The notes under the pieces: generated by a model
The model's input: only the letters and a program-made list of their open reading frames with translations
Databases searched by the model: none
Told to the model about the DNA's origin: nothing
Position numbers and translations under genes: made by a program
From: an uncultured Candidatus Saccharibacteria bacterium
GTDB lineage: Bacteria > Patescibacteriota > Minisyncoccia > SW-4-49-11
Direction: 5' to 3'
Assembly: GCA_964585065.1 (NCBI GenBank)
Contig: CAZPCB010000001.1
Coordinates: 226,866 to 290,865, forward strand
DNA length: 64,000 nucleotides
In this document: piece by piece, positions 1 to 64,000 of the stretch
Numbering within the stretch: position 1 is the first letter of the stretch
Layout: every line of letters starts with the position of its first letter

Positions 1-9
1 TGTCTTGCG

Positions 10-420
10 ATGAAAAAGCGTGGATTTGGTATGAATAAATGGAATGGTGTCGGAGGCAAAGTAGAGCCCGGAGAAAGTATTGAACAAGCTGCTATACGAG
101 AAACTGAAGAGGAAATATCTGTTACCATAAAAGATATTGTTAAAGTTGCAGAATTAACATTTTATTTTAGTGATAATCCTGATTGGAATCAAATTGTACA
201 TGTATATTTTACTGAGAATTGGGAGGGTGAGCCTGTCGAAAGCGAAGAAATGAAGCCTCAATGGCATACTATTGATTCTATTCCCTATGAAAATATGTGG
301 CCAGATGATAAGTTTTGGCTACCTGAATTAATAAAAGGACATAAGCTCAAAGCAAGCTTTACTCTAGATTCTCATGATACAATATTAGAGCAACATATTG
401 ATATTGTTAGTGAACTATAA
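10..420 (+). CDS. NUDIX hydrolase (MutT-like)
   Basis: Nudix box GGKVEPGESIEQAAIRETEEEISV (GX5EX7REUXEEXGU) in a 136 aa ORF. Confidence 0.7.
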   Translation: MKKRGFGMNKWNGVGGKVEPGESIEQAAIRETEEEISVTIKDIVKVAELTFYFSDNPDWNQIVHVYFTENWEGEPVESEEMKPQWHTIDSIPYENMWPDDKFWLPELIKGHKLKASFTLDSHDTILEQHIDIVSEL

Positions 421-463
421 ATAATAGATATCCCCTACTCTATATTTTTAATGGTCAAAAATC

Positions 464-1087
464 TTAATCTTTATGTCTTGGTGGATGCCATTTATGTAAT
501 GGTTTATAATCTCCTCCAAATATCCCAATATCCATAGTTGCTGTTAATACCGCTCGCATACATTGATATTCTGCATTAAAATCATGAGTACCAGCTACCC
601 ATTGAGCAGTATTATCATTAGTAATATCTTCTGCATCTAATAAATCCATAATTTCTTCTGGTTGATACCATTGTATTTGTTCTATCTCTTCTTTTTGTAA
701 AGTAAGTGCTGAGATATCTCCATCAAATACGGTAAGAAAATCTCTTACCCAAACATGAGCTGATTTAATTTTACTGGTTCTCCAAGGAATTAATTGAAAT
801 GGATTTACACTTAGTCCAATTTCTTCTCCTAGTTCTTTGAGGGCACTAATTTTAAATGATTCCCCCTCAGTTACATGTCCTCCAAAATGAGTAGACCACG
901 CTCCTGGAGCAAATTCTTTATCAAATGATCTCTGATGACAAAGTATTTGTCCTAAACTGTTGAGTACAAATATATTGGTAGTACGACACCATAACCCTTT
1001 TTCATAGAGTTCTTTACGTGAAACATGCTCCCCTGTGGGTTCACCTGTTTCAGGATTAATAACTTGTAGCATTTCTTGTTGTGACAT
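464..1087 (-). CDS. NUDIX-family hydrolase (IDI-like architecture)
   Basis: GGHVTEGESFKISALKELGEEIGL Nudix-like motif; 207 aa. Confidence 0.6.
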   Translation of the reverse strand: MSQQEMLQVINPETGEPTGEHVSRKELYEKGLWCRTTNIFVLNSLGQILCHQRSFDKEFAPGAWSTHFGGHVTEGESFKISALKELGEEIGLSVNPFQLIPWRTSKIKSAHVWVRDFLTVFDGDISALTLQKEEIEQIQWYQPEEIMDLLDAEDITNDNTAQWVAGTHDFNAEYQCMRAVLTATMDIGIFGGDYKPLHKWHPPRHKD

Positions 1088-1141
1088 ACTAATAATAATT
1101 ATATTATATATTGATAATTATTGCAATAATTTGTATTCTTT

Positions 1142-1243
1142 TCCACCCCAACAAGTAAGCTTGTCACCCCTCAAGAGGGAAGTTTTCTGTACAAGTACCT
1201 TTATATATTCCCCTCTTGAGGGGTGCCCATAGGGCGGGGTGGA
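1142..1243. repeat. GC-rich nested inverted repeat / long hairpin in an A/T-rich divergent intergenic region
   Basis: Perfect 15-bp inverted repeat cacccctcaagaggg (1165-1179) and ccctcttgaggggtg (1211-1225), nested in an 8-bp outer stem tccacccc (1142-1149) / ggggtgga (1236-1243); no flanking T-run. Confidence 0.5.
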
Positions 1244-1377
1244 GTACATAATTTGACCCTATAATAAGTATATGTTAGTGTATAAGTGACCACTTGCTGT
1301 GTTAATTTGTATCACTCAGTTCAAGTCCGACCTCTTGTGTTCATGTCTATTCCACCCTGATTAGGAGTTGACTAGCT

Positions 1378-1620
1378 ATGAAACATTTTCCTTGTGAAAA
1401 AGAGCAAAGAGCTATCATTAACTTGATGTCTAGTAGCTCTTCTATCTCAGAATGGAAACGCAATGCTGAGACAATTCGGCAATTGCATAATGGATTTTTT
1501 CCCCCATTCTGGAACACATTATTGTACGAAAAACCAAACAGTGAAACGCCATCTGTATTCGAAAAAGCCCAAGCAAAATGGCGATTACGTCTATTTGGAA
1601 GAAAAACTGGGTATATTTAA
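1378..1620 (+). CDS. hypothetical small protein
   Basis: 80 aa ORF followed directly by a hairpin plus T-run terminator. Confidence 0.35.
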   Translation: MKHFPCEKEQRAIINLMSSSSSISEWKRNAETIRQLHNGFFPPFWNTLLYEKPNSETPSVFEKAQAKWRLRLFGRKTGYI

Positions 1621-1627
1621 TTTAGCT

Positions 1628-1659
1628 GTCCCTCATATCATTTTATGAGGGACTTTTTA
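1628..1659 (+). terminator. rho-independent terminator
   Basis: gtccctcata...tatgagggac stem followed by ttttt. Confidence 0.55.
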
Positions 1660-1718
1660 TTACTTGACTATTGTATATACTAAGGAGTATACTAAAATAA
1701 CTCACCCATAAGCTCTTT

Positions 1719-1919
1719 ATGTCACACAAAATTTGGGTTTACACAGTAATTATTCCAGGCAATAAGTTGTGTCAACTACATACTCCAGACAATCCTTTAG
1801 AGGATAATAAGATTTACGAATGCAAAGAGTCATTTGGACTCAGTAATACGTTCATTCCTGCTTTTGGACTGGATATTTGCATTATCGGTAAACCGACACC
1901 TCAGAAGGTATTCCCCTAG
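1719..1919 (+). CDS. hypothetical small protein
   Basis: 66 aa ORF followed by a hairpin plus T-run. Confidence 0.3.
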   Translation: MSHKIWVYTVIIPGNKLCQLHTPDNPLEDNKIYECKESFGLSNTFIPAFGLDICIIGKPTPQKVFP

Positions 1920-1942
1920 CCATAAGCTGGGGGAATTTTTTA
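1909..1942 (+). terminator. rho-independent terminator
   Basis: attcccc...ggggaat stem followed by tttttt, between convergent genes. Confidence 0.5.
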
Positions 1943-2494
1943 TTTTATATATTTCCAATTAATATGCTTTTGCTCTCGAATTTGACAGGTTTTTTGTACA
2001 AACCCCTCACGACCTGATCCAATACGATAACTTTGATAATGATTTGGGTTCTTTTCTGAATACTGTTGATGATAGTCTTCAGCTGGATAAAATTCTGTTT
2101 TTGGTAATATATCTACTTGTATTGATTCTGTATATACACCTGAATTATCCAATTCTTGTAAAGTATCTTGTGCAATATTTTGTTCCAATTCATCAGAATA
2201 ATATATTGCTGTCTTATAATTCTCTCCCCTATCTCCAAATTGTCCGCCATCATCAGTGGGGTCAATATGATCGAGGAAAAATTGTGTTAATAGTCGAAAA
2301 TTTGTCTTATTCTCATCATATATTACCTGCACAACTTCTCGATGCTCGGTATTATGACTACTGACATCTTCATAGTTAGCAGTCTCAGCACTACCTCCCA
2401 TATACCCTGAGATTACATCATCTACTCCTGGGGCTTGCCGTAAATCATGCTCTACGCACCAAAAACATCCTCCTGCAAAAACTATTTCTTTCAT
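1940..2494 (-). CDS. msrA: peptide methionine sulfoxide reductase MsrA
   Basis: N-terminal GCFWC active-site motif; 184 aa. Confidence 0.9.
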   Translation of the reverse strand: MKEIVFAGGCFWCVEHDLRQAPGVDDVISGYMGGSAETANYEDVSSHNTEHREVVQVIYDENKTNFRLLTQFFLDHIDPTDDGGQFGDRGENYKTAIYYSDELEQNIAQDTLQELDNSGVYTESIQVDILPKTEFYPAEDYHQQYSEKNPNHYQSYRIGSGREGFVQKTCQIREQKHINWKYIK

Positions 2495-2505
2495 ATTATT
2501 GTTAT

Positions 2506-3522
2506 TTATACCACCAAATTCCCATTTACTTTATTTGGTCTATTGTCAATAGTATGAATAATATCTAAACAAGCGACTACGCCTATCATAATTGCATTAT
2601 CAGTGGATAAGATTTTATTAGGGACTAATAATTCTATTCCATTTTGCTGAGCATAATGTTCAAAAGCCTGCCGTAATTTTGTATTAGCGGTTACCCCACC
2701 TCCAATTACTACTTGATTGACATTATATTCATTGACAGCCCAATTCAATTTTGCTATTAGTACATCGATAACAGCTTGCTCAAAGCTGGCACAAATATTG
2801 GCAATATCAGTATCATTTTGCGGTGGATTATCGCGAATATAATATAATACTGCAGTTTTTAGCCCAGAAAATGACATATTTCCATTCCCGGAATTGAGCA
2901 TTGGTCTTGGGAAAGCTATTGCATCTGCATCTCCACTTTGAGCTAACTTAGAGATTTTGGGTCCTCCCGGATATCCTAAATTAAGCATTTTTGCCACCTT
3001 ATCAAAAGCCTCTCCCGCGGCATCATCTTGAGTAATACCTACAATTTCATACTCATTATACGCTTTGACTAAAACCAGCTCAGTATGCCCACCTGATATG
3101 GTATAGGCGATAAATGGATAGCTCGGAGGTATATAACCCTCTAATGCCTCATTTAATAACCCAGAGAACATATGTCCATGCATATGATTAACAGGTATTA
3201 GAGGAACTCCCAATACTTCTGCTAATAAAGTTGCCATATTTACTCCTACAAATAATGAGGGCTCAAGTCCTGGCCCTACGGTAACAGCAATAGCATCAAT
3301 ATCCCTTCCATTCTGATGAATAAATTCCTGCAACATTCCTGGTAATTTTTTATTATGTAGACGAGAAGCTAATGCTGGTACCACTCCCCCATATTGACTA
3401 TGCTCTTCTATTTGAGAATATACAATATGATCAAGTACTTTAAAATTCTGAGCTTCTTTGTCAAGACTCAATAAAGCGAGTGCTGTTTCATCACAGGATG
3501 TTTCAATAGCAAGTATTTTCAT
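2506..3522 (-). CDS. tsaD: tRNA N6-adenosine threonylcarbamoyltransferase TsaD
   Basis: MKILAIETSCDETALALL start of the Kae1/YgjD family; 338 aa. Confidence 0.9.
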   Translation of the reverse strand: MKILAIETSCDETALALLSLDKEAQNFKVLDHIVYSQIEEHSQYGGVVPALASRLHNKKLPGMLQEFIHQNGRDIDAIAVTVGPGLEPSLFVGVNMATLLAEVLGVPLIPVNHMHGHMFSGLLNEALEGYIPPSYPFIAYTISGGHTELVLVKAYNEYEIVGITQDDAAGEAFDKVAKMLNLGYPGGPKISKLAQSGDADAIAFPRPMLNSGNGNMSFSGLKTAVLYYIRDNPPQNDTDIANICASFEQAVIDVLIAKLNWAVNEYNVNQVVIGGGVTANTKLRQAFEHYAQQNGIELLVPNKILSTDNAIMIGVVACLDIIHTIDNRPNKVNGNLVV

Positions 3523-3561
3523 ATCTATAGTTTGCCAGATTTAGACACTTGAGTCAAATAC

Positions 3562-4563
3562 TTATACTTTGGCTAATAATTGGGCCCAGAATTGAGCTAT
3601 TGCTTGATAACTATATTTACGCTGGAATTGTGCTGAGGCATAGTCTCTGACTTCTCGCTTTTTTGATTCACTTCTTTGCAAAACATCAATACAAGCGGTA
3701 AGCTCGCTGCTAGATGCCTGATTATAATATAATGCTCCGCGTCCTAATAAGGTTTGATATATTTCTTCTCTTGGAGCGATAACAATAGTCCCAGAGGCTA
3801 GTGCATGCAATATATGATAGCTAATGGTCTCATCTATAGGACCACTCACAATAAGACAATCTAATAATTCATAAACTATTGGTAACTCCTCTCGGAGTAA
3901 TTGTGGAAGTACAAAACTGCCTTTTTGATTTTGTACATCATACCATTCACAATTATTATACTCGAGATAAGAAATAAGCTCACTACTCATAGAGCCTACA
4001 TGTCCACATACAAATGATTTCCTAATAACTTGATCTTCATATTGTATTAATCCAGTATTTTGTTTGATATCCAATACTAATTGTGTATCAAGGTCAAGAA
4101 AATGTTGATAATTAATGCGAGGGAAAGGACTATAGGATATTCTTTTTTGAAAATTAACTCGAGCGGTATATTCAGGATATATATTCATAGCATATCCTGC
4201 TATTTCTTTTTCAAGTAAAGAATTATATACTCTTACTCTCTGAATAGTAGGATTTTGCCTCAAATTCCAGGTAATGAATTGAGGTATATCCCCAATTTCT
4301 ATACAAGTATCTATGGTATAATTTTGTATCAATTCTCGCATTGATTGATAATCATTGAGCTTGAATATTGAGCGAGATAATAAGTGTACCGTATCAATAT
4401 CTACAATTGAACGGGCAATATCAGCAAGTTCCAAATTCCACATTACAAATTGAATATTGGATCTTAGATTTTGCTTAATTTGTTGAAACAGTTCGAACCA
4501 ATGAATTGCTTGCTCTCTTTCACAATCTATCAGTACGGCTATGTGGTGAACTTTTCGAATCAT
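3562..4563 (-). CDS. glycosyltransferase, GT1/GT4-like
   Basis: C-terminal ...HALASGTIVIAPREE... resembles the GT-B donor-binding motif. Confidence 0.45.
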   Translation of the reverse strand: MIRKVHHIAVLIDCEREQAIHWFELFQQIKQNLRSNIQFVMWNLELADIARSIVDIDTVHLLSRSIFKLNDYQSMRELIQNYTIDTCIEIGDIPQFITWNLRQNPTIQRVRVYNSLLEKEIAGYAMNIYPEYTARVNFQKRISYSPFPRINYQHFLDLDTQLVLDIKQNTGLIQYEDQVIRKSFVCGHVGSMSSELISYLEYNNCEWYDVQNQKGSFVLPQLLREELPIVYELLDCLIVSGPIDETISYHILHALASGTIVIAPREEIYQTLLGRGALYYNQASSSELTACIDVLQRSESKKREVRDYASAQFQRKYSYQAIAQFWAQLLAKV

Positions 4564-4568
4564 ATGCT

Positions 4569-5564
4569 TTATGGGAGATATTGTTGCTTTGCTTTACTAT
4601 GTTCTTCAAAGGTCTTTGAGAATATAGTCTTGGGAGGATTATCTCTGGTTGTGAGGAAAAAGTAATAATCATTTGGTATAGGATTAATAACTGATTTTAT
4701 CGCATCTACACTAGGATTGGTAATAGGTCCTGGAGGAAGCCCGACAACTTGATAGGTATTATAGGGAGAGTCAATTTTTAAATCATCCAAAGTGGATTGA
4801 GAGCGCCCTGATTGAGTAATAAAATTAACTGTTGCATCACTTTGTAATTTCATTCCATCTTTCAATCTATTGAGGAATATTCCCGCTACAATTTGTCTGT
4901 CTTTAGGAATTGCAACCTCTTTTTCTATAATAGAAGCTAATACTAATACCTGATAACTTGATAAGGTATCGGTATCTTTAAGACTAGGTAAAGCTTTCTT
5001 TTGAAAATTATTCACCATTTTAATAATTACTTCTTCGGCATTGGCATTATCAAAAAGTCGATAGGTATCAGGGTATAAATATCCTTGTAATGATTTATTT
5101 TCAATAAAGTCATATTGAGTGGTATCAAATTTCTCTGTTGCTTTGACAAAATCTGCCCGGCTAAAACTCAGCCCTGATTCAAGAATATCTCCTATTTCAT
5201 AAATATCTGAACCTTCTGGAATAGTTATAGTAACTTCTGGTCTTGTCAATAAACCTCGAGCTATCATTTTGATAACCTGATCCGTATTCATTGTGTTAGT
5301 AATAGTATATGTTGCAGACTTTGGAGTTAATCTCCTAAATGCAATATAAAAATTAAGGCCATTTGTTTTGGAAATAATATTCTCTTGTTGTAAATTACCA
5401 ATAATAGTATCCCAAGACTCATTTTCTTTTACCTGAAATGTTATCGAATCCTGTATGGCAACAGGAGCTCCTAGAGTATTCACTACATTTACAATATAAA
5501 CAGCTCCTATAATACCTATTATAAATATTCCTAATAATACCCAATATATAACTTTTTTTAGCAT
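4569..5564 (-). CDS. mltG: endolytic murein transglycosylase MltG (YceG-like)
   Basis: N-terminal TM segment plus YceG-like signature ...ASIIEKE...AGIFLNRL... Confidence 0.8.
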   Translation of the reverse strand: MLKKVIYWVLLGIFIIGIIGAVYIVNVVNTLGAPVAIQDSITFQVKENESWDTIIGNLQQENIISKTNGLNFYIAFRRLTPKSATYTITNTMNTDQVIKMIARGLLTRPEVTITIPEGSDIYEIGDILESGLSFSRADFVKATEKFDTTQYDFIENKSLQGYLYPDTYRLFDNANAEEVIIKMVNNFQKKALPSLKDTDTLSSYQVLVLASIIEKEVAIPKDRQIVAGIFLNRLKDGMKLQSDATVNFITQSGRSQSTLDDLKIDSPYNTYQVVGLPPGPITNPSVDAIKSVINPIPNDYYFFLTTRDNPPKTIFSKTFEEHSKAKQQYLP

Positions 5565-5568
5565 ATTA

Positions 5569-6639
5569 TCATACTTTATCTTCGAGATTTGCTAGCCTCA
5601 ATAAAGCATTTATTTGCTTTACATCTTGAACCTTATCGATATGGGATACCAATAATGCATCTTGAGTCTCTACTATAACTATATCACGAATTCCAATTGT
5701 GGCAATAATTTTATCCTTATTATGAGAATGTACCAGTATATGTTCTGAGTCAATATCAAAATGTTTAGAGCTACCTTTATGAGTTACTGTCACATCATCA
5801 CCTTGTAGCATATCTTTAAGCGCAGACCAAGAACCAATATCACTCCAACCAATATCAGCAGGGATTACTGCAATATGATTAGCTTTTTCCATAATTCCAT
5901 AATCAAAACTAATAGCATCTGTTTGACTATATAATTCCTCAATATTAGCGATATTATTTTCCTCTATATTGGCTAAGACCTTTGCAGTATCTGGTAAATA
6001 TTCCTGATACATTGATGCTAATGTCTGTTTTTGAACTACAAACATACCAGAATTCCAAACATAATGTCCATCAGCAAGATATTCTGTAGCTGTTTTGAAA
6101 TCAGGCTTTTCTACAAAGGCATCAACTTCATATACTGATATGGATTGATTTTCTACCAGAGAGTCTTGACTATATTTGATATAACCATATCCCGTCTCAG
6201 GAGCTGTTGGGGTAATACCAAGAGTAATAATATATTCTGGAGATTGTTGCAAAAATTCATCCGCAATTTGTAATATATGACATAATTCTTGCGGCTTATG
6301 AATATAATGATCCGCTGCCAAAAAAGCAATAGCTTCATCAGGACTTGCCTCAACCGATATGCTCGCAAGCCCAATTGCAGGAGCAGTATCTCTTTTTTCT
6401 GGTTCTAAAATAATATGATTAGTTGCAAGATCTGGTAATTCTTGTAATACTTCCTCTCTATATTGATGATTTGTTGCAATATAAATATCCTCTAAACTAA
6501 AATGACTTAATAGTCGCTTTACTGTCATTTGCAACATTGTCTCCTCACCGAATAATGGTTGAAATTGTTTAGGCTTAGAAATTCTACTAAGAGGCCATAA
6601 TCGTGTTCCGGTACCCCCCGCCATAATAATAATTTTCAT
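5569..6639 (-). CDS. mannose-1-phosphate guanylyltransferase (GDP-mannose pyrophosphorylase)
   Basis: MKIIIMAGGTGTRLWPLS nucleotidyltransferase motif; 356 aa. Confidence 0.8.
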   Translation of the reverse strand: MKIIIMAGGTGTRLWPLSRISKPKQFQPLFGEETMLQMTVKRLLSHFSLEDIYIATNHQYREEVLQELPDLATNHIILEPEKRDTAPAIGLASISVEASPDEAIAFLAADHYIHKPQELCHILQIADEFLQQSPEYIITLGITPTAPETGYGYIKYSQDSLVENQSISVYEVDAFVEKPDFKTATEYLADGHYVWNSGMFVVQKQTLASMYQEYLPDTAKVLANIEENNIANIEELYSQTDAISFDYGIMEKANHIAVIPADIGWSDIGSWSALKDMLQGDDVTVTHKGSSKHFDIDSEHILVHSHNKDKIIATIGIRDIVIVETQDALLVSHIDKVQDVKQINALLRLANLEDKV

Positions 6640-6650
6640 ATCTATACCGT

Positions 6651-7358
6651 TTATTTGCCTCTTCTTTGCCCTCTTGTTTTATACTCTGCAATCGCTTTAT
6701 CAAATTCCTGCATATTAAAATCTGGATAATTAGTATCCGTAAAATAATATTGTGAATTAGCGGTATCCCACATCATAAATCCCACACTATTATGAGGCTC
6801 TCCTCCTGTACGAATTAATAAATCTACTGGAGGTAAATCCTTCGTATATAATGATTGCTTAATAAGTTCTGGGGTGACTATTAAGTCTGGGTTTTGTAAT
6901 TTTTGTTCACTAATAGATTGAATAGCTCTTAGCATTTCTTCATCTCCATTATATCCAAGGAGAAAATTAAGAGTATAATTAGAGTATCCTTGCGTTGTAT
7001 CAATAACTTTTTGAATAATTTTTTGTAGTGATTCTGGGAATAATTCTTGCCAGCGGCCTAAAATATTTACTCTTATCCCTTGCTTGTGAATTTCTTTATA
7101 AGTCAGTAAATTTTGAAGATGTTTTTGAAATCCTCTGTATAAATGGGTAACTTCATCTTCTGGTCTTTTTACCAAATTATCCAATGAAGCCCCCCATAAT
7201 GTTAGATTTCGAACTCTTCCAATAAAAGCTTTTTCTATAATTTCACGAGTTCTCTCAAATCCCTCCAAATGTCCTTTTTCTGGAGCCTTTCTATTAGCAC
7301 GAGCCCAACGACGATTCCCATCAGGAATAATTGCAATATGATCTATCATAGTATCCAA
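6651..7358 (-). CDS. uppS: undecaprenyl diphosphate synthase
   Basis: HIAIIPDGNRRWA motif; 235 aa. Confidence 0.9.
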   Translation of the reverse strand: MDTMIDHIAIIPDGNRRWARANRKAPEKGHLEGFERTREIIEKAFIGRVRNLTLWGASLDNLVKRPEDEVTHLYRGFQKHLQNLLTYKEIHKQGIRVNILGRWQELFPESLQKIIQKVIDTTQGYSNYTLNFLLGYNGDEEMLRAIQSISEQKLQNPDLIVTPELIKQSLYTKDLPPVDLLIRTGGEPHNSVGFMMWDTANSQYYFTDTNYPDFNMQEFDKAIAEYKTRGQRRGK

Positions 7359-7372
7359 ATTTTATTCATATA

Positions 7373-8725
7373 TTATAGCATATTTTGCGTAATTTTCCAG
7401 ACATCTCCAGCTCCCATAGTCACAACAATAGTATCTGGACCTTGTATTTGCTCTAAATCAGATATAAGGACTGATTCAGTCTCATATATTTTGATATTTT
7501 TATTATTAATATATGGTAATATATCAGTACTAGTAATTATACCCTTTTGTTCTCGGGCTGAGGAATATATTGGGAGAAGATAAATATAATCAGCTTCAGA
7601 TAAAGCCTCACCAAATTCTTGCAATAAGGCTTGTGTACGACTAAAAGTATGGGGCTGAAATACACAATGAATACTATGATGAGGATATTTTTCTCTCAAA
7701 GCCTGTAATCCTGCCATAATTTCAGTTGGATGATGAGCATAATCATCAATAATAACAACTCCATCCTGTGTTATACTTTTATATTCAAGTCGTCTTTGCG
7801 TTCCATGAAATCCAACTAATGCTTTTATGCTCTCATTAATATCAAATCCTCTTGAGTATAATAAGGCAATACAAGACAAAGCATTCAGGCGATTATGCTC
7901 TCCTGCAATAGCTAGTGTTAATTGATTATATTTTATTTTCTCAATAATAACATTATTATTTTCATCTAAAGTAATATCATTATCTCTATTAACCCCAAAT
8001 TTGATCATTTTTCTATTTTTATCTTTAATATTAGGGAGAATATATTGTGCTATATTTTTATCGTCTCCATTGATAATTAAAGGCTTATCTGAGGGCAAAT
8101 TATCAATTACATTAACAAAGGCTTGATAATAGATATCTGGGGTTTGAAAAAAATCGGGATGATCATAATCGACATTAAGTATAATTAATCCTCCAATATC
8201 AAGATCCAAAAAATGATTCTGATATTCATCCGCCTCTACCACAAGGTATTTTGAATGCTCATCTCCTATACGAGCATTTCCCCCAAATTGAGGAACCACA
8301 CTACCAATAACACCAAAAGGATTTTGCTTTAATTCTTGTAAAGCAAAAGTTAATAAAGCTGAAGTTGTTGTCTTCCCATGCGAACCAGCTACCGCAATAG
8401 TATAATCAAATTGTTTGCTAATATTCCCTAAAGCCTGACTATAGGTAAAAAGAGGAATATTGCGAGATAATAATTCAATCACCTCTGGATTAGTTGGCTC
8501 TTTTCCCTCAATATAATAAGCTCCAGAGACAACCGCATATTCAATTTCAGGAGGAATATTCTTACTATCAAAGGGTGATTTTACCGAAATATGAGAGCTC
8601 GCTAATACCACATCTGTCATAAAAACCTCAGCCACATCACTGCCCATTACCTGTATTCCTTTTGCCTGTAAAACCTGAGCTAAAGCTGTCATTCCAACCC
8701 CTTTAATCCCGACCAAATATACCAT
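7373..8725 (-). CDS. murC: UDP-N-acetylmuramate--L-alanine ligase MurC
   Basis: N-terminal IKGVGMTALA Rossmann segment and Mur-ligase P-loop GSHGKTTTSALL. Confidence 0.8.
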   Translation of the reverse strand: MVYLVGIKGVGMTALAQVLQAKGIQVMGSDVAEVFMTDVVLASSHISVKSPFDSKNIPPEIEYAVVSGAYYIEGKEPTNPEVIELLSRNIPLFTYSQALGNISKQFDYTIAVAGSHGKTTTSALLTFALQELKQNPFGVIGSVVPQFGGNARIGDEHSKYLVVEADEYQNHFLDLDIGGLIILNVDYDHPDFFQTPDIYYQAFVNVIDNLPSDKPLIINGDDKNIAQYILPNIKDKNRKMIKFGVNRDNDITLDENNNVIIEKIKYNQLTLAIAGEHNRLNALSCIALLYSRGFDINESIKALVGFHGTQRRLEYKSITQDGVVIIDDYAHHPTEIMAGLQALREKYPHHSIHCVFQPHTFSRTQALLQEFGEALSEADYIYLLPIYSSAREQKGIITSTDILPYINNKNIKIYETESVLISDLEQIQGPDTIVVTMGAGDVWKITQNML

Positions 8726-8727
8726 AA

Positions 8728-9834
8728 TTACTGATTTAATGAGAATAATTGCTCAGCAATACGAATAGCGGCATCTGGAGTTGCAAATTGAATAGTTTGA
8801 GCAGACATAGACTCCATAATATTAGGTTGTCTTAATAATTCATCTATTTTACCAAGTACAATATTTGGAGTAAAATTAGGCTCTTCTAATACAATACTTG
8901 CTCCAATTTTTGCCATTTCATAAGCATTAGAACGCTGTTGTCCAGCATCAACCGTAATAGGCACGAGAATACTTGGCTTACGAGTAAGACAAATATCAGT
9001 AATGCTTGATGCTCCAGCCCTTGATATTACTAAATCTGCAGCTGCATAAGCATGCTTCATATCATTATCAAGAAACCCAGCATAATGATATAATCTTTCT
9101 TGACTTGGAGGAAGTGATTTCTTGACTTTAGAGGCAGCAAGTATATTATTATTTCCTACAATATGAATAATTTCTACACTATTAGTTAAATTGGGTAAAA
9201 TACTCCATATAACTTCATTCATAATTTTGGAACCTTGACTTCCACCCACCACTAATAATACGGGCTTTTCAAAAGTTAATTCAAAAACCCTCCCCGCATC
9301 TTCACGACTACCCTCAGCAATATCTGGATGAGTCATATTCCCCACAATACTGGTTTTCTTTTCTCCAAAGACAGAAGCCACATTAGGAAATCCAACTGCT
9401 ACTACACTCGCAAAACGCCCCAAAAATTTATTGGCTAGTCCCGGCACAGAATCTGATTCATGAATTAATGTGGGTACTTGATATATCCATGATATTAATA
9501 CTCCTGGAACACTGGCATAGCCACCTTTTCCAAATGTAATATCTGGCATAAATTTCCAAATATACCATTGTGCTTTGAATAGACCTGCAATTGCTCGGAA
9601 TATATCAAAGAAATTATCAAAAGAAAAATATCGCCTAATTTTACCTGCATATACTGATTTATACGGGATATTATGCGCTTCCAATAATGATTTACCCACT
9701 TCATCAAGATGCCCAACCAATAAAAATTCTATAGGGATTTGTTTTTCTTGAGCTAATCGCTCTAATTCCTGTTTAACTGCAATAATAGGTAAAATATGAC
9801 CTCCAGTTCCCCCACTCGCGAATAATACTCTCAT
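8728..9834 (-). CDS. murG: MurG undecaprenyl-PP-MurNAc-pentapeptide GlcNAc transferase
   Basis: MRVLFASGGTGGHILP N-terminus typical of MurG; 368 aa. Confidence 0.9.
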   Translation of the reverse strand: MRVLFASGGTGGHILPIIAVKQELERLAQEKQIPIEFLLVGHLDEVGKSLLEAHNIPYKSVYAGKIRRYFSFDNFFDIFRAIAGLFKAQWYIWKFMPDITFGKGGYASVPGVLISWIYQVPTLIHESDSVPGLANKFLGRFASVVAVGFPNVASVFGEKKTSIVGNMTHPDIAEGSREDAGRVFELTFEKPVLLVVGGSQGSKIMNEVIWSILPNLTNSVEIIHIVGNNNILAASKVKKSLPPSQERLYHYAGFLDNDMKHAYAAADLVISRAGASSITDICLTRKPSILVPITVDAGQQRSNAYEMAKIGASIVLEEPNFTPNIVLGKIDELLRQPNIMESMSAQTIQFATPDAAIRIAEQLFSLNQ

Positions 9835-9933
9835 ATATGTTTTGTCTATATAGTATTATTGTATACAAGATTATAGCTTTGGTCAAATAATTGACCCATT
9901 TGTAATTAATAGTTGTCCTCCCTTGGGGGAGGT

Positions 9934-9963
9934 GTTCATACTATAATATATTATAGTATGAAC
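9934..9963. promoter_or_regulatory. 30-nt perfect A/T-rich palindrome flanked by short GC hairpins in the ligA-murG spacer
   Basis: gttcatactataat-at-attatagtatgaac; flanking stems cctccc/gggagg (9917-9932) and ccctcg/cgaggg (10014-10029). Confidence 0.4.
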
Positions 9964-10039
9964 GGAGGAGGATTAACACAAGAAAATGTCCACACCCACC
10001 ACTTCGTGGTACCCCCTCGCCAGCGAGGGACAATTAAGT

Positions 10040-12103
10040 TTATTTAATAATATCATTATCTTGTAATTCTTTTTCTGTAATAATCGCAATGCCTAATTTT
10101 TTTGCCTTTGCGAGTTTACTCCCAGCATCGAGCCCCACTATTAATATATCAGTTTTTGAACTTATCTGAGAAGCTACAATACCTCCCTGTTCTTCAATAA
10201 TTGCCTGTAATTCTTTTCGCGAAATGGTAGCAAATGTTCCGGTAATACAAATGGTTTTATTATTCCATTTCCCTTGTTTTACTGTTTCATATTCAATCAC
10301 AATACCAGATTCAATCAGTCTAGATATGATATCGATATTATGAGTATTATGAAAGAACTCAATAATAGACTGCGATACTTTATCCCCAATATCTGGAATA
10401 GTTTGTAATTCTTCAATTGTAGTTATCAGTAAATCATCTAATGATTTGAAAGTACGAGATAATTGTAACGCTGTTTGACTACCAACCATTGGGATACCAA
10501 GAGCCTGAATAAATCGCCTAAAAGAAATATGCTTAGCATTCTGAATACTGGTAAACAAATTATGGGCAGATTTTTCGCCAAAACCAGCAGTGATACGAAT
10601 ATCATCTAAAGTTAATGTAAATATATCATTAATATGTTGTAATAATCCTGCCTCTTGCAGGCGAATTAATAATTTTTCACTAAGCCCAACAATATGGAAT
10701 CCTTCTGCTGATACAGCATAAGACAAATATCCAATATTACGTGCAGGGCATTTTGCATTCGGACAATATCTATTCACTTGATTTTCTTGTTGCATAAGTG
10801 GAGTATCGCATTCAGGACAAGTATCTGGATATTGATATTCTTTTTCTATTCCGATTCTAAGCTCGGATAATACTTGTACAATTTCAGGAATTACATCGCC
10901 TGCTCGCCGAATAATAACAGTATCGCCAATTTTCAAATCTAATCTTGCAATTTCATCTTGATTATGAAGAGTTGCTCTGGTCACAATTACCCCATATACA
11001 TTAACCGGCTTCATAATTGCAACAGGAGTTACCTTCCCCGATCTTCCAACTTGAGAAATAATATTAACTACTTGAGTTGTTACCTCCTCAGCGGGGAATT
11101 TGTAAGCAATCATAAATCGAGGGCCCTTACCCGTAAATCCTAATTGCTCCTGTATAGTTTTATTATTTACTTTGACAACCATTCCATCATAGGCAAAATC
11201 AATACTATCTCTGAGTTCATATAAATATTTATACTGTTTTTGTACCTCTTGTATACTGGATACTAGTATATTTTCTTTAACCACCGGGAAACCTAAAGTC
11301 TTCAAAATCCAGTATTCCTCTTGTTGTGTTTGTTGTCCTAAATCAGTAATAAGCCCCCAAGAAAAAAAACTAAGCCCCCTACTCGCCGCAATGCTACTAT
11401 CTAATTGTCTGATTGACCCTGCGGCTAAATTTCGGGTATTAGCATATTCAGACTGACCATTTGTTTTTAATTCTCTATTCAATTTCTGTAATTGAGAATC
11501 TCGCATATACACCTCTCCTCTGACCTCACAATTACCTTCCCATTTCTCTTGAAACCGTATAGCCAAATCAGTATTATAGGATTTTAATTGTTGTATAGTA
11601 TCTTCTGTAATTGATATATGAAGAGGAATATCCTGAATAGTACGAATATTATGACTAATATTCTCCCCCTCTCTTCCATTTCCTCTTGTAAGCCCTTGTT
11701 CAAATTCTACATTATTATAGATAAGACTTACCGCAAGTCCATCTAATTTTAATTCTACAAAATATTGCCAATTATCATTATGAGATACAATACCCTTATT
11801 TCTTTGCTCCCATTGATATAATTCCTCTTCATCAAATACATCATTGAGGGATATCATCGGGACTTGATGAGCAATTTTCTCAAATTGACTTAATACTTCC
11901 CCACCCACTCTTTGTGTTGGGGAATCAGGAGTAATAAGTTCTGGATATTCTGTTTCTAATTTTGATAATTCATGCATCAAACTATCTAATACCCCTCCCG
12001 AAATAGTAGATTTATCATTAATATGATAGTTAGACCGATGATATTGAATTTCTTTTCTTAGTTTCTCTACTCTCTTTCTTGCCTCTGCTATCATATATAT
12101 CAA
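10040..12103 (-). CDS. ligA: NAD-dependent DNA ligase LigA
   Basis: Adenylation motif KLDG (VELKLDGLAVSLIY), Zn-finger cysteines, C-terminal BRCT; 687 aa. Confidence 0.95.
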   Translation of the reverse strand: MIYMIAEARKRVEKLRKEIQYHRSNYHINDKSTISGGVLDSLMHELSKLETEYPELITPDSPTQRVGGEVLSQFEKIAHQVPMISLNDVFDEEELYQWEQRNKGIVSHNDNWQYFVELKLDGLAVSLIYNNVEFEQGLTRGNGREGENISHNIRTIQDIPLHISITEDTIQQLKSYNTDLAIRFQEKWEGNCEVRGEVYMRDSQLQKLNRELKTNGQSEYANTRNLAAGSIRQLDSSIAASRGLSFFSWGLITDLGQQTQQEEYWILKTLGFPVVKENILVSSIQEVQKQYKYLYELRDSIDFAYDGMVVKVNNKTIQEQLGFTGKGPRFMIAYKFPAEEVTTQVVNIISQVGRSGKVTPVAIMKPVNVYGVIVTRATLHNQDEIARLDLKIGDTVIIRRAGDVIPEIVQVLSELRIGIEKEYQYPDTCPECDTPLMQQENQVNRYCPNAKCPARNIGYLSYAVSAEGFHIVGLSEKLLIRLQEAGLLQHINDIFTLTLDDIRITAGFGEKSAHNLFTSIQNAKHISFRRFIQALGIPMVGSQTALQLSRTFKSLDDLLITTIEELQTIPDIGDKVSQSIIEFFHNTHNIDIISRLIESGIVIEYETVKQGKWNNKTICITGTFATISRKELQAIIEEQGGIVASQISSKTDILIVGLDAGSKLAKAKKLGIAIITEKELQDNDIIK

Positions 12104-12600
12104 TCCGTAAATTTCTGTTCTAATGTCCTCTCTATAATAGTATTATCCCTAACTACTCTTCCTTTAGCAATAATAAGTGGTGGTATGGTAGGACTTACTA
12201 GAGTATTACCTGCTTGAAATTCAACCCTATATTGAATAGATGATCCACCTACACTAGATAATACAATCCAGTCCTTTCCGGAACTATCTGTTTGTATTGA
12301 TTCCCCAGTAATATTACTATTACCATTAGGCCAATTTTGCGAAGATCCATTAATTATACTTCCAGTAGAGGATGTAGTAAGAACAACATCCCTTGTTTGT
12401 GCCAGTCGATATTCCCACGCATCAATACCAGTATTAGCTGCCTGTATTGCCTGTTGTGAATACAGATTTTCTCGAGATATACGAGATTCAGCCGTAATCT
12501 TTTGTGATAAGGCAAGTAATAATATCAACATAACTGCTGAGACAATAATAGTAACAAATAGAGTAATATCTCCTTTATATTGTTGTGATATATGTTTCAT
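12100..12600 (-). CDS. PilX-like minor pilin / pilus-associated membrane protein
   Basis: N-terminal hydrophobic helix then ...AESRISREN...AIQAANTGIDAW, resembling the PilX N-terminal domain; head of the pilus operon. Confidence 0.45.
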   Translation of the reverse strand: MKHISQQYKGDITLFVTIIVSAVMLILLLALSQKITAESRISRENLYSQQAIQAANTGIDAWEYRLAQTRDVVLTTSSTGSIINGSSQNWPNGNSNITGESIQTDSSGKDWIVLSSVGGSSIQYRVEFQAGNTLVSPTIPPLIIAKGRVVRDNTIIERTLEQKFTD

Positions 12601-12606
12601 ATTATA

Positions 12607-13080
12607 TTAATTATTTCGTGGCATTGTAGTTGATTGCATGGTGACCGTATCTTTACCATCTACAGATTTAGCGGTAATCACTACAGTCACTATAGTTCCT
12701 GGGCTATTATTATTTACTGAACCACCATCCCCAGCCTTAATAAAAAAGCTAAGGTCCTCAACGGTAAATACACTGGAGTCAGTATAGGGCTTATCTAACT
12801 TCTTGATAATATTTCCGTCTTTCTTATAGCTTATATCTACCCCATCCTGATCTTTAAATGTTAACTCACTTGGGGTAAGACTAGAGATATCAGATGAAGT
12901 TCTCAACTCTTTATCTATCACATTCAAAATAAATTGCAAATTATCTCTTACATTATCACTTTGCTGAGACTCTCTTTGATATTTAATAATATCAGTTATA
13001 GGCTGTGCTACTACAAGTATAATAATAGATAATATCCCTATTACCACCGTAAGTTCTGCTAATGTAAATCCTTTTTTCAT
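12607..13080 (-). CDS. type IV pilin-like protein (prepilin-type N-terminus)
   Basis: MKKGFTLAELTVVIGILSIII class III signal peptide with G-FTLxE. Confidence 0.75.
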   Translation of the reverse strand: MKKGFTLAELTVVIGILSIIILVVAQPITDIIKYQRESQQSDNVRDNLQFILNVIDKELRTSSDISSLTPSELTFKDQDGVDISYKKDGNIIKKLDKPYTDSSVFTVEDLSFFIKAGDGGSVNNNSPGTIVTVVITAKSVDGKDTVTMQSTTMPRNN

Positions 13081-13254
13081 ATTTATATTTTATATATAAT
13101 AATTATACTGTATATTCATAATTATATCAACTTCAGATTAATTGATTCAAGGACATATATTGAAATATGAGTATTATAAAAAATTTGTTATATTATTATA
13201 TCTTGCACCTGAGTCGCTACAACCACTTCTATTAACAGATTTTATAAAAACATA

Positions 13255-13782
13255 TTAAGGAGCGCTATTCAAAAATGTATTAAACAATTCCATATTTGCT
13301 GAATATATTTTTGTTTTATTATTGAGTCTTGGGTTATTCACTATAACGGTACTTGTTACGGTAATTTTACCAGTAGCATTAAGAACCGTAATATAACGGT
13401 ATAGGATATTCCCTGATGGATTTAATGTAAACCCATTAACTGAATCCTGTGTTAAAGAACAAGAATTATTAAGTGTTGATACATTACAATTAGATGTGGT
13501 ACTTAATCCTCCTTTAATATCTGTTTTAGAATCTACTGCATAAGTACCATCTAGCAATCCCGCATTCCATGTCCCTGTATCATTAAGATTACTTTCATAT
13601 ATTGCCCTTACTATTTCTAAGCCCTCTGACATTAATAAATTAGCAGTATTGTCATATTGGTTATTAGATTGAGCTTTAATAATACCTGCCTGTAAATCTA
13701 AAAGTGCTATAAAGGAAATTGACAATATCATTGTTGCTACTATTGCTCCTACTAATGTTGCTCCTCTTTTCATTTTATTCAA
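13255..13782 (-). CDS. minor pilin-like protein (degenerate prepilin motif)
   Basis: MNKMKRGATLVGAIVATMIL is prepilin-like but lacks Glu at +5. Confidence 0.4.
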   Translation of the reverse strand: MNKMKRGATLVGAIVATMILSISFIALLDLQAGIIKAQSNNQYDNTANLLMSEGLEIVRAIYESNLNDTGTWNAGLLDGTYAVDSKTDIKGGLSTTSNCNVSTLNNSCSLTQDSVNGFTLNPSGNILYRYITVLNATGKITVTSTVIVNNPRLNNKTKIYSANMELFNTFLNSAP

Positions 13783-14272
13783 CCTTAATTAATCCAGAAT
13801 CTTTTGTGACAGTGATTGTTTTTTCCACCACTCCTGATCCTGTCAATTCTAATTGTATTGATTGTGCTGTGGATCTATTATTAGCAAAAGGTAATCCGAA
13901 TTCAAATTTCCCTCCCGACTTAAATGTAGCACTTTGTAATACTATGTCTGCACCATAATAAGAGAGAGGAGGAGTAGTAGTACATGCCCCTGACTGCTCC
14001 ACAACATAATAACTTCTAATTGTCTTTGGTGCAGTTACCTCCACCCCCATAGCACAAAGCTTATCATCAATTCCTATTCCAGTTAAATCACTTCGAGAAG
14101 GCGATAAAGCTCTATTCTGAGCTTGTCTAATAGCAGAAGTCACTGTTATTACATCTGACTTTAATTGTGCGCTACGCTGAGCAGTAACATAAGTCTGTAT
14201 ACCAATAACAGATAATATGGTGATAATGGATATGGATACGAGTAATTCTGCTAATGTAAATCCTTTTTTCAT
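13775..14272 (-). CDS. type IV pilin-like protein (prepilin-type N-terminus)
   Basis: MKKGFTLAELLVSISIITIL. Confidence 0.75.
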   Translation of the reverse strand: MKKGFTLAELLVSISIITILSVIGIQTYVTAQRSAQLKSDVITVTSAIRQAQNRALSPSRSDLTGIGIDDKLCAMGVEVTAPKTIRSYYVVEQSGACTTTPPLSYYGADIVLQSATFKSGGKFEFGLPFANNRSTAQSIQLELTGSGVVEKTITVTKDSGLIKVE

Positions 14273-15108
14273 TTTGATATATTATATATAATCCAATAAT
14301 ACCATATATTAGTACTTGGGACAAGCTGTACTTGAATTAAGGTATATATTATTACAAATGAAAGTATAATACTTGGTCCAAAAGCAATTTTTTGCTTCAG
14401 AGAAGAATTTTTATTCACAATCATCAACAATACTCCCCAAATTGTACCAATCACAAAAGAGCCAAAGAAAAACGGAATAGCCCACATTAAAGGAATAAAA
14501 AAACCAAGTCCTAAAAATAATTCTATATCACCCCAACCTATACCCTGTTTTTTGGTAATAATATATAAAAATAATACAATACCAGCACTAATAATAGCAG
14601 TTATGAGTGAATCGGGTATAATAGGTCTTGTTTGATAATACTCTAGACAGAAATATATTAGACCCAATATTTGTATAGCTCTTAGCTGAATTACGGAAAT
14701 TAATTGATACTGCAAATCATATACAAAGACAATAATAAGTTGAGTTATAAGAATACATATAATAAGCCCTCGTATATATTGTATAGGGGTAAAACTATAC
14801 AGAGATATTAAATCTGGAATATACAAATAAGCAAATCCTGTAAACAGTATCGCTGTTAATAATTCAACCAGAGGGTATTGCAGAGATAGCTTCACTTGAC
14901 ATTCTCTACATCTACCTCTCTGTATAATATAAGAGAATAGTGGTATAAGCTCATACCATTCAAGAGTATGATGACAACTCATACATTCTGATCTACCATT
15001 CCAGAATTTTTTCTCGGTAGTCATCCTGAATAACACCACATTCAAAAAACTCCCAATCCCAAGACCTAAAATAAATATTATTCCTAATATATAATATATT
15101 GCATCCAT
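14269..15108 (-). CDS. pilD: prepilin peptidase (A24 family)
   Basis: Polytopic membrane protein with N-terminal Cys motif CMSCHH...CRECQ typical of PilD. Confidence 0.85.
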   Translation of the reverse strand: MDAIYYILGIIFILGLGIGSFLNVVLFRMTTEKKFWNGRSECMSCHHTLEWYELIPLFSYIIQRGRCRECQVKLSLQYPLVELLTAILFTGFAYLYIPDLISLYSFTPIQYIRGLIICILITQLIIVFVYDLQYQLISVIQLRAIQILGLIYFCLEYYQTRPIIPDSLITAIISAGIVLFLYIITKKQGIGWGDIELFLGLGFFIPLMWAIPFFFGSFVIGTIWGVLLMIVNKNSSLKQKIAFGPSIILSFVIIYTLIQVQLVPSTNIWYYWIIYNISK

Positions 15109-15199
15109 ATTATTTTATTTGTCTTTATACACAATATATTCCAATTATTTTGATAGATAAAAGATTAAACAATCTCTTATCTATACAAAGTAATTTGAA

Positions 15200-15616
15200 T
15201 TATGGACAAGTTGCTCCAGCTCCTGGATTGAATGGCGTGGTATACGTTTTACTAGTACCAGTACTATCCACACATATAGCTGTAATACCAGCGCCCCAAG
15301 CCCCAGTACTGCTAGGGGTTGTATAAGCTCGATAAGTTGCTGATCCGTCAGCACTTCCTGTTAATGTAGTTCCTTGGCTATTGGCAACGCTTTGTGCAAT
15401 ACTAGTTAAAGTTGATACTGCTGGATAACTACCATTTGCATTGACATTTAACTCCATATATGTTCTAACCTGGCCCAAAGCCGCAAGAATAGCAGCTGCT
15501 CTAGCTTTTTGACGAGCTTGAGATACATTGACGAGTACAATAGCTGCTAAAATACCAATAATAGCAATAACAACCAAAAGCTCAATGAGTGTAAATCCTT
15601 TTTTTAACTGTTTCAT
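15200..15616 (-). CDS. pilA: type IV major pilin
   Basis: [27 protein letters not shown]; Ala/Thr/Gly-rich; C-terminal Cys pair (disulfide D-region). Confidence 0.8.
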
Positions 15617-15659
15617 TTGTTTACACCCCCCTTCTGTATATATTTCATATATATATATA

Positions 15660-16877
15660 TTAAATTGAACCTGCTATATTGTAAATAGGAAGCAATATAG
15701 ATACTACAAATATTGCAACTCCTATTCCCAGTACTACTATCATAACTGGCTCCAATAATACTGTTAAATTAGCTACGACATTATCTACTTCTGTTTTATA
15801 AAATCGTGATAATGTTTTTAATACAGAATTCATTTTTCCCGTTTTCTCTCCTACCGATATAATTTGAGATGCCACGTATGGGAATTCCTTATGCTGTAGC
15901 AGTGCCTTGGATAATTCTCCACCATCCTTCATAGTATTAATAGCGTCCTGAATAATATTTTTGAATACAATATTACCCACTACCATTGAACTAATTTCAA
16001 GAGATGTAAGAATAGGAACTCCTCCCTGTAATAGAGTGTTCATATTGGAAGAGAAACGAGTTACATATAATTTTACAAATAATGCTCCAAAAAGTGGCAA
16101 TTTTAATTTCCATTTATCAGCCCATCTTGCACCCCCCTCTGTACGAAGAAAGAGTATAAATCCTCCCACAAAGAGTATAAGTCCTCCTACTATAACTCCT
16201 ATAAATTGTTGTAATAGCTTAGAACCCAATATAATAAGTTGTGTAGTCCAAGGTAATTGCACATCTGTCCCTAAATCATTAAGAACTTGTACTAATTGTG
16301 GTAGGACAAAATATGCGATACCAAGTCCAATAATAAAAAACACTAATAATACAAATACCGGATATGCTAAAGCTCCCTTAATTTTATTATTCAAATCATA
16401 TTGCCCCTCAAGATAATCCGCCATATATAAGAGAGATTCTTGTAATCCTCCTGCAGCCTCCCCAGAACGCGTCATAGCAACATATAATTGGCTGAATACT
16501 TTTGGATGCTTCGCCATTGATTCAGATAATAAATTACCATCTTGAACATCTGCTATTAATTGATCGAGTATTGATATAAAGTATTTATTCTTCTTATTCT
16601 GCTCCCTTATTAATGACAGAGCCTCCACAAGAGGAATTTGTACTTCTAAAAATGTTGCCATTATACGAGAAAATATTACTAATTCTCTTTCTGATACCCT
16701 ATTAAATATTTCTAAATCTTGTTTAAAAACAGATTGTTGATTTGTATTTTTCAGAGAAATAACAATAAGTCCCTTAGATTGTAAATTTGTTAAGGCAATA
16801 TCTGCATTAACAGCATTGATAAAACCTTGTCTTGATTTCCCATCTTGTGATTTTGCTAAATAACTAAACTTTGCCAT
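15660..16877 (-). CDS. pilC: type IV pilus platform protein PilC (GspF family)
   Basis: 405 aa, two GspF-type repeats, three TM segments. Confidence 0.9.
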
Positions 16878-16887
16878 ATTGTATATA

Positions 16888-17961
16888 TTATAATGTTGAT
16901 CTTTTTAGCATATTCCTCAAACTAATGGGGTCAGGGGAATATAATAAAGCCGTTTCGAATGATACAATTCCTGTTCGAATAAGATCAAATAATGATAAAT
17001 TCATAGATATCATACCTTCTTTACGATGAGTTTCAATAACAGTGTCCAATTGATAAATTCGATTTTCTCGAATAAGACTTTTTACCGCATTATTAGCTAA
17101 TAGGATTTCAAGAGCTGGAGTTAAATCTCCTTTAATAGTAGGTATAAGTCTCTGTGAGACAACAGCTTGTAGAGATGTAGATAATTGAGATCTTACCTGT
17201 CCTTGTTGATGAACAGGGAAGGTATCAATAATACGGTCAATGGACTGGGCAGCACTATTGGTATGAAGTGTTGAAAAAACAAGATGCCCTGTCTCAGCTG
17301 CAGTTACTGCAACTTGAACAGTATCCAAATCTCTCATTTCCCCTAAAAGAATAACATCTATATCCTGACGAAAAGATGATTGAAGTGCATTGGTAAAACT
17401 TTTAGTATCATAACCTACTTCTCTTTGAGTAATAATACTTTTATCTGAAGTATAAATAAATTCAATTGGATCTTCAATAGTAACAATTTTTACATCTCGG
17501 GTATGATTAATCTCATTAATCACTGATGCCAATGTAGTAGATTTACCCGAACCTGTTGGCCCGGTAACAAGCACAAATCCTTGCATTAATTGAGAGAATT
17601 GATGCATAACAGAGGGAAGCCCCAATTGCTCAAAGGTTAAAATCTCAGATGGTAAATATCTCATTACCAGATTAGGATTAGCTTGAGCAATAAAAGCATT
17701 TACACGGAATCGAGCATTTGATTCAGGGAATGTATAGGCAAAATCTTGTTCCTCACCAGCATATAAGGCTATTACTTGATCTTCTCGTAAAATAGATTTT
17801 AAGAATTCATCAAGAACCTCCTTAGTTAATACCGGCTGATCTTCAAGAGGAATTAATCTATTCTTAATTCTAAGTACTGGTTTACTCCCCGTAGTAAGAT
17901 GAATATCTGATCCTTTGGTATTTACTATTTGTGTTATTATTAGTTTTAAATCGATTGACAT
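16888..17961 (-). CDS. pilT: twitching-motility retraction ATPase PilT
   Basis: Walker A GPTGSGKSTT; 357 aa PilT/PilU-size secretion ATPase. Confidence 0.9.
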   Translation of the reverse strand: MSIDLKLIITQIVNTKGSDIHLTTGSKPVLRIKNRLIPLEDQPVLTKEVLDEFLKSILREDQVIALYAGEEQDFAYTFPESNARFRVNAFIAQANPNLVMRYLPSEILTFEQLGLPSVMHQFSQLMQGFVLVTGPTGSGKSTTLASVINEINHTRDVKIVTIEDPIEFIYTSDKSIITQREVGYDTKSFTNALQSSFRQDIDVILLGEMRDLDTVQVAVTAAETGHLVFSTLHTNSAAQSIDRIIDTFPVHQQGQVRSQLSTSLQAVVSQRLIPTIKGDLTPALEILLANNAVKSLIRENRIYQLDTVIETHRKEGMISMNLSLFDLIRTGIVSFETALLYSPDPISLRNMLKRSTL

Positions 17962-17971
17962 ATATCTGTGT

Positions 17972-18352
17972 TTAAGATGTTGGTAAATACTTTTGTACCG
18001 TACGCATTACCTCAGTAGGAGTATAATTTGATTTTACAATATAATCAACTGCCCCAAGCTCAAAAGCTTGATTAATATCAGCCTGAGAAGATAAATTACT
18101 CAAGACCACTACAGGAATATCTTTAAGATTAGCTTGCTTTTTTATCCATTGCAATATATCAAATCCACTCACATCAGGAAGTATAAGGTCAAGAAGAATT
18201 AAACTAATTTGTTTTCCATTTTTAGCAAGAATATCCTTTACCTCAGGTTGATTAGAGGCGGTAAATACATTAAAACCTAATTCATCAATTTTTGTAGCAT
18301 ACATTTGTGTAATGAAACTATCATCCTCAATCAATAATATGTGATTCTTCAT
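17972..18352 (-). CDS. stand-alone response-regulator receiver (CheY/PilH-like)
   Basis: LLIEDD...LILLDLILPDVSGFDI receiver motifs; 126 aa; lies between pilT and pilB. Confidence 0.75.
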   Translation of the reverse strand: MKNHILLIEDDSFITQMYATKIDELGFNVFTASNQPEVKDILAKNGKQISLILLDLILPDVSGFDILQWIKKQANLKDIPVVVLSNLSSQADINQAFELGAVDYIVKSNYTPTEVMRTVQKYLPTS

Positions 18353-18409
18353 ATATATGTTTATTTACTCTTATTCTGTATTAATAATATCATATCTTTA
18401 TGATTTTGC

Positions 18410-20158
18410 CTATATCTCTATAGTTGTTAATAACTCTGGGAGAGAAAGATATCCCTGCAATACCTTTAATATACCATCTTGTTTTAGGGTAACATAATCA
18501 TGGGCTCGAAGATATTCAGAAACCTCATTTTCATTGAATTTTTTTTCTACAATTGCTTGTAATTCCTCTGTCATTACCACTACCTCAAAAATTGCCATTC
18601 TTCCTTTGAATCCACCCGAGCATTTAGCACAGCCCACAGGCGTGTATAATGTATCATAATTACCATTATATACTTCTTTGATATATTCGGGAGTTAATGT
18701 AGTCAAAGACTCTTGTATATATTCTCTTTCTTTTCCATCTAAGGGAACTGCTTGTTTACATTCCTCACATAATTTTCTTACTAATCGCTGTGCAATAACT
18801 ATTTGTAGTGAGGCAGATAACAAAAATGGCTCTACCCCCATATCAATAAGCCGAGGTAATGCTCCTGGAGCATCATTAGTATGTAGAGTTGAGAACACAA
18901 TATGCCCCGTTAAAGCTGATTGTACCGCAAGCCCTGCGGTTTCACCATCTCGGATTTCTCCTACCATAATAACATCTGGATCCTGCCTCAAAATTGATCT
19001 AAGTCCAGAAGCAAAGGTATAATTTATTTCTGGCTTTACCTGAGACTGATTAACTCCAGATAAATAGTATTCTATTGGATCCTCTAATGTCACAATATTA
19101 ATATCATCCGTATTAATTTGTGATAACAGAGTATAAACTGTAGTTGATTTACCCGATCCCGTTGGTCCTGTTAATAGAAGCATACCAAATGGTTTTTTGA
19201 TTGCTTCTTGAATCAAGTTTACTCGAGGACCAATAAATCCTAATTGCTCTAATGATCTAATACCGTCCGAAGTATCTAAAATTCTCAATACTACCTTTTC
19301 TCCATATTGGGTAGGGAAAGTCGATACACGAAAATCTACTTTTTTATCTTTATCTAAAATAGAAAATCTTCCATCCTGGGGCTTTCTTTGCTCATCAATT
19401 TTGAGATTTGATAAAATTTTAATACGAGCAACAACGGGAGAATGGGCTTCTTTTGGTAAAATCAAACTAGTATGTAATACTCCATCCACACGAAATCTTA
19501 CCCGTACCGATTCATCAGTTCCTTCAATATGTATATCTGATGCTCCTCCTTCTACAGCATTTCTAATAATAACAGATACCATTTTGATAATAGGAGCACT
19601 TTCTAAATTTTCTGTTGTAATACCTGTGGTATCTGGGAGTATTTGTTCTGCTTCATTTTTTTGATGAAATTCCTCAAGATTTTCTGTAACTGCATTTTTT
19701 AAAGTTCCTGTTCTTTTGAGAGTTCGTTTAATATCTGATTCTATTGCGACAAATAACTCAAAAGATATTTTTTTTTCTTGAAAAATAAACTTAAGAGCTT
19801 GTATAGCAGTATAATTTTGTGGGTCAGCAATAGCGATAGAAATAGTATTATTTTCTTGTGCAAAAGGAATTAAGGTATATCTTTGCATAATATTAACCGG
19901 TAAAATATCATATAATTCTTTTGGTATACTAATATTCTCTAAATCTATAAATTCTAATCCCAAAATTTGAGCATTTACTGTTATTAATTCTTTTTCCGTA
20001 AAATTTTGCTCGAGAAAGGCTTTAATTTCTGATTCTGTTATAGTATCAAAAGAAGCTATTGACTTAAATTTATCAGGAAATTCATTTTTCAACAATTCAA
20101 ATGTTTTTTTTAAATCTAATTGCATATTATAACTTAAAATAACTACTAATAGTATCAA
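18410..20158 (-). CDS. pilB: type IV pilus assembly ATPase PilB (GspE family)
   Basis: N-terminal T2SE_N-like domain; Walker A LLTGPTGSGKSTT; C-terminal tetracysteine. Confidence 0.9.
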   Translation of the reverse strand: MILLVVILSYNMQLDLKKTFELLKNEFPDKFKSIASFDTITESEIKAFLEQNFTEKELITVNAQILGLEFIDLENISIPKELYDILPVNIMQRYTLIPFAQENNTISIAIADPQNYTAIQALKFIFQEKKISFELFVAIESDIKRTLKRTGTLKNAVTENLEEFHQKNEAEQILPDTTGITTENLESAPIIKMVSVIIRNAVEGGASDIHIEGTDESVRVRFRVDGVLHTSLILPKEAHSPVVARIKILSNLKIDEQRKPQDGRFSILDKDKKVDFRVSTFPTQYGEKVVLRILDTSDGIRSLEQLGFIGPRVNLIQEAIKKPFGMLLLTGPTGSGKSTTVYTLLSQINTDDINIVTLEDPIEYYLSGVNQSQVKPEINYTFASGLRSILRQDPDVIMVGEIRDGETAGLAVQSALTGHIVFSTLHTNDAPGALPRLIDMGVEPFLLSASLQIVIAQRLVRKLCEECKQAVPLDGKEREYIQESLTTLTPEYIKEVYNGNYDTLYTPVGCAKCSGGFKGRMAIFEVVVMTEELQAIVEKKFNENEVSEYLRAHDYVTLKQDGILKVLQGYLSLPELLTTIEI

Positions 20159-20309
20159 AGCTAGGTGCTACTATATCGGTATCCCCAACAGATATATGAT
20201 TTAATATAATAGCAAATATTTGATATCCAAAATAGCCTACAGCTATAATACTAACTGATACTATAATGAATTTGTGATACCTTTCAATAATTTGAGATAT
20301 ATTTTTCAT
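20127..20309 (-). CDS. small membrane protein (hypothetical)
   Basis: 60 aa with a single TM helix, between pilB and pilO-like; overlaps the pilB start. Confidence 0.2.
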   Translation of the reverse strand: MKNISQIIERYHKFIIVSVSIIAVGYFGYQIFAIILNHISVGDTDIVAPSFDTISSYFKL

Positions 20310-20311
20310 AT

Positions 20312-20842
20312 TTATTTATAATATGTTATTGCATTAATAGTTCCCTCTATATTACCTAATCCTTTAGCAAAAGATAAGCTAACGGCATTCACCCCTATAT
20401 ATCGCTTTGATTGTGTTAATTTCTGTAAAAAAGTATATATTTCTCTTTTACCTCCAGTTATTCTTAATAAAATATTCACTGGCCTTAATGTATTAATAGA
20501 AGTATTATTGGTATCTAAGTTATTAGTATCTTTTATTAGTGAACCCTGCTCATCTACAGAGATGGAAGCTATTTCAATATTAGATTCTCTTGCAAATTGT
20601 GTAAATTCTGTTGTAATCGCGGTCTTATCCAGTGAATCTGGTGTGAATTCATTTATTCTTTTTGCCAATTCTGAGGGCGACTTTTGATCAGCAAATGATT
20701 GGGTAATTTGTGTTTTTTTCTGTAATTCCTTTACTCCAGAGAATTTACTTGTCAAAAAATCAGTATAAAAATTAGTTATTGTCCAAATCAAAGTAATAAA
20801 TATAATACAGAATGAAATGGATAAAAGGGTTTTTTGATTCAT
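20312..20842 (-). CDS. PilO-like pilus assembly protein
   Basis: Single N-terminal TM plus periplasmic domain; position downstream of pilM and pilN. Confidence 0.4.
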   Translation of the reverse strand: MNQKTLLSISFCIIFITLIWTITNFYTDFLTSKFSGVKELQKKTQITQSFADQKSPSELAKRINEFTPDSLDKTAITTEFTQFARESNIEIASISVDEQGSLIKDTNNLDTNNTSINTLRPVNILLRITGGKREIYTFLQKLTQSKRYIGVNAVSLSFAKGLGNIEGTINAITYYK

Positions 20843-20847
20843 ATCAT

Positions 20848-21441
20848 CTACTTTAACTTAATCAATATATCAAGACTAACTCCACTACCCTCAGAATTCT
20901 TCCTAATATCTGAGGAAGAAGCATCTATAACACCTTTAACCTCCTTTATCTTAGATATTTGAGAATTAGCATCATCAAAAGAAAGCGCTTGTGCTGAAAG
21001 AATAATAGTCTTTTTTTGTGTACTATATACCCAAGAACTTGTTTTAAACCCAGTAGTATATGTTGCTTCAATTTCTTTCATAATTTCAACTGGATCATAT
21101 GTTTGAGAAATCAATGTATTCACATTATACACTGTTTTTTCTAAATCATCTTTTGGATAATATACACTATTTCTTTCATTTAAATCTGCTAAAATTTGAT
21201 TATATTCATTCGTAGGCTTTATAATATAAACCCAATAAACAGCACCCAATACTCCTATGTATATAATTAATGTCAATATAAATCCAATAATATACCCCCG
21301 ATAAGGATGCTCCTCTTTAATAGTCACATATCCCTCTGAGCCTTTTTGTCTATTAGGAATAAAGCTAATATTTTCCATATTATTCGACATAATCTTTAAG
21401 TGAAATACCAATTGACAATACCAAATCATGCCAAATTGCAT
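20848..21441 (-). CDS. PilN-like pilus assembly protein
   Basis: Bitopic protein directly downstream of pilM. Confidence 0.45.
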   Translation of the reverse strand: MQFGMIWYCQLVFHLKIMSNNMENISFIPNRQKGSEGYVTIKEEHPYRGYIIGFILTLIIYIGVLGAVYWVYIIKPTNEYNQILADLNERNSVYYPKDDLEKTVYNVNTLISQTYDPVEIMKEIEATYTTGFKTSSWVYSTQKKTIILSAQALSFDDANSQISKIKEVKGVIDASSSDIRKNSEGSGVSLDILIKLK

Positions 21442-22450
21442 GCAGAACTTCCTTATCCTTCACCCCTTTAATGCTCAGATTAGAATAGGGTTCTGCAACA
21501 GTAATAGTAATTTTTTGACTTACTCCTAATTGATTATTAATAACTAAATCAACAAATTCTCGAATACCGTCCATTTTAGCAAAGCCACCAAGCAATACAA
21601 TATCTTGTATTTTTTCTTCATTATTATCTTGGAATTGGTGAATAATACGCAATACTTCATTTTCAAAAAAGCTCTTAATCCCAGATTGTATTAAGGCTGA
21701 TATTTCTGACTTAGGACCAGATATTCCATTATCTTTTTTGAGTTTTTCTGCTTCTATACTGGATATATTATGAGAAGATGAAATTTTATCCGTAATATGA
21801 TTCCCTCCAAAATCAAATGATTGTATTAATTGCAATTGATCTTCTGTATTAACAATACTTACCGTACTGGTTCTTGCCCCAATATCTACAACACATACTT
21901 GACTATTGGGCAAATCAATAGAACGAATAATAGAGAAAGCATCTAATTCAAATCCCTTAATCGTAATACCTAGGGCTTTACTTACTTCAATATACGTATT
22001 TACCACACTATTAGGAATGGCAATTACTAATACATTTAATTTATCTTTTTCCTTATTAGGCCCTAAATTCATCCAATCTAATTGCACGCTGGTTAAAGGA
22101 ACAGGAATATATTGTTTTGCTTCAAGTGGTACAGCTGTAGACAACTCTTCAAATGACATAAGAGGAAATTGAACAACTGCTGAAAAAGCTAAATATGAAG
22201 GGATTGCAATATATGCCTCCTTTATTTCCATTTTAGCAGCATTAAGCATAGCTTGTATAATGGTGGTAATCTGAGATACAGAAATAATATGTTCCCCGTT
22301 TTTCTCTTGAATAATATTATCTAAATCATCATCCCAAATACTATAATTAATCACGGATATTTTCCCTCCTTGTTTTTGAACTTCCGAAATTTTAATAGTT
22401 TGTGTACCAATATCAATACCAAACGAATTTTTTACTCCTAATCCTAACAT
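21380..22450 (-). CDS. pilM: type IV pilus assembly protein PilM (actin-like ATPase fold)
   Basis: FGIDIGTQTIKISEV N-terminal actin-like motif; 356 aa. Confidence 0.7.
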   Translation of the reverse strand: MLGLGVKNSFGIDIGTQTIKISEVQKQGGKISVINYSIWDDDLDNIIQEKNGEHIISVSQITTIIQAMLNAAKMEIKEAYIAIPSYLAFSAVVQFPLMSFEELSTAVPLEAKQYIPVPLTSVQLDWMNLGPNKEKDKLNVLVIAIPNSVVNTYIEVSKALGITIKGFELDAFSIIRSIDLPNSQVCVVDIGARTSTVSIVNTEDQLQLIQSFDFGGNHITDKISSSHNISSIEAEKLKKDNGISGPKSEISALIQSGIKSFFENEVLRIIHQFQDNNEEKIQDIVLLGGFAKMDGIREFVDLVINNQLGVSQKITITVAEPYSNLSIKGVKDKEVLHAIWHDLVLSIGISLKDYVE

Positions 22451-22506
22451 TGCTTTTATTTATTGATATTATTCTATAGTATAATAATATCATATGGTAT
22501 ATAAAC

Positions 22507-23214
22507 ATGCAAGATTCACTATCCACATTATTACAAAATAGCATAATACCGAATCAATGTATTATTTGCCATAAACTTCATATTTCGAATTTATGCGCTG
22601 ATTGCCTATCCAAAATCCCACATAAGCCTAATCTCTGGATACACAAATATATACAACAGAAATCATTATTTGTCCCCAAAATACATACAAATATTCAACC
22701 TAATCTTGTAGAGGGTAAACTTATGAGTATACTTACCTGTACCCCATTTAATGATCCAATTATACGTAAAAGTATTCATTATCTCAAGTATAAAAATATT
22801 CCCCAAATAGCTGAGCCCCTAGGAGCCATAATGCTTCGTACCCTCACACAACATATACGATTAAAGTCCAATATTATTCTCTGTCCCATTCCCCTTCATA
22901 ACAAACGATTACAATTTCGGGGATATAATCAATCTGTATTATTAGCTCAATATTTAGCTGATAAGCTCAAATTACCTCTTTATCTTGATTTACAGCGTAT
23001 ACGTGATACCCCACAACAAATGCGTATTAAAGACAGGCAAGATAGAGTAGAGAATGTAATTGATTCTTTTGAGGCTTATTCTCGAGCTCCAAAAAACTCT
23101 ACCATAATTATTATTGATGATGTCACAACGACTTTATCCACAATTGAAGAGACTGCTAAATCCTTATATAAACAGGGTTTTTGCGATATACATGCGCTTG
23201 TTTTGGCTCATTAG
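22507..23214 (+). CDS. comF: ComF-family competence protein (zinc ribbon plus phosphoribosyltransferase)
   Basis: N-terminal CIIC...CADC double zinc ribbon; PRTase motif IIIIDDVTTTLSTI. Confidence 0.65.
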   Translation: MQDSLSTLLQNSIIPNQCIICHKLHISNLCADCLSKIPHKPNLWIHKYIQQKSLFVPKIHTNIQPNLVEGKLMSILTCTPFNDPIIRKSIHYLKYKNIPQIAEPLGAIMLRTLTQHIRLKSNIILCPIPLHNKRLQFRGYNQSVLLAQYLADKLKLPLYLDLQRIRDTPQQMRIKDRQDRVENVIDSFEAYSRAPKNSTIIIIDDVTTTLSTIEETAKSLYKQGFCDIHALVLAH

Positions 23215-23300
23215 CCAATATCTATTATCAAGAGTATAAAAGATATGATATAATAGCAACAAAGTTTATATAACTTTGTTTAACAGATAAAAACACAGAA

Positions 23301-23624
23301 ATGGAAAGCACCGTAGATAAAGAATTTGTTTCATATATTGTTAAGTCAATTGTAGATAATCCTAATGATGTTCTGATTGAAAGAACAGTGGATGAAATGG
23401 GAGTATTAATAACGTTACAAGTCAATCCCAGTGATATGGGTTATGTGATTGGAAAGGCAGGATCTACTGCCAAGGCAATTCGCTCCCTTCTCCGTATTGT
23501 GGGAGCTCGTAATAATGCTCGAGTTAATCTCAAAATTCTTGAGCCAGAACAAGGTGTGAGAAATGAAACTCGATTATCTAATTCAGAAGATATTAATCAA
23601 GCTGTGGATAACTTAAATCTCTAA
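23301..23624 (+). CDS. KH-domain RNA-binding protein (KhpA/YlqC-like)
   Basis: VIGKAGSTAKAIRSLL GXXG KH motif; upstream of trmD. Confidence 0.7.
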   Translation: MESTVDKEFVSYIVKSIVDNPNDVLIERTVDEMGVLITLQVNPSDMGYVIGKAGSTAKAIRSLLRIVGARNNARVNLKILEPEQGVRNETRLSNSEDINQAVDNLNL

Positions 23625-23627
23625 TAT

Positions 23628-24320
23628 ATGCGTTTTGATATATTAACTCTTTTTCCAGAAATTATTACTCCTTATATTAATAATGGAGTAATTGGGAGGG
23701 CTCAAAATCTCAAACAAAGTATTGAAGTTGGTATTCATAATATACGTGATTATACCAATAATCCTCATAATAAAGTTGATGATACTCCATTTGGGGGTGG
23801 GGCTGGTATGATATTACAAATAGAACCTATTTATGAGGCTCTTTCTTCCCTCATTAATCAATATCCTGATACCAAAAAACATATTATTTTAACCAAGGCG
23901 GGGGCTCCAATATTTAATCAAGAAAAGGCTATATCTCTTGGGGATACCTATAATCATATTATTTTTATTTGTGGTCGCTATGAAGGTGTGGACTCAAGAG
24001 TAGAAAAATATTTAACCCATGAATCCTTATCTATTGGGCAATTTGTATTAACAGGGGGTGAATTACCTGCTCTGGTTATGCTCGATGCTATTTCTCGACA
24101 TATTCCTGAAGTACTTGGTAATCAAGAATCTCTAACTGAGGAATCCTGGACTAATACTGATACTAAGGAATATCCTCATTATTCTCGTCCAGCTATTTTT
24201 ACTCCTACTAATCCCCAATTAATTAAACCTGATGCCCCTGCTAATTGGGAAGTGCCCGAAATATTATTATCAGGAAATCATCAAGCCATCGAGTCTTGGC
24301 GAAAAGATCAAAGGATATAA
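23628..24320 (+). CDS. trmD: tRNA (guanine37-N1)-methyltransferase
   Basis: MRFDILTLFPE N-terminus and SPOUT-family signature. Confidence 0.9.
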   Translation: MRFDILTLFPEIITPYINNGVIGRAQNLKQSIEVGIHNIRDYTNNPHNKVDDTPFGGGAGMILQIEPIYEALSSLINQYPDTKKHIILTKAGAPIFNQEKAISLGDTYNHIIFICGRYEGVDSRVEKYLTHESLSIGQFVLTGGELPALVMLDAISRHIPEVLGNQESLTEESWTNTDTKEYPHYSRPAIFTPTNPQLIKPDAPANWEVPEILLSGNHQAIESWRKDQRI

Positions 24321-24380
24321 TTATCTTTTCGAATCAAAAGATATATGCTATAATTAACTCGAAATACCAATATATTTATT

Positions 24381-24857
24381 ATGGCTAAACAAAAAAAATC
24401 ATCTCTTTACAACTATCAAGCCTTAGAGTTTGATAAATATGAAAAAACTCCTACTTGGTATGTTCTTTTTGGTATTATAGGTATTCTCCTTTTGATATAT
24501 GCAATATTCACACGCTCCCCAATGATGTTTGTGGTATTTGTTTTAACCTTTGTTGTTACCCTATTAATATCAAGTAAAGATCCTGAATATATAACTGTTG
24601 AAATTACTGAGACAGGAATTAATTTAGACTCCAAAAGAACATTTCAATTTCAAGATATTGAATCATTTGGTGTTTTTATAAGACAAGATGTCAGATTCAT
24701 ATCTCTTCATATGGCAACAGGTGTCTTAACACATGCCCGTATTCCTCTTGGCAAAGAAAATCCTGATGATATTGCTGATATACTTGAGCAATTTATCCCT
24801 AGAGAGGATGGGAAAGAATCATTTTTTGACACCCTAGATCATTTCCTTAAAATTTAA
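24381..24857 (+). CDS. hypothetical membrane protein
   Basis: 158 aa with two predicted TM helices. Confidence 0.4.
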   Translation: MAKQKKSSLYNYQALEFDKYEKTPTWYVLFGIIGILLLIYAIFTRSPMMFVVFVLTFVVTLLISSKDPEYITVEITETGINLDSKRTFQFQDIESFGVFIRQDVRFISLHMATGVLTHARIPLGKENPDDIADILEQFIPREDGKESFFDTLDHFLKI

Positions 24858-24858
24858 T

Positions 24859-24935
24859 GTACCTATAGCTCAGTTGGATAGAGCGCAGGTTTGCGGAACC
24901 TGAGGTCAGAGGTTCGAACCCTCTTAGGTACACCA
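24859..24935 (+). tRNA. tRNA-Arg (anticodon GCG), CCA encoded
   Basis: Hand-folded cloverleaf: acceptor GTACCTA/TAGGTAC, D-stem GCTC/GAGC, anticodon stem CAGGT/ACCTG with loop TTGCGGA, T-loop TTCGAAC. Confidence 0.75.
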
Positions 24936-24946
24936 ATACCGTATAT

Positions 24947-27073
24947 ATGAATGTTCTCTATACCCCTATTACAAATCTAAAGCCAAAACCTACTCCTAGG
25001 CTTATTAGCAGTTTTCATAAATTAGGAATTCATACTCTTGCACAACTCCTTTTATATCCACCCAAAAAATTTATTAATTATACTCATTTTCAAACCTTAG
25101 ATAATATTAATACTATTCTCCCAGGAACTCCTGCTGTATTTGAAATAACTATTATTCATAAGAAATCGACTCGCCTCAGAGGTCGTAATCTTGTTTTAGG
25201 GGAAATTACTATACAAGATGAGACTGATCAATATACTATTACCCTTTTTAATCAAAAATTATTATTTGAATCTCTCCAAATAGGTTCACAATATGCCCTA
25301 TCTGCTATTATAAAACCTAATACTAAAGCTCCTCTTACCAATATAAGTTTTGAGCGAATATTGCCACAAAAAATCCTCTTACATTCTCATCGATTAGTAC
25401 CTATTTACCCAGAGACTTTTGGTATAACTTCAAAAATGCTTAGATATCGTATTGATCTTGCTATTAAACAATTTGGACTATTACCTGAAACTTTACCTGA
25501 ATGGGTTTTACAAAAAGCTCATATCCCTGATATTAATACCACTATTCAATATTTACATTATCCTCGCAGCACCGATAATATTCATCACGCTAAACAAAGA
25601 CTCATATTCGAAGAAGCTTTTATTATGCAATTATATATTGCCAAACAAAAACTACTCTTTCAATCTAAATATGCTCCTGCATTAATGACTCAAACAGAGA
25701 AAATTCAAGAATTTATTAGTAAGCTACCCTTTGAGTTAACCAAGGCTCAGCAAAAATCTATACAAGAAATCCTGGGTGATATTGCCAAACCCTCCCCTAT
25801 GAATAGATTATTAGAGGGAGATGTTGGTACTGGCAAAACTATTGTCGCAACAATAGCAATGCTTAATTCCTATTTTAATACAGCTCAATCGGTAATGATG
25901 GCCCCTACTGAAATACTTGCAACTCAACATTTTGAAGGAATCACCAAATTAACACAGAATATAAGCTCACCCCCAATTATCGCCTTGATTACCTCTAAAG
26001 AATCTCGTATATCTACTGATATTGAGCTGGGGTCTTGGACCACTATTCCCAAAAAAGAATTATTGCGTAAAATTGCAAGAGGAAATATTGATATTATTAT
26101 TGGTACGCATAGTGTTATTACTGATCAATTACAATATAAAGATCTTGCTCTTGTTATCGTAGATGAGCAACATCGATTTGGAGTAAAGCAAAGAGCAGAA
26201 TTACAAACTATGATTAGTAAAGCTAAGGATAAAAGCTCAGAGACAATTTCTCATCTTTTAAGTATGACGGCAACCCCAATACCTCGTACCTTGGCTCTTA
26301 GCATATATGGTGATTTAGATATATCTCTATTAGATGAATATCCCGCTGGAAGAAAACTCATAAAAACTAAATTAGTCCCTCCATCCAAAAGAACAGAAGC
26401 CTATACCTTTATACGCAAGCATATACAATCCGGTAGACAAGCCTTTGTGGTATGCCCTAAAATTGAAGCTGATGAAGAATCTGATATCAAATCTGTAGAA
26501 GAAACTTTTATTGACTTATCTCAAAATATATTCCCTGATCTTAGAATTAATATGATGCATGGGAAAATGAAAACTGCCGAAAAAGATACAATTATTCAAG
26601 ATTTCAAAAATCGGAAATTTGATATACTTGTTGCCACCTCCGTAATAGAAGTTGGTATTGATATCCCAAATGCCAGTATTATAGTAATAGAAGGGGCTGA
26701 GCGCTTTGGACTCGCTCAATTACATCAATTCCGAGGAAGAGTGGGCCGAGGAGAATATCAATCCTTTTGTTTTTTATTTGAAACGGGTGAGCAAGAAGTG
26801 TCCATGAATCAAAGATTAAAAGCTATTGAAAAAGCCAATAATGGATTTGAGCTCGCGGAAAAAGATTTAGCTATTAGAGGTCCTGGTCAATTTATTGGAT
26901 CTAATCAAAGTGGAATATCAGATATTAGTATGGAGGCTTTACTCAATAAAGAGATTATTGTACAAACTCGTAATATATCGCAGGAAATCCTAAATCAAGA
27001 TACTACTCTTAATATGTATCCAGAATTAAAATCTCGTCTATCGCATTTTGAAGATACCGTACATTTTGAATAA
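24947..27073 (+). CDS. recG: ATP-dependent DNA helicase RecG
   Basis: Walker A GDVGTGKT, DEQH box, 708 aa RecG-size SF2 helicase. Confidence 0.9.
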   Translation: MNVLYTPITNLKPKPTPRLISSFHKLGIHTLAQLLLYPPKKFINYTHFQTLDNINTILPGTPAVFEITIIHKKSTRLRGRNLVLGEITIQDETDQYTITLFNQKLLFESLQIGSQYALSAIIKPNTKAPLTNISFERILPQKILLHSHRLVPIYPETFGITSKMLRYRIDLAIKQFGLLPETLPEWVLQKAHIPDINTTIQYLHYPRSTDNIHHAKQRLIFEEAFIMQLYIAKQKLLFQSKYAPALMTQTEKIQEFISKLPFELTKAQQKSIQEILGDIAKPSPMNRLLEGDVGTGKTIVATIAMLNSYFNTAQSVMMAPTEILATQHFEGITKLTQNISSPPIIALITSKESRISTDIELGSWTTIPKKELLRKIARGNIDIIIGTHSVITDQLQYKDLALVIVDEQHRFGVKQRAELQTMISKAKDKSSETISHLLSMTATPIPRTLALSIYGDLDISLLDEYPAGRKLIKTKLVPPSKRTEAYTFIRKHIQSGRQAFVVCPKIEADEESDIKSVEETFIDLSQNIFPDLRINMMHGKMKTAEKDTIIQDFKNRKFDILVATSVIEVGIDIPNASIIVIEGAERFGLAQLHQFRGRVGRGEYQSFCFLFETGEQEVSMNQRLKAIEKANNGFELAEKDLAIRGPGQFIGSNQSGISDISMEALLNKEIIVQTRNISQEILNQDTTLNMYPELKSRLSHFEDTVHFE

Positions 27074-28360
27074 TTATTCTTTCCAATTCCAATCAGAATT
27101 AATATATTCAGATACTTGTTTCGATTTTGGCTTATAATCTAAATTAAATCCAAATCCTGCAATACCTGGCTGTTTTTGAATTTGAAAACTATATTGTTGA
27201 GTTTTGGGAATAGTATAATCGATGACAATATCCTTAGTACTATTAAAAGGAATATCTATTTGAAATCCTGCTACTTTTTTATTATATTCGCTATTATAGT
27301 CAATTTTGTCTTTTTCAATACCAGTAATAGTATTAATAAAAGCATTTTGTGGTAATAATATTCTACTATATGACTTATAATCATTATTGAGAGGTGAGGC
27401 AGTCTGAGCAGTATTAGTATATCGTATGGTAATTGTGGAGCATAATTTGTCCCCACAAGTATTAACTGTTTTACTAATATCTCGCTTCATATAATAATCA
27501 GTTTTGAGAGAACCTAAATTAGCATCTACTAACATAAAATAATCCCCCTCCCCATTATTCTCAATAGCCCCATCCCAATTCAAAGTCTCAACTTTATCTT
27601 GTACTTTTTGATCTGAGCTCCATAATAATAGTTGCTTTTGATTAGCCTGCTCTATAAGCATATTCCCAATTTTATATAATGTTTGAGGAGAGGCTTTGCG
27701 AATTCTCTTCTCTACTTCAACTGCTAAATTTTTAATAGGCTCTTTACGGTCAGCACGACTTATCCCCTTATCAATAAATCCAAAATTAAGTTCATATTGT
27801 ACAGATAATAATACATTATCGGCATTTAATTCTCCATCTATTCCCTCTACATTCACTGGCCCAATAATTTTTAATATTTCAGGGAGAACAGCAGCATTTA
27901 CTGCAATAATACCATTTATATTTTGACTTCCCCCCTCCAATTTATATAAATCAATCATTTGTTTTGCTGTAGTTGGAAAATCTGGAGACCAATTTCCATC
28001 TCTCATTTGTAATGTATCGACTCCTAGCATAATTTTTATAGGCTCAGGAGCATTAATACCAGGCTTTCCATAATCAAAGGCATTCGTATTATAAATAGTA
28101 TACTTTTTCACTTTTCCTTTACTCAAAGTAACTTCTGCAAAATTACCTACAAATCCCCCTGTTGGTCTTAATTCTAAGGTATTCTGGAATAATACTAAAT
28201 AGGTGACATCTCCCTGTTTTTGTATAGCCTGTACAAGAGCAATTTCTTGTCTATATTGAGACCAAATAATTCCCCAGATAATAAGACCTATACTTATTAT
28301 TATCAATAGTATAATACCAATTATGGTAAAAATTCTCTTTTTGGGAGAGACTTTTTTCAT
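27074..28360 (-). CDS. membrane-anchored DUF4012-like envelope protein
   Basis: N-terminal TM then VLFQNTLELRPTGGFVGNFAEV signature. Confidence 0.5.
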   Translation of the reverse strand: MKKVSPKKRIFTIIGIILLIIISIGLIIWGIIWSQYRQEIALVQAIQKQGDVTYLVLFQNTLELRPTGGFVGNFAEVTLSKGKVKKYTIYNTNAFDYGKPGINAPEPIKIMLGVDTLQMRDGNWSPDFPTTAKQMIDLYKLEGGSQNINGIIAVNAAVLPEILKIIGPVNVEGIDGELNADNVLLSVQYELNFGFIDKGISRADRKEPIKNLAVEVEKRIRKASPQTLYKIGNMLIEQANQKQLLLWSSDQKVQDKVETLNWDGAIENNGEGDYFMLVDANLGSLKTDYYMKRDISKTVNTCGDKLCSTITIRYTNTAQTASPLNNDYKSYSRILLPQNAFINTITGIEKDKIDYNSEYNKKVAGFQIDIPFNSTKDIVIDYTIPKTQQYSFQIQKQPGIAGFGFNLDYKPKSKQVSEYINSDWNWKE

Positions 28361-28365
28361 ATCTA

Positions 28366-29547
28366 TTAATATTTCAAAGCTGCCGTAACCTGAATACCAG
28401 CACCCCTATATAGACGAGAGTCTCTCTGATATACATTTTCAAGAGCTTTTATAATATGATTCCAAGAATAATGATACCGTATTTCCTCTTGTAATATGTC
28501 CGCAAGTTCCAAAGCTCCTCGATAATCCCCCAATACATGCTCTAATTGATGTTTGAGAGAAGCAATATTATTCACCTTTGCAATATGCCCAAGATCCCCC
28601 ACAATTTCAAGATTTTCGCGAATATCGGATACAATAACAGGAATTCCATAACTTCCTGCCTCCAAAAGAGAAATAGATAATCCCTCTGAAGATGATGGAA
28701 GAACATATATTGCTGCATTAGCAAATAATTGTTTTAATGTTCTGCCTAATTGATGACCGGTAAATATAATATTTTTATCTCCATCTGCTAAATCATGAAG
28801 ATATTGTTCATATTCTCTGGTATAAGAAGGTCCTCCCACAATAACAAGCTTTTTCCCATATTTATGAGCCATTTGCTGATACGCCTGTATCAAAATATGA
28901 GCATTTTTATGTTTAACTAGTCTTGCAATAAATACAATATAGCCTTGTTTTTTGAGACCAAATTTGGCTAATTCTGAATCAGAACTAATATGATTAAACA
29001 CGGTACCATTTGGTATATAAGTAGCCTTAATATCAAATTCTCGAGATATAAAATAGCGTAAACTCTTAGAAACTGTTACTACTTCATCAGCAAAATGACA
29101 TCCTGTCCAAGCCCCTAATTTTAACATTGACTTAGCAAAAAGATTCCATTTTCCATGATACCAATCAGCACTATGAAATGTAAATACCACCTTGGTATAT
29201 CTATGTCCAAATAGATATTTGATAGCAAATCCGAGGCGAGCAAATGGAGTTAATAAGGCGGGGCCCACTGAATTGATATGAAGTACATCCAAATCTGGGA
29301 TAAAAAAACTATTCCAAATAGAAGTAAATGTATGAGTAATAGCATCCAAACTTTTGGTGGCAATAGAAGGGGTTTCAATTACCTGTACCCCTTTATAATT
29401 CCCTTCAGGAGCATAGGATTTACGTGTATAAACAATAATATCATGGTTCCGTCGAGCAAGTCTCACTGCAATATTATCAACATAGTTCTCCACACCACCC
29501 CCAGCTGAGGCAGGAATACCTTTTTGACCTATAAAAGCAATTTTCAT
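28366..29547 (-). CDS. glycosyltransferase family 4 (GT-B)
   Basis: MKIAFIGQKGIPASAGGGVENYV N-terminus; C-terminal EGLSISLLEAGSYGIPVIVS motif. Confidence 0.7.
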   Translation of the reverse strand: MKIAFIGQKGIPASAGGGVENYVDNIAVRLARRNHDIIVYTRKSYAPEGNYKGVQVIETPSIATKSLDAITHTFTSIWNSFFIPDLDVLHINSVGPALLTPFARLGFAIKYLFGHRYTKVVFTFHSADWYHGKWNLFAKSMLKLGAWTGCHFADEVVTVSKSLRYFISREFDIKATYIPNGTVFNHISSDSELAKFGLKKQGYIVFIARLVKHKNAHILIQAYQQMAHKYGKKLVIVGGPSYTREYEQYLHDLADGDKNIIFTGHQLGRTLKQLFANAAIYVLPSSSEGLSISLLEAGSYGIPVIVSDIRENLEIVGDLGHIAKVNNIASLKHQLEHVLGDYRGALELADILQEEIRYHYSWNHIIKALENVYQRDSRLYRGAGIQVTAALKY

Positions 29548-29578
29548 GAAAATACTAATAGTAATCTAATTAATATAA

Positions 29579-29607
29579 ATTATAGCATATTTTGACTCAA
29601 ATGTCAA
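29579..29607 (-). promoter_or_regulatory. sigma70-type extended -10 promoter for the GT4 gene
   Basis: Minus strand TTGACA, 17 nt, atatgcTATAAT. Confidence 0.5.
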
Positions 29608-29674
29608 AAGTTTTCAACAACTGAAATAAAGAAAAGCCCACCCTCGAATTGAGAGTGAACCTAAAGTTGAAGCA

Positions 29675-29866
29675 TTACCAAATGAGTCGAATACCTGTCA
29701 TAAATATATCAGCTCCAATCAAACCTGAGAGGAGAGATAAAATACTAAGCAGTACCTGAGACTGCTGAGGAATATTCTCTGACATAATATCTTCTTCGGC
29801 AATACTATGCTGAATGATTACAGCTACCAAAATAGATACAATCAGTAAGACTGGGTTGCGTCTCAT
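29675..29866 (-). CDS. small membrane protein (hypothetical; start chosen at the internal Met)
   Basis: 63 aa hydrophobic ORF followed by a hairpin plus T-run around 29625-29660; the upstream part of the 111 aa ORF overlaps the island terminator region. Confidence 0.2.
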   Translation of the reverse strand: MRRNPVLLIVSILVAVIIQHSIAEEDIMSENIPQQSQVLLSILSLLSGLIGADIFMTGIRLIW

Positions 29867-30023
29867 GAATCTAAAAGAGCAGATATAAAATCTATTATAG
29901 CCTATATTCTTACAAAATGAAAATCCCCAACTGCAAGCAGCTGGAGATATAGGGGTAAAACCAGAAATGGTCAAGGCGACTGCTCCCCGTGAGGGGTTAG
30001 TTGCTATCATTTTTGGTTTTACT

Positions 30024-31163
30024 TCAGAAGCCGAAGCGGAGCTTTACTGTTCCCCCAAACCCTGAGCGGGTATTGGAGTCGAGTCCCAGCACATAGGCTG
30101 GCACCACCTGAATAGCCGTATTGCGGCTGAGATTCAGGGTGATGGGGGCTCCGAGTTCAACTCGACTAGTGGAGTTATCACGGCCGAGGCCATAAAGAAC
30201 TCCCTTTGCCTGAAGCTGGACCTGCAGCTTCGAATTGGCATCCCCCACCAGATTAGGTGTGGTGACCTCGGGATAAAAATATCCTCCGTCAGTATTCACA
30301 CCCCCCTGGACATACAGATTCCAGGGATTCTTGGAGTTGCCGGGGCGAATACCGCCTTCGCCGAAGGCGTCATAGCCTCCATTGGCGAAATCGTATTCGC
30401 CACCTGCACCAATCCAAGGATTGGCGGAAGACTTGGGGTCCAGGCGATGCCGAATCCGGGCTCGGATACCGACATCAGTCTGAGGCTTATCCGACTTCCA
30501 TTCACCGGAATAAAGATCATCGGGGCTTTTCCAAGTCCCATTAGCATTATTCTGCTGGAAACGGACAAAGGGACCAGCATTCCACTCGGTAGTGGAAGAC
30601 CAGCCTCTCAGAGCCCCATAGATATCCAGCTTACTGGAATCATAGGAGCAAGTACCTCCCGGACCTGCTGGGCAAGTTCCCGAGCTTTGATAGCCGGTAA
30701 CTTGCATCAGGAAAGGTTTCCCCTTGGGAGCCAGCGTGACTCCAGCCTTGGAATTGATCTGGCTGGGAGTGCTACTGTACTCTGCCTCCCCCCTGATATT
30801 GGTGTTATTACCACCGAACAGGGAGGATTCTCCACCGCCCTTTTGAAAAGGGGTAACAACAGGTCCTGCAACCACAGGATTGACAGATTGTTGTGTCACA
30901 ACCTGAGTTACCGGCAAAACCGGTGGTGGTCCAGGTGGAGCCTGTGACATTTGCGGAACACTTCCAGCATTACGAGCCTCGGCAGCTTCACGCATGGCAC
31001 GAAGCTCAGTTGCTTGCTCTCGTGTGGAGAGTCTCCGAGGCATTTCTGCCTGGATACTGTTAACCGATTGAGGGACTGCAGCCTTCACTTCCGCCTTGAC
31101 ACCCATAGGGGCAAGTAGTGGAAGAGCGATTGCAAACATCCCCAAGATGTTACGATTTTTCAT
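30024..31163 (-). CDS. secreted beta-barrel outer-membrane-protein-like protein (GC-rich, codon usage foreign to host)
   Basis: Start MKNRNILGMFAIALPLLAPMGVKA signal peptide with AGGAG RBS 8 nt upstream; Pro-rich linker; C-terminal alternating hydrophobic strands ending ...GGTVKLRFGF with terminal Phe. Confidence 0.55.
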   Translation of the reverse strand: MKNRNILGMFAIALPLLAPMGVKAEVKAAVPQSVNSIQAEMPRRLSTREQATELRAMREAAEARNAGSVPQMSQAPPGPPPVLPVTQVVTQQSVNPVVAGPVVTPFQKGGGESSLFGGNNTNIRGEAEYSSTPSQINSKAGVTLAPKGKPFLMQVTGYQSSGTCPAGPGGTCSYDSSKLDIYGALRGWSSTTEWNAGPFVRFQQNNANGTWKSPDDLYSGEWKSDKPQTDVGIRARIRHRLDPKSSANPWIGAGGEYDFANGGYDAFGEGGIRPGNSKNPWNLYVQGGVNTDGGYFYPEVTTPNLVGDANSKLQVQLQAKGVLYGLGRDNSTSRVELGAPITLNLSRNTAIQVVPAYVLGLDSNTRSGFGGTVKLRFGF

Positions 31164-31191
31164 CGTAAAACTCCTGGTAAAGAACTCTCGC

Positions 31192-31220
31192 ATACTAGCA
31201 TAAAAACACGATTTTGTCAA
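31192..31220 (-). promoter_or_regulatory. near-consensus sigma70 promoter for the OMP-like gene
   Basis: Minus strand TTGACA, 17 nt (aaatcgtgtttttatgc), TAGTAT; the ORF-track N-terminal extension runs through it. Confidence 0.6.
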
Positions 31221-31252
31221 TAGCTAACAACATCTGTTATAGTGTTTGGGGA

Positions 31253-31285
31253 GAAATAAAAAAGCCCCCACAAATTGTGAGGGCT
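31253..31285 (-). terminator. rho-independent terminator
   Basis: Minus strand gccctcaca-attt-gtgggggc then ttttttattt. Confidence 0.5.
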
Positions 31286-31301
31286 GATATGAGGAATCTG
31301 A

Positions 31302-32300
31302 TCAGCGATGAAAACGGACCAGGCTCCAGCCTTGTTGAACCCAGGGCTGACCACCTTGATTAATCACCTTGACCCGGGTGTCACGTCCATCAGGAAGAGA
31401 TCCCCATTGAATCCAGGCAATCTTGCCATCGGGAAGCTTGGCACCAAAGGTGCCAGCATCGGTAGCGGAGGAGTTCAGCTGAACTCCAGCTTGGAATGCT
31501 ACTCCTGGCTGAATTGCGATGAATTCGCGTCCTACCGACATACCGCCCTCCCGAGGGAGGAAGAAATATTGCGCCCCGGGAATGGGGGTGGTGGAGAGAG
31601 TGATACGATCATTGCTGACCGTGATCACTGCCGGGAACCTGAGCCCAGAATCTGGCAGACGCCAGATAGGCTCCCTCACCGCCGAGGCGGGAGTCGAGGA
31701 TAAAATCCTCGAGGTAGCCAAGTCCCCACCCGTGAAGATGGGGCCAAAGAATACTCCCCTGCTGGTGGGGACATACCCTTTTGAGGTATGCCCCCACCCA
31801 GCAACTTCCCAGCCTGGTGAACTTACAAGAGTAAGACCACCAGTACCAGCCCCCTTAGGCCCATTGTCGAGCCATTGCCAGCCACCATCAGATTTGACAC
31901 TGATAAGGCTGAAGGCAAGGGGTCCATTGGACCGGAAGTTGATACTCTCCCCATAAGCTCCACAAGGGAGCGCAGAGAGATTTTTCACCTCCTGGTACAA
32001 AGGCACCAGGCAGAAACGCCGAGGCGTACCTGCTGTGGGCCCAGCACCAGATCTTCCAGCAGACCCAAGGGCCTTTTGGTTAATCAGTCTATTAGCCTGA
32101 GGAGCCCAGTCCGAGGGACGGGACCCAGGCTTGGCTGTCACCAACCCTGCCGAGGCTTTGACCTCAGAAGGACTGATAATCACCCTAACCACCCGATTGG
32201 AATTGGGGGTGCTGATTTGGAGCCTCAAAGGCAATGTCTCCGCCTTTCCAGCCGAAGCCAGTAAAACAGAGCCAAGGAAGATGGGAATGAACTTTTTCAT
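31302..32300 (-). CDS. secreted Gly-rich protein of unknown function (GC-rich island gene 2)
   Basis: Start MKKFIPIFLGSVLLASAGKA signal peptide; GC-rich codons; own promoter and terminator. Confidence 0.5.
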   Translation of the reverse strand: MKKFIPIFLGSVLLASAGKAETLPLRLQISTPNSNRVVRVIISPSEVKASAGLVTAKPGSRPSDWAPQANRLINQKALGSAGRSGAGPTAGTPRRFCLVPLYQEVKNLSALPCGAYGESINFRSNGPLAFSLISVKSDGGWQWLDNGPKGAGTGGLTLVSSPGWEVAGWGHTSKGYVPTSRGVFFGPIFTGGDLATSRILSSTPASAVREPIWRLPDSGLRFPAVITVSNDRITLSTTPIPGAQYFFLPREGGMSVGREFIAIQPGVAFQAGVQLNSSATDAGTFGAKLPDGKIAWIQWGSLPDGRDTRVKVINQGGQPWVQQGWSLVRFHR

Positions 32301-32326
32301 TAGGATAAACCTATGAAGACGCATAA

Positions 32327-32355
32327 ATAATAGCATATTTAAAGAAAAAAGTCAA
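32327..32355 (-). promoter_or_regulatory. near-consensus sigma70 promoter for island gene 2
   Basis: Minus strand TTGACT, 17 nt, atatgcTATTAT. Confidence 0.55.
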
Positions 32356-32375
32356 GTATTGACAACATTTTAATA

Positions 32376-32406
32376 TATAAAAAAGGCCCCTGCATTGCAG
32401 AGGCTT
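32376..32406 (-). terminator. rho-independent terminator
   Basis: Minus strand gcctctgc-aa-tgcaggggc then ttttt. Confidence 0.45.
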
Positions 32407-32425
32407 ATTGGACTAAGCTGACACC

Positions 32426-32740
32426 TCAGCGAGGAGATGTCGTCGCTCGAGGAATCTCGAGCAGGCCGTTGCCGGCTGAATCCCTGAGGGATTTCGCCCC
32501 CGGGAACAGAGTGTTCGGTACCCAATTACCGGGTGACACCTCCACCCCATCGGTCACCCAGCACCCATTGCGGGCACACAGGGACTGAGCTTCGGAGACC
32601 GAGGTCCAGGCCCTCGTGGTGGACCCGATGGGTCCGACGGCGACCCTGCCGCTGAGGGACTGAGCCGTGGCGGGAGCCACGGTCAGAAGTGTGGTGCCTG
32701 CCAGCAGAGCGCCGGCGATGAACTTGGTAAGAGTTTTCAT
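32426..32740 (-). CDS. small secreted Cys-containing protein (GC-rich island gene 3)
   Basis: MKTLTKFIAGALLAGTTLLTVAPATAQS signal peptide; about 62% GC; CARNGC motif. Confidence 0.5.
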   Translation of the reverse strand: MKTLTKFIAGALLAGTTLLTVAPATAQSLSGRVAVGPIGSTTRAWTSVSEAQSLCARNGCWVTDGVEVSPGNWVPNTLFPGAKSLRDSAGNGLLEIPRATTSPR

Positions 32741-32765
32741 GGTTTATCCACGAAACGACTTAGCG

Positions 32766-32794
32766 ACTATAGCATATTATATCTTATTTGTCAA
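32766..32794 (-). promoter_or_regulatory. near-consensus sigma70 promoter for island gene 3
   Basis: Minus strand TTGACA, 17 nt, atatgcTATAGT. Confidence 0.55.
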
Positions 32795-32856
32795 GATATA
32801 AAAACAAAAAAATACCGGCAGCTATTGCTACCGGCTTGAGATTGGAAAATAATGTA

Positions 32857-33252
32857 TCAGCAATTCCCGATTGCAAAGCCACCATCTCGCGTCCATTTTT
32901 TGAAGAGGCAACCTCCATTATTATTCCATCCTGAATTAGGCTGTCTCCAATGTTGATTATTATTCCATCCTGGGTTTTGCCACTGATTATTCCAGTTTCT
33001 ATTATTATTCCAATTCCCATTATTTCTAAAAATATGAGTCCTGGTGGATGCATTGAATCCTTGATATCCATCACAAGGTAATCCTTGTGATTCCACAATA
33101 GGACAAATAATAGTGCGTGGACGAATATCGGAGCGAATTATCACCCCATTATATTCAATACTTTCAAAAGATTCACCCCACCATTGAGCTGTTGCTGCCA
33201 TTGGGAATAGAACTGAAATTGCTGTTACAAAAGGGAGAAAGAGCTTTTTCAT
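32857..33252 (-). CDS. secreted low-complexity Asn/Trp-repeat protein
   Basis: Signal peptide MKKLFLPFVTAISVLFPMAATAQ; C-terminal NWNNNRNWNNQWQNPGWNNNQHW repeats; host-like codon usage. Confidence 0.5.
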   Translation of the reverse strand: MKKLFLPFVTAISVLFPMAATAQWWGESFESIEYNGVIIRSDIRPRTIICPIVESQGLPCDGYQGFNASTRTHIFRNNGNWNNNRNWNNQWQNPGWNNNQHWRQPNSGWNNNGGCLFKKWTRDGGFAIGNC

Positions 33253-33314
33253 GGTAAATAACCAGAAATGTGCCTCTCTACCCTATCATATATATGACAT
33301 TTTATCAATAGATA

Positions 33315-34382
33315 TCATTTACTCTGAGATAAAGCTTTAGCTAATATTTTAGCATAACTATGTTGTTGAGTGTATTTTATAATATTTTTTGCAAACTTAT
33401 TCATATCATTTTCATCTATATGAATTAATGTTGTATATAAACTTTCTTCATTATCTTGTATTACTAATCCTAAATTATATTCTTGTATATCCTTACTTAT
33501 ACTAGGATATGGAGTAGTAATAATTGGGAGACCTAATGAAAGATAATCTTTAATTTTCCCTGGATCAGCACAAGATATTTCTAATGTATTCTCATATAAA
33601 GCTATTCCAAAACCAATATGATGCTTCACTACTAATTCTTGTATTTGCTGTTCATCTTGAAATCCATATAAAGTAATATTAGAGCTTGCAGTATTATGAA
33701 TTATTTTCTCAATTTCTTGATACAAATTACCCTTACCTATAAGATGTAGATGATAGTCTGGAGATAATTGTGCAAAAACATTTACCAATAATCGTAAATT
33801 ATGACCTTCTTTAAAATTACCCATAAAGAGTATTTGTCTTGAATCGGGTTTATAGGGAGCAATTTTTTGAGTATGAACCCCTAATGGTACAGTAAATACC
33901 AAAGATTTATTAATATGTTTTTTTTCATGTTCTATAATAATTTGTGAACTCAAAGTCCATACCATATTTGCCCGCTTATATACTGAGGCCTCTATTTTGT
34001 TAATAATATAGCGTGATGAAAGTCTATTAGAATAAAAATAATAATCATAGGCATAATATATTATAGGGATATCCTTAAAATAATCTCGAAGTGAAAGAGC
34101 AATATATCCCTCAAACCAATCTATAGCCAAAATATAATCATAATCTGCATCAAATTGAGATGTCATATATTTCCGTATACTATGATAATGTCCCCAATAA
34201 TATGCTATCTTGGATGTATATGATGAAGTCGATATATTCCCTATATGAGTAGTATAATAATTTTGAGGATATTGGAGGGAAGGGAAAAGGAGATAATGTA
34301 CAGTATGTCCCAAATCTTGAAGACCTTTAATAATATCCTCTGATTTAGCTATATGTTGTCGACCTAATACTAAAATTTTCAT
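33315..34382 (-). CDS. glycosyltransferase (GT-B fold)
   Basis: 355 aa, GT1-like C-terminal region; sits in the polysaccharide cluster. Confidence 0.5.
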   Translation of the reverse strand: MKILVLGRQHIAKSEDIIKGLQDLGHTVHYLLFPSLQYPQNYYTTHIGNISTSSYTSKIAYYWGHYHSIRKYMTSQFDADYDYILAIDWFEGYIALSLRDYFKDIPIIYYAYDYYFYSNRLSSRYIINKIEASVYKRANMVWTLSSQIIIEHEKKHINKSLVFTVPLGVHTQKIAPYKPDSRQILFMGNFKEGHNLRLLVNVFAQLSPDYHLHLIGKGNLYQEIEKIIHNTASSNITLYGFQDEQQIQELVVKHHIGFGIALYENTLEISCADPGKIKDYLSLGLPIITTPYPSISKDIQEYNLGLVIQDNEESLYTTLIHIDENDMNKFAKNIIKYTQQHSYAKILAKALSQSK

Positions 34383-35773
34383 ATACTCGTATCTGATTTA
34401 TTATCTAAACTCTGATAATGTAATACTGCCCCCAATAAAAGGAATAATATCCACATTAATACTGTTCCACGAAGTAAATTATCCCAAAAACTCACTATAT
34501 AAATCACCGTCATCAAGGATGCTAAATATAAAATATAGATATTTTTACCCTGTATATAGCGATAATATAATACTCCTAGAATATTAAGTATTAATATTCC
34601 ATATATCATAAGGCCAATCAATCCTTGTTCTAGGAATATTTTGATATAATCATTATGTACTTCAAGAGAACCTCTAAATGTACCTCGTGTTTGCTCAACC
34701 ATAATTTGAGAACTTCCTGTACCAAAACCTATTATAGGGGACTCCCAGGCTTTTTCATACATATCTGTCCACATAGTTAATCTCCATATCACCGAATCAC
34801 TGGGGTCGGCATTAAATAAGCCTGATACTCTATTAATCACAGGTAAAGTAGTTAGTGGCGGTAAATCTAAAACAGTAGGGGGAGATAAAATCTGATATAT
34901 AGATAATACTAAAGCAATAAATCCTAATCCTATTGATGTAATAATTAAACTTTTACGTGGATATTTAATTAATCCTATTAAGGCAATTAACATGATAAGC
35001 CCAAACCAGGCACCTCGTGTAAAAGTAACCAAAAGAATAATAATATATAATAAGCCAATACTTCCTAATAATCTCTTTTCATCTATTGAAATAGTAGTAT
35101 TCTTATTCAGCCATATACTCCCAATTAATGCAAGGATAATAATAGAATAATACGCAAGTACATTAGGATGTCCAAATGTACCTGCAATACGATTTTCAAA
35201 CCCAGGATTAGTATATAATCCTGTGCCAGAAAAATATTCAATATATGCAACGAATAGTGGAATAATACTCCCATATATAATAACTCTCATTATATTCATT
35301 AATTTATTTTGATGTGAAACATATATCCACCCCACAAAATAGAGCATAATAAAACTCAATACTCTCACTGTTTCCTGTAATCCGACAAACAATGAAATCC
35401 CTGTAAAACTAAAAATAATATATACAAGTACAATCAGTCCTAAACTCCACATTAAAGGGATATGTGAATTATATACTACTATTCGGTGTTTATATATATA
35501 TATGAATGACAATACTATTATCATTATAGCAATAGTAGATCCCAAATTAATAATAGGAAAATCAGGTAATGTAAAAGGGCTAATAATATCTATAGCTGGC
35601 CGTAAAAAAATCAAAGTAAATAAACCTACTTCTAAAGAAATAGATAATATGAATACAAATACCCAACTAAGAATAACTGCCGCAAATATGATACCAGGAG
35701 CATTAAGTAAAATACATATAAGTAAACTTATAGCCCCAAGTCCAATAATTATATTAGAACTTATCTGAGTCAT
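34379..35773 (-). CDS. O-antigen ligase / polymerase-like polytopic membrane protein (Wzy_C family)
   Basis: More than 10 TM helices with a large periplasmic loop ...GTFGHPNVLAYY... Confidence 0.55.
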   Translation of the reverse strand: MTQISSNIIIGLGAISLLICILLNAPGIIFAAVILSWVFVFILSISLEVGLFTLIFLRPAIDIISPFTLPDFPIINLGSTIAIMIIVLSFIYIYKHRIVVYNSHIPLMWSLGLIVLVYIIFSFTGISLFVGLQETVRVLSFIMLYFVGWIYVSHQNKLMNIMRVIIYGSIIPLFVAYIEYFSGTGLYTNPGFENRIAGTFGHPNVLAYYSIIILALIGSIWLNKNTTISIDEKRLLGSIGLLYIIILLVTFTRGAWFGLIMLIALIGLIKYPRKSLIITSIGLGFIALVLSIYQILSPPTVLDLPPLTTLPVINRVSGLFNADPSDSVIWRLTMWTDMYEKAWESPIIGFGTGSSQIMVEQTRGTFRGSLEVHNDYIKIFLEQGLIGLMIYGILILNILGVLYYRYIQGKNIYILYLASLMTVIYIVSFWDNLLRGTVLMWILFLLLGAVLHYQSLDNKSDTSI

Positions 35774-36506
35774 ACTCTGTATCTGGACTTATAGATGGGG
35801 GTGGAGTTAAATCAATAATAGGGTTTTCAGCTATTTCATATTCATCAGGAAGTTGTGGGGACACAAAATTATCAACACCAAAATCATATGATATACTTTG
35901 ATCTCGCCTTGCAATAACATATCCAATCGCAATAGAAAATCCTAATAGAGCTGATCCCAAGAGATTAACCAAAATATCTGGCCGCCCAACTCCATCATAC
36001 AAAGATGATTGATTTACAACTTGAATAGTACCTGTTTCTCCAAATAATACCTTTGCCCGTTCAATTAATTTATCCACTACGACTTTATTCATAGTAAGGG
36101 CGAGTTCAGAGGAGACATCATAGGTTGATACTGAGACAAAACCAGTTCCCTTGGCCTCAACAATAATATTACGAGCAAATGCGGTTCTTCTATCCTTCAG
36201 ATTTTCAGGAAATGCATTCTTGATATCAACATTATCAGCAGTAACACTTGCAAAAAATGTATCGGTATATACCAAATTAACTAATAAATCTACTTTTGAA
36301 TTAATTGATCTTTGTGCCGTATAGGAATCAATTTCTGGATTTACTTTCTGAATAACAACAAGTTGAGACTCTCCCCTATATTGTTTTGGTATAATAAGAG
36401 TAATACCCACTCCGACTAATACAAAAATAAGTGTTATAATAATAACCGTATTAAATTTTCTTTGTATTTTGGATATAATATCACCTAAAGTAAGATTGGA
36501 CTCCAT
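35754..36506 (-). CDS. polysaccharide chain-length determinant (Wzz/CpsC-like)
   Basis: N- and C-terminal TM helices flanking a periplasmic domain; 250 aa like Gram-positive CpsC/YwqC. Confidence 0.5.
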   Translation of the reverse strand: MESNLTLGDIISKIQRKFNTVIIITLIFVLVGVGITLIIPKQYRGESQLVVIQKVNPEIDSYTAQRSINSKVDLLVNLVYTDTFFASVTADNVDIKNAFPENLKDRRTAFARNIIVEAKGTGFVSVSTYDVSSELALTMNKVVVDKLIERAKVLFGETGTIQVVNQSSLYDGVGRPDILVNLLGSALLGFSIAIGYVIARRDQSISYDFGVDNFVSPQLPDEYEIAENPIIDLTPPPSISPDTEYDSDKF

Positions 36507-36655
36507 ATATTATGATGTATATTATGATATAGTAAAAGTATAGCATATAAATATAGACAAAACAACTGTATTACAATACCGCTCATATGGATTGACTTTA
36601 TGAGATATATATGCTATACTTATAAACAATTATGTAATGATTAATATATCTATTT

Positions 36656-36877
36656 ATGAAATCTGGTATTCACCCAACCTATTATCATACTACTGTTAAA
36701 TGTATTTCTTGTAGTACTGAATTTGAAATTGGAGCTACAAGAGAAAAAATTTCTATTGAAGTATGTTCAAAATGTCATCCTTTTTATACAGGGAAAAGAA
36801 CTTTAGTAGATACCGCTGGAAGAGTTGAGAAATTCCGAGCTAAATTAGAGAAAAAAGATAAGCTCTCAAATAAATAA
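36656..36877 (+). CDS. rpmE: 50S ribosomal protein L31
   Basis: MKSGIHPTYY...CSTEFEIG...CSKCHPFYTGK. Confidence 0.9.
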   Translation: MKSGIHPTYYHTTVKCISCSTEFEIGATREKISIEVCSKCHPFYTGKRTLVDTAGRVEKFRAKLEKKDKLSNK

Positions 36878-36907
36878 TTACCTCAACTTATATTTAGGGA
36901 CAATAAT

Positions 36908-37951
36908 ATGATTCCCTCCCTACCCGATATTCAAGCAGAATATGAATTATTATCTACCCAAATGTCTGACCCTCAGATATTTGGTAGTCCTGATTTTATT
37001 ACTATTTCCAAAAGACATACTGAGCTTGGAAATCATATTACATTATTACAAAGTATTGAGACAATAAAATCTCAATTAGCTGAGGCTAAAATTCTCCTTA
37101 GTGATCCGGAGATGAAGGAAATTGCCGAGGAGGAAATCACTCGCCTAGAATTAGAATTAACTGAAAAAGAGAATATTTGGAATGATATTATATCCCCCAA
37201 AGAAAGTTTTGCTGATGAAATTATTATAGAAATTCGAGCAGGTGCTGGAGGAGATGAGGCTGGTTTATTTGCTTTAGAATTATTCAAAGCCTATATTAAT
37301 TTTCTTCAAAGAAATGGAGCTAAAACAGAAATATTATCCCTATCAGAGAATTCAGTAGGGGGAATAAAAGAAATTGTTATTGAAGCTCGTGGTGCAGAGG
37401 TATACAAATATCTTCAATATGAAAGTGGAGTTCATCGAGTACAAAGAGTACCCAAAACAGAAAAAGCTGGTCGTGTACATACTTCTACTATTACTGTTGC
37501 CGTATTACCTATTGCCAAAGAAGTTGATATAGATATTAATCCAAATGATTTGAAAATTGATGTATTCCGTTCTAGTGGACCAGGAGGACAAAGTGTTAAT
37601 ACTACTGACTCAGCTGTTCGTATTACTCATATTCCCACCAATGTAGTAGTTTCCTGCCAAGATGAAAAATCTCAGCTCAAAAATAAAGAAAAGGCAATGA
37701 AAATTTTGCGTACCCGTATTCTAGATAGAATGAAGCAAGAACAAGCAGAAAAAGAGGCTTCTTTTCGCAAAAATCAAATTGGAACTGGAGATAGATCAGA
37801 GAAAATCCGTACCTATAATTTCCCTCAAGACCGTATAACTGATCATAGAATTAAGCAAAATTTCTCCAATATAGAAGGAATATTATTAGGTGATTTTAGC
37901 CCTATTTTACAAGCATTCGATGACTATCAAAGAAATAATACAACAGAGTAA
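36908..37951 (+). CDS. prfA: peptide chain release factor 1
   Basis: GGQ motif (SSGPGGQSVNTTDSAVRITHIPT) and RF1-type PxT tripeptide (PKT). Confidence 0.9.
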   Translation: MIPSLPDIQAEYELLSTQMSDPQIFGSPDFITISKRHTELGNHITLLQSIETIKSQLAEAKILLSDPEMKEIAEEEITRLELELTEKENIWNDIISPKESFADEIIIEIRAGAGGDEAGLFALELFKAYINFLQRNGAKTEILSLSENSVGGIKEIVIEARGAEVYKYLQYESGVHRVQRVPKTEKAGRVHTSTITVAVLPIAKEVDIDINPNDLKIDVFRSSGPGGQSVNTTDSAVRITHIPTNVVVSCQDEKSQLKNKEKAMKILRTRILDRMKQEQAEKEASFRKNQIGTGDRSEKIRTYNFPQDRITDHRIKQNFSNIEGILLGDFSPILQAFDDYQRNNTTE

Positions 37952-38765
37952 TATTACTCTTCAATCTCTATCCCCTACTCCTGAATTAGATACCTATATA
38001 ATTATTGAGTATGTATTGGGGCTGAATAAACTTGAGGCTATTATGCATCAAGATGATATTATATTGACTAGAGAAATTGAAGCCATACAAGAATGTATAC
38101 AAGAAAGATTAAAACATAAGCCAATTGCCTATATTATAGGGCATAAAGAATTTTATGGCAGAGAATTTATAGTAAATGAACAGGTATTAATACCGCGTCC
38201 AGAAACTGAAGCCATTATTGATATTACAAAAATATTGCTCAAAGATATTACCAATCCTATTATATGGGAAGTCGGTACTGGTAGTGGCTGTATTGCAATT
38301 ACTATAGCTATTGAAATGCCAAATGCTGACATATATGCCTCCGATATATCCCTGAGAGCCTTACAGATTGCACAAAATAATGCTATACTTATTACAGGTA
38401 AGCAAAGTCTTATTACGTATCTTGAAGGAGATCTTATTGATATATTCCCTCAAGAATTACAACCCAATTTGATTATTGCTAATTTACCTTATCTCGATCA
38501 AAATCAATATACAGACGACTCCCTTTTATATGAACCAGATTTAGCGCTTTATTCCAATCAATATGGATTAGAACATTATATCAGGTTAATACAAGATATT
38601 AAGAGTCGTTTTATTGTATATCCTAAGATATTAATTGAGATAAACCCTGAACAAGTAAGTCCTTTACAAGATATTATACAGACAATCTTTGTAGCATCTA
38701 ATATAACTATATATAAAGATTTACAAGGTTTAGACCGACATATACTGATAGAATTCAATCAATAG
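37890..38765 (+). CDS. prmC: release factor glutamine N5-methyltransferase PrmC/HemK
   Basis: SAM motif VGTGSGCIAI and NLPY (variant of NPPY); overlaps and follows prfA. Confidence 0.75.
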   Translation: MILALFYKHSMTIKEIIQQSNITLQSLSPTPELDTYIIIEYVLGLNKLEAIMHQDDIILTREIEAIQECIQERLKHKPIAYIIGHKEFYGREFIVNEQVLIPRPETEAIIDITKILLKDITNPIIWEVGTGSGCIAITIAIEMPNADIYASDISLRALQIAQNNAILITGKQSLITYLEGDLIDIFPQELQPNLIIANLPYLDQNQYTDDSLLYEPDLALYSNQYGLEHYIRLIQDIKSRFIVYPKILIEINPEQVSPLQDIIQTIFVASNITIYKDLQGLDRHILIEFNQ

Positions 38766-38793
38766 ATTAATCAAAGAAAGGAGGTGAATAGAA

Positions 38794-39384
38794 GTGAGTG
38801 AAGAAAAGAAAACAACAGAAGAACAACCAGAAGAAGAGCAAGGATTTTGGGCTAAAAATATTTTATCAATATTTTTAATCATATTCTTGATAGTTAGTGG
38901 AGTATATGCATTCAACCGAGACACCAACACCGATAAGAAAGATAAGAGCGTAGAAGAGAAAGTTGAAGAAATAAAGAAAGACGAAGATAAGACTCAGGAT
39001 GCAAGTGAAGAGCAAAAAGAAGAAAATCCAGACGAAGCTGCAAAGACTGAAAATGAAAGCAAGAATAATGATATTAGTGTATATATTCAAAGAACTGACT
39101 CTGCAATTACGGTAAAGGCAAGAATTGGTGATGGAGTCACTCATTTAGCTCGAAATGCAGTATCTGATTATATCAAAGAAAAAAATATATCTCTGTCCAA
39201 AGAACAAAGATTATATTCTGAAACCGTACTTAAAGATAAGTATTATCAGAAAAGTCTTAATACAGGACAAGATATTGCTTTTAGTCTAGATGATTTATCT
39301 GATACCGTACAAAAAGCTCAGAACCTGACCGAGGGACAAATTCATGCATGGAGTAAATACACCGCTTCCGTACCCTCCTTATAA
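38794..39384 (+). CDS. membrane-anchored acidic hypothetical protein (GTG start)
   Basis: Strong RBS aaaggaggtgaat before GTG; EEQPEEEQ acidic N-terminus, one TM, Lys/Glu-rich linker. Confidence 0.4.
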   Translation: MSEEKKTTEEQPEEEQGFWAKNILSIFLIIFLIVSGVYAFNRDTNTDKKDKSVEEKVEEIKKDEDKTQDASEEQKEENPDEAAKTENESKNNDISVYIQRTDSAITVKARIGDGVTHLARNAVSDYIKEKNISLSKEQRLYSETVLKDKYYQKSLNTGQDIAFSLDDLSDTVQKAQNLTEGQIHAWSKYTASVPSL

Positions 39385-39443
39385 AAAGACCTTATAACAT
39401 AAATTCAATCAATCCCCTTTTCTCTGTTTAGAGTGAGGGGATT

Positions 39444-40802
39444 TTATTTTCCAAGTAATTCTTTGGTTCTTGTAGCTTCATTTAATACTGTATCTGCATA
39501 CCACATATTCTTAACATTACATCCCCCAAGATAACATAAGGCAGCTTTACGTTCTAATTCCTCATTACCTGCAATAGATTGATCCCCCACTTTACCAAGT
39601 AAAATCATTCCCATTGCCAGCATAGCATCTTCAATACTCCATGGGCTTACAGCTGACCCTTTTAATCCTTTTAATTTTCCTTCATAGCCAAGCCATGTTG
39701 CAGGCATTACTTGAGCAGGCCCCATAGCTCCTCCCGTTCCAATATATTTAGGATAAGGACATCCAGATACCGGTTGAGTAATTGGTAAATTTAATGCAGA
39801 AGTAATTTTTTCAAAAGATTGTTCTTCGCGAGTATAATTTAATTTTGTGGTATTCCCTTCACGTGCAGCACATCCACTTAATGAATCTTTATAAAATGAC
39901 CTCCCTACATTACCTCCAAGTCCAGACTCTGTTTTCATCACACCGACTAAATATTCTGGACGTATTTTATTACCAAGTCTTGCCGCATTAGCCGAAGCCA
40001 AAGCATAAGCTTCTTCTAGAGAAATAGCTCCTGGTCTTCCATCAGAACCACCTAATACTTTAATACTATTCAAAAGATTTTGCTTAGTTGCAAATGATTC
40101 TTTTAATAAAGCTTCATATTGAGATTGCTCCCCTTTAGTTTGGGCAAATAAGGTTTCTTTATCTGATTGAGTTTGCTCTAATAAGTTCTTTTGTTGTTCT
40201 TGGGATTGCCTCAAAGCAATAAGCTCTTCTTCTTTATCAAATAAATGTTGTTTTTCTGATACAATTTCTTTTTCTTTAGCTTGAATTAAACTAATAGATT
40301 CTGTAATAGAGTCTTGCATAACTCCTGTTTTCTGCACTGAACCCAATAACTCTGATAATTGATCTTCCGATAATACCACTTCAAATAATGATACATCTTT
40401 TTGCGTATATAAACTGCTAATATATTCCTTAATCAAAGCTTTTTGAGCAACGACTGTCTGTTCAAGAGTCGTAATATATTCTCGAGTTTGTCCTAATTCT
40501 GTTTGTATAGAATTAATATCTTTATTGGTAGCATCAAGATTTTTTTGAGAAGAATTAATTTCATTATCAAGAGACTCTAATTCTTTAGCCAATGTTCTCA
40601 CTTTTACATCAGTTTCTTTTTTAGAATCAGTTAAATCTTGAATTTTAGTCAATTCACTACTCAAATTCTTCTTGGTATCTTCTAGTTTAGAATTAGCTAA
40701 TGCAGGATATGCAGGAATTAAAATAAAACCCAATATCAATACATATATACTACTATATTGTATGCTCTTTAAGATGAAATTATTTTTGTTTTTAGAACTC
40801 AT
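39444..40802 (-). CDS. coiled-coil protein with C-terminal lytic transglycosylase (SLT) domain
   Basis: Signal/TM segment, long coiled coil, C-terminal ...MKTESGLGG...GAMGPAQVMPATW SLT-like signature. Confidence 0.6.
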   Translation of the reverse strand: MSSKNKNNFILKSIQYSSIYVLILGFILIPAYPALANSKLEDTKKNLSSELTKIQDLTDSKKETDVKVRTLAKELESLDNEINSSQKNLDATNKDINSIQTELGQTREYITTLEQTVVAQKALIKEYISSLYTQKDVSLFEVVLSEDQLSELLGSVQKTGVMQDSITESISLIQAKEKEIVSEKQHLFDKEEELIALRQSQEQQKNLLEQTQSDKETLFAQTKGEQSQYEALLKESFATKQNLLNSIKVLGGSDGRPGAISLEEAYALASANAARLGNKIRPEYLVGVMKTESGLGGNVGRSFYKDSLSGCAAREGNTTKLNYTREEQSFEKITSALNLPITQPVSGCPYPKYIGTGGAMGPAQVMPATWLGYEGKLKGLKGSAVSPWSIEDAMLAMGMILLGKVGDQSIAGNEELERKAALCYLGGCNVKNMWYADTVLNEATRTKELLGK

Positions 40803-40810
40803 AGTGAATA

Positions 40811-41479
40811 TTATTCTGTTTCTTCTGCCTCTTTATCTTTAGAGTTATTTTCAGCTTGAGATTTCTCTAAAGCATCTAATTCTTCTTTGCTAAGTTCTGG
40901 CTCTTCTTCCGATTGTGGAGCTTCCGTAATTGCAATTAATTCTTCTGCCTCAAGTAAAGAGGTAACTCCCTTTGGGAATACTAAATCAGAAACACGAATC
41001 ACATCATCTACTGTCTCAAGAGTTGATATATCAACTACTATATGTTCTGGCAAATCTCCAGGCAAAGCAGACACCTCTATTTCTTGATGAATTTTGATTA
41101 AAATATTTCCATCTTTTTCTGATTGAGATACTCCCTCAAATTCAAGAACTACGGGTGTTTCAACCTCTTCATTTAAATCCGGTGCAAAAAAATCAATAGA
41201 TAAAATTTCAGCTTTTAATGGATTTCTTTGAATATCCTTCACAAGAGTAGGATATGACTTTTTACCTAAAACAATAGTAATAAGGGTTGACTCTTCTACC
41301 TCTGCTAATATCTTATTAAGCTCAAGAGCATTAATTTGTATTAATTCTGGCTTTGCCTTACCAAGCCCACTTCCATATAATACTCCTGGAACTAATCCTT
41401 CTTTTCGTAAAATAGTACTTTGACTACTTCCTTTCTTCTCACGCTTTTCTACAACTAATGATATCACTTCTTTTTTCAT
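40811..41479 (-). CDS. rplY: 50S ribosomal protein L25 / general stress protein Ctc
   Basis: N-terminal ...REKKGSSQSTILRKEGLVPGVLYG... and acidic C-terminal tail. Confidence 0.85.
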   Translation of the reverse strand: MKKEVISLVVEKREKKGSSQSTILRKEGLVPGVLYGSGLGKAKPELIQINALELNKILAEVEESTLITIVLGKKSYPTLVKDIQRNPLKAEILSIDFFAPDLNEEVETPVVLEFEGVSQSEKDGNILIKIHQEIEVSALPGDLPEHIVVDISTLETVDDVIRVSDLVFPKGVTSLLEAEELIAITEAPQSEEEPELSKEELDALEKSQAENNSKDKEAEETE

Positions 41480-41715
41480 ACAGATTTATCTTGACATTAT
41501 TATACCTATAGATGTATTATACACTATATATTATAAAATTTCAATGCATTATGACTATTTCCCCAAAACTCAAACGCTTTGTTAAAAAAACAGTATTTAT
41601 TATATTTTTTATCATCATATTATTAGGATTACTTTCTTATCTTATAGCACCATTTTTTGCGGTAAAATAAAAATAATTGATTTATCTGAAACTATTTGAT
41701 ATAATATGGTCTATA

Positions 41716-41787
41716 TGTCCGATCGTCTAATTGGTAGGACGACAGGTTTTGGTCCTGTTAATCTAGGTTCGAGTCCTGGTCGGACAA
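41716..41787 (+). tRNA. tRNA-Gln (anticodon UUG), no encoded CCA
   Basis: Hand-folded cloverleaf: U1-A72 acceptor TGTCCGA/TCGGACA, D-loop AATTGGTA, anticodon stem ACAGG/CCTGT with loop TTTTGGT, T-loop TTCGAGT. Confidence 0.7.
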
Positions 41788-41792
41788 CATTA

Positions 41793-42242
41793 TTATAATC
41801 GCTCTTTATCAAAGAAAAATGCCCACCAACGCTCTGGATTCGTTTGAGCTGGAAGACGCTTTTCTGATTGGGGATCTCTTAGAATTGATACTAAATCTTG
41901 ATTATTAAGATTAGCAGTAATTGATCCTGGAGTTATTAGTACAACCTGCTCACCTGGCTTTTTTAAATCTAGCTTTTGTTTAGCTTCTCTTTCTTGATAA
42001 GCTGAAGAGCTAATATATTCTTTTATTTGCTCTAGAGACAAAAAATCTTGTTTAATACGAGCAACTTGTTTAGTTAATGCTTGTTTTTCTTGTTCTATTG
42101 CATATTTACGTTCAAATATAATAAAAAGATTCTTTGCAATAAATCCAATAGCTATAATAAGCAATAATCCAATAAATCCATTTCGAACATAATGCTTTGA
42201 AGGAGATTTTGTCGTTGATTTACTACTTAAACGTTTTTTCAT
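41793..42242 (-). CDS. FtsB/DivIC-like septum formation initiator
   Basis: N-terminal TM followed by a coiled coil; 149 aa. Confidence 0.5.
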   Translation of the reverse strand: MKKRLSSKSTTKSPSKHYVRNGFIGLLLIIAIGFIAKNLFIIFERKYAIEQEKQALTKQVARIKQDFLSLEQIKEYISSSAYQEREAKQKLDLKKPGEQVVLITPGSITANLNNQDLVSILRDPQSEKRLPAQTNPERWWAFFFDKERL

Positions 42243-42245
42243 ATA

Positions 42246-43493
42246 CTAATAGCCACAACTTGATGGGTTTACCGGAGCTCCCTGTGGACTAGATCCAATT
42301 CTGAGAGAATTAGGCAAATAAATCGTAAAGTGAAGATGAGGCCCTGTTGCAAAACCTGTTGAACCTATTGCCCCAATTCTCTGTCCTCTGGTGACAGATT
42401 GTCCATTTGATACATTTTGAGCTGATAAGTGACCATATAATGAGAAGTATCCGTCTGTATGTTTAATGACTATCCATTTTCCATAGGAATTATTATTAAA
42501 TCCAACACTTACCACCGTACCTGCCGCTGTTGCATAAACAGGAGTACCGTTTGGAGCCCCAATATCAATTCCATTATGTCCAGCTCCTCCATAGGCACCC
42601 GATTTAGCATATGATGTCATACCATATCCTTGTGTAATTTTACCACCCTGCACAGGCCAAGAATATCCTCGAGCGGAACATACTGTTCCCCCACCCCCAA
42701 ATTGACGAGATAAAGCTGCTTCTAAATTTGCAAGTTCCACTGCGGTTGCTCGTCTTTGATTTTCTAATTCTTGTTCTTGAGAAGACAAGCTATTAAGACT
42801 TGAGTTTAATTGATTGACGGCAACAGCCGAGGCCTTAGCTTGGCTTTGAACCTGATTTTTATCACTTTCAATCGATTCTTTTCTATCCTGTAATGTACCT
42901 TGTGTAGAGGCTAAAGTCGCTTTTTGATTAGCAAGATTTTGATTTTCAGTATCAAGCACCCCTTTTTTTGTAGTAATATCAGCTAATAAAACCTGTATTT
43001 TACTTTGTATCGTATCGGAATATTCTACCTCATTGAATACTTCAGATAATGTATCTGCACTTACAGCTGCTACGATTTCATTTTTCACTTGAGACTGCTT
43101 ATATAAACTTTCTACTAAACTTCTAATTGTCTCTTTATTACTTGCAATTTGACTTTCTAAATCTTGAATATTTTGTGTTGTTTCTTGAATATTTCCTTCT
43201 GTTTCATTTAATTTTTGCCCTACCTCTACTAATTGTCCCTGCAAATTTTTAATATCTGAATTCAATTGACTTACCTGCCCCTTTAATGCGTTAACTTCTG
43301 CTTCCTTACTACTTTTTTGTTGTGCTGTTTGATTTTTTTTATTCTGAATTGCTTGAATTTGTTGTTCAATTTTTTGAATTTGAGCATTTTTTGCATTAAT
43401 CTCTGATTGTGTTACTGCCAATACTGGAACAGTACCTTGAGTTATAATCAAGGCTATTATACTGAGAGCTGTAATTGTATATCTTAATTTCAT
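42246..43493 (-). CDS. coiled-coil M23 family metallopeptidase (EnvC/LytM-like)
   Basis: Signal peptide, long Gln-rich coiled coil, C-terminal HNGIDIG...HLHFTIY M23 motifs. Confidence 0.8.
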   Translation of the reverse strand: MKLRYTITALSIIALIITQGTVPVLAVTQSEINAKNAQIQKIEQQIQAIQNKKNQTAQQKSSKEAEVNALKGQVSQLNSDIKNLQGQLVEVGQKLNETEGNIQETTQNIQDLESQIASNKETIRSLVESLYKQSQVKNEIVAAVSADTLSEVFNEVEYSDTIQSKIQVLLADITTKKGVLDTENQNLANQKATLASTQGTLQDRKESIESDKNQVQSQAKASAVAVNQLNSSLNSLSSQEQELENQRRATAVELANLEAALSRQFGGGGTVCSARGYSWPVQGGKITQGYGMTSYAKSGAYGGAGHNGIDIGAPNGTPVYATAAGTVVSVGFNNNSYGKWIVIKHTDGYFSLYGHLSAQNVSNGQSVTRGQRIGAIGSTGFATGPHLHFTIYLPNSLRIGSSPQGAPVNPSSCGY

Positions 43494-43532
43494 ATTGTAT
43501 TCTTGTTTGTTCTAGGACTTATATTGTCTCAA

Positions 43533-44966
43533 TTATTCTTTGAGCAGATTTTGAGCATAGTGAATACGTTTTAGGGATTCCTCTTTACCAATTATTGAGA
43601 TAATCTCAAATGGTGATGGTGATTTTTCGAGTCCTGACAAAGCTACTCTTAAAGGCCATAATATTTCACCCATTTGTCTCTTATTTTCTTGTATGGCATC
43701 CTTTATAAGAGACTCTATTGTGTCAAATTGACTTTCCTCTATAGTATACACCAATTGATAAGACCACTCAAGACTATTTATAATATCCTCTTTTGTCATA
43801 GCCTTAAAAGCCAATATATCAGGACTATATTCAGGCTGATTCCATAAAAAGCCAATTTCCTTGCCAATATCAGCAAATTTTTTAATACGATTTATTTCTA
43901 GCTGAATAATGGCTTCTAATTGTTTGGCCTGCCATATTTCAATATCAAATCCATTTTGTATAAGATATTGAGTACCAAGTTCAATTTGCTTTTCAAGGCT
44001 TAATTGCTTAATATAATGAGAATTTATTGAATCTAATTTTTGTATATTGAATATAGCCCCACTTTTTTGAACCCGTTTCAAACTAAACTTCTCGATGATT
44101 TCACCCATAGTATAGTATTCCCTATCATTCCCTTCATTCCATCCAAGTAAAGCAAGAAAATTAACAAGAGCTTCTGGTAAATATCCCTGATCCTTATATT
44201 CTCGAATAGAGGTTGCTCCAAAACGCTTAGACATTTTAGATTTATCAGGAGCCAAAATAAGAGGTAAATGAGCAAAGTTTTTACGACTAAATCCCAAAGC
44301 CTGATTAATAAGTATTTGCTTTGGGGTATTTGCGATATGATCATCTCCTCGGATAATATGGGTAATTTGCATTAATTCATCATCGATTACTACTACAAAA
44401 TTATATAGAGGATAATCTAAATTTTTTGCTATGACAAAATCACCCAGTAAAGAAGTATCAAATTCAATGAATCCTTTAATTTTATCCTCAAAACTAATTT
44501 TAGTGTCACTTACCTTAAATCTTAAAACTGATTCTTGAGTAGGCTCAATACTCTGATCACGATAGGGAGACCTCAATACAAATTGCTCATTGTTATCATC
44601 AGCCTGCTGTTTTAAATTATCAATTTCTTGTTCAGTAAGATTACACCAAAAAGCATTGCCACCTTGTATTAATTGTTCCAAATAGGGTTTATATATATCT
44701 CCTCTTTGACTTTGACGATAAGGACCTAATCCTCCTATTTCACCCTGAGAGACAATCCCTTCATCAGGAATTAATCCAAGCCATTCTAATCCCTCTATAA
44801 TATCTTGCTCTGATTCTTTAGTTGAGCGAGCGATATCAGTATCTTCAATACGAATAGCAAAAATTCCTTTTTGATTTTTGGCGTATAAATAATTAAATAA
44901 TGCGGTTCTCGCAGTTCCAATATGAAGATTTCCTGTAGGAGAAGGGGCAATTCTTGTTTTAATCAT
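43533..44966 (-). CDS. gltX: glutamyl-tRNA synthetase
   Basis: HIGH motif (PTGNLHIGTART) and KMSKR (KMSKS variant). Confidence 0.9.
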   Translation of the reverse strand: MIKTRIAPSPTGNLHIGTARTALFNYLYAKNQKGIFAIRIEDTDIARSTKESEQDIIEGLEWLGLIPDEGIVSQGEIGGLGPYRQSQRGDIYKPYLEQLIQGGNAFWCNLTEQEIDNLKQQADDNNEQFVLRSPYRDQSIEPTQESVLRFKVSDTKISFEDKIKGFIEFDTSLLGDFVIAKNLDYPLYNFVVVIDDELMQITHIIRGDDHIANTPKQILINQALGFSRKNFAHLPLILAPDKSKMSKRFGATSIREYKDQGYLPEALVNFLALLGWNEGNDREYYTMGEIIEKFSLKRVQKSGAIFNIQKLDSINSHYIKQLSLEKQIELGTQYLIQNGFDIEIWQAKQLEAIIQLEINRIKKFADIGKEIGFLWNQPEYSPDILAFKAMTKEDIINSLEWSYQLVYTIEESQFDTIESLIKDAIQENKRQMGEILWPLRVALSGLEKSPSPFEIISIIGKEESLKRIHYAQNLLKE

Positions 44967-45013
44967 ACCAATATCTTGTTCTTAATTGCTATCTATTATA
45001 TCATATATTACTA

Positions 45014-45865
45014 CTATTTTCCACGAATTACATCTCTTATACTCAGTCCTCCAAATAATATCCATGAGAATATATATAATGCTATTTTTTGATACCATTG
45101 AGTATAATACCATTTACTAAAATATCGATTAAATCCCCTTTGCCAATATAGTCTTTTCTTCATATTAAGAAGTTTTTTAGTGCTTGCCCCATGATAATGA
45201 TACATATGAGCCTGGGCTACATAATAGGTAATATATCCTCTTGATTGCAAATTTTTGGATAAATCGACATCATTAAAGAATAACCAATAATCAGCATTAT
45301 CATCAAATCCCCCAATTTCCTGTATAATACTACTTCGTATCATAATAGCTGATGCCATAGGTTGTTCACATTCTTGGCTTTGAGTATAATCAAAATTATC
45401 ATTCCATGCCCCTTTCATAACCGAACTGAGCATATGTTTAGGATTGGGTAGTCGTCTACAACTTTTCTGTATACTTCCATCAGGATATTGTAATTGAGGA
45501 GCCACCATACTATATTCAGAATTCCCATCTAATATAGAGACCAATTCCTCAATACTACTTGGCTGTACTACAATATCTTGATTAAGCCAAAGAGTATATT
45601 CCCCCTGAATATGTTTTAAGGCAACATTATTCCCCGCAGCATATCCTAAATTATCTTTATTCGTAATAATAGTTAATAGAGCTTTCTTATTATCCCATAT
45701 TTGATCTAATTCCTGTAAATATGCAGCCGTATTATCTGTAGAGCCATTATCGATAATAATAAGCTGATAGTAGTCCTTATATGTATCACAAATAGACTGA
45801 ATACAAGCCTGCAAATCTTTTTGATTATTCCAAGCTAAAATGACAATAGATACCTTGGGTATCAT
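45014..45865 (-). CDS. glycosyltransferase family 2
   Basis: VSIVILAWNNQKDL...DNGSTD GT-A motifs. Confidence 0.75.
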   Translation of the reverse strand: MIPKVSIVILAWNNQKDLQACIQSICDTYKDYYQLIIIDNGSTDNTAAYLQELDQIWDNKKALLTIITNKDNLGYAAGNNVALKHIQGEYTLWLNQDIVVQPSSIEELVSILDGNSEYSMVAPQLQYPDGSIQKSCRRLPNPKHMLSSVMKGAWNDNFDYTQSQECEQPMASAIMIRSSIIQEIGGFDDNADYWLFFNDVDLSKNLQSRGYITYYVAQAHMYHYHGASTKKLLNMKKRLYWQRGFNRYFSKWYYTQWYQKIALYIFSWILFGGLSIRDVIRGK

Positions 45866-46539
45866 AGAGGAGATTTAATATAATCCTTCCAAATTCTAAA
45901 TAAATCTCCCGTTGCGACTACATCTCTCATACAATATTCTGCAATATCATGATATTTACCATCAATAAACATCTGAGGTACATCTAAACCGGTAACTCCA
46001 GCACTTTTTGGACTTGTAATCCCAAATCGTTTACAAAAATAATCTAAATTAAATCGTTTTGTTGTATTATAAAATGTTAATTGATCAAATAAATCAATAT
46101 GCTCTTTATCAGAATAGCGATATGGTATCAAATTTTTAGTAGGTTTAATACGATGAATGGCTGATCGCATCAAAATATAAGGACAATCAAATGATCTTCC
46201 ATTAAAGGTAATAAAGGTTGAATACTTGCGAATAGTAGCCCAAAACTTTTCTAAGATTTCAGCCTCGCTACCCACCAAATAATGTACTCCATCCTTTTCA
46301 TATCGTTCTTCTAATTTACCATTAGGAGCCTGTAAGTACACACTTTTAATATCTTTATCAGGGTCATATAATCCTATTGCAACAATTTGACCTGTAAGAG
46401 GATATAATCCTAATGTGGTCTTTACTAATTCTTGTTGCTCCTCATTCTCAGCATATTTTAATAAATATTTTTGAGTATCAACATCTAAAGATTCCCAATT
46501 ATCCCCTACTGTTTCAATATCGAATACTAAATTTGACAT
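45862..46539 (-). CDS. predicted DEDDy 3'-5' exonuclease (PolB-exo-like, YprB family)
   Basis: Exo I FDIETVG, Exo II FNGRSFDCPYI, Exo III YCMRDV. Confidence 0.5.
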   Translation of the reverse strand: MSNLVFDIETVGDNWESLDVDTQKYLLKYAENEEQQELVKTTLGLYPLTGQIVAIGLYDPDKDIKSVYLQAPNGKLEERYEKDGVHYLVGSEAEILEKFWATIRKYSTFITFNGRSFDCPYILMRSAIHRIKPTKNLIPYRYSDKEHIDLFDQLTFYNTTKRFNLDYFCKRFGITSPKSAGVTGLDVPQMFIDGKYHDIAEYCMRDVVATGDLFRIWKDYIKSPL

Positions 46540-46554
46540 ATATATATATATATA

Positions 46555-47298
46555 TTATTTATCTTTTTGTATCATACTATATTTTTGAATAAATGCATAT
46601 ATTTTCTTAAATACTTTTTCTTTACTATGATCTAAATTTACCAGATGATAGGAATCTTTAATCCACATAGTTTGAATATATTTGGCTGGAGTTTTAAGCC
46701 ATTTTTTGAATATATCAATATTATAATCTGGTATCAAATGATCCGTAGTTGATTGTATGAGTAAAATTGGGTCTTTCACCTTTTTAATATAAAATCTTCT
46801 TACCTGTTTGGTCAATAAATACACTTGAGCCGCTGAACTAATAGGAAAAGAATTATAGGCTCCCTTACGAGATAATGATATTTCTTGAATACGTTTTTCA
46901 GGAAATGAATTCTTTTTCTGTATTTGATAGGGTATATATTTGAGAAGATGAGCAAAATATCTCATACTCCATTGAATCTTAATACGAAGTGGAGTACCAA
47001 TAGAAATAATCCCATTTACCGGATATTTGGAAGCTATATACAAAGCTAATTGCCCCCCAGTAGAAAGCCCCCCTACAAATACAATATCCCACTTTTTCAT
47101 AGCCTGAAGATAAGCTCTCTCAGCTTGATATAGCCAATCCTGATATGTTACTCCATGTAAATCAGAGGATTTGGTATTATGTCCCTTTAAATTAATACTT
47201 TTATATTCAATACCTTTTTCTTGTAAATATTGCATCATTTCATGTAAATCATGCTCTGTTGATGTCCATCCAGGGAACCATAATACTCCTATTTTCAT
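46555..47298 (-). CDS. alpha/beta-hydrolase (esterase/lipase)
   Basis: Nucleophile elbow GLSTGG (GxSxG); 247 aa. Confidence 0.6.
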   Translation of the reverse strand: MKIGVLWFPGWTSTEHDLHEMMQYLQEKGIEYKSINLKGHNTKSSDLHGVTYQDWLYQAERAYLQAMKKWDIVFVGGLSTGGQLALYIASKYPVNGIISIGTPLRIKIQWSMRYFAHLLKYIPYQIQKKNSFPEKRIQEISLSRKGAYNSFPISSAAQVYLLTKQVRRFYIKKVKDPILLIQSTTDHLIPDYNIDIFKKWLKTPAKYIQTMWIKDSYHLVNLDHSKEKVFKKIYAFIQKYSMIQKDK

Positions 47299-47302
47299 AT
47301 TC

Positions 47303-48469
47303 TTATCCCTTAAATGATCTAATATATTGCATCATCTCCAAATAGAATTGTAAATTATGTCTACTCAGATATTCTAGGGCATATTGTTCTTTGACATTAT
47401 ACAAATGCCGTATATAAGCTCTCGTATATGCTTGAGATCCCTCCCACTCAGCATAAGGATCAATAGTATGAGTATCTTCCCGATATATAAGATTTTGTAT
47501 TTTGAGAATATCAAAGAATTTTATTTCTGGAAGACTTGCTGACTCTTTATTTTGCTCTAAATCACGTAAATATTGATGTACATCTTGTTCCTTATTGGCT
47601 GATTTCCAAACATATATTGTACCATGGCGGGCTTCTCTCGTTGGGATAACACAATCGAACATATCTACACCAAGTGAACTGGCATAGGCAATTTCTTCTG
47701 GTTTACCAAGCCCCATCAAATAGCGAGGTTTATTTTCCGGTAATAATGGAGTAATCCATTGTATTACTTGTAATACATCAGCTCTCGATTCCCCTACTGA
47801 AACACCTCCAATTGCATATCCATCAAATCCAATTTCTTGTAATTGGGCTAAACTTAATTTGCGTAAATCTTCATAAATACCACCTTGTACAATGCCAAAT
47901 AATAATGGTCTGCTATTATCTTTTCTGGGATCACTTTGCAATAATCTTTCTAATTCATCTTTGGAGCGTTTTGCCCATCTTGTTGTTAATTCTAATGATT
48001 TCAAAATATAGGCTCTATCAGAATTCCCAGGGGGACATTCATCTAAAACCATAATAATATCACTACCTAAATAATATTGTGTGCGAATAGACTCTTCTGG
48101 ACTTAATAAATGCTCACTTCCATCTAGATGAGACCGGAAATATACCCCTTCTTCAGTAATTTTATTAATATTAGATAAACTAAATACCTGAAATCCCCCA
48201 CTATCTGTCAAAATAGCTTTGGGCCAATTGGTAAATTGATGTAATCCTCCTAGCTTATGTACTAATTCATATCCTGGTTTCAAATACAGATGATAGGTAT
48301 TCATCAAGATAATATCGGTTGGGAATTGAGTTAGTATTTCCTGATTACCAATACCTCGAATACTACCCTTAGTGGCCACGGGCATAAAAAAAGGAGTAGA
48401 TATATTATTATGTGTCGTCTCTAATATACCATGTCTTAGAGCATGGATTTTCTCTGATATCTCAAACAT
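47303..48469 (-). CDS. tgt: queuine tRNA-ribosyltransferase
   Basis: LTDSGGFQVFSL substrate-binding motif; 388 aa. Confidence 0.9.
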   Translation of the reverse strand: MFEISEKIHALRHGILETTHNNISTPFFMPVATKGSIRGIGNQEILTQFPTDIILMNTYHLYLKPGYELVHKLGGLHQFTNWPKAILTDSGGFQVFSLSNINKITEEGVYFRSHLDGSEHLLSPEESIRTQYYLGSDIIMVLDECPPGNSDRAYILKSLELTTRWAKRSKDELERLLQSDPRKDNSRPLLFGIVQGGIYEDLRKLSLAQLQEIGFDGYAIGGVSVGESRADVLQVIQWITPLLPENKPRYLMGLGKPEEIAYASSLGVDMFDCVIPTREARHGTIYVWKSANKEQDVHQYLRDLEQNKESASLPEIKFFDILKIQNLIYREDTHTIDPYAEWEGSQAYTRAYIRHLYNVKEQYALEYLSRHNLQFYLEMMQYIRSFKG

Positions 48470-48476
48470 AAACTGT

Positions 48477-50381
48477 TTAATTCTCTACAGTAAGCTGACC
48501 TTTTACATCAGTAACTTGATTACTAGTTGGAATATCTATGTTACCAGACAAATCAATTCCTGTAAATACATCTTTTCCCGTATAATTTACTTTACTCAAT
48601 AAACTTGGCTCTTGTCCTGATTGATTTGGAGTAGGATTAATTGCAATCTGGAATACCGCTCTATAAAGAGGCCTTAATAATCCTGTATTAGCGGGTACAT
48701 TACCAATATCCCAAACAATTTCTTTGGTTTTATCATTATAACTTAATTTTCCAATACCATTATTTGTACTCTGTCCCGTCCAAGTAACATTGGCTGGTAA
48801 TGTAGCCTTTAATACTACACCAGAGACATCATTACTCAAATTTTGTATTTCCCAATTCACCGTAAATGTTGTAGTTTGAGCTAATTTCAATGGAATAGGG
48901 CCATTATTAATAATAGAACTTGCTGAATTTTTATAATATATATTTGATTTTGAAATAAGACGTGTAGCTAATTTTACTTCACTAGCATTCCCTTGAATAA
49001 TTTTATTAACTCCAAGAGTTGTAGGAACTTCATCACTTTCAAATGTAGCCTGTGTTTTAATAACATAATTAATATCTTGAAAATCATCAATAGGAATAAT
49101 ACGCTTTACTGGTACAGAAAAAGTAACCGTCCCCTCTTCATTTGGGGCAAATGTCTTAAGTTGAGGTAATGCATTGGCTCGCCAAATAATGGTATTACTA
49201 CCCGCATCAAAATCAGCTCCTAAAGCTCTTAATTTAGTTATGTCCAATAAATTACTATCCAGTTTGACTTTTAATAATCCCTCCCCTATTCTCACTTGCG
49301 TATTATTTCGAATACTGACAGTATACTCTAGAGTTTCACCTGCCGACACTATTCCTGAGGCAGGGCTTACTTTTTGTACCACACTCACATAAGGAGAGCC
49401 TAATTTAGTTGAATTCTGACTACTTGCATACAAAGTAAATGCTCCTTGTTTATTTTCTCCAATTTGAGCTTTTAGAATTTTAATTTCTTGATCAGTACCT
49501 CCAAGATTACCGCTAACAGTTACGCTAAAAGCTCCTTTTGCTTTTAAGTTGGATATAGTAAAGGTATTTTGCTCATTTCCCATAGCTGGTATATTAGACG
49601 AAACAAAAGCAAAAGTATCAGGATATTCTAAACGCAATTCTAAATCCTTTAAATCACTTGATCCCTTATTATTAACCGTTACTACATAATTAACTGTATC
49701 CCCACTTACACTTTCGAGAGGAGATTGTATATCAATAATGACAGGGCTATCTGCTATGGTAGTTGCAAATTCAGTTTTAGTATCAAAACTTGAGCTTAAA
49801 ATACTTGGTTTATAATTTAATGTTGCTTTAATAGTCTGTATACTTCCCTGTTCCCCTATTAATCGTCCTTTTATGGTGATTTCTCCTTTGGAACGTGGAG
49901 CTAATTCTCCTAAGGAATATTCACGTATTTCTGATTTTTCTTGTCCAAGAATATTCAGGGAAGAATCTGTTAGGGCCTTTGGTAATTCCACCGTAATCTT
50001 AGCATTCTCTAAAGCTACAAGATTATCATTACGATATGTAAGTGTATAGCTAAGCTCTTCACCGGCACTTACTTGAGATTCTCCCTTTACCTCTAATACT
50101 ACTCTTTTATCAGAAAATCTTTGCTGATTAAGCGCATATATAAAACCAGCTATTCCTATTACCACAAATACTGTTAAAGCAATCAAGCTCCATAAAGTAA
50201 TTTTCTTCTTATGTTTTTGAACAAATGTTTGATCTGCAGTCTCAAAAGAAGTCAGTGATGGAGCCTGAGCCTCATCATGTTTAGCATATACACTATATGG
50301 TGTATGCTGCGTACGCTCCTGATCTAAGACTTCACGATCTTCTTTTTGATAAATTTGTTTTTCTATATCTTTTAATGCCAT
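48477..50381 (-). CDS. membrane-anchored cell-surface protein with repeated Ig-like (DUF11/CARDB-like) domains
   Basis: Cytoplasmic N-terminus, single TM (ITLWSLIALTVFVVIGIAGFIYAL), about 560 aa extracellular region with recurring beta-rich segments. Confidence 0.4.
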   Translation of the reverse strand: MALKDIEKQIYQKEDREVLDQERTQHTPYSVYAKHDEAQAPSLTSFETADQTFVQKHKKKITLWSLIALTVFVVIGIAGFIYALNQQRFSDKRVVLEVKGESQVSAGEELSYTLTYRNDNLVALENAKITVELPKALTDSSLNILGQEKSEIREYSLGELAPRSKGEITIKGRLIGEQGSIQTIKATLNYKPSILSSSFDTKTEFATTIADSPVIIDIQSPLESVSGDTVNYVVTVNNKGSSDLKDLELRLEYPDTFAFVSSNIPAMGNEQNTFTISNLKAKGAFSVTVSGNLGGTDQEIKILKAQIGENKQGAFTLYASSQNSTKLGSPYVSVVQKVSPASGIVSAGETLEYTVSIRNNTQVRIGEGLLKVKLDSNLLDITKLRALGADFDAGSNTIIWRANALPQLKTFAPNEEGTVTFSVPVKRIIPIDDFQDINYVIKTQATFESDEVPTTLGVNKIIQGNASEVKLATRLISKSNIYYKNSASSIINNGPIPLKLAQTTTFTVNWEIQNLSNDVSGVVLKATLPANVTWTGQSTNNGIGKLSYNDKTKEIVWDIGNVPANTGLLRPLYRAVFQIAINPTPNQSGQEPSLLSKVNYTGKDVFTGIDLSGNIDIPTSNQVTDVKGQLTVEN

Positions 50382-50406
50382 AGTATTTTTAGCAATATAT
50401 AATTTA

Positions 50407-51126
50407 TTATATCACACTTTTACGAATTATAGCTAAAGAATTACTTTTAAGTTTATACCATTGTAAATGATATTGAACAATACTCCAAGGAAAATCTTCA
50501 ATTTCTAACCAAATACCTTTTTGCCATTGACGCAAAGTATAAATCAATTCGGTATTCACTTCAATATAATCATCCATATCTGCAGCTAACTGGGATATTA
50601 CAAGCCCTCCCGACCTCACACTAATACCAAAATCTTTAGCCTTAGTATTACCTGTAATAACACAATGAGATAAATTCATTCCATATCCAAGCATATATAA
50701 TAATCGTATTAATAGCCACCCTACTAATAATTGAGGTTTCGTATAATGATGTCTAACTAAATCAATATAGTCTTCTATACATTCAAATACCCCAATATCC
50801 CTATGATTATCATCTGTTAATTGATCTAATAATTCAAATATAAGTCCCATAAGGGCAGCCCCTTCTATACTTTTATATATATCCGTATGTGAATCAATAT
50901 CCCTAATGGCAATAAGCCTGGATATATTTCTTCCCACAATAAATTCAATATCTGATTTTCCCCAATCATATAATCGATATTGTAATTTTGATGTAGATTT
51001 TTTGATTCCCTTTAATAATAAGGTTTGTTTTCCATACTCCTTGGTATAAAATACTCCCAATCTATCAGTATCAGGTAAATCTATTTGTTTAATCAGATAC
51101 GCGAAACTATTATGAATCGGGCTCAT
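50407..51126 (-). CDS. recO: DNA repair protein RecO-like
   Basis: Size and architecture (N-terminal OB-like region, C-terminal Cys-containing segment) consistent with RecO; weak by eye. Confidence 0.5.
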   Translation of the reverse strand: MSPIHNSFAYLIKQIDLPDTDRLGVFYTKEYGKQTLLLKGIKKSTSKLQYRLYDWGKSDIEFIVGRNISRLIAIRDIDSHTDIYKSIEGAALMGLIFELLDQLTDDNHRDIGVFECIEDYIDLVRHHYTKPQLLVGWLLIRLLYMLGYGMNLSHCVITGNTKAKDFGISVRSGGLVISQLAADMDDYIEVNTELIYTLRQWQKGIWLEIEDFPWSIVQYHLQWYKLKSNSLAIIRKSVI

Positions 51127-51129
51127 GTA

Positions 51130-52905
51130 TTATATTTCAATAATAACCGGTATAATCATTGGTCTTCTATGGGTAGTTCTGAATAAGAATAGACCTAAAT
51201 CTTCACGAATTGATTGTTGAATATATTCAATACTTTGATCTTCTCCATGAGACAATTTCTTCTCAATATGCTCTTGTACTCGAGCTTGTATAGATTGTAT
51301 TAATTTGGTAGATGTTTGTATATGTACAAATCCCTTAGAAATAATTTCTGGTTCACGAATAAGCTTTCCCTTTTTGAAATCAACTAAAGCTACTACCGTT
51401 ACAATACCATCTTGAGCCAAAGATTGTCTATCTCGGATTACAATTTCTTTTAAATCCCCTACTCCGAGTCCATCCACCATCATAGTGCTAGCATTAACTT
51501 TCTCAGTAGTTACACGGGCTTCACCCTTATATATTTCTATAATTCTTCCATTATCAGTAAGTAAGATATTATCTTTTTTCATACCAACTTCTAGAGCTAA
51601 ATCACGATGAGATTTGAGAGAATAAAAATCTCCATAAATTGGCTGTAAATATTTAGGACGAATTAAATCTAATAATTGTTTTAAATCATCTCTTTGTGCA
51701 TGTCCGGAAACATGAACTTCCATCATTTTATAATGAATAATATGAGCTCTTTGGCGAGCAATAGCATCTTTCACCTTTTGTACTGACTCCTCATTACCTG
51801 GAACTACAGAAGATGAGAATACTACGGTATCTCCCTTTTCAATATGGAAATTCCGATGCTCACGATTAGCCATACGGGTTAGGGCTGAGCGTTCATCTCC
51901 CTGAGCTCCTGTACAAATAATAGTAAGGTTTTCTGGAGGAATATTACGAGCCTCTTGTGCACTAATAACAGTTTGAGGAGAAAAATGTGCATATCCAATT
52001 TCATGGAGAATTTGAACATTCGTTTTCATACTAAATCCTTCAATTACAACTTTACGATTATATTTTTCAGATAAATGAATCATTTGTTGTATACGATTGA
52101 GTGTACTAGAAAATGTAGTAACAATAATTTTACCGGTAGCATTCTCAAAAATATGATCAATATTATTTTGAATTGTCATCTCAGAAGTTACTCTTCCGGG
52201 ACGAGAAGCACTAGTACTATCAGATAATAATACCAATACTCCCTCATCACCAATTTTGCGATACATTTCCAAATTAGCTGGCTCTTCTCCAATAGGAGTA
52301 GCATCTATTTTGAAATCTCCCGTATGCAGAATAACTCCTTCTGGAGTTTCAATCTTAATCATAGTTGAATCTGGAATACTGTGATTAATATGAAGAAAGG
52401 TTACAGTAAATACTCCAAATTTAAGCTTTTCATTTAATTTAGCTACTTTTCCATTTAATGGAGGCACGGTAGTGAATTCACTTTGTCGTCTTTGCATCAT
52501 AGCAAGAGGTAGGGCAGGTGCATATATAGGAGGATTACCAATCATAGACATAACCTGAGATACTCCTCCAATATGATCCATATGTCCATGCGTAATTAGT
52601 ACAGCTCGAATATTATCCTCTTTCCCCTTAAGATAACTGGGATTGGGGATAATATAATCAACTCCTGGTTGATCTTCTTCTGGGAATTTCATCCCAATAT
52701 CAATGACGAGAATATCTTTTCCATATTCTATTACCGTCATATTACGACCTCCAATTTCTTCTGATCCACCCAGTGGAATAATTTTCAAAAGATTATCTTT
52801 AGTCTTAAATGGTTCTTTTGCATTAAGATAGTCATTACTTTTATGACTTAAATCTGTCACAAAAGTTGTTCCTCTCTTAATTTCAGAGTGTTGATACGAT
52901 TTCAT
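51130..52905 (-). CDS. rnj: ribonuclease J (canonical metal site)
   Basis: Metallo-beta-lactamase motif LITHGHMDHIGG, beta-CASP and C-terminal domain; 591 aa. Confidence 0.85.
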   Translation of the reverse strand: MKSYQHSEIKRGTTFVTDLSHKSNDYLNAKEPFKTKDNLLKIIPLGGSEEIGGRNMTVIEYGKDILVIDIGMKFPEEDQPGVDYIIPNPSYLKGKEDNIRAVLITHGHMDHIGGVSQVMSMIGNPPIYAPALPLAMMQRRQSEFTTVPPLNGKVAKLNEKLKFGVFTVTFLHINHSIPDSTMIKIETPEGVILHTGDFKIDATPIGEEPANLEMYRKIGDEGVLVLLSDSTSASRPGRVTSEMTIQNNIDHIFENATGKIIVTTFSSTLNRIQQMIHLSEKYNRKVVIEGFSMKTNVQILHEIGYAHFSPQTVISAQEARNIPPENLTIICTGAQGDERSALTRMANREHRNFHIEKGDTVVFSSSVVPGNEESVQKVKDAIARQRAHIIHYKMMEVHVSGHAQRDDLKQLLDLIRPKYLQPIYGDFYSLKSHRDLALEVGMKKDNILLTDNGRIIEIYKGEARVTTEKVNASTMMVDGLGVGDLKEIVIRDRQSLAQDGIVTVVALVDFKKGKLIREPEIISKGFVHIQTSTKLIQSIQARVQEHIEKKLSHGEDQSIEYIQQSIREDLGLFLFRTTHRRPMIIPVIIEI

Positions 52906-52906
52906 A

Positions 52907-54673
52907 TTAAATATTCATTATTATTGGTAAAATCATTGGTCTTCTTTCCGTTTTCGTAAGTAATAAGCGACCAATATTCTCTCTTACTTGATCTTGTATA
53001 TAGGCAATATTTACTTCATCAGATTGTTTCAAAAGAGCTAATACAATTAATCTTGTTTGTTCTTTTACTTCATTAAATAATTTATCTGAAGATTCATTAT
53101 CTACAAATCCTTTTGATACTACCACAATATCTCCTGATATTTCTCGAGTATCTGCATTCAGTAGGGCTACAATATGGAATATACCCTCTTCTGACATTGT
53201 TTGCCTATCATGTATAACTACATTGGTTAAATCACCAACTCCAAGCCCATCTACAATTACATTGGAAGTAGGAACTTTTTCCGGAGTAATACGTCTTTGT
53301 TTATAATCAAATAGAATAACTTTTCCATTCATACCAACTACAACATTGCGATCTGGATACCCACCTTCAATGGCAATATCTCCATTAGACCTCAACAAAT
53401 GATGTGATCCACTAATAGGTACATAATATTTAGGACGAATTGCTTTTAATACAGCTAGACTATCTTCATGTCTTCCATAAGCCCCAAATCGTGTATCTAA
53501 TGGCTGATAATATTCTACAAAAGCTCCTAATTTAGCAAAATTATCATTTACTCGAGCTGCTGAACGGGCATTTCCAGGAATTAAAGCCCCAGGATACATA
53601 ACAATATCCCCTTCTTTAATTGAGAATACACTATGCTCATTATTAGCCAGTCTCATCAAATGAGGAATATCATCTCCATGAGAACCAGATATTAATACTA
53701 CTAATTGCTCTCTTGGAGTATCCCCGAGTAAACTAGGCCCTACTATAGTACCTGATTTTATTTGAATAAGCCCCTTTTTGCGACATGTATTAAAAGTATT
53801 AAGTAAACTTTTTCCTTCAATGAATAAATGCTTGTTATGAGCTTCTATTGCATTGACAATTTGTTGCATGCGCCCAATCATAGAGGGGAATGTAGACACA
53901 AATACAGCACCTGTCTTGCGAGCTATAACCGAATCAATATGTTCTGCAATAGATGCTTCTGTCGGTGCAAATCCCTGTGATTCTGTAGCTGAACTACCTG
54001 ATAAAAGAGCAAATGTATCAGCTCCAGCTAATTCCTTTATATAATCGAGAAATTCATTTTTTTCTGTAGATTCACTATCCAATTTATAGCTAGAGAGATA
54101 AAATACCTTTCCTTGCATAGTATACACACATAATCCTATTGAACCCGTAACATTAAATGGAGTTGGGAAAACATTCACTTTAAAGGATCCTACTCGTATA
54201 GAATTATAGGGTTTAATAATATGTTTTTTGTATTTTACCCCTTGAGAATAAAAATCTTGCCTAGACTCCAATATTGCAAATAAAGCCTCGGTTGCATAAA
54301 TATGCAAATTAGGGAATAAATGTAAAAGATATGGAACAGCCCCAATATGATCGGGATGTGGTGAAGTTAATACTACTCCCTTTATTTTGGAGCTATTATC
54401 CATCAAATATTGTGTATTGGGGATAATATAATCAATTCCTGGTTGATTAGCACCGGGCATTTGAAGCCCCATATCGACAATCAGAATATCATTCTCTTGT
54501 TCAAATATATACATATTCTTGCCAACACCATCAAGGCCTCCCAAAGGAATTATCTTGAGAGCTTGGCGTGAGGTTTCAGGAATAGTTCTTTTTTGAGCAA
54601 AACTTTTTCCTTGTTGTCGAGAACGGTTATTCTTATTCTGTGAATTATTATTGTACGGTCGTTTTGATTGCAT
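52907..54673 (-). CDS. ribonuclease J paralog with degenerate HxHxDH motif
   Basis: Same architecture, but motif II reads LTSPHPDHIGA (first His replaced by Ser). Confidence 0.75.
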   Translation of the reverse strand: MQSKRPYNNNSQNKNNRSRQQGKSFAQKRTIPETSRQALKIIPLGGLDGVGKNMYIFEQENDILIVDMGLQMPGANQPGIDYIIPNTQYLMDNSSKIKGVVLTSPHPDHIGAVPYLLHLFPNLHIYATEALFAILESRQDFYSQGVKYKKHIIKPYNSIRVGSFKVNVFPTPFNVTGSIGLCVYTMQGKVFYLSSYKLDSESTEKNEFLDYIKELAGADTFALLSGSSATESQGFAPTEASIAEHIDSVIARKTGAVFVSTFPSMIGRMQQIVNAIEAHNKHLFIEGKSLLNTFNTCRKKGLIQIKSGTIVGPSLLGDTPREQLVVLISGSHGDDIPHLMRLANNEHSVFSIKEGDIVMYPGALIPGNARSAARVNDNFAKLGAFVEYYQPLDTRFGAYGRHEDSLAVLKAIRPKYYVPISGSHHLLRSNGDIAIEGGYPDRNVVVGMNGKVILFDYKQRRITPEKVPTSNVIVDGLGVGDLTNVVIHDRQTMSEEGIFHIVALLNADTREISGDIVVVSKGFVDNESSDKLFNEVKEQTRLIVLALLKQSDEVNIAYIQDQVRENIGRLLLTKTERRPMILPIIMNI

Positions 54674-54779
54674 ATAATGCGATTAATATTATTATTTTCT
54701 TTGAGATTATCTATAGCTATCCTGCTTGTAATGTAAAATAAGATATGCAAACAGCAATGTAATTTTCTCTAAAAAATGT

Positions 54780-54825
54780 AGATTTAAGGGAATCGAACCC
54801 TTTTTACTCCTGATTAGTAAAATCT
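54780..54825 (-). other. tRNA-like minihelix (acceptor-like stem, anticodon-like hairpin, canonical T-arm; no D-arm)
   Basis: Minus strand AGATTT-TACT-AATCAGG-AGTA-AAA-AGGG-TTCGATT-CCCT-TAAATCT, 14 nt downstream of the rpsP stop. Confidence 0.25.
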
Positions 54826-54835
54826 ATATATAAAT

Positions 54836-55117
54836 TTATTTAGCTTCTGTAGCTTTGAATCGTGTTACAGGGATTTTTGTAGCTTCTATGATATTATGTC
54901 GTATCAAAAGATTATGTACTGTTTGTGAAGGTTGAGCTCCAACTGAAATCCAATATTTAATTCTCTCTGCATTAAGAGCTTGATCTTTATTCCCTGGATT
55001 ATATACACCAAGAGATTCAATAAATTTTCCTTTTACAGGACGGCTTTTTTCTGCAACAACCACTTTATAAATAGGAGTATTTTTCTTCCCTACTCGGGAC
55101 AATCGAATTCGTAACAT
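54836..55117 (-). CDS. rpsP: 30S ribosomal protein S16
   Basis: MLRIRLSRVGKKNTPIYKVVVAE. Confidence 0.9.
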   Translation of the reverse strand: MLRIRLSRVGKKNTPIYKVVVAEKSRPVKGKFIESLGVYNPGNKDQALNAERIKYWISVGAQPSQTVHNLLIRHNIIEATKIPVTRFKATEAK

Positions 55118-55155
55118 AAGTTAAAATATGATAATTTATACAATTCTTATAAATA

Positions 55156-55184
55156 TAATAGCATATGAATCAATAATTGTCAAT
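55156..55184 (-). promoter_or_regulatory. near-consensus sigma70 promoter for rpsP
   Basis: Minus strand TTGACA, 17 nt, catatgcTATTAT. Confidence 0.5.
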
Positions 55185-55188
55185 ATGT

Positions 55189-56847
55189 CTATTTACTTTT
55201 TTGACAAGCTTTTACAAAACCCTTGAATAATGGATGTGGGTCAAGAGGGTGCGATATCAGCTCAGGATGAAATTGTGTCCCTATAAAGAATGGGTGATTA
55301 GCCAGCTCAATAATTTCTACTAAATTATTCTCTGTATTAACTCCTGCAATAGTAAGTCCAGCTTTTTCTAATTCTTCCCGATATTGATTATTTACTTCAT
55401 AGCGATGACGATGTCTCTCCTGAACTTGAGCAGTATTATATAATTTACGTGTAAGAGTTTTAGGGGTTATATCACAAAGATATTCTCCTAATCTCATAGT
55501 TGCTCCCATTGCTTCTTGTTCCAAATTAGTATCCTGCCCCTCCATAATATCAATAATTGGATTTGGAGTTTTAGGATCTATTTCAGCTGTATGAGCGCCT
55601 TTAATCTTAGCGACATTGCGAGCAAATTCTACTACGGCAAGTTGCATACCATAACATAGTCCCAAATATGGGATTTTATTCTCACGGGCATATTGTATCG
55701 CTTTTAATTTTCCCTCTACTCCTCGCTCACCAAATCCTCCTGGAATAATAATTCCATCATATTGTTTGAGTCTTGAAACTTTTTTAGAATCATTTTCAAA
55801 TTCAGAGCTATCTATCCAATCAATTACTGGCTTGAGGCGAGAAGAAAAACTCGCATGCTTAATTGCCTCAATTACTGATATATAGGCATCACTTAATACA
55901 AAATTTCCACTATTAAAATATTTCCCTACAATACCAATTTTAATTTCCTTATTTGCAGTATCAATTTTTTGGGTAAAGCTAGTCCATTCTTTCAAATCTC
56001 TTTTGCGAGGTCGTAAATCTAATTTTTTTAATAATTTAGTTGAGAGATTATCATATTCAAAATTAATAGGGACATGATAAATACTATCTACATCCGGAGC
56101 TGAGATAACATCGTCAGCCGAGACATTACACATAATAGATAATTTTTGTTTCCGTATATCATCAAGGGGGTGACTAGAACGCGCTACAATCATATCTGCT
56201 TGTATCCCAGCACTATTAAGTAGTCTTGAGGCATGCTGAGTTGGTTTCGTTTTCATTTCACCGATTTTACTTGGAATAGGAAGATAACTTACCAATACAA
56301 ATAATACATCTTGGGGATTTTCTAATTTGAGTAATCTCGCTGATTCTAAGAATAATAAATTCTCATATTCACCTGCAGTTCCTCCAATTTCAATAATAGT
56401 AATATCGGCATCATGTGTTTTCTGAGCCTGTTTAATGCGACTTGTTACCTCATTCGGGATATGTGGCACTACACTTACACATTTCCCTTCAAATTTAAGT
56501 GCCCGCTCCTGCTCTATTACTGACTGATATACAGAACCTGTAGTCATATAATTAGTTCGTGTCAATTTAGTATCAAGAAATCTCTCATAATTCCCCATAT
56601 CCTGATCACATTCAAGGCCATCAGCTAGTACAAAAGTTTCCCCATGCTCTAATGGATTCATAGTTCCCGCATCTACATTAACATAAGGATCAATTTTGAC
56701 AGCTGTCACATTGAAGCCACGAGATTGGAGAATTAAAGCCATTGATGAGGTGGTAATCCCCTTACCCACTCCTGACATTACACCCCCAACTACAAAGATA
56801 TATTTAGGATTTGATTTTTTTGCTTTACTCGTTTTCCGAATTGACAT
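55189..56847 (-). CDS. pyrG: CTP synthase
   Basis: N-terminal synthetase P-loop FVVGGVMSGVGKG; C-terminal GATase LGLCYGMQ; 552 aa. Confidence 0.95.
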   Translation of the reverse strand: MSIRKTSKAKKSNPKYIFVVGGVMSGVGKGITTSSMALILQSRGFNVTAVKIDPYVNVDAGTMNPLEHGETFVLADGLECDQDMGNYERFLDTKLTRTNYMTTGSVYQSVIEQERALKFEGKCVSVVPHIPNEVTSRIKQAQKTHDADITIIEIGGTAGEYENLLFLESARLLKLENPQDVLFVLVSYLPIPSKIGEMKTKPTQHASRLLNSAGIQADMIVARSSHPLDDIRKQKLSIMCNVSADDVISAPDVDSIYHVPINFEYDNLSTKLLKKLDLRPRKRDLKEWTSFTQKIDTANKEIKIGIVGKYFNSGNFVLSDAYISVIEAIKHASFSSRLKPVIDWIDSSEFENDSKKVSRLKQYDGIIIPGGFGERGVEGKLKAIQYARENKIPYLGLCYGMQLAVVEFARNVAKIKGAHTAEIDPKTPNPIIDIMEGQDTNLEQEAMGATMRLGEYLCDITPKTLTRKLYNTAQVQERHRHRYEVNNQYREELEKAGLTIAGVNTENNLVEIIELANHPFFIGTQFHPELISHPLDPHPLFKGFVKACQKSK

Positions 56848-57277
56848 ACAGTTCTAGCTTAGTTTTTATAATGGGGGTGAGATGAATATCAATAGTATAT
56901 TTTCCTATTGCTTTAATGGGACTTGCAATATGAATCATTTGCTTTTCGAATAATTCTCCGAATTCAGTATTAAGTTTTGAGACAATATCACTTTCTTTAA
57001 TAGCCCCAAACAAATGTCCTTCTGAATTGGTCTTGGCAATGAAAGTTAATGAATAATTCTCTAATTTGCTTTTGAGATTATTTAGAGCTTCTAAATGAGC
57101 TTTTTCATTTGCTTCTGACTGCTTGACTTGAGAGTTTTTGCGAGCAATATCTTGAGCTGTTGGTATTATACCCAATCTTTTACGCAATAAGAAATTTCGT
57201 CCATACCCTTCTGATACGGTGATAATATCTCCTTTTTTACCTATTGATGGGACATCTTGATTTAAAAGTATCTGCAT
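56825..57277 (-). CDS. rplI: 50S ribosomal protein L9
   Basis: MQILLNQDVPSIGKKGDIITVSEGYGRNFLL. Confidence 0.85.
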   Translation of the reverse strand: MQILLNQDVPSIGKKGDIITVSEGYGRNFLLRKRLGIIPTAQDIARKNSQVKQSEANEKAHLEALNNLKSKLENYSLTFIAKTNSEGHLFGAIKESDIVSKLNTEFGELFEKQMIHIASPIKAIGKYTIDIHLTPIIKTKLELYVNSENE

Positions 57278-57280
57278 ATT

Positions 57281-57562
57281 TCAGTGTATTATTCTAAACT
57301 CTCGTGAACTGATTACAATATACTCTTTATTATCCCAAAACTCAGCTACATTGTCAACGCGTGAAAGAGTTGATCCTTTATGAACTCTCTTAATCAGCTC
57401 TTGTAATTGTTTTGACTCCCCCCAAGCTTCAATTTGCACCGTCCCATCTGGAAGATTTTCTACTGTACCTATAATATTGAGTTTTTTTGCGATACTGACT
57501 ACAAAGACTCGAAATCTCACCATTTGCACTCGCCCTGACACAATAAGTTTTACATATTGCAT
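57281..57562 (-). CDS. acyP: acylphosphatase
   Basis: VSGRVQMVRFRVF signature (VxGxVQGVxFR-like); 93 aa. Confidence 0.75.
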   Translation of the reverse strand: MQYVKLIVSGRVQMVRFRVFVVSIAKKLNIIGTVENLPDGTVQIEAWGESKQLQELIKRVHKGSTLSRVDNVAEFWDNKEYIVISSREFRIIH

Positions 57563-57563
57563 A

Positions 57564-58214
57564 TTAACCTAAAATTACATTAGTGAGCCCAAATATAAGA
57601 GGCCTAATCAGTCCAAAACCAAATAAAGCAAATATGAGTACAATAAACATTCCTTGTTCTTCTAATACGGCATAGGATTTGCTTCTAATAATATTATAGG
57701 GAAGTAGTGGAGCAATAATTTTAGACCCATCCAGAGGAGGAATCGGTATAGAATTAAATATTGCAAGGACAATATTAATAAGTACTGCAATAAAAAATAA
57801 TTGAGCTACTTCTTGGGGAATTGCCATAAATAATCCCGCTGTACGATACAATGCTCCAAGCCCTAAAGCTAATAATATATTTGACCCTGGCCCCGCAAGA
57901 GCAACGAGAGCTGGCGCCCATTTTTGATCTCTTAATAAATAAGGATTAAATGGAACTGGCTTAGCATAACCAAACATAAAAGCCCCACTACTGGCAATCC
58001 CCATCAATAGAGGTAATATAATTGAACCATATATATCAATATGAGGGATAGGGTTGAGGGTTAATCTTCCTGCTAATTTTGCTGTCGGGTCTCCAAGGGC
58101 TAAAGCTATTACTCCATGTGACACCTCATGAATAATCACCGCAAATATCAAAATAATAATTTGAAATATAATTAAAGTTGTATCCATATTGATAGGCAGT
58201 TGACTTTTATTCAT
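57564..58214 (-). CDS. M50-family (site-2 protease-like) membrane metalloprotease
   Basis: HEVSHG (HExxH) within a TM helix; 216 aa polytopic. Confidence 0.6.
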   Translation of the reverse strand: MNKSQLPINMDTTLIIFQIIILIFAVIIHEVSHGVIALALGDPTAKLAGRLTLNPIPHIDIYGSIILPLLMGIASSGAFMFGYAKPVPFNPYLLRDQKWAPALVALAGPGSNILLALGLGALYRTAGLFMAIPQEVAQLFFIAVLINIVLAIFNSIPIPPLDGSKIIAPLLPYNIIRSKSYAVLEEQGMFIVLIFALFGFGLIRPLIFGLTNVILG

Positions 58215-58276
58215 CTAACAGGTATAATAATACCATATTTTGTCATCAATCTCAATAATACCGTTAACTTTATAGT

Positions 58277-58477
58277 ATGTCTCGACGATGTGAATTACCA
58301 ATTTGTTCAAAAAAAGCGATGGTTGTAACCAAGCGTAAACTTTTACGTGGCAATTATAATCCTACTAGTAAGCATACTCAAAAAGTAAATGTACAGCCCT
58401 ATACTCTTCCTGATGGAACTAAAGTAAAAGCTTGTACTACTTGTATGCGAACTATTAATAAAAGCTTAGCTGTCTAA
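58277..58477 (+). CDS. rpmB: 50S ribosomal protein L28-like (zinc-ribbon type)
   Basis: MSRRCELPIC...SKHTQKVNVQP...CTTC resembles L28 with CxxC pairs. Confidence 0.5.
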   Translation: MSRRCELPICSKKAMVVTKRKLLRGNYNPTSKHTQKVNVQPYTLPDGTKVKACTTCMRTINKSLAV

Positions 58478-58513
58478 AGCTAACAAAAAGGAGTATCAGA
58501 TACTTCTTTTTGT

Positions 58514-59149
58514 TTATATGACTTCTTTTTCTCCAAGGAATTTAGGTTGCCGATTCAAGATATGTATATCAGTCCATGCCTGAGTTCGAGCCAGAATTTC
58601 TCGTGCCTGTGTACGAATACTCGATTTTACTGGAACTCCTTTTGCGACAAATCCCTCTGCATCAATGCCCAAAGTTCGGGCAATATATACTGCTCTTTTG
58701 ATATGAAATTCCTGAGAAATAATAACAATATCATTTTGCCCAAATATATCTCGGGAGCGTACTACAGAGTCAAGAGTACGAAATCCCGCATAATCGAGTA
58801 CTATATCCTCCTTAGGAATACCCCGCTCCAATAATGCTGTTTGCATTGCCTTAGGCTCATTATAAGAGATATCTGCATTATCTCCACTTACTAAAATCTT
58901 TTTGATTTTACCTTTTTGATATAATTCTACTGCTGCCTCAATACGATTGACGAAATAGGGATTATCCCCTCCCCCAATCATACGTTCACTGGTTCCTAAT
59001 ACCAAACCCACCTTATGATCTTTTAAATCATCTGCTTTATTTTTAATAAATGGTATAGGGTCATGGGAAATTGAAGCATTCGTATATGCAATAAAAATTA
59101 TAGCTCCGATAATTAGAATACCTATACTTCTTCGAATAAATACAATCAT
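58514..59149 (-). CDS. DUF218 (SanA/YdcF-like) envelope protein
   Basis: N-terminal TM then ...GLVLGTSE...ILVSGDN...ISQEFH... DUF218 signature. Confidence 0.6.
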   Translation of the reverse strand: MIVFIRRSIGILIIGAIIFIAYTNASISHDPIPFIKNKADDLKDHKVGLVLGTSERMIGGGDNPYFVNRIEAAVELYQKGKIKKILVSGDNADISYNEPKAMQTALLERGIPKEDIVLDYAGFRTLDSVVRSRDIFGQNDIVIISQEFHIKRAVYIARTLGIDAEGFVAKGVPVKSSIRTQAREILARTQAWTDIHILNRQPKFLGEKEVI

Positions 59150-59208
59150 ATAATATAGTATATCATATGATTGAAAAGATTTATCTGATTATATTAGTTA
59201 AAATTATA

Positions 59209-59601
59209 TCAGAAAGACGAATATTCCAATATAATACCTGCGGCTGTTTTAGTAATAGTATATTGACCTATATCAGGTAATGGTATAGCTGCTATATAGG
59301 GGTCTAGATCTGTAGTCAAATCTATACCTCCTGTACAAGGATTTGTAGCACATAATCCTACCGTTCCTCCTGTCACTACAGATTGTAGGGCTGGTGGATA
59401 TTGTCCCCGATTATTGACCACATATTGCTCTATTGCCTTTGCAATAGCATCCATATCTGCTTTTCTCTTGACAGACTTTCCTGCCTCTAATTGTTTATTC
59501 GGGTTTAATGCCACCAAAGCTATGGCTGATAATATTCCAATTGCAGTAATTGTGAGTATTATTTCTAATAAGGTAAATCCTTTTTTATTTTTATTAATCA
59601 T
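59209..59601 (-). CDS. type IV pilin-like protein (orphan, outside the main pil locus)
   Basis: MINKNKKGFTLLEIILTITAIGIL prepilin motif; C-terminal Cys pair. Confidence 0.75.
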   Translation of the reverse strand: MINKNKKGFTLLEIILTITAIGILSAIALVALNPNKQLEAGKSVKRKADMDAIAKAIEQYVVNNRGQYPPALQSVVTGGTVGLCATNPCTGGIDLTTDLDPYIAAIPLPDIGQYTITKTAAGIILEYSSF

Positions 59602-59657
59602 ATATATTATATTGAATCTTATACTTATTCTATCATATACAATCTATTCCTCCAATA

Positions 59658-59688
59658 ATACTACTTGCAAATAATTTGCAAGTAGTAT
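59658..59688. promoter_or_regulatory. 31-nt perfect palindrome operator (candidate Zur/MntR-type box) overlapping the znuA-like promoter region
   Basis: atactacttgcaaat-a-atttgcaagtagtat, 15-bp perfect arms, 34 nt upstream of the transporter start, followed by tataat. Confidence 0.5.
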
Positions 59689-59721
59689 ATAATTCACCTA
59701 TATATTTAAATATAATACCCT

Positions 59722-60690
59722 ATGAAATCCCCTCGATTTATTCTCCTTATTATTCTGCTATTATTGGGAGCAATAGCAGTATTAGCACTCAATAGACCCC
59801 AAAATACATCTCCAAATACTGTACAAATGCAAAGCCAAACTCCAAAACCTGTTATTGTCACTACGCTATTCCCCTTCTATGATATTACGAGAATATTAGC
59901 AGGAGATAAAGCTGAAGTCTCTCTTTTATTACCACCCGGTATAGAGCCACATGCCTTTGAGCCAACTCCACAAGATATTGTACGCATTCAGGAAGCAGAT
60001 ATCTTTATATATACTGGGGATGCTATGGAACCTTGGGTAAAAGATATTATGAATAATTTACCTAATACTGTTACTGTAATTGATGCAAGTAAAGGAATTA
60101 CTTTAATAGAAAGTGTAGATGATCATGGCCATGAGAATGAGAAAAATACAGAAAAACTTGCCCTTGATCCTCATTTTTGGCTAGACTTTAATAATACTAT
60201 TATCGCAACAAAGACAATTTCTGATACTGTATCCTCAAAAAATATCATAGATAATAGTCTATTAAGTCAAAATACAGAGAAATTAATACAAAATTTAACT
60301 CAACTTGATACAGATTATACTAATACTCTCTCAACTTGTACAAATAAAACTATTATTCAAGCTGGACATAGGACATTCGAATATTTAGCTCGTAAATATA
60401 ATCTTGAATATATTACCACGGAAGAATTAAGCCCTAATAGTGATACTTCAGCTAAAGATATTGCAATGCTAATTGATGAAGTTAAGGAAGAAAAAGCCAA
60501 GACCGTATTTAGTGAAGAATTAATTGAACCTCGTATCGCAAAGACTATATCAGATGAAACGGGAGTCCCAATATTATTACTCAATGGTGCACATAATATC
60601 ACATCTGATCAATTCAAATCTGGAATATCTTTTATTGATATTATGCGAGAAAATCTAGAGAATTTACGTGCTGGGCTTGATTGTAAATAA
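59722..60690 (+). CDS. ABC metal (Zn/Mn) substrate-binding protein, ZnuA/TroA family
   Basis: Signal/TM N-terminus; ...PPGIEPHAFEPTPQD...DPHFWLD metal-ligand motifs; modest His/acidic loop DDHGHENE. Confidence 0.8.
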   Translation: MKSPRFILLIILLLLGAIAVLALNRPQNTSPNTVQMQSQTPKPVIVTTLFPFYDITRILAGDKAEVSLLLPPGIEPHAFEPTPQDIVRIQEADIFIYTGDAMEPWVKDIMNNLPNTVTVIDASKGITLIESVDDHGHENEKNTEKLALDPHFWLDFNNTIIATKTISDTVSSKNIIDNSLLSQNTEKLIQNLTQLDTDYTNTLSTCTNKTIIQAGHRTFEYLARKYNLEYITTEELSPNSDTSAKDIAMLIDEVKEEKAKTVFSEELIEPRIAKTISDETGVPILLLNGAHNITSDQFKSGISFIDIMRENLENLRAGLDCK

Positions 60691-60707
60691 ATGCTATACT
60701 TATCTCA

Positions 60708-61457
60708 ATGAAGAATAGTATTATATCCCTTGATAATGTCTCTGTATCATTTGGCATAAGTCAGATATTACAGAGTATTAGCCTTGATATTAAACAAGGT
60801 GATTTTATTGGTATTACCGGTCCAAATGGAGCAGGAAAATCTACTCTTATTCGTACCATATTAAATCTAAATCCCTATACGGGTTCTATTAAGCTTTGGG
60901 ATAAACCCCTTGCTAATTTTCATAATTGGAATTATATAGGGTATGTACCTCAATCTTTAAATCAATATTCTCATCAATTCCCTGCGACAGTAGAGGAAAT
61001 CGTGTCCCTAGGGCTGATTTCGACCCTTTCTTGGCCTCGTATACTTAGCAAAGATAATATACAAACTATTCATGAAACTCTCAAATCTCTTGATATACAG
61101 GATTTAGCAAAAACCTCTATTCATGATTTATCAGGAGGTCAAAGGCAAAGAGTATGGCTAGCAAAAGCTCTGGTATCAAAACCAAAGGTATTAATTCTCG
61201 ATGAGCCCACCAATGCTCTTGATCCTGAAATTAGAAATACCTTTTATGAGCAAATTAGTAAACTTCATAAACAAGGTTTAACTATTCTCCTTATCACGCA
61301 TGATACTAATGATATTGGAAATTATGCTGATAAAATTCTTCTCATTGATACTCATATTATCTTTTGGGGGGACTTTCATGAATTTTGCGAATCTGATTCC
61401 ATGAGTAATTATTTTGGAGAGGGGTCAAAACATCTTATTTGTCATCAACATGAATAA
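60708..61457 (+). CDS. ABC transporter ATP-binding protein (ZnuC-like)
   Basis: Walker A GPNGAGKST, signature LSGGQRQR, Walker B ILDEP. Confidence 0.8.
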   Translation: MKNSIISLDNVSVSFGISQILQSISLDIKQGDFIGITGPNGAGKSTLIRTILNLNPYTGSIKLWDKPLANFHNWNYIGYVPQSLNQYSHQFPATVEEIVSLGLISTLSWPRILSKDNIQTIHETLKSLDIQDLAKTSIHDLSGGQRQRVWLAKALVSKPKVLILDEPTNALDPEIRNTFYEQISKLHKQGLTILLITHDTNDIGNYADKILLIDTHIIFWGDFHEFCESDSMSNYFGEGSKHLICHQHE

Positions 61458-62268
61458 TCTTATTAACCTCTTACAATATCAATTCGTTGAGCAGGCTATT
61501 ATTGCCGGGTTTTTCCTTGGGCTTGTTTGTGCAGTTCTTGGGGTATTTCTGGTACTTCGTAAAATGTCTCTAATTGGAGATGGTCTTGCTCATATTAGTT
61601 TTGGAGCAATTGCTATTGGTATTGCTTTTGGCATATATCCCTTATTTGTTGCTATCCCCCTTGTGATTATTGCATCTCTTATTATTTATACTCTCACTCG
61701 GAATAATATTATTGAAGGAGATGCTATTATTGGAATACTCGCATCTCTTGGACTTGCTATTGGAGTTATTATATCAAGTATTACCACAGGATTTAATATT
61801 GATATTTTTAGCTATCTTTTTGGTAATATTTTAGCTATTAATCAGCAGGAATTGATATTTGCTATTATTGGATCAATTTCTATACTATCTATTATTATCC
61901 TTTTTTATCAAGAATTTGTAGCAATTTCATTTAATACCGAACAAGCTAAAATTAGTGGGCTTCCCGTATCTAGATTAGATATAGTATTCTCTATTATTAC
62001 TGCTCTTACCGTTATTATGAGTATCAAATTAGCTGGTGCATTATTAATTTCAGCTTTACTTATTCTTCCTGCAAGTTCTAGTTTACAAATTGCAAAAAGT
62101 TTTCAGCAAACTATTATTTTTGCTATTATTATTGCCCTTATTAGTATACTGATTGGAATTATTATTTCTTTTATTGGAAATATCCCAACGGGAGCTACTA
62201 TTGTAACTATCAATGCAATACTATTTTTTGGAATACTTTTGTATAAGTCTCTTATATCTAGTCGCTAA
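61414..62268 (+). CDS. ABC transporter permease (ZnuB/TroC-like)
   Basis: 8-9 TM helices; position in operon. Confidence 0.8.
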   Translation: MERGQNILFVINMNNLINLLQYQFVEQAIIAGFFLGLVCAVLGVFLVLRKMSLIGDGLAHISFGAIAIGIAFGIYPLFVAIPLVIIASLIIYTLTRNNIIEGDAIIGILASLGLAIGVIISSITTGFNIDIFSYLFGNILAINQQELIFAIIGSISILSIIILFYQEFVAISFNTEQAKISGLPVSRLDIVFSIITALTVIMSIKLAGALLISALLILPASSSLQIAKSFQQTIIFAIIIALISILIGIIISFIGNIPTGATIVTINAILFFGILLYKSLISSR

Positions 62269-62273
62269 TACTA

Positions 62274-63419
62274 TTAGCCAATTGGGATATGTAGAGTAAA
62301 TACTGTTCCCTTACCTTCCTCAGATTCAACTCGAATAGTTCCATTATGTAATTCTATAATTGCTTTGGTAAGGGTTAGCCCTAGTCCCCTACCTCCAGTA
62401 TGCCTGGATCTTGATGCATCTACTCGATAAAATTTATCAAAAATACGATGTATAACATTTTCTGGAATTCCAATACCCGTATCTTGAATACGCATAGTAA
62501 AGAATTTTTTATAAATTTGGGTATCAATAATAATTGTACCCCCTTTACTAGAATATTGAATAGCATTTTCTATAATATTCTCTACCGCTTGAGTAATCAA
62601 AATAGATACTAGAGGTAAAGTTGTATTAAGCTTTTTACCTGTAATAGTAATGGTAATATCTTTCAACTTAGCCTTTGCCTGGACATTATGAGTAACAGTA
62701 TCCAAAATTGATTGAATACTTATTAACTCAAATTGCAAATGTTCTTTTGATAAAGATAACAAAGATAAATCATTAATTAAATCATTGAGATAATCAATTT
62801 TAGTTTGTATTTCCTGTAATAATACCGTATTGTCTTTGCCTAATTTGGTATCTGCTAATACTAAATCAGTTTTTGCCATCATTACAGATAATGGGGTTTT
62901 GAGCTCATGAGAGGCAAATTCAATAAATTCCTTTTGTGAGCGAAAACTTTTCCCCAAACGCAAAAGCATCTCATTAATTGATGAGATGAGTTCTTGTAAT
63001 TCTTCGTCTAAATGAGGATATGTTATTTTTTCAATTGACTCAGCTTGAATTGCTTTAATTTGTTTATTAATATCTTTTATAGGGCTTAACACTTGGGCTG
63101 ATATAGCATTCCCCCCCGCTAAAGATAACCCTACAAGAATTGCAAATATAAAAAATGAACTGCGGCGAATCGTAGATAAATCTTGCTCACGAATTTCACG
63201 AATAACTTCAATAAATTTATCTTGAGGGAAACTTCCATCTTCAAATCCAGAAAAAACATTACTGTATTCAGATAATCCATCTAAACCTAATTCAGTTTGC
63301 TGATAATATCTTGCTGCCAATACATTCAATGTTATCAGTACAATAAGACTCAACAGAACAAAAAGTCCTGTATAATACATGGTGAGTCGAAATTGTAATG
63401 TGTGAATATATTGAGACAT
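62274..63419 (-). CDS. sensor histidine kinase (two TM, HAMP, HisKA, HATPase_c)
   Basis: H-box SHELKTPL; G-boxes DTGIGIP, GGRGLGL. Confidence 0.85.
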   Translation of the reverse strand: MSQYIHTLQFRLTMYYTGLFVLLSLIVLITLNVLAARYYQQTELGLDGLSEYSNVFSGFEDGSFPQDKFIEVIREIREQDLSTIRRSSFFIFAILVGLSLAGGNAISAQVLSPIKDINKQIKAIQAESIEKITYPHLDEELQELISSINEMLLRLGKSFRSQKEFIEFASHELKTPLSVMMAKTDLVLADTKLGKDNTVLLQEIQTKIDYLNDLINDLSLLSLSKEHLQFELISIQSILDTVTHNVQAKAKLKDITITITGKKLNTTLPLVSILITQAVENIIENAIQYSSKGGTIIIDTQIYKKFFTMRIQDTGIGIPENVIHRIFDKFYRVDASRSRHTGGRGLGLTLTKAIIELHNGTIRVESEEGKGTVFTLHIPIG

Positions 63420-63436
63420 ATTGTGAATTATAACAC

Positions 63437-63470
63437 AGAAAAGAGAGAAGGTTTAAACTTCTCTTTTTCT
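63437..63470. terminator. palindromic hairpin with A-run and T-run flanks immediately 5' of the histidine kinase start
   Basis: aaaag-agagaag-gtttaaa-cttctct-ttttct; 7-bp stem centred on GTTTAAAC. Confidence 0.4.
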
Positions 63471-63871
63471 ATTTGCTAAACAGCTTTTCTCCACTTAGGA
63501 GTATATATATCTGATATCAGATAGTGATAATATGATTTAATTGTTATTGTGTGAATAAGGTGCAAAGTACTTTAATTGTATTAGATCAAGGTTGACCTCT
63601 AATACCTATGTTTGCCTTTGAATACTCTTTCGGTACCATCTTTTTTGATCATCGTATGTGAACCTATACTTGATCTATGATTAGTTAGCTTAAGATGTGA
63701 TGCCATCCCGAGTACCCTAACTTTTTGTTGAACAAATTGCTTCTGGTATCTCATATTAGTATCCTTAGTTATTATTGAATCATCTTGTGATTCTGTTTAT
63801 ATTATATACCTATATGAGTGAAGCTAATGTGAAGAAAAACACAAATATATCAATATGCTCAATAATGAATC

Positions 63872-64000
63872 CTAGATTATTCCATAGCCTTTTCCTTTTA
63901 CCGTTTTAATTAAGGTTTTATTAGGATCAATTTTACGCCTTAGAGTTTTGATATGAGTTTTTACCGTATCAGAAAACATATCTACTGAATCATCCCATAC
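63872..64000 (-). CDS. OmpR-family response regulator, C-terminal winged-helix fragment (continues past the window end)
   Basis: Minus-strand translation ...VWDDSVDMFSDTVKTHIKTLRRKIDPNKTLIKTVKGKGYGII* matches the OmpR/PhoB DNA-binding domain. Confidence 0.55.
   Translation of the reverse strand, partial: VWDDSVDMFSDTVKTHIKTLRRKIDPNKTLIKTVKGKGYGII

Follow-up and report, generated by a model that had tools for sequence, protein, structure and literature searches.

A GC-rich island in an AT-rich genome

Why should a tiny freshwater bacterium of the Paceibacteria (CPR), whose AT-rich genome has a GC content of about 33%, hold three adjacent minus-strand genes at 53-64% GC? The genes, termed g1, g2 and g3, lie at 30.0-32.75 kb of the window, i.e., the whole 64-kb stretch of DNA that was analysed, and have GC3 values of 0.51-0.71, against 0.13-0.27 for all other long ORFs of the window. 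GC1 and GC2 are likewise elevated in all three. Profiled in steps of 300 nt, GC is 0.53-0.59 inside the ORFs, dips to about 0.45 in the two spacers and falls to 0.25-0.38 on both flanks, while every other kilobase of the window is at or below 0.37; no strong GC skew is seen across the window. The compositional jump claimed in a preliminary description of this DNA is thus borne out by the GC profile and by GC3, and the ORF coordinates, the signal-peptide-like N-termini of the three genes and the long spurious antisense ORFs are all present as it described. The predicted features of the island and its surroundings are as follows.

33315-36506, minus strand: other side of the variable block, with a second GT (33315-34382), Wzy_C (34379-35773) and Wzz (35754-36506)
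32857-33252, minus strand: s131, small secreted N/W/Q-rich protein with signal peptide and four Cys; intermediate composition, GC 0.39, GC3 0.29
32814-32835, minus strand: terminator-like hairpin and T-run after s131, intrinsic type
32766-32794, minus strand: g3 promoter, TTGACA, 17 nt, TG-n-TATAGT; 45-nt promoter motif family D1
32426-32740, minus strand: g3, 104-aa secreted orphan, signal peptide (...ATAQS), two Cys; GC 0.64, GC3 0.71
32386-32404, minus strand: g3 terminator, hairpin and T-run, conserved in five lineages
32327-32355, minus strand: g2 promoter, TTGACT, 17 nt, TG-n-TATTAT; the -35 box and TATGCTA do not vary between lineages
31302-32300, minus strand: g2, 332-aa secreted orphan, G/W-rich, predicted β-rich; GC 0.55, GC3 0.54; hairpin-dense CDS
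31263-31285, minus strand: g2 terminator; stem sequence varies by lineage, hairpin and T-run always retained
31192-31220, minus strand: g1 promoter, TTGACA, 17 nt, TG-n-TAGTAT
30024-31163, minus strand: g1, 379 aa; GC 0.53, GC3 0.51; hairpin-dense CDS
29923-30012, minus strand: conserved element 3′ of the g1 stop, CCCCTCACGGGG hairpin, then the g1 terminator (29948-29923)
29675-29866, minus strand: s63, small membrane protein of 63 aa, confined to the window's subclade; own signals are a weak promoter-like site (29923-29894) and a terminator (29662-29634)
27074-29607, minus strand: conserved flank, with the GT4 promoter (29607-29579), GT4 glycosyltransferase (28366-29547) and DUF4012 (27074-28360)

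Transcription units and encoded proteins

The best minus-strand promoters returned by the scanner (17-nt spacer, extended -10 TG) lie precisely in the spacers that precede g3, g2, g1 and GT4, and terminator-like hairpins follow s131, g3, g2, g1 and s63. All lineages retain these promoter and terminator elements, and g1 also has a ribosome-binding site, AGGAG, 8 nt before its ATG at 31163. The arrangement identifies three predicted monocistronic units, or four with s131, all of them having a strong promoter of host type and ending in an intrinsic terminator, in agreement with the earlier report of AT-rich spacers carrying host-style signals.

The g1 product is modelled as a tethered, OMP-like β-barrel. 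In a model built from 29 sequences, a signal peptide (MKNRNILGMFAIALPLLAPMGVKA/E...) is followed by a conserved short helix (LRAMREAAEARN), a variable Pro/Ala-rich linker and a closed antiparallel OMP-type β-barrel with an even number of strands, namely 14. The protein ends in ...KLRFGF, and nearly all homologues end in F, with a few in L. Searches of Pfam, NCBIfam and the PDB returned no sequence match to any family, described OMP families included, and neither an SLH nor an OmpA-like anchor domain was detected, which sets g1 apart from known 14-strand barrels (OmpG, FadL/TodX, CymA, PorV) and from the tethered OmpM/SlpA proteins. In the case of g2, the AF2 model was unusable and the β-rich nature is a prediction. 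The s131 family, which has no match in Pfam or NCBIfam, is represented in every cassette type. Altogether, the view that these are three genuine secreted-protein genes with a likely surface or envelope role is right. The absence of an outer membrane has been proposed for Patescibacteria, the phylum of this host (PMC12102498).

A clade-specific, serotype-like variable locus

The island junctions are identical in at least 13 independent assemblies (JGI, ENA, Logan, GTDB; at least 8 samples or projects), so that a chimeric assembly is excluded. The initial judgement that the mosaic is accounted for neither by a chimera nor by a simple block transfer was right. Among 5.8 billion proteins, and among 1.84 billion representatives scanned exhaustively with profiles, homologues number 32 for g1, 21 for g2 (all at least 74% identical) and 10 for g3, all in the same clade and the same slot; no homologue that could point to a donor lineage was found outside this Paceibacteria clade in either collection. 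The profile search returned five clusters, of which four belong to the family, each one examined lying in the slot, and one is spurious. Every g1-family member sits directly upstream of the GT4 and DUF4012 pair, and a cassette is present at the slot in all relatives, including one whose GT4 is only 57% identical. The preliminary description held that the island interrupts the locus and asked whether syntenic relatives lack it between the GT4 and glycosyltransferase genes; in this clade it interrupts nothing, since no relative is without a cassette. No flanking repeats were found apart from the shared promoter motif, no integrase occurs among the neighbouring genes, and no tRNA is adjacent, the nearest lying about 5 kb off, beyond RecG. 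Rfam returns only two tRNAs at the gathering threshold and, at E <= 1, no credible match within 29.4-33.4 kb. The locus shares with classical genomic islands a sharp compositional anomaly and atypical codon usage, but differs in having no donor, mobility genes, att-like repeats or patchy presence in the clade and databases searched, and in showing equilibrium instead of amelioration.

Pfam assigns the neighbouring genes to DUF4012, GT4, a second GT, Wzy_C and Wzz. Genome comparisons show that alternative cassettes are swapped between conserved flanks in near-identical genomes, as in a serotype locus. L008 (type A) and L009/L010 (type B) have RecG proteins of 99-100% identity, and for L007 (A) and L012/L013 (B) the figure is 98-100%; between L008 and L009/L010, as between L007/L092 and L012/L013, the flanks are 95-100% identical and the cassettes differ. 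In the former comparison g1 identity is 25-27%; in the latter g1 is mosaic, with best local matches of 44-65%, and in both the cassette types have unrelated partner genes. Intragenic module exchange is seen at the locus together with cassette exchange. The Wzy allele co-varies with cassette type (44% identity from one type to the other, 72-73% among type-B members of different clades) yet remains AT-rich: Wzy and the second GT (GTb) have GC3 values of 0.15-0.20 within the exchanged block. Like Wzy-dependent O-antigen and capsule loci, the region combines Wzz, Wzy_C and glycosyltransferases with conserved flanks and an allele distribution incongruent with the flank phylogeny; unlike them, its block adds monocistronic GC-rich secreted-protein genes, and its sugar genes are AT-rich. 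Classical O-antigen clusters typically have a lower GC content than their own genome. A GC-rich surface-antigen locus with recombination-based variation in an AT-rich genome is known from Borrelia vls. The two share a GC content far above that of the genome and tied to such variation, but here there is no strong GC skew and variation occurs between genomes, not within a clone; moreover, no silent donor cassettes, i.e., no paralogous DNA or protein fragments, are present within the 64-kb window.

Composition at equilibrium

Across diverged type-A orthologues, dN/dS is 0.12-0.29 (g2 0.15-0.25, g3 0.16-0.29), a substitution pattern that marks g1, g2 and g3 as genuine genes kept by purifying selection. 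Among type-A pairs, dS rises to 1.0-1.4 in the most diverged, with synonymous sites near saturation. At dS 0.4-1.4, GC3 is nevertheless 0.50-0.73 in every lineage, and type-B genes, only 27% identical, have the same GC3 as type A. Polarised substitutions are balanced, both overall (19 W>S vs 17 S>W) and at third positions (10 vs 10), where 83% S>W, or about 5:1, would be expected (p = 7e-4). C3 persists in 51-62% of comparisons for g1 and g2 and in 8-17% for GT4. GC3 is thus stationary at 0.5-0.7 across lineages, not ameliorating.

Hairpin density of the coding sequences

What is new here is that the island CDSs are predicted to carry about three times more local hairpins, and to be about 3.5 sd more stable, than synonymous permutations of themselves. 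When MFE values are compared with those of synonymous-codon permutations, all seven folding windows of the island CDSs have z scores of -1.8 to -6.0, against -1.9 to +1.5, with a mean near 0, for 17 flank windows. In a set of 44 windows (17 genes, 7 genomes), the sense strand has a mean z of -3.47 and the antisense strand one of -2.59, a difference of 0.88 z units (Wilcoxon p = 9e-5). Scores below -2 are reached by 37 of these 44 windows but by only 1 of 48 GC-matched control windows from GC-rich Patescibacteria genes, whose mean z is 0.02 (p = 2e-17). With the pairing span capped at 40 nt, z is -8.7 and -7.7, and perfect 6-bp hairpins exceed permuted expectation (15 vs 4.7, 12 vs 3.9 and 7 vs 1.2). 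The excess was not found in L25, L9, the pilins or other secreted host genes, and it is kept in the g1 relative of L091 (mean z -2.1) although GC3 there equals that of its host. The predicted hairpin pattern recurs beyond this clade: in 27 windows from non-homologous GC-rich secreted-protein genes of distant AT-rich Patescibacteria, the mean z is -2.18 (p = 1e-8 vs controls). As regards the evolution of the stems, the apparent compensatory-pair excess in g2 and g1 is equalled by the GT4 negative control, and paired third positions show no significant gain in conservation over unpaired ones (p = 0.31 and 0.16); one-sided stem changes are enriched in the G-C to G-U type (53/143 vs 4/33, p = 0.007).

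Coding RNA that folds far better than sequence-order-randomised, encoding-preserving controls also occurs, as genome-scale ordered RNA structure (GORS), in persistent RNA viruses (PMC3950689, PMC7642675). The present case differs in that it concerns a few chromosomal bacterial genes and not a viral genome, comes with a 20-point GC excess and is dominated by short local hairpins. In 'superfolder' mRNA design, greater double-strandedness guards mRNA from hydrolysis and nucleases (PMC7457604).

Origin of the high GC content

A block import from a high-GC, probably diderm, donor, left unameliorated and with promoters evolved in the spacers, would account for the fact that all codon positions and amino-acid usage resemble a genome of about 55% GC (ATA 0.00, TTA 0.03, CTG 0.35), and for the diderm-type features of g1, its OMP barrel and terminal Phe. 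Neutral spacers would indeed ameliorate and readily yield promoters. However, in the collections searched the homologues are confined to one clade and one slot, signs of mobility are lacking, GC3 is unchanged over large synonymous distances with balanced substitutions, and the excess of hairpins over synonymous permutations is left unexplained. The horizontal acquisition proposed in the preliminary description is not supported by these observations; clade-only families and stationary GC3 largely refute a recent import, an ancient transfer is conceivable, and we regard a foreign origin as improbable overall. A role of the hairpins at the DNA level, as cruciforms or single-strand hairpins in recombination, cassette exchange or DNA uptake, with the high GC content serving this role instead of the mRNA, is similarly unlikely. 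On the antisense strand, too, folding is far more stable than in shuffles (28 of 44 windows below -2), the locus undergoes cassette and intragenic exchange, and perfect palindromes occur in it, among them the 18-nt GGAGTTCAGCTGAACTCC. Yet the sense strand is the more structured of the two, also in alifold consensus energy (-274 vs -192 kcal/mol), G-C to G-U changes keep pairing only in the RNA sense, and the hairpin-dense stretch matches the CDSs, not the recombination breakpoints, with Wzy and GTb AT-rich in the swapped block.

The same exchange and mosaicism might suggest that GC-biased gene conversion at a recombination hotspot lifted the GC content of the cassette, but the co-exchanged Wzy and second GT, like the spacers, stayed AT-rich, gene conversion would not order synonymous sites into hairpins and, to our knowledge, +35 points of GC3 lie far beyond reported effects of recombination in bacteria; this reading is very improbable. 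Translational selection, by which very highly expressed genes would prefer GC-ending optimal codons, has even less to recommend it. Strong promoters and terminators suggest high expression, and island codon usage favours TTC and ATC. However, TAC, AAC, GAC and CAC are scarcely raised, G-ending and four-fold C/G codons are, and GC1 and GC2 rise as well. Expression-linked codon bias, which would have made the anomaly a trait of highly expressed host genes at large, is excluded because the ribosomal proteins L25 and L9, the pilins and RF1, all highly expressed genes of the window, have GC3 values of 0.17-0.25, and translational selection is effectively refuted by the ribosomal-protein genes. Least probable of all is an artefact, whether an assembly chimera or structured ncRNA genes with spurious ORFs. 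GC-rich DNA does yield long chance ORFs, and this RNA folds unusually well, but the shared junctions, the lack of an Rfam match, low in-frame dN/dS, signal peptides, the confident β-barrel model and conserved protein lengths refute it.

We give about an even chance to the interpretation that the genes form a resident, clade-specific secreted envelope-protein module whose high GC is kept together with selection for structured transcripts. The module occupies the variable middle part of a Wzy-type polysaccharide locus in a freshwater Paceibacteria (CPR) genus. Its high GC would not be a donor's fingerprint but would be held because selection keeps the transcripts densely base-paired and stable stems consist of G-C pairs. 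The most likely outcome would be long-lived, nuclease-resistant mRNAs, by which a ribosome-poor cell could make exported proteins in abundance. The gene products would be exported by Sec, and the g1 barrel could serve as a pore or anchor, with its Pro/Ala linker holding it at a distance from the cell. Phage or host specificity may maintain the diversity of cassettes through frequency-dependent selection.

It is conceivable, but doubtful, that g1 is a tethered porin that an outer-membrane-less epibiont plants into the outer membrane of a diderm host and that the structured mRNAs form a general class. The porin would then tap nutrients or dock the cell, with g2, g3 and s131 as accessories and the cassettes tracking host range. 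In a still more radical and purely speculative version, the nuclease-resistant RNA, or the DNA, would itself be delivered into the host and expressed there; the host's Sec and BAM machineries would fit the proteins. If the porin reading holds, 'long-life' mRNAs would be an undescribed general class for host-interaction proteins across AT-rich Patescibacteria, and such genes could be found from sequence alone.

A compositional island with ancestral control regions

The three GC-rich secreted-protein genes g1, g2 and g3 form a compositional island that is unique in the window. GC content is 0.53-0.59 within their ORFs (300-nt windows), about 0.45 where the two spacers separate them and 0.25-0.38 on either side, and every other kilobase of the 64 kb stays at or below 0.37. 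The third-position GC (GC3) of the three genes stands against 0.13-0.27 in about 60 other long ORFs, and their GC1 and GC2 are raised as well. The sharp step put forward in the preliminary description is confirmed by sliding GC and GC3, and the long spurious antisense ORFs that it mentioned are indeed found in the island.

Genes of the island and the small adjoining gene s131
30024-31163, minus strand: g1, GC3 0.51
31302-32300, minus strand: g2, GC3 0.54
32426-32740, minus strand: g3, GC3 0.71
32857-33252: s131, secreted, N/W/Q-rich, with NWNN-type repeats and 4 Cys

The host-style promoters and terminators described for the spacers are where they were said to be. The best minus-strand matches of a promoter scan (17-nt spacer, extended -10 TG) fall exactly in the spacers 5′ of g3, g2, g1 and GT4, and terminator-like hairpins follow s131, g3, g2, g1 and s63, another small adjoining gene. 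Around the island, repeats are confined to one family, the promoter motif ATATGCTATAAT, which is also present at the GT4 and Wzz promoters. The -35 and extended -10 elements and the terminator hairpin are kept in all lineages; stem sequences vary by lineage, while a hairpin plus T-run is always retained. Therefore, the mosaic of GC-rich coding sequences and AT-rich control regions is ancestral to the clade.

Directly 3′ of the g1 stop (29950-30012, minus strand) lies a ~60-nt element that contains a CCCCTCACGGGG hairpin and can be read as a pseudo-ORF, 'MIATNPSRGAVALTISGFT'. Its sequence hardly differs between the window, L007, L012 and L013, irrespective of cassette type, and the clade-2 genomes L003, L004, L008 and L009 carry a different, analogous element at the same site (ACTCCCCCTTGGAGG..GGGAGT). 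Possible identities for this element are a small RNA, a processing site and a recombination junction. The window's island contains no homopolymer phase-variation tract of at least 7 nt. C7-C10 tracts, absent from the window, occur in relatives just 3′ of stop codons or in cassette spacers (L008 at 8716 and 11046; L009 at 4603 and 5945; L004 at 8718; L012 at 8141) and may be slippage-prone.

Contigs from JGI, ENA, Logan and GTDB assemblies repeat the order Wzz-Wzy-GT-[cassette]-GT4-DUF4012-RecG together with the GC step. This agreement of independent assemblies rules out a chimera, and the case made against one in the preliminary description holds. An Rfam scan of the window returned two tRNAs only and no credible match in the island, and rRNA or a known ncRNA was rejected as the source of the high GC. 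In GTDB records, from freshwater-lake MAGs, the organism bears the name Candidatus Paceibacteria / Parcubacteria, and the remaining window genes (type IV pilins, PilM, T2SSE ATPase, DUF4012) are consistent with such a host. Among the loci L014-L085, many GTDB records with a Patescibacteria-type GT4-DUF4012 and 28-50% GC bear the title 'uncultured Gammaproteobacteria' or 'Bdellovibrionales', which looks unreliable. The window also holds a large type IV pilus cluster of ordinary AT-rich composition (12100-22450), with several pilin-like genes (MKKGFTLAEL...), a prepilin-peptidase-like gene, PilM and T2SSE/PilB-type ATPases.

Long residence in a single slot

A search of 5.8 billion proteins returned 32 homologues of g1, 21 of g2 and 10 of g3, and an exhaustive search of 1.84 billion representatives with the g1 profile returned five clusters. 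One cluster was treated as spurious, since P0066 (1952 aa, ~15 near-identical repeats of ~126 aa) scored only through summed weak repeat matches. Neither search found a homologue outside the clade. Every homologue whose context was examined occupies the same slot, including the most distant, L091 (GT4 57% identical to that of the window), and a check of the remotest members and the largest clusters for a GC-rich genomic context led each time to this CPR slot. Border repeats, att sites and silent cassettes were not found in the 64-kb window.

The island proteins are under purifying selection and about as conserved as their housekeeping flanks in L003, L004 and L008 (g1 66-85%, g2 78-82%, RecG 75-79%). 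Synonymous divergence in the island is 0.4-1.4 and GC3 is equal in all lineages, even in the alternative, type-B genes, although their g1 is only 27% identical. By a rough outgroup polarisation, the substitutions that separate the window from its closest relative are balanced (19 W>S and 17 S>W), and the 10:10 ratio at third positions departs from the 83% S>W predicted under unopposed host bias (p = 7e-4). In g1 and g2, a third-position C is kept in 51-62% of comparisons between lineages, vs 8-17% in GT4. Mutation in bacteria is generally GC>AT-biased (PMC2936529), so some force keeps the GC of the island high. The acquisition from a high-GC donor proposed in the preliminary description is not supported; the confinement of homologues to one clade and slot and this compositional equilibrium speak against a recent import. 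Altogether, the cassette of secreted envelope-protein genes is long-resident and polymorphic.

Cassette exchange in a serotype-like slot

The slot between the second GT and GT4-DUF4012 has two main architectures, type A and type B, and a third arrangement in L095.

Cassette arrangements and g1 N-termini
Type A: s131-g3-g2-g1
Type B: GC-rich ~270-aa protein, s131-like protein, GC-rich ~130-aa protein, divergent g1
L095, 8858-11077: s131-like gene, one GC-rich 122-aa gene and g1, without g2
Window, 30980-31163: g1 N-terminus
L007, 2508-2700: g1 N-terminus
L009, 4818-5000: g1 N-terminus
L012, 8390-8600: g1 N-terminus

The partner proteins of types A and B have no detectable homology. Cassettes are exchanged between otherwise close genomes: RecG is 99-100% identical between L008 (type A) and L009/L010 (type B), and 98-100% between L007/L092 (type A) and L012/L013 (type B). 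Wzy is 44% identical across types vs 72-73% within type B, across clades. Within type A, the relationships of g1, g2 and g3 are incongruent with those of the flanks, and the window and L007 share flanks 92-94% identical vs only 65% for g1. The two kinds of signal-peptide/tether module of g1 (MKNRNILG...GVKAE and MTLRKF...ERPASIR...) each occur with either barrel type, and this implies intragenic recombination in g1. The g1 helix LRAMREAAEARN hardly varies between types and is a possible docking motif.

Apart from the barrel, s131 is the sole component found in every cassette type, with an intermediate GC3 of 0.29-0.34. Short direct repeats in tandem, at a spacing of 39-45 nt (32917-33012), code for its NWNN-type repeats, and homologues elsewhere end in a conserved VYQ[DN]K..R[IV]LCN that the copy in the window lacks.

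Hairpin-dense coding sequences

Folding-energy (MFE) z-scores in 300-nt coding windows, more negative values meaning greater stability, were used to ask if selection on RNA structure might keep GC high. Synonymous-codon permutations keep protein and codon usage fixed, and dinucleotide shuffles served as a second control. All 7 island windows are over-structured (z -1.8 to -5.3 vs shuffles, -2.0 to -6.0 vs permutations), while the 17 flank windows lie between -1.9 and +1.5. Orthologues and the non-homologous type-B genes replicate this excess: 37 of 44 island-type windows have z < -2 vs 1 of 48 in GC-matched control genes from Patescibacteria loci (56-61% GC; z 0.02 ± 1.15; p = 2e-17). GC-richness accompanies a strong, replicated and control-tested excess of local secondary structure. 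The g1 of L095 is less GC-rich (GC3 0.45), yet over-structured (mean z -2.4). The g1 relative in L091 has a host-like GC3 of 0.36 (43% GC genome) with a mean z of -2.1 and flanks near 0, so structure follows the gene family even without a GC anomaly.

The signal arises from short local hairpins. With the pairing span limited to 40 nt, whole-CDS z is -8.7 for g1 and -7.7 for g2, and perfect 6-bp hairpins number 15 vs 4.7, 12 vs 3.9 and 7 vs 1.2 in GC-rich coding sequences. There is no such excess in L25, L9, the pilins, RF1, PilM or two other exported host proteins, and the island hairpins share no common motif. A perfect 18-nt palindrome, GGAGTTCAGCTGAACTCC, lies inside g2 (31470-31487), and 5 of the 6 other lineages preserve its hairpin.

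RNAalifold gives g2 and g1 structures with about twice as many compensatory pairs as shuffles have. Covariation was dropped as proof of conserved helices, since the same pipeline produced a comparable 'significant' excess for GT4, a gene that lacks any folding excess. Third positions paired in window-predicted stems are not significantly more conserved in other lineages than those in loops. Of 14 hairpins defined in the window, about 9 are found in most lineages, chiefly via sequence conservation, and one-sided pair-preserving changes are the only class enriched relative to GT4 (53/143 vs 4/33, p = 0.007). Taken together, these results therefore favour generic structuredness over a fixed fold. 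Lone strongly negative windows occur in ordinary genes, at the RF1 5′ end (36908-37207) and in the GT4 controls of L080 and L095 (z -3.6, -4.8 and -3.5), and may be local regulatory structures or chance outliers.

What could hold the GC content up

We infer that island transcripts would be selected for dense pairing, which would demand and preserve G-C at all codon positions. Such selection would explain the stationary GC3, the end of the GC-rich stretch at coding-sequence boundaries and the unaffected AT-rich Wzy and GT genes of the same exchanged block. The likely benefit would be that the mRNAs of exported proteins made in abundance stay functional for long or resist nucleases. Designed mRNAs are stabilised on the principle of double-strandedness (PMC7457604), and whole-sequence structure comparable to that of the island coding RNAs is known from persistent RNA viruses (PMC3950689, PMC7642675).

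GC-biased gene conversion is an unlikely source of the high GC; the main argument against it is that the Wzy and GT genes of the same exchanged block stay AT-rich. Translational selection was rejected: ribosomal-protein and pilin genes of the window have ordinary GC3, so they do not show the expression-linked bias that the preliminary description named as its refutation, and TAC, AAC, GAC and CAC are barely raised in island codon usage. That the hairpins act at the DNA level is a live rival because the antisense strand is structured too (mean z -2.59). The sense strand reaches -3.47 (44 windows, 17 genes, 7 genomes; paired Wilcoxon p = 9e-5), and the g2 consensus energy is -274 kcal/mol in sense vs -192 in antisense.

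If selection for dense pairing is the true reading, a sharp GC island with foreign-looking codons can be an old resident feature held by selection on nucleic-acid structure, not evidence of transfer, and composition-based HGT calls in CPR genomes would mislabel exactly those surface genes that are most interesting. A signal peptide combined with high GC3 and an excess of local hairpins beside GT4-DUF4012 would then form a testable signature, with which candidate proteins of the envelope or of host interaction could be picked out in uncultured Patescibacteria. No description of the phenomenon was found in a literature search on CPR genes that are GC-rich or structured and on OMP barrels in these bacteria. 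The cassette is best compared with serotype-like surface loci and structure-selected coding RNA.

A predicted barrel and recurrence in distant Patescibacteria

To our knowledge, the mechanisms of attachment and nutrient uptake in Patescibacteria are largely unknown. The g1 product is confidently modelled as an OMP-type β-barrel; a PDB sequence search with g1 and g2 gave no match, and the AF2 model of g2 was unusable (pLDDT 42). Patescibacteria have been proposed to be without an outer membrane (PMC12102498), and such a barrel in a CPR bacterium raises the question of whether its site is the cell's own envelope or the membrane of a host. One may speculate that the long flexible tether of g1 would permit insertion into the outer membrane of a partner cell. 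The probable surface or envelope role first argued for the island is upheld.

Genes of raised GC3 on an AT-rich background are also present in 9 of 77 more distant GT4-anchored Patescibacteria loci, upstream of GT4 in all nine. RNA genes were found in none of the 8 raised-GC3 stretches scanned, and the ninth, in L085, has clear protein ORFs. Most of these genes start with a signal peptide or lipobox, and the domains that can be recognised in them (InlB B-repeat, dockerin, LysM, Ig-like) belong to the adhesion or surface type. Their coding windows are likewise over-structured, with a mean z of -2.18 (p = 1e-8 vs controls).

Follow-up and report, generated by a model that had tools for sequence, protein, structure and literature searches.

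The outer-membrane protein OmpA consists of a barrel joined through a hinge to a C-terminal wall-proximal module. In FapF, which exports functional amyloid in Pseudomonas, an extended linker connects a helical segment at the N terminus to a barrel at the C terminus. Glycan porins have 16–18 strands. When OmpA folds into vesicles in vitro, its termini stay on the near side of the membrane and its loops cross; LPS outer leaflets resist spontaneous insertion.

The CPR, or Patescibacteria, may make up around a quarter of bacterial diversity, and almost none have been cultured outside Saccharibacteria. A free-living habit has been argued for many freshwater CPR, and how CPR take up metabolites and construct their envelopes are central open questions. 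The group is regarded as monoderm: porins and SLH domains are reported to have been lost, and OmpM, in which an N-terminal SLH domain (PF00395) is fused to a β-barrel porin, is absent (bioRxiv 10.1101/2021.05.31.446380). An outer-membrane-protein (OMP)-type barrel gene would therefore be unexpected here, and we found no description of an OMP-type barrel from any member of the Patescibacteria in our searches of the literature.

Here we analyse a 64-kb stretch of DNA (the window) from a freshwater metagenome-assembled genome of Candidatus Paceibacteria, a CPR lineage. The initial annotation had singled out an outer-membrane (OM)-type barrel gene as surprising in a genome with monoderm or CPR-like features, a description that suits the host as it is now identified. 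We show that a surface-glycan locus contains a recombining array of GC-rich cassettes for secreted proteins, of which this gene is the only constant member, and we weigh where its predicted product might act.

A gene with its own transcription signals

The open reading frame (ORF) at 30024–31163 is a real gene and not a chance reading frame in GC-rich DNA, because it has 32 homologs, a dN/dS below 1, and its own promoter and hairpin terminator (Table 1). An AGGAG Shine–Dalgarno sequence precedes the ATG at 31163, so that the gene, with its own promoter, ribosome-binding site and terminator, forms an independent transcription unit. The promoter is of native type and probably strong. A longer start at TTG 31220 was rejected, because the same TTG sits in the TTGACA −35 hexamer of that promoter (31220->31192). 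Long antisense ORFs also run across the gene, for example at 30447–30947 on the plus strand, as an expected by-product of its high GC content.

Table 1 Features of the barrel gene, its product and the surrounding locus (window coordinates)
Feature	Coordinates	Strand	Description and basis
Barrel gene	30024..31163	(-)	ORF and translation, 379 aa from ATG 31163; 32 homologs; AlphaFold2; Foldseek
Promoter of barrel gene	31192..31220	(-)	TTGACA-17-TAGTAT, TG-extended −10
Hairpin terminator downstream of barrel gene	29923..29948	(-)	11-pair stem, then T-run
Sec-type signal peptide, residues 1–24	31092..31163	(-)	MKNRNILGMFAIALPLLAPMGVKA, cleaved before EV; read from sequence
Short charged amphipathic helix, residues 47–63	30975..31025	(-)	TREQATELRAMREAAEA; AlphaFold2, low confidence
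Pro-rich low-complexity tether, residues 64–113	30825..30974	(-)	Disordered in AlphaFold2 model
Predicted β-barrel domain, residues 114–379	30027..30824	(-)	14 antiparallel strands, Cys164–Cys172 loop, C-terminal ...VKLRFGF
GC-rich island	29950..32760	.	Secreted-protein cassette array; 53–66% GC in 33% GC window
DUF4012 protein	27074-28360	(-)	Constant downstream neighbour; Pfam annotation of syntenic genes
GT4-family glycosyltransferase	28366-29547	(-)	Constant downstream neighbour; Pfam annotation of syntenic genes
GT4 promoter	29607->29579	(-)	Repeat module D1 common to island promoters
63-aa two-helix membrane ORF	29675..29866	(-)	Between barrel gene and GT4, only in some loci; promoter 29923->29894, terminator 29662->29634
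o333, GC-rich secreted orphan, 333 aa	31302..32303	(-)	Most conserved island gene; promoter 32355->32327, terminator 31285->31263
o104, small secreted orphan, 104 aa, 2 Cys	32426..32740	(-)	Most GC-rich gene of window; promoter 32794->32766, terminator 32404->32386
o131, secreted, Asn/Trp/Gln-rich, 4-Cys	32857..33252	(-)	Near-native composition, GC3 0.26–0.32; terminator 32835->32814; internal 17-nt repeat (D9)
Glycosyltransferase	33315-34382	(-)	Upstream neighbour; Pfam annotation of syntenic genes
Wzy/O-antigen-ligase-like protein	34379-35773	(-)	Upstream neighbour; Pfam annotation of syntenic genes
Wzz-like protein	35754-36506	(-)	Upstream neighbour; Pfam annotation of syntenic genes

Predicted fold of the product

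As read from the sequence, the signal peptide has a basic N-region, a hydrophobic core and a cleavage site between VKA and E, and an equivalent basic region, core and small-x-small site are present in all aligned family members. The AlphaFold2 model contains a single helix, at residues 47–63, whose motif REQxxELRAMRxAAEARN is found again in many, but not all, members. The initial annotation had described this succession of cleavable signal peptide, helical segment and Pro-rich linker, and both sequence and model agree with it; the Gly/Asn/Ser/Thr-rich character that it gave to the C-terminal region is also borne out (G 14.3%, S 8.9%, T 6.9%, N 6.9%).

Over residues 121–379 the model has a pLDDT of about 80–93 and consists of 14 long antiparallel strands (DSSP), consistent with the β-barrel that had been proposed. 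A Foldseek search of the PDB gave 83 matches at E <= 0.001, the best 50 of which are all OM barrels at probability 1.00; they include FadL (E = 1e-6), FapF (E = 3e-6), the BamA barrel, EstA, EspP, BrkA, NalP and OmpG. A search of a viral structure library returned porin or autotransporter barrels only. The alternation of hydrophobic and polar residues first seen in the C-terminal strands holds across the family, with an averaged hydropathy contrast between strand faces of 3.05 versus 1.28 ± 0.25 for shuffled sequences (0 of 5,000 shuffles reach the observed value). The polar strand faces carry 25 charged residues (14 Lys/Arg and 11 Asp/Glu, with an Arg run, IRARIRHR) and the apolar faces 5. 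The protein ends in ...GGTVKLRFGF, hydrophobic at positions −1, −3, −5 and −7, and the terminal Phe to which attention had been drawn is found in 25 of 29 aligned family members, the other 4 ending in Leu; the distant member P0036 likewise ends in ...GFRF. The Cys164–Cys172 pair is kept in 26 of the 29.

An alternative is that the protein is not embedded in a membrane at all, and that AlphaFold2 has made a barrel of the Gly-rich amphipathic hairpins of a secreted or wall/S-layer β-rich protein, such as a soluble binding protein or a layer subunit. We regard this as quite improbable: no shuffle attains the strand-face contrast, charge is nearly excluded from one face, a last strand with a conserved terminal Phe is characteristic of OMPs, and the top matches in two structure libraries are all transmembrane barrels. 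Neither soluble β-sandwich nor β-propeller folds occur among the best 50 PDB matches, which leaves the β-sandwich considered in the initial annotation without a structural counterpart there. The alternative nevertheless accords with the modest quality of the model, which was built on a shallow alignment of 29 sequences and has a pTM of only 0.61, with pLDDT spanning 52.7 to 67.8 across the five models. It would also suit the moderate TM-scores to known barrels (0.4–0.6), the weak face contrast of several strands (N-terminal b3–b5, and also b13), the Pfam OMP families, all of which score below threshold, and an organism expected to lack an outer membrane. On balance the product is probably an OMP-type transmembrane β-barrel, as modelled, and the barrel would probably be monomeric and porin-like.

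A family confined to one clade

The family numbers 32 proteins among the 5.8 billion searched and occurs in 4 of 185,579 GTDB species. Searches with the window protein returned nothing from Pfam (E <= 1), NCBIfam or PHROGs, so that the comparison with porin families proposed in the initial annotation gave no Pfam match at that threshold; a profile of the family found no match among PDB sequences. A permissive Pfam scan of 29 members gave the autotransporter β-domain (PF03797) in 3 (best E = 7.5e-4) and OMP_b-brl_2 in 1. The autotransporter match was not reproduced in follow-up scans of 17 members, and the window protein lacks it at E <= 10. A word-indexed search and an exhaustive profile search of 1.84 billion representatives both returned the same clade only, and no donor homolog was detectable among about 15 billion proteins. 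Among the extra matches, P0036 sits at the same locus as the family, and P0035, a repeat protein of 1,952 aa, is apparently spurious. In the searches made, the family appears as an orphan with no homologs outside its clade.

The barrel gene has a dN/dS of 0.18–0.29 in five pairwise comparisons, and of 0.50 in the near-identical WIN–L001 pair, formed by the window and locus L001 of a relative. Within the gene, values of 0.08–0.16 for the β domain versus 0.36–0.78 for the tether indicate strong purifying selection on the former and a variable N-terminal tether. The region before the barrel ranges from 81 to 164 aa, and N-terminal modules have been shuffled between barrel subfamilies. The would-be extracellular hairpins, including the Cys164–Cys172 loop, are conserved, whereas the would-be periplasmic tether is hypervariable in length and sequence.

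A constant slot with variable neighbours

We fetched 16 genomic contexts, of which 15 were long enough to judge, one of them from a relative matched only at E = 2.5e-25. In all 15 the barrel gene occupies the same slot, adjoining GT4–DUF4012 in a Wzz/Wzy glycan locus. The 63-aa ORF that lies between the barrel gene and GT4 is annotated as a gene in both L001 and L002, with none called there in L003; ORFs of a similar kind, as judged by position and size only, are called at the same place in L011 and L020 (67–68 aa).

The cassettes neighbouring the barrel gene all encode secreted orphans. The most conserved, o333, has 21 homologs at 74–96% identity (mean column identity 80%) and no Pfam match; its AlphaFold2 model was discarded at a pLDDT of 41. 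Both o333 and its alternative partner, o275, are endemic orphans restricted to the clade, with no detectable relationship to one another (E = 0.11). A co-variation of partner type with barrel subfamily was considered and rejected, as L007 pairs o275 with barrel subfamily 1. Of the 10 other loci compared, 7 have homologs of o104 (GC3 0.62–0.74), and in all 10 o131-like genes accompany the barrel gene.

A GC-rich island

The initial annotation had missed that the barrel gene lies in a sharply bounded island, about 20 points GC-richer than its surroundings. Against 0.206 ± 0.032 for 59 background genes, GC3 is 0.50 in the barrel gene (z = 9.4), 0.54 in o333 (z = 10.7) and 0.72 in o104 (z = 16.3), and codon usage is wholly unlike that of the background (Leu CTG, 0.35 vs 0.04). 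All 10 other loci compared contain this island. In 9 further loci most synonymous sites have been replaced and yet the island has stayed rich in GC: its orthologs differ by a dS of 0.35–1.3, with GC3 remaining at 0.45–0.74. After polarisation, W>S changes are about as numerous as S>W changes (for example, 32/35, 26/27 and 17/16), whereas decay towards a GC3 of 0.2 should give a ratio of about 4:1, in what is a crude parsimony analysis with a saturated outgroup. Neither GC3 nor these counts give any sign of amelioration towards host composition. Cassette content is mosaic, and recombination through conserved flanks moves alleles from one lineage to another. The promoter module and terminators in the spacers are those of the organism itself.

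Searches of Pfam and PHROGs found no integrase or phage families, no flanking or att repeats occur at the island except the shared promoter module, and the nearest tRNA is 5 kb away. A phage origin was rejected, there being no PHROG match and no specific viral structural relative. The island thus has the deviant composition of a recently acquired genomic island, but no mobility genes, patchiness, donor or amelioration were detected. The lateral acquisition proposed in the initial annotation fares accordingly: the strongly foreign codon usage of the barrel gene speaks for it, but a recent or private event does not agree with the same locus in relatives, native-type promoters, purifying selection and the lack of a donor.

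A GC3 lying 9–16 s.d. above the background genes, with completely different codon usage, is also what an assembly chimera or contaminant would give, or a very recent, possibly non-functional, horizontal insertion that has yet to ameliorate. This explanation is effectively refuted, and we give it almost no credence, because the island is syntenic in independent JGI, ENA, Logan and NCBI assemblies and its spacers are native. It further spans lineages whose RecG proteins are only 75–80% identical; the dS among its orthologs, the balanced W>S and S>W counts and a dN/dS well below 1 all count against such an origin, and integrase, att repeats, phage families and donor were all not found. Two other sources of the high GC3 were set aside. 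The highest GC3 outside the island area, that of a pilin, is only 0.27, and high expression was rejected as the cause; a compositional fossil of a GC-richer ancestor is unlikely, because synonymous sites have turned over and because in L015, a relative of 43% GC, barrel GC3 is 0.36, lower than in AT-rich lineages.

Where the barrel might act

Domain scans of 40 of the larger ORFs of the window, with 12 more read by eye, found no BamA, Lpt, Tol–Pal, Lol or secretin gene, consistent with the absence of outer-membrane components recorded in the initial annotation, and no Omp85/BamA was found in the 10-kb flanks of related loci. The other envelope-related features that it had listed are likewise in place: a type IV pilus locus without a secretin, two RNase J genes, and DUF4012 next door.

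Membrane residence, pore function, the role of the tether and, above all, the membrane concerned are what we infer from these data. We think it rather probable that the lipid layer in which the barrel acts lies beyond the cytoplasmic membrane, and possible, with appreciably less assurance, that this layer belongs to a partner cell. Our favoured reading, put forward tentatively, is that of a tethered OM-type pore or anchor whose lipid layer lies outside the producer's own cytoplasmic membrane and most plausibly belongs to a partner. The protein would be exported by Sec, and its N-terminal helix and Pro-rich, length-variable tether would keep it joined to the wall zone of the producer, while the barrel would form a pore or anchor in a lipid layer beyond the Paceibacteria cytoplasmic membrane. 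The favoured layer is the outer membrane of a partner or host at a contact site, which the barrel would enter from outside, in the orientation that OmpA adopts in vitro. The tether would then bridge both cells, with the long, conserved hairpins pointing into the periplasm of the partner.

The partner membrane is suggested by a pattern of conservation that is inverted relative to ordinary surface porins, with conserved hairpins and a hypervariable tether; this argument is weak, because fast evolution of Pro-rich linkers is common anyway. The secreted orphan cassettes next door are as expected for interaction genes. By contrast, the conserved C-terminal Phe β-signal suggests Omp85-type assembly from the periplasmic side, which fits an outer layer of the producer's own better than entry from outside, and a gene placed among the glycan-synthesis genes of its own cell could just as well serve the envelope of that cell. 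The resistance of LPS outer leaflets to spontaneous insertion and the free-living habit argued for many freshwater CPR also count against the partner reading. More doubtful is the fully specified version of the partner reading, in which a tethered porin would be planted in the outer membrane of a diderm partner as a feeding pore or grappling anchor, its gene drawn from a recombining pool of GC-rich interaction cassettes among related Paceibacteria and its codon composition held off equilibrium by GC-biased gene conversion or selection.

If the barrel sat in the cell's own envelope, it would be an OmpM/OmpA-like porin and tether, inserted from inside with the usual topology. The clade would then have an outer layer of lipid or glycolipid that has so far escaped recognition, and the neighbouring Wzz, Wzy, glycosyltransferase and DUF4012 proteins might build it. 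Signal peptide, helix, Pro-rich spacer and barrel do mirror wall-to-OM tethers, the β-signal implies an assembly pathway on the periplasmic side, the gene keeps its position in the cell's own surface-glycan locus in 15 of 15 informative contexts, and its promoter is native and probably strong. We still judge this unlikely. The 64 kb around the gene hold none of the BamA, Lpt, Tol–Pal, Lol or secretin genes, the pilus locus being without a secretin; the protein has no SLH or OmpA_C wall-binding domain; its surface-exposed loops would be unusually conserved; and CPR are reported to be monoderm and to have lost porins and SLH domains (bioRxiv 10.1101/2021.05.31.446380). Moreover, the family is limited to 4 GTDB species, and a clade-wide envelope innovation needs many more dedicated genes.

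A related proposal, and a very unlikely one, makes the barrel the terminal export channel for the Wzz/Wzy/glycosyltransferase polysaccharide, in the manner of AlgE, PgaA or BcsC, or for a secreted fibre such as o131, in the manner of FapF. Such a channel must cross an outer layer of the cell's own, and because it needs that layer it inherits every objection to the own-envelope proposal. Its attraction lies in the neighbourhood: the gene invariably adjoins GT4–DUF4012 near Wzy and Wzz, and o131-like low-complexity secreted proteins occur with it in 10 of 10 other loci. FapF ranks near the top of the structural matches (E = 3e-6), and the polar strand faces have a slight excess of Lys/Arg (14 vs 11 Asp/Glu) and the run IRARIRHR. 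However, 14 strands differ both from the 12 of FapF and from the number in glycan porins, no fap, alg, pga or bcs partner genes and no Pfam match were found, and the barrel gene is transcribed independently with foreign codon usage, unlike the glycan genes.

Implications

A conserved, selected and probably highly expressed barrel of OMP type in one Paceibacteria clade would contradict a simple monoderm picture of the CPR. The gene provides a clonable candidate either for a symbiont-made pore or anchor in a partner membrane or for evidence of an unrecognised outer layer in some CPR, and in both cases models of the diderm-to-monoderm transition would be concerned. The locus has held a GC3 about 0.3 above that of the genome through about one synonymous substitution per site, despite swapping between lineages. 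The island offers a bacterial system in which GC-biased gene conversion can be tested against selection on synonymous sites, and it warns that compositional 'foreignness' is not always recent transfer.

Comparison with known systems

In strand number the predicted barrel equals OmpG and FadL, with which it also has in common the signal peptide, the dyad pattern of its strands and the terminal Phe. FadL is the best Foldseek match (E = 1e-6, TM 0.43–0.51), and OmpG gives a target-normalised TM of 0.57–0.60. Both differ from it in that no sequence relationship is detectable (Pfam, PDB sequences) and in having diderm hosts. FadL further has an N-terminal hatch domain, in place of which the barrel protein is predicted to have a disordered tether of about 90 aa; lacking the hatch as well as any sequence match in Pfam or the PDB, it is not a member of the FadL/Toluene_X family.

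The second-best structural match, FapF (rmsd 5.4 Å, target TM 0.50), resembles the barrel protein in its order of helix, linker and barrel, and in both cases a low-complexity Asn/Gln/Trp-rich secreted protein is encoded nearby. FapF has 12 strands, a plug helix, an N-terminal coiled coil and a fapA–F operon, whereas the barrel protein has 14 predicted strands and a helix of about 17 residues. No Fap families were found among its neighbours and no sequence similarity to FapF, and the protein does not belong to the FapF amyloid exporters.

OmpM and OmpA have the same design, an outer-layer β-barrel with an extended or Pro-rich spacer leading to a wall-proximal module. In place of their wall modules the barrel protein has merely a short charged helix that is not conserved across the family; SLH and OmpA_C are absent from the window protein (E <= 1) and from the 29 members (E <= 10), which places it outside the OmpM/SLH-porins. 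The autotransporters supply the one sequence-level match noted (PF03797, 3 of 29 members) and several of the structural matches. They have 12 strands, a large N-terminal passenger and a helix through the pore, whereas the barrel protein has a tether of about 90 aa and no passenger, and is not an autotransporter of type V secretion.

The island is comparable to hypervariable islands of the O-antigen or capsule type in its deviant composition, glycan locus, mosaic cassettes and allele exchange. It differs from these classical islands in lacking mobility genes, in its native promoters and in genes without homologs outside the clade. Classical islands are also usually AT-richer and drift to host composition, whereas the island around the barrel gene is GC-richer and has remained stable through a dS of about 1.

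Fold and coding features of the barrel gene

We place the start of the barrel gene at ATG 31163, because AGGAG stands before this codon and because TTG 31220, rejected as a longer start, is the −35 hexamer of the promoter. The product is listed as 'hypothetical' in public sources. Its translation bears out the layout described in the initial annotation: a signal-peptide-like N terminus, a helical segment, a Pro-rich linker, a Gly/Ser/Thr/Asn-rich C-terminal region (put at ~280 aa and found as a domain of about 265 aa) and a terminal Phe (...VKLRFGF). In an AlphaFold2 model built from the 29-sequence family alignment, a single helix (residues 47–63) is the one ordered element of the N-terminal 113 residues.

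The same annotation had proposed a β-barrel outer-membrane-protein (OMP)-like product, and the model agrees: residues 121–379 are predicted to form an all-β domain of 14 long antiparallel strands (block pLDDT mostly 80–93). A Foldseek search of the Protein Data Bank (PDB) gave 83 matches at E ≤ 0.001, and among the matches listed all are transmembrane outer-membrane (OM) barrels, including FadL (1e-6), FapF (3e-6), OmpG (target-normalised TM 0.57–0.60), the BamA/TamA barrels and the autotransporters EstA/EspP/BrkA/NalP/Hbp. Porin or autotransporter barrels are also the sole matches in a viral structure library. Alternatively, this could be a β protein lying outside any membrane that AlphaFold2 has mis-rendered, which we consider unlikely. 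Sequence evidence that is independent of the model agrees with an OMP-type fold. The family-average hydropathy contrast between strand faces is 3.05 units, against 1.28 ± 0.25 in shuffled sequences (0 of 5,000 shuffles reach 3.05), and charged residues are almost absent from one predicted face (5, versus 25 on the other). An Arg run in the protein would predict a preference for anions if it acts as a channel. Phe is the last residue in 25 of the 29 family members, preceded by alternating hydrophobic residues, and a Cys164–Cys172 loop is kept in 26 of 29. Of the class-level features of OMP barrels, the protein has the signal peptide, the antiparallel strands, the alternating strand faces and the terminal aromatic residue.

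Features in and around the barrel locus
Feature	Position	Strand	Details
Type IV pilus locus	12100-22450	-	PilM, PilN/O-like proteins, PilB, PilT, PilC, prepilin peptidase, several pilins
tRNA-Arg	24859-24935	+	anticodon GCG (ARAGORN; tRNA confirmed by Rfam)
D1 direct-repeat family	29575-29619, 32323-32367, 32762-32806		45 nt
Small ORF	29675-29866	-	63 aa, two hydrophobic helices, between barrel gene and GT4
GC-rich island	~29950-32760	- (all genes)	53-66% GC; rest of window 29-36% GC
Barrel gene	30024-31163	-	ORF present, 379 aa; GC3 0.50 (z = 9.4)
Barrel-gene promoter	31220->31192	-	TTGACA-17-TAGTAT with TG extension; sequence reading
o333	31302-32303	-	GC-rich secreted orphan, 21 homologs; GC3 0.54 (z = 10.7)
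o104	32426-32740	-	island gene; GC3 0.72 (z = 16.3)
o131	32857-33252	-	secreted, 131 aa, four Cys, Asn/Trp/Gln-rich tail (NWNNNRNWNNQWQNPGWNNNQHW)
DUF11/DUF7927 repeat protein	48477-50381	-	634 aa, adjoins RecO
Two tandem RNase J paralogs	51130-54673	-	after DUF11/DUF7927 gene

Distribution of the family and its locus

Relatives of the barrel protein occur in 4 of 185,579 GTDB species genomes, all of them Paceibacteria, Parcubacteria or 'Saccharibacteria'-labelled CPR MAGs. A search of 5.8 billion clusters yielded a family of 32 members, to which an exhaustive profile search of 1.84 billion representatives added only a few, including the distant member P0036; one extra match was rejected as a spurious repeat protein. 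A contig from a Candidatus Paceibacteria MAG from Lake Mendota (JBIIRM010000002.1) is 97% identical to the window. MAGs that carry the gene are JBIIRM01, JBEAQD01, CAZYEN01 and JBIKVS01.

We fetched 16 genomic contexts, 15 of which were long enough to judge (the sixteenth contig is 1.8 kb). All 15, including that of the most distant member, share one slot: Wzz, Wzy, glycosyltransferase, secreted cassettes, barrel, GT4 glycosyltransferase, DUF4012 and RecG. This constancy rules out a chimeric assembly and likewise a recent insertion confined to one genome. P0036 itself (positions 505–1776 of locus L015) is acidic with a Glu/Val/Thr-rich N-terminal region, and its gene lies directly upstream of GT4–DUF4012.

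The context features named in the initial annotation are present. A DUF4012 gene is adjacent, the type IV pilus locus is without a secretin gene, two RNase J genes are present, and neither a secretin nor any other OM biogenesis domain was found among 40 scanned ORFs of the window or the remaining unannotated ones. The DUF11/DUF7927 repeat protein is probably located at the cell surface. CGU, CGC and CGA are normally decoded in bacteria by a tRNA whose ACG anticodon is edited to ICG; the GCG anticodon of the tRNA-Arg may therefore bear on TadA and decoding in this lineage.

A GC-rich island with its own transcription units

The barrel gene lies in a GC-rich island that had not been mentioned in the initial annotation. 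GC3 averages 0.206 ± 0.032 in 59 other genes of the window, and its strong elevation in the island genes means that amino-acid composition does not account for their high GC. The whole pattern of codon choice differs: among Leu codons, CTG accounts for 0.35 in island genes versus 0.04 elsewhere, and TTA for 0.03 versus 0.48. All island products have signal peptides. Each gene is predicted from sequence to be transcribed on its own, from a TG-extended sigma-70-type promoter to a hairpin terminator, and the spacers between the genes are AT-rich (GC 0.33–0.38). The D1 repeat is a promoter module (TTGAC-N17-TG-n-TAtaaT with flanking bases) that the native GT4 gene, o333 and o104 share in their upstream regions.

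Lateral acquisition had been suggested for the barrel gene. As a genomic island, the block has the deviant composition but none of the further marks: it carries no mobility genes, is not patchily distributed, has no donor that could be identified and gives no sign of amelioration. Neither an integrase nor att-like repeats or phage families turned up in it, and the slot also exists in L001, L003, L007–L014, L016–L018 and L020 (loci of relatives).

High GC appears to be maintained. In the nine other loci with barrel subfamily 1, whose flanking proteins are 42–100% identical to those of the window, island GC3 is 0.45–0.74 versus 0.15–0.28 in the flanks; L009, with the divergent subfamily 2, has a like contrast (barrel GC3 0.57). 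In L015, from a genome of ~43% GC, barrel GC3 is a flank-like 0.36 (flanks 0.39–0.41). Synonymous divergence among island orthologs is substantial, with four-fold-site p of 0.41–0.62 (the two closest pairs excepted) and dS of 0.35–1.3. Polarised third-position changes (W>S/S>W) are near balance (for example 32/35, 26/27 and 17/16), S>W being in excess by at most 1.9-fold by crude parsimony with a saturated outgroup, where decay towards GC3 0.2 would give about 4:1. Because GC3 stays high despite this divergence and the counts are near balance, we conclude from these comparisons that high GC is probably a stationary property of island genes in AT-rich lineages. It could stem from GC-biased gene conversion at a recombination hot spot (PMC4450053 describes the concept in bacteria), from selection on synonymous sites or from re-import out of an unsampled reservoir.

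Selection, recombination and cassette exchange

The β domain is under strong purifying selection (dN/dS 0.08–0.16), and it is scarcely credible that the gene is an artefact or a decaying import. The N-terminal part evolves 3–10 times faster (dN/dS 0.36–0.78) and spans 81 to 164 residues across the family. In the family alignment, N-terminal modules (signal peptide plus tether; 30825–31163 in the window) occur in different combinations with the two barrel subfamilies, so that recombination within the gene is implied: the P0032 N terminus is common to P0004 and P0019, and those of P0030 and P0031 are common to P0005 and P0006. Island gene trees are also decoupled from the flanks. The flanks of L011 are close to the window (RecG 94% identical, dS 0.6), yet its barrel is only 69% identical (dS 1.05), whereas L012 has distant flanks (dS 0.85–1.6) and a barrel that is 87% identical (dS 0.35). 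This discord shows that lineages exchange alleles.

Cassette content is mosaic among loci, which carry o333 or o275, one of the small proteins o104, o120 or o122, and barrel subfamily 1 or 2; L008 has o122 and the barrel only. All cassette proteins are endemic orphans. Across more distant loci, o333 keeps 77–82% identity, above most flanking genes (such as PilM, DUF4012 and Wzy), and in some relatives it is replaced by an unrelated o275-type secreted protein; its AlphaFold2 model is unusable (pLDDT 41). The o275-family members P0088, P0063 and P0077 are on contigs of 1.17 Mb, 425 kb and 253 kb, which may be near-complete CPR genomes, and P0091 is on one of 299 kb. A homolog of o131 occurs together with the barrel in 10 of 10 other loci compared. 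Unlike the island genes, o131 has near-native GC3 (0.26–0.32); it contains two copies of an exact 17-nt repeat, ATTATTATTCCATCCTG, encoding part of the protein, which may contribute a fibre or amyloid-like element to the surface. Promoter-like and terminator-like sites of its own flank the 63-aa ORF. Its counterpart is a called gene in L001 and L002, ORFs of similar size occupy that place in L011 and L020, and no gene is called at that position in L003.

Possible site of action of the barrel

These analyses show that the barrel gene is real, under selection and set up as a transcription unit of its own, and that its product is predicted to be an OMP-type barrel whose N-terminal tether varies. 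Such a barrel would need a lipid layer beyond the cytoplasmic membrane, but CPR bacteria are characterised in the literature as monoderm bacteria that lost their porins (bioRxiv 10.1101/2021.05.31.446380), which leaves two possible locations. In the CPR clade that carries the gene, no OM machinery is visible nearby. We tentatively favour, at less than even confidence, action in the OM of a partner cell, because no genes for an OM of the cell's own are visible, because the neighbours are all secreted orphan 'interaction-type' genes, and because the conservation pattern is the reverse of that in ordinary surface porins, with hairpin loops conserved and the tether variable. The barrel would enter the partner OM from outside, leaving the termini and tether towards the producer and the loops towards the partner's periplasm. 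This topology would resemble the in vitro folding of OmpA, in which the termini stay on the near side and the loops cross.

The main alternative is that an unrecognised outer layer of the Paceibacteria cell itself holds the barrel. In its favour, the conserved β-signal suggests Omp85-type assembly, and the position is fixed within the cell's own glycan locus. We regard this reading as somewhat doubtful, and a version in which the barrel is an export channel of that layer as distinctly improbable.

Comparison with known barrel families

The barrel protein is predicted to fold, and is read as working, like the 14-stranded monomeric OMPs OmpG and FadL, and its layout recalls FapF and the tethers OmpM and OmpA. 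It does not pass the defining tests of any family compared: it is without the SLH or OmpA_C domain of OmpM/OmpA, the hatch domain and Toluene_X match of FadL, and the passenger of autotransporters, and FapF has 12 strands and a fap operon, whereas the barrel protein has 14 strands and no such operon. As a sequence family this is a new orphan, and its structural kind is a known one. The lineage is unexpected and the evolutionary signature unusual.
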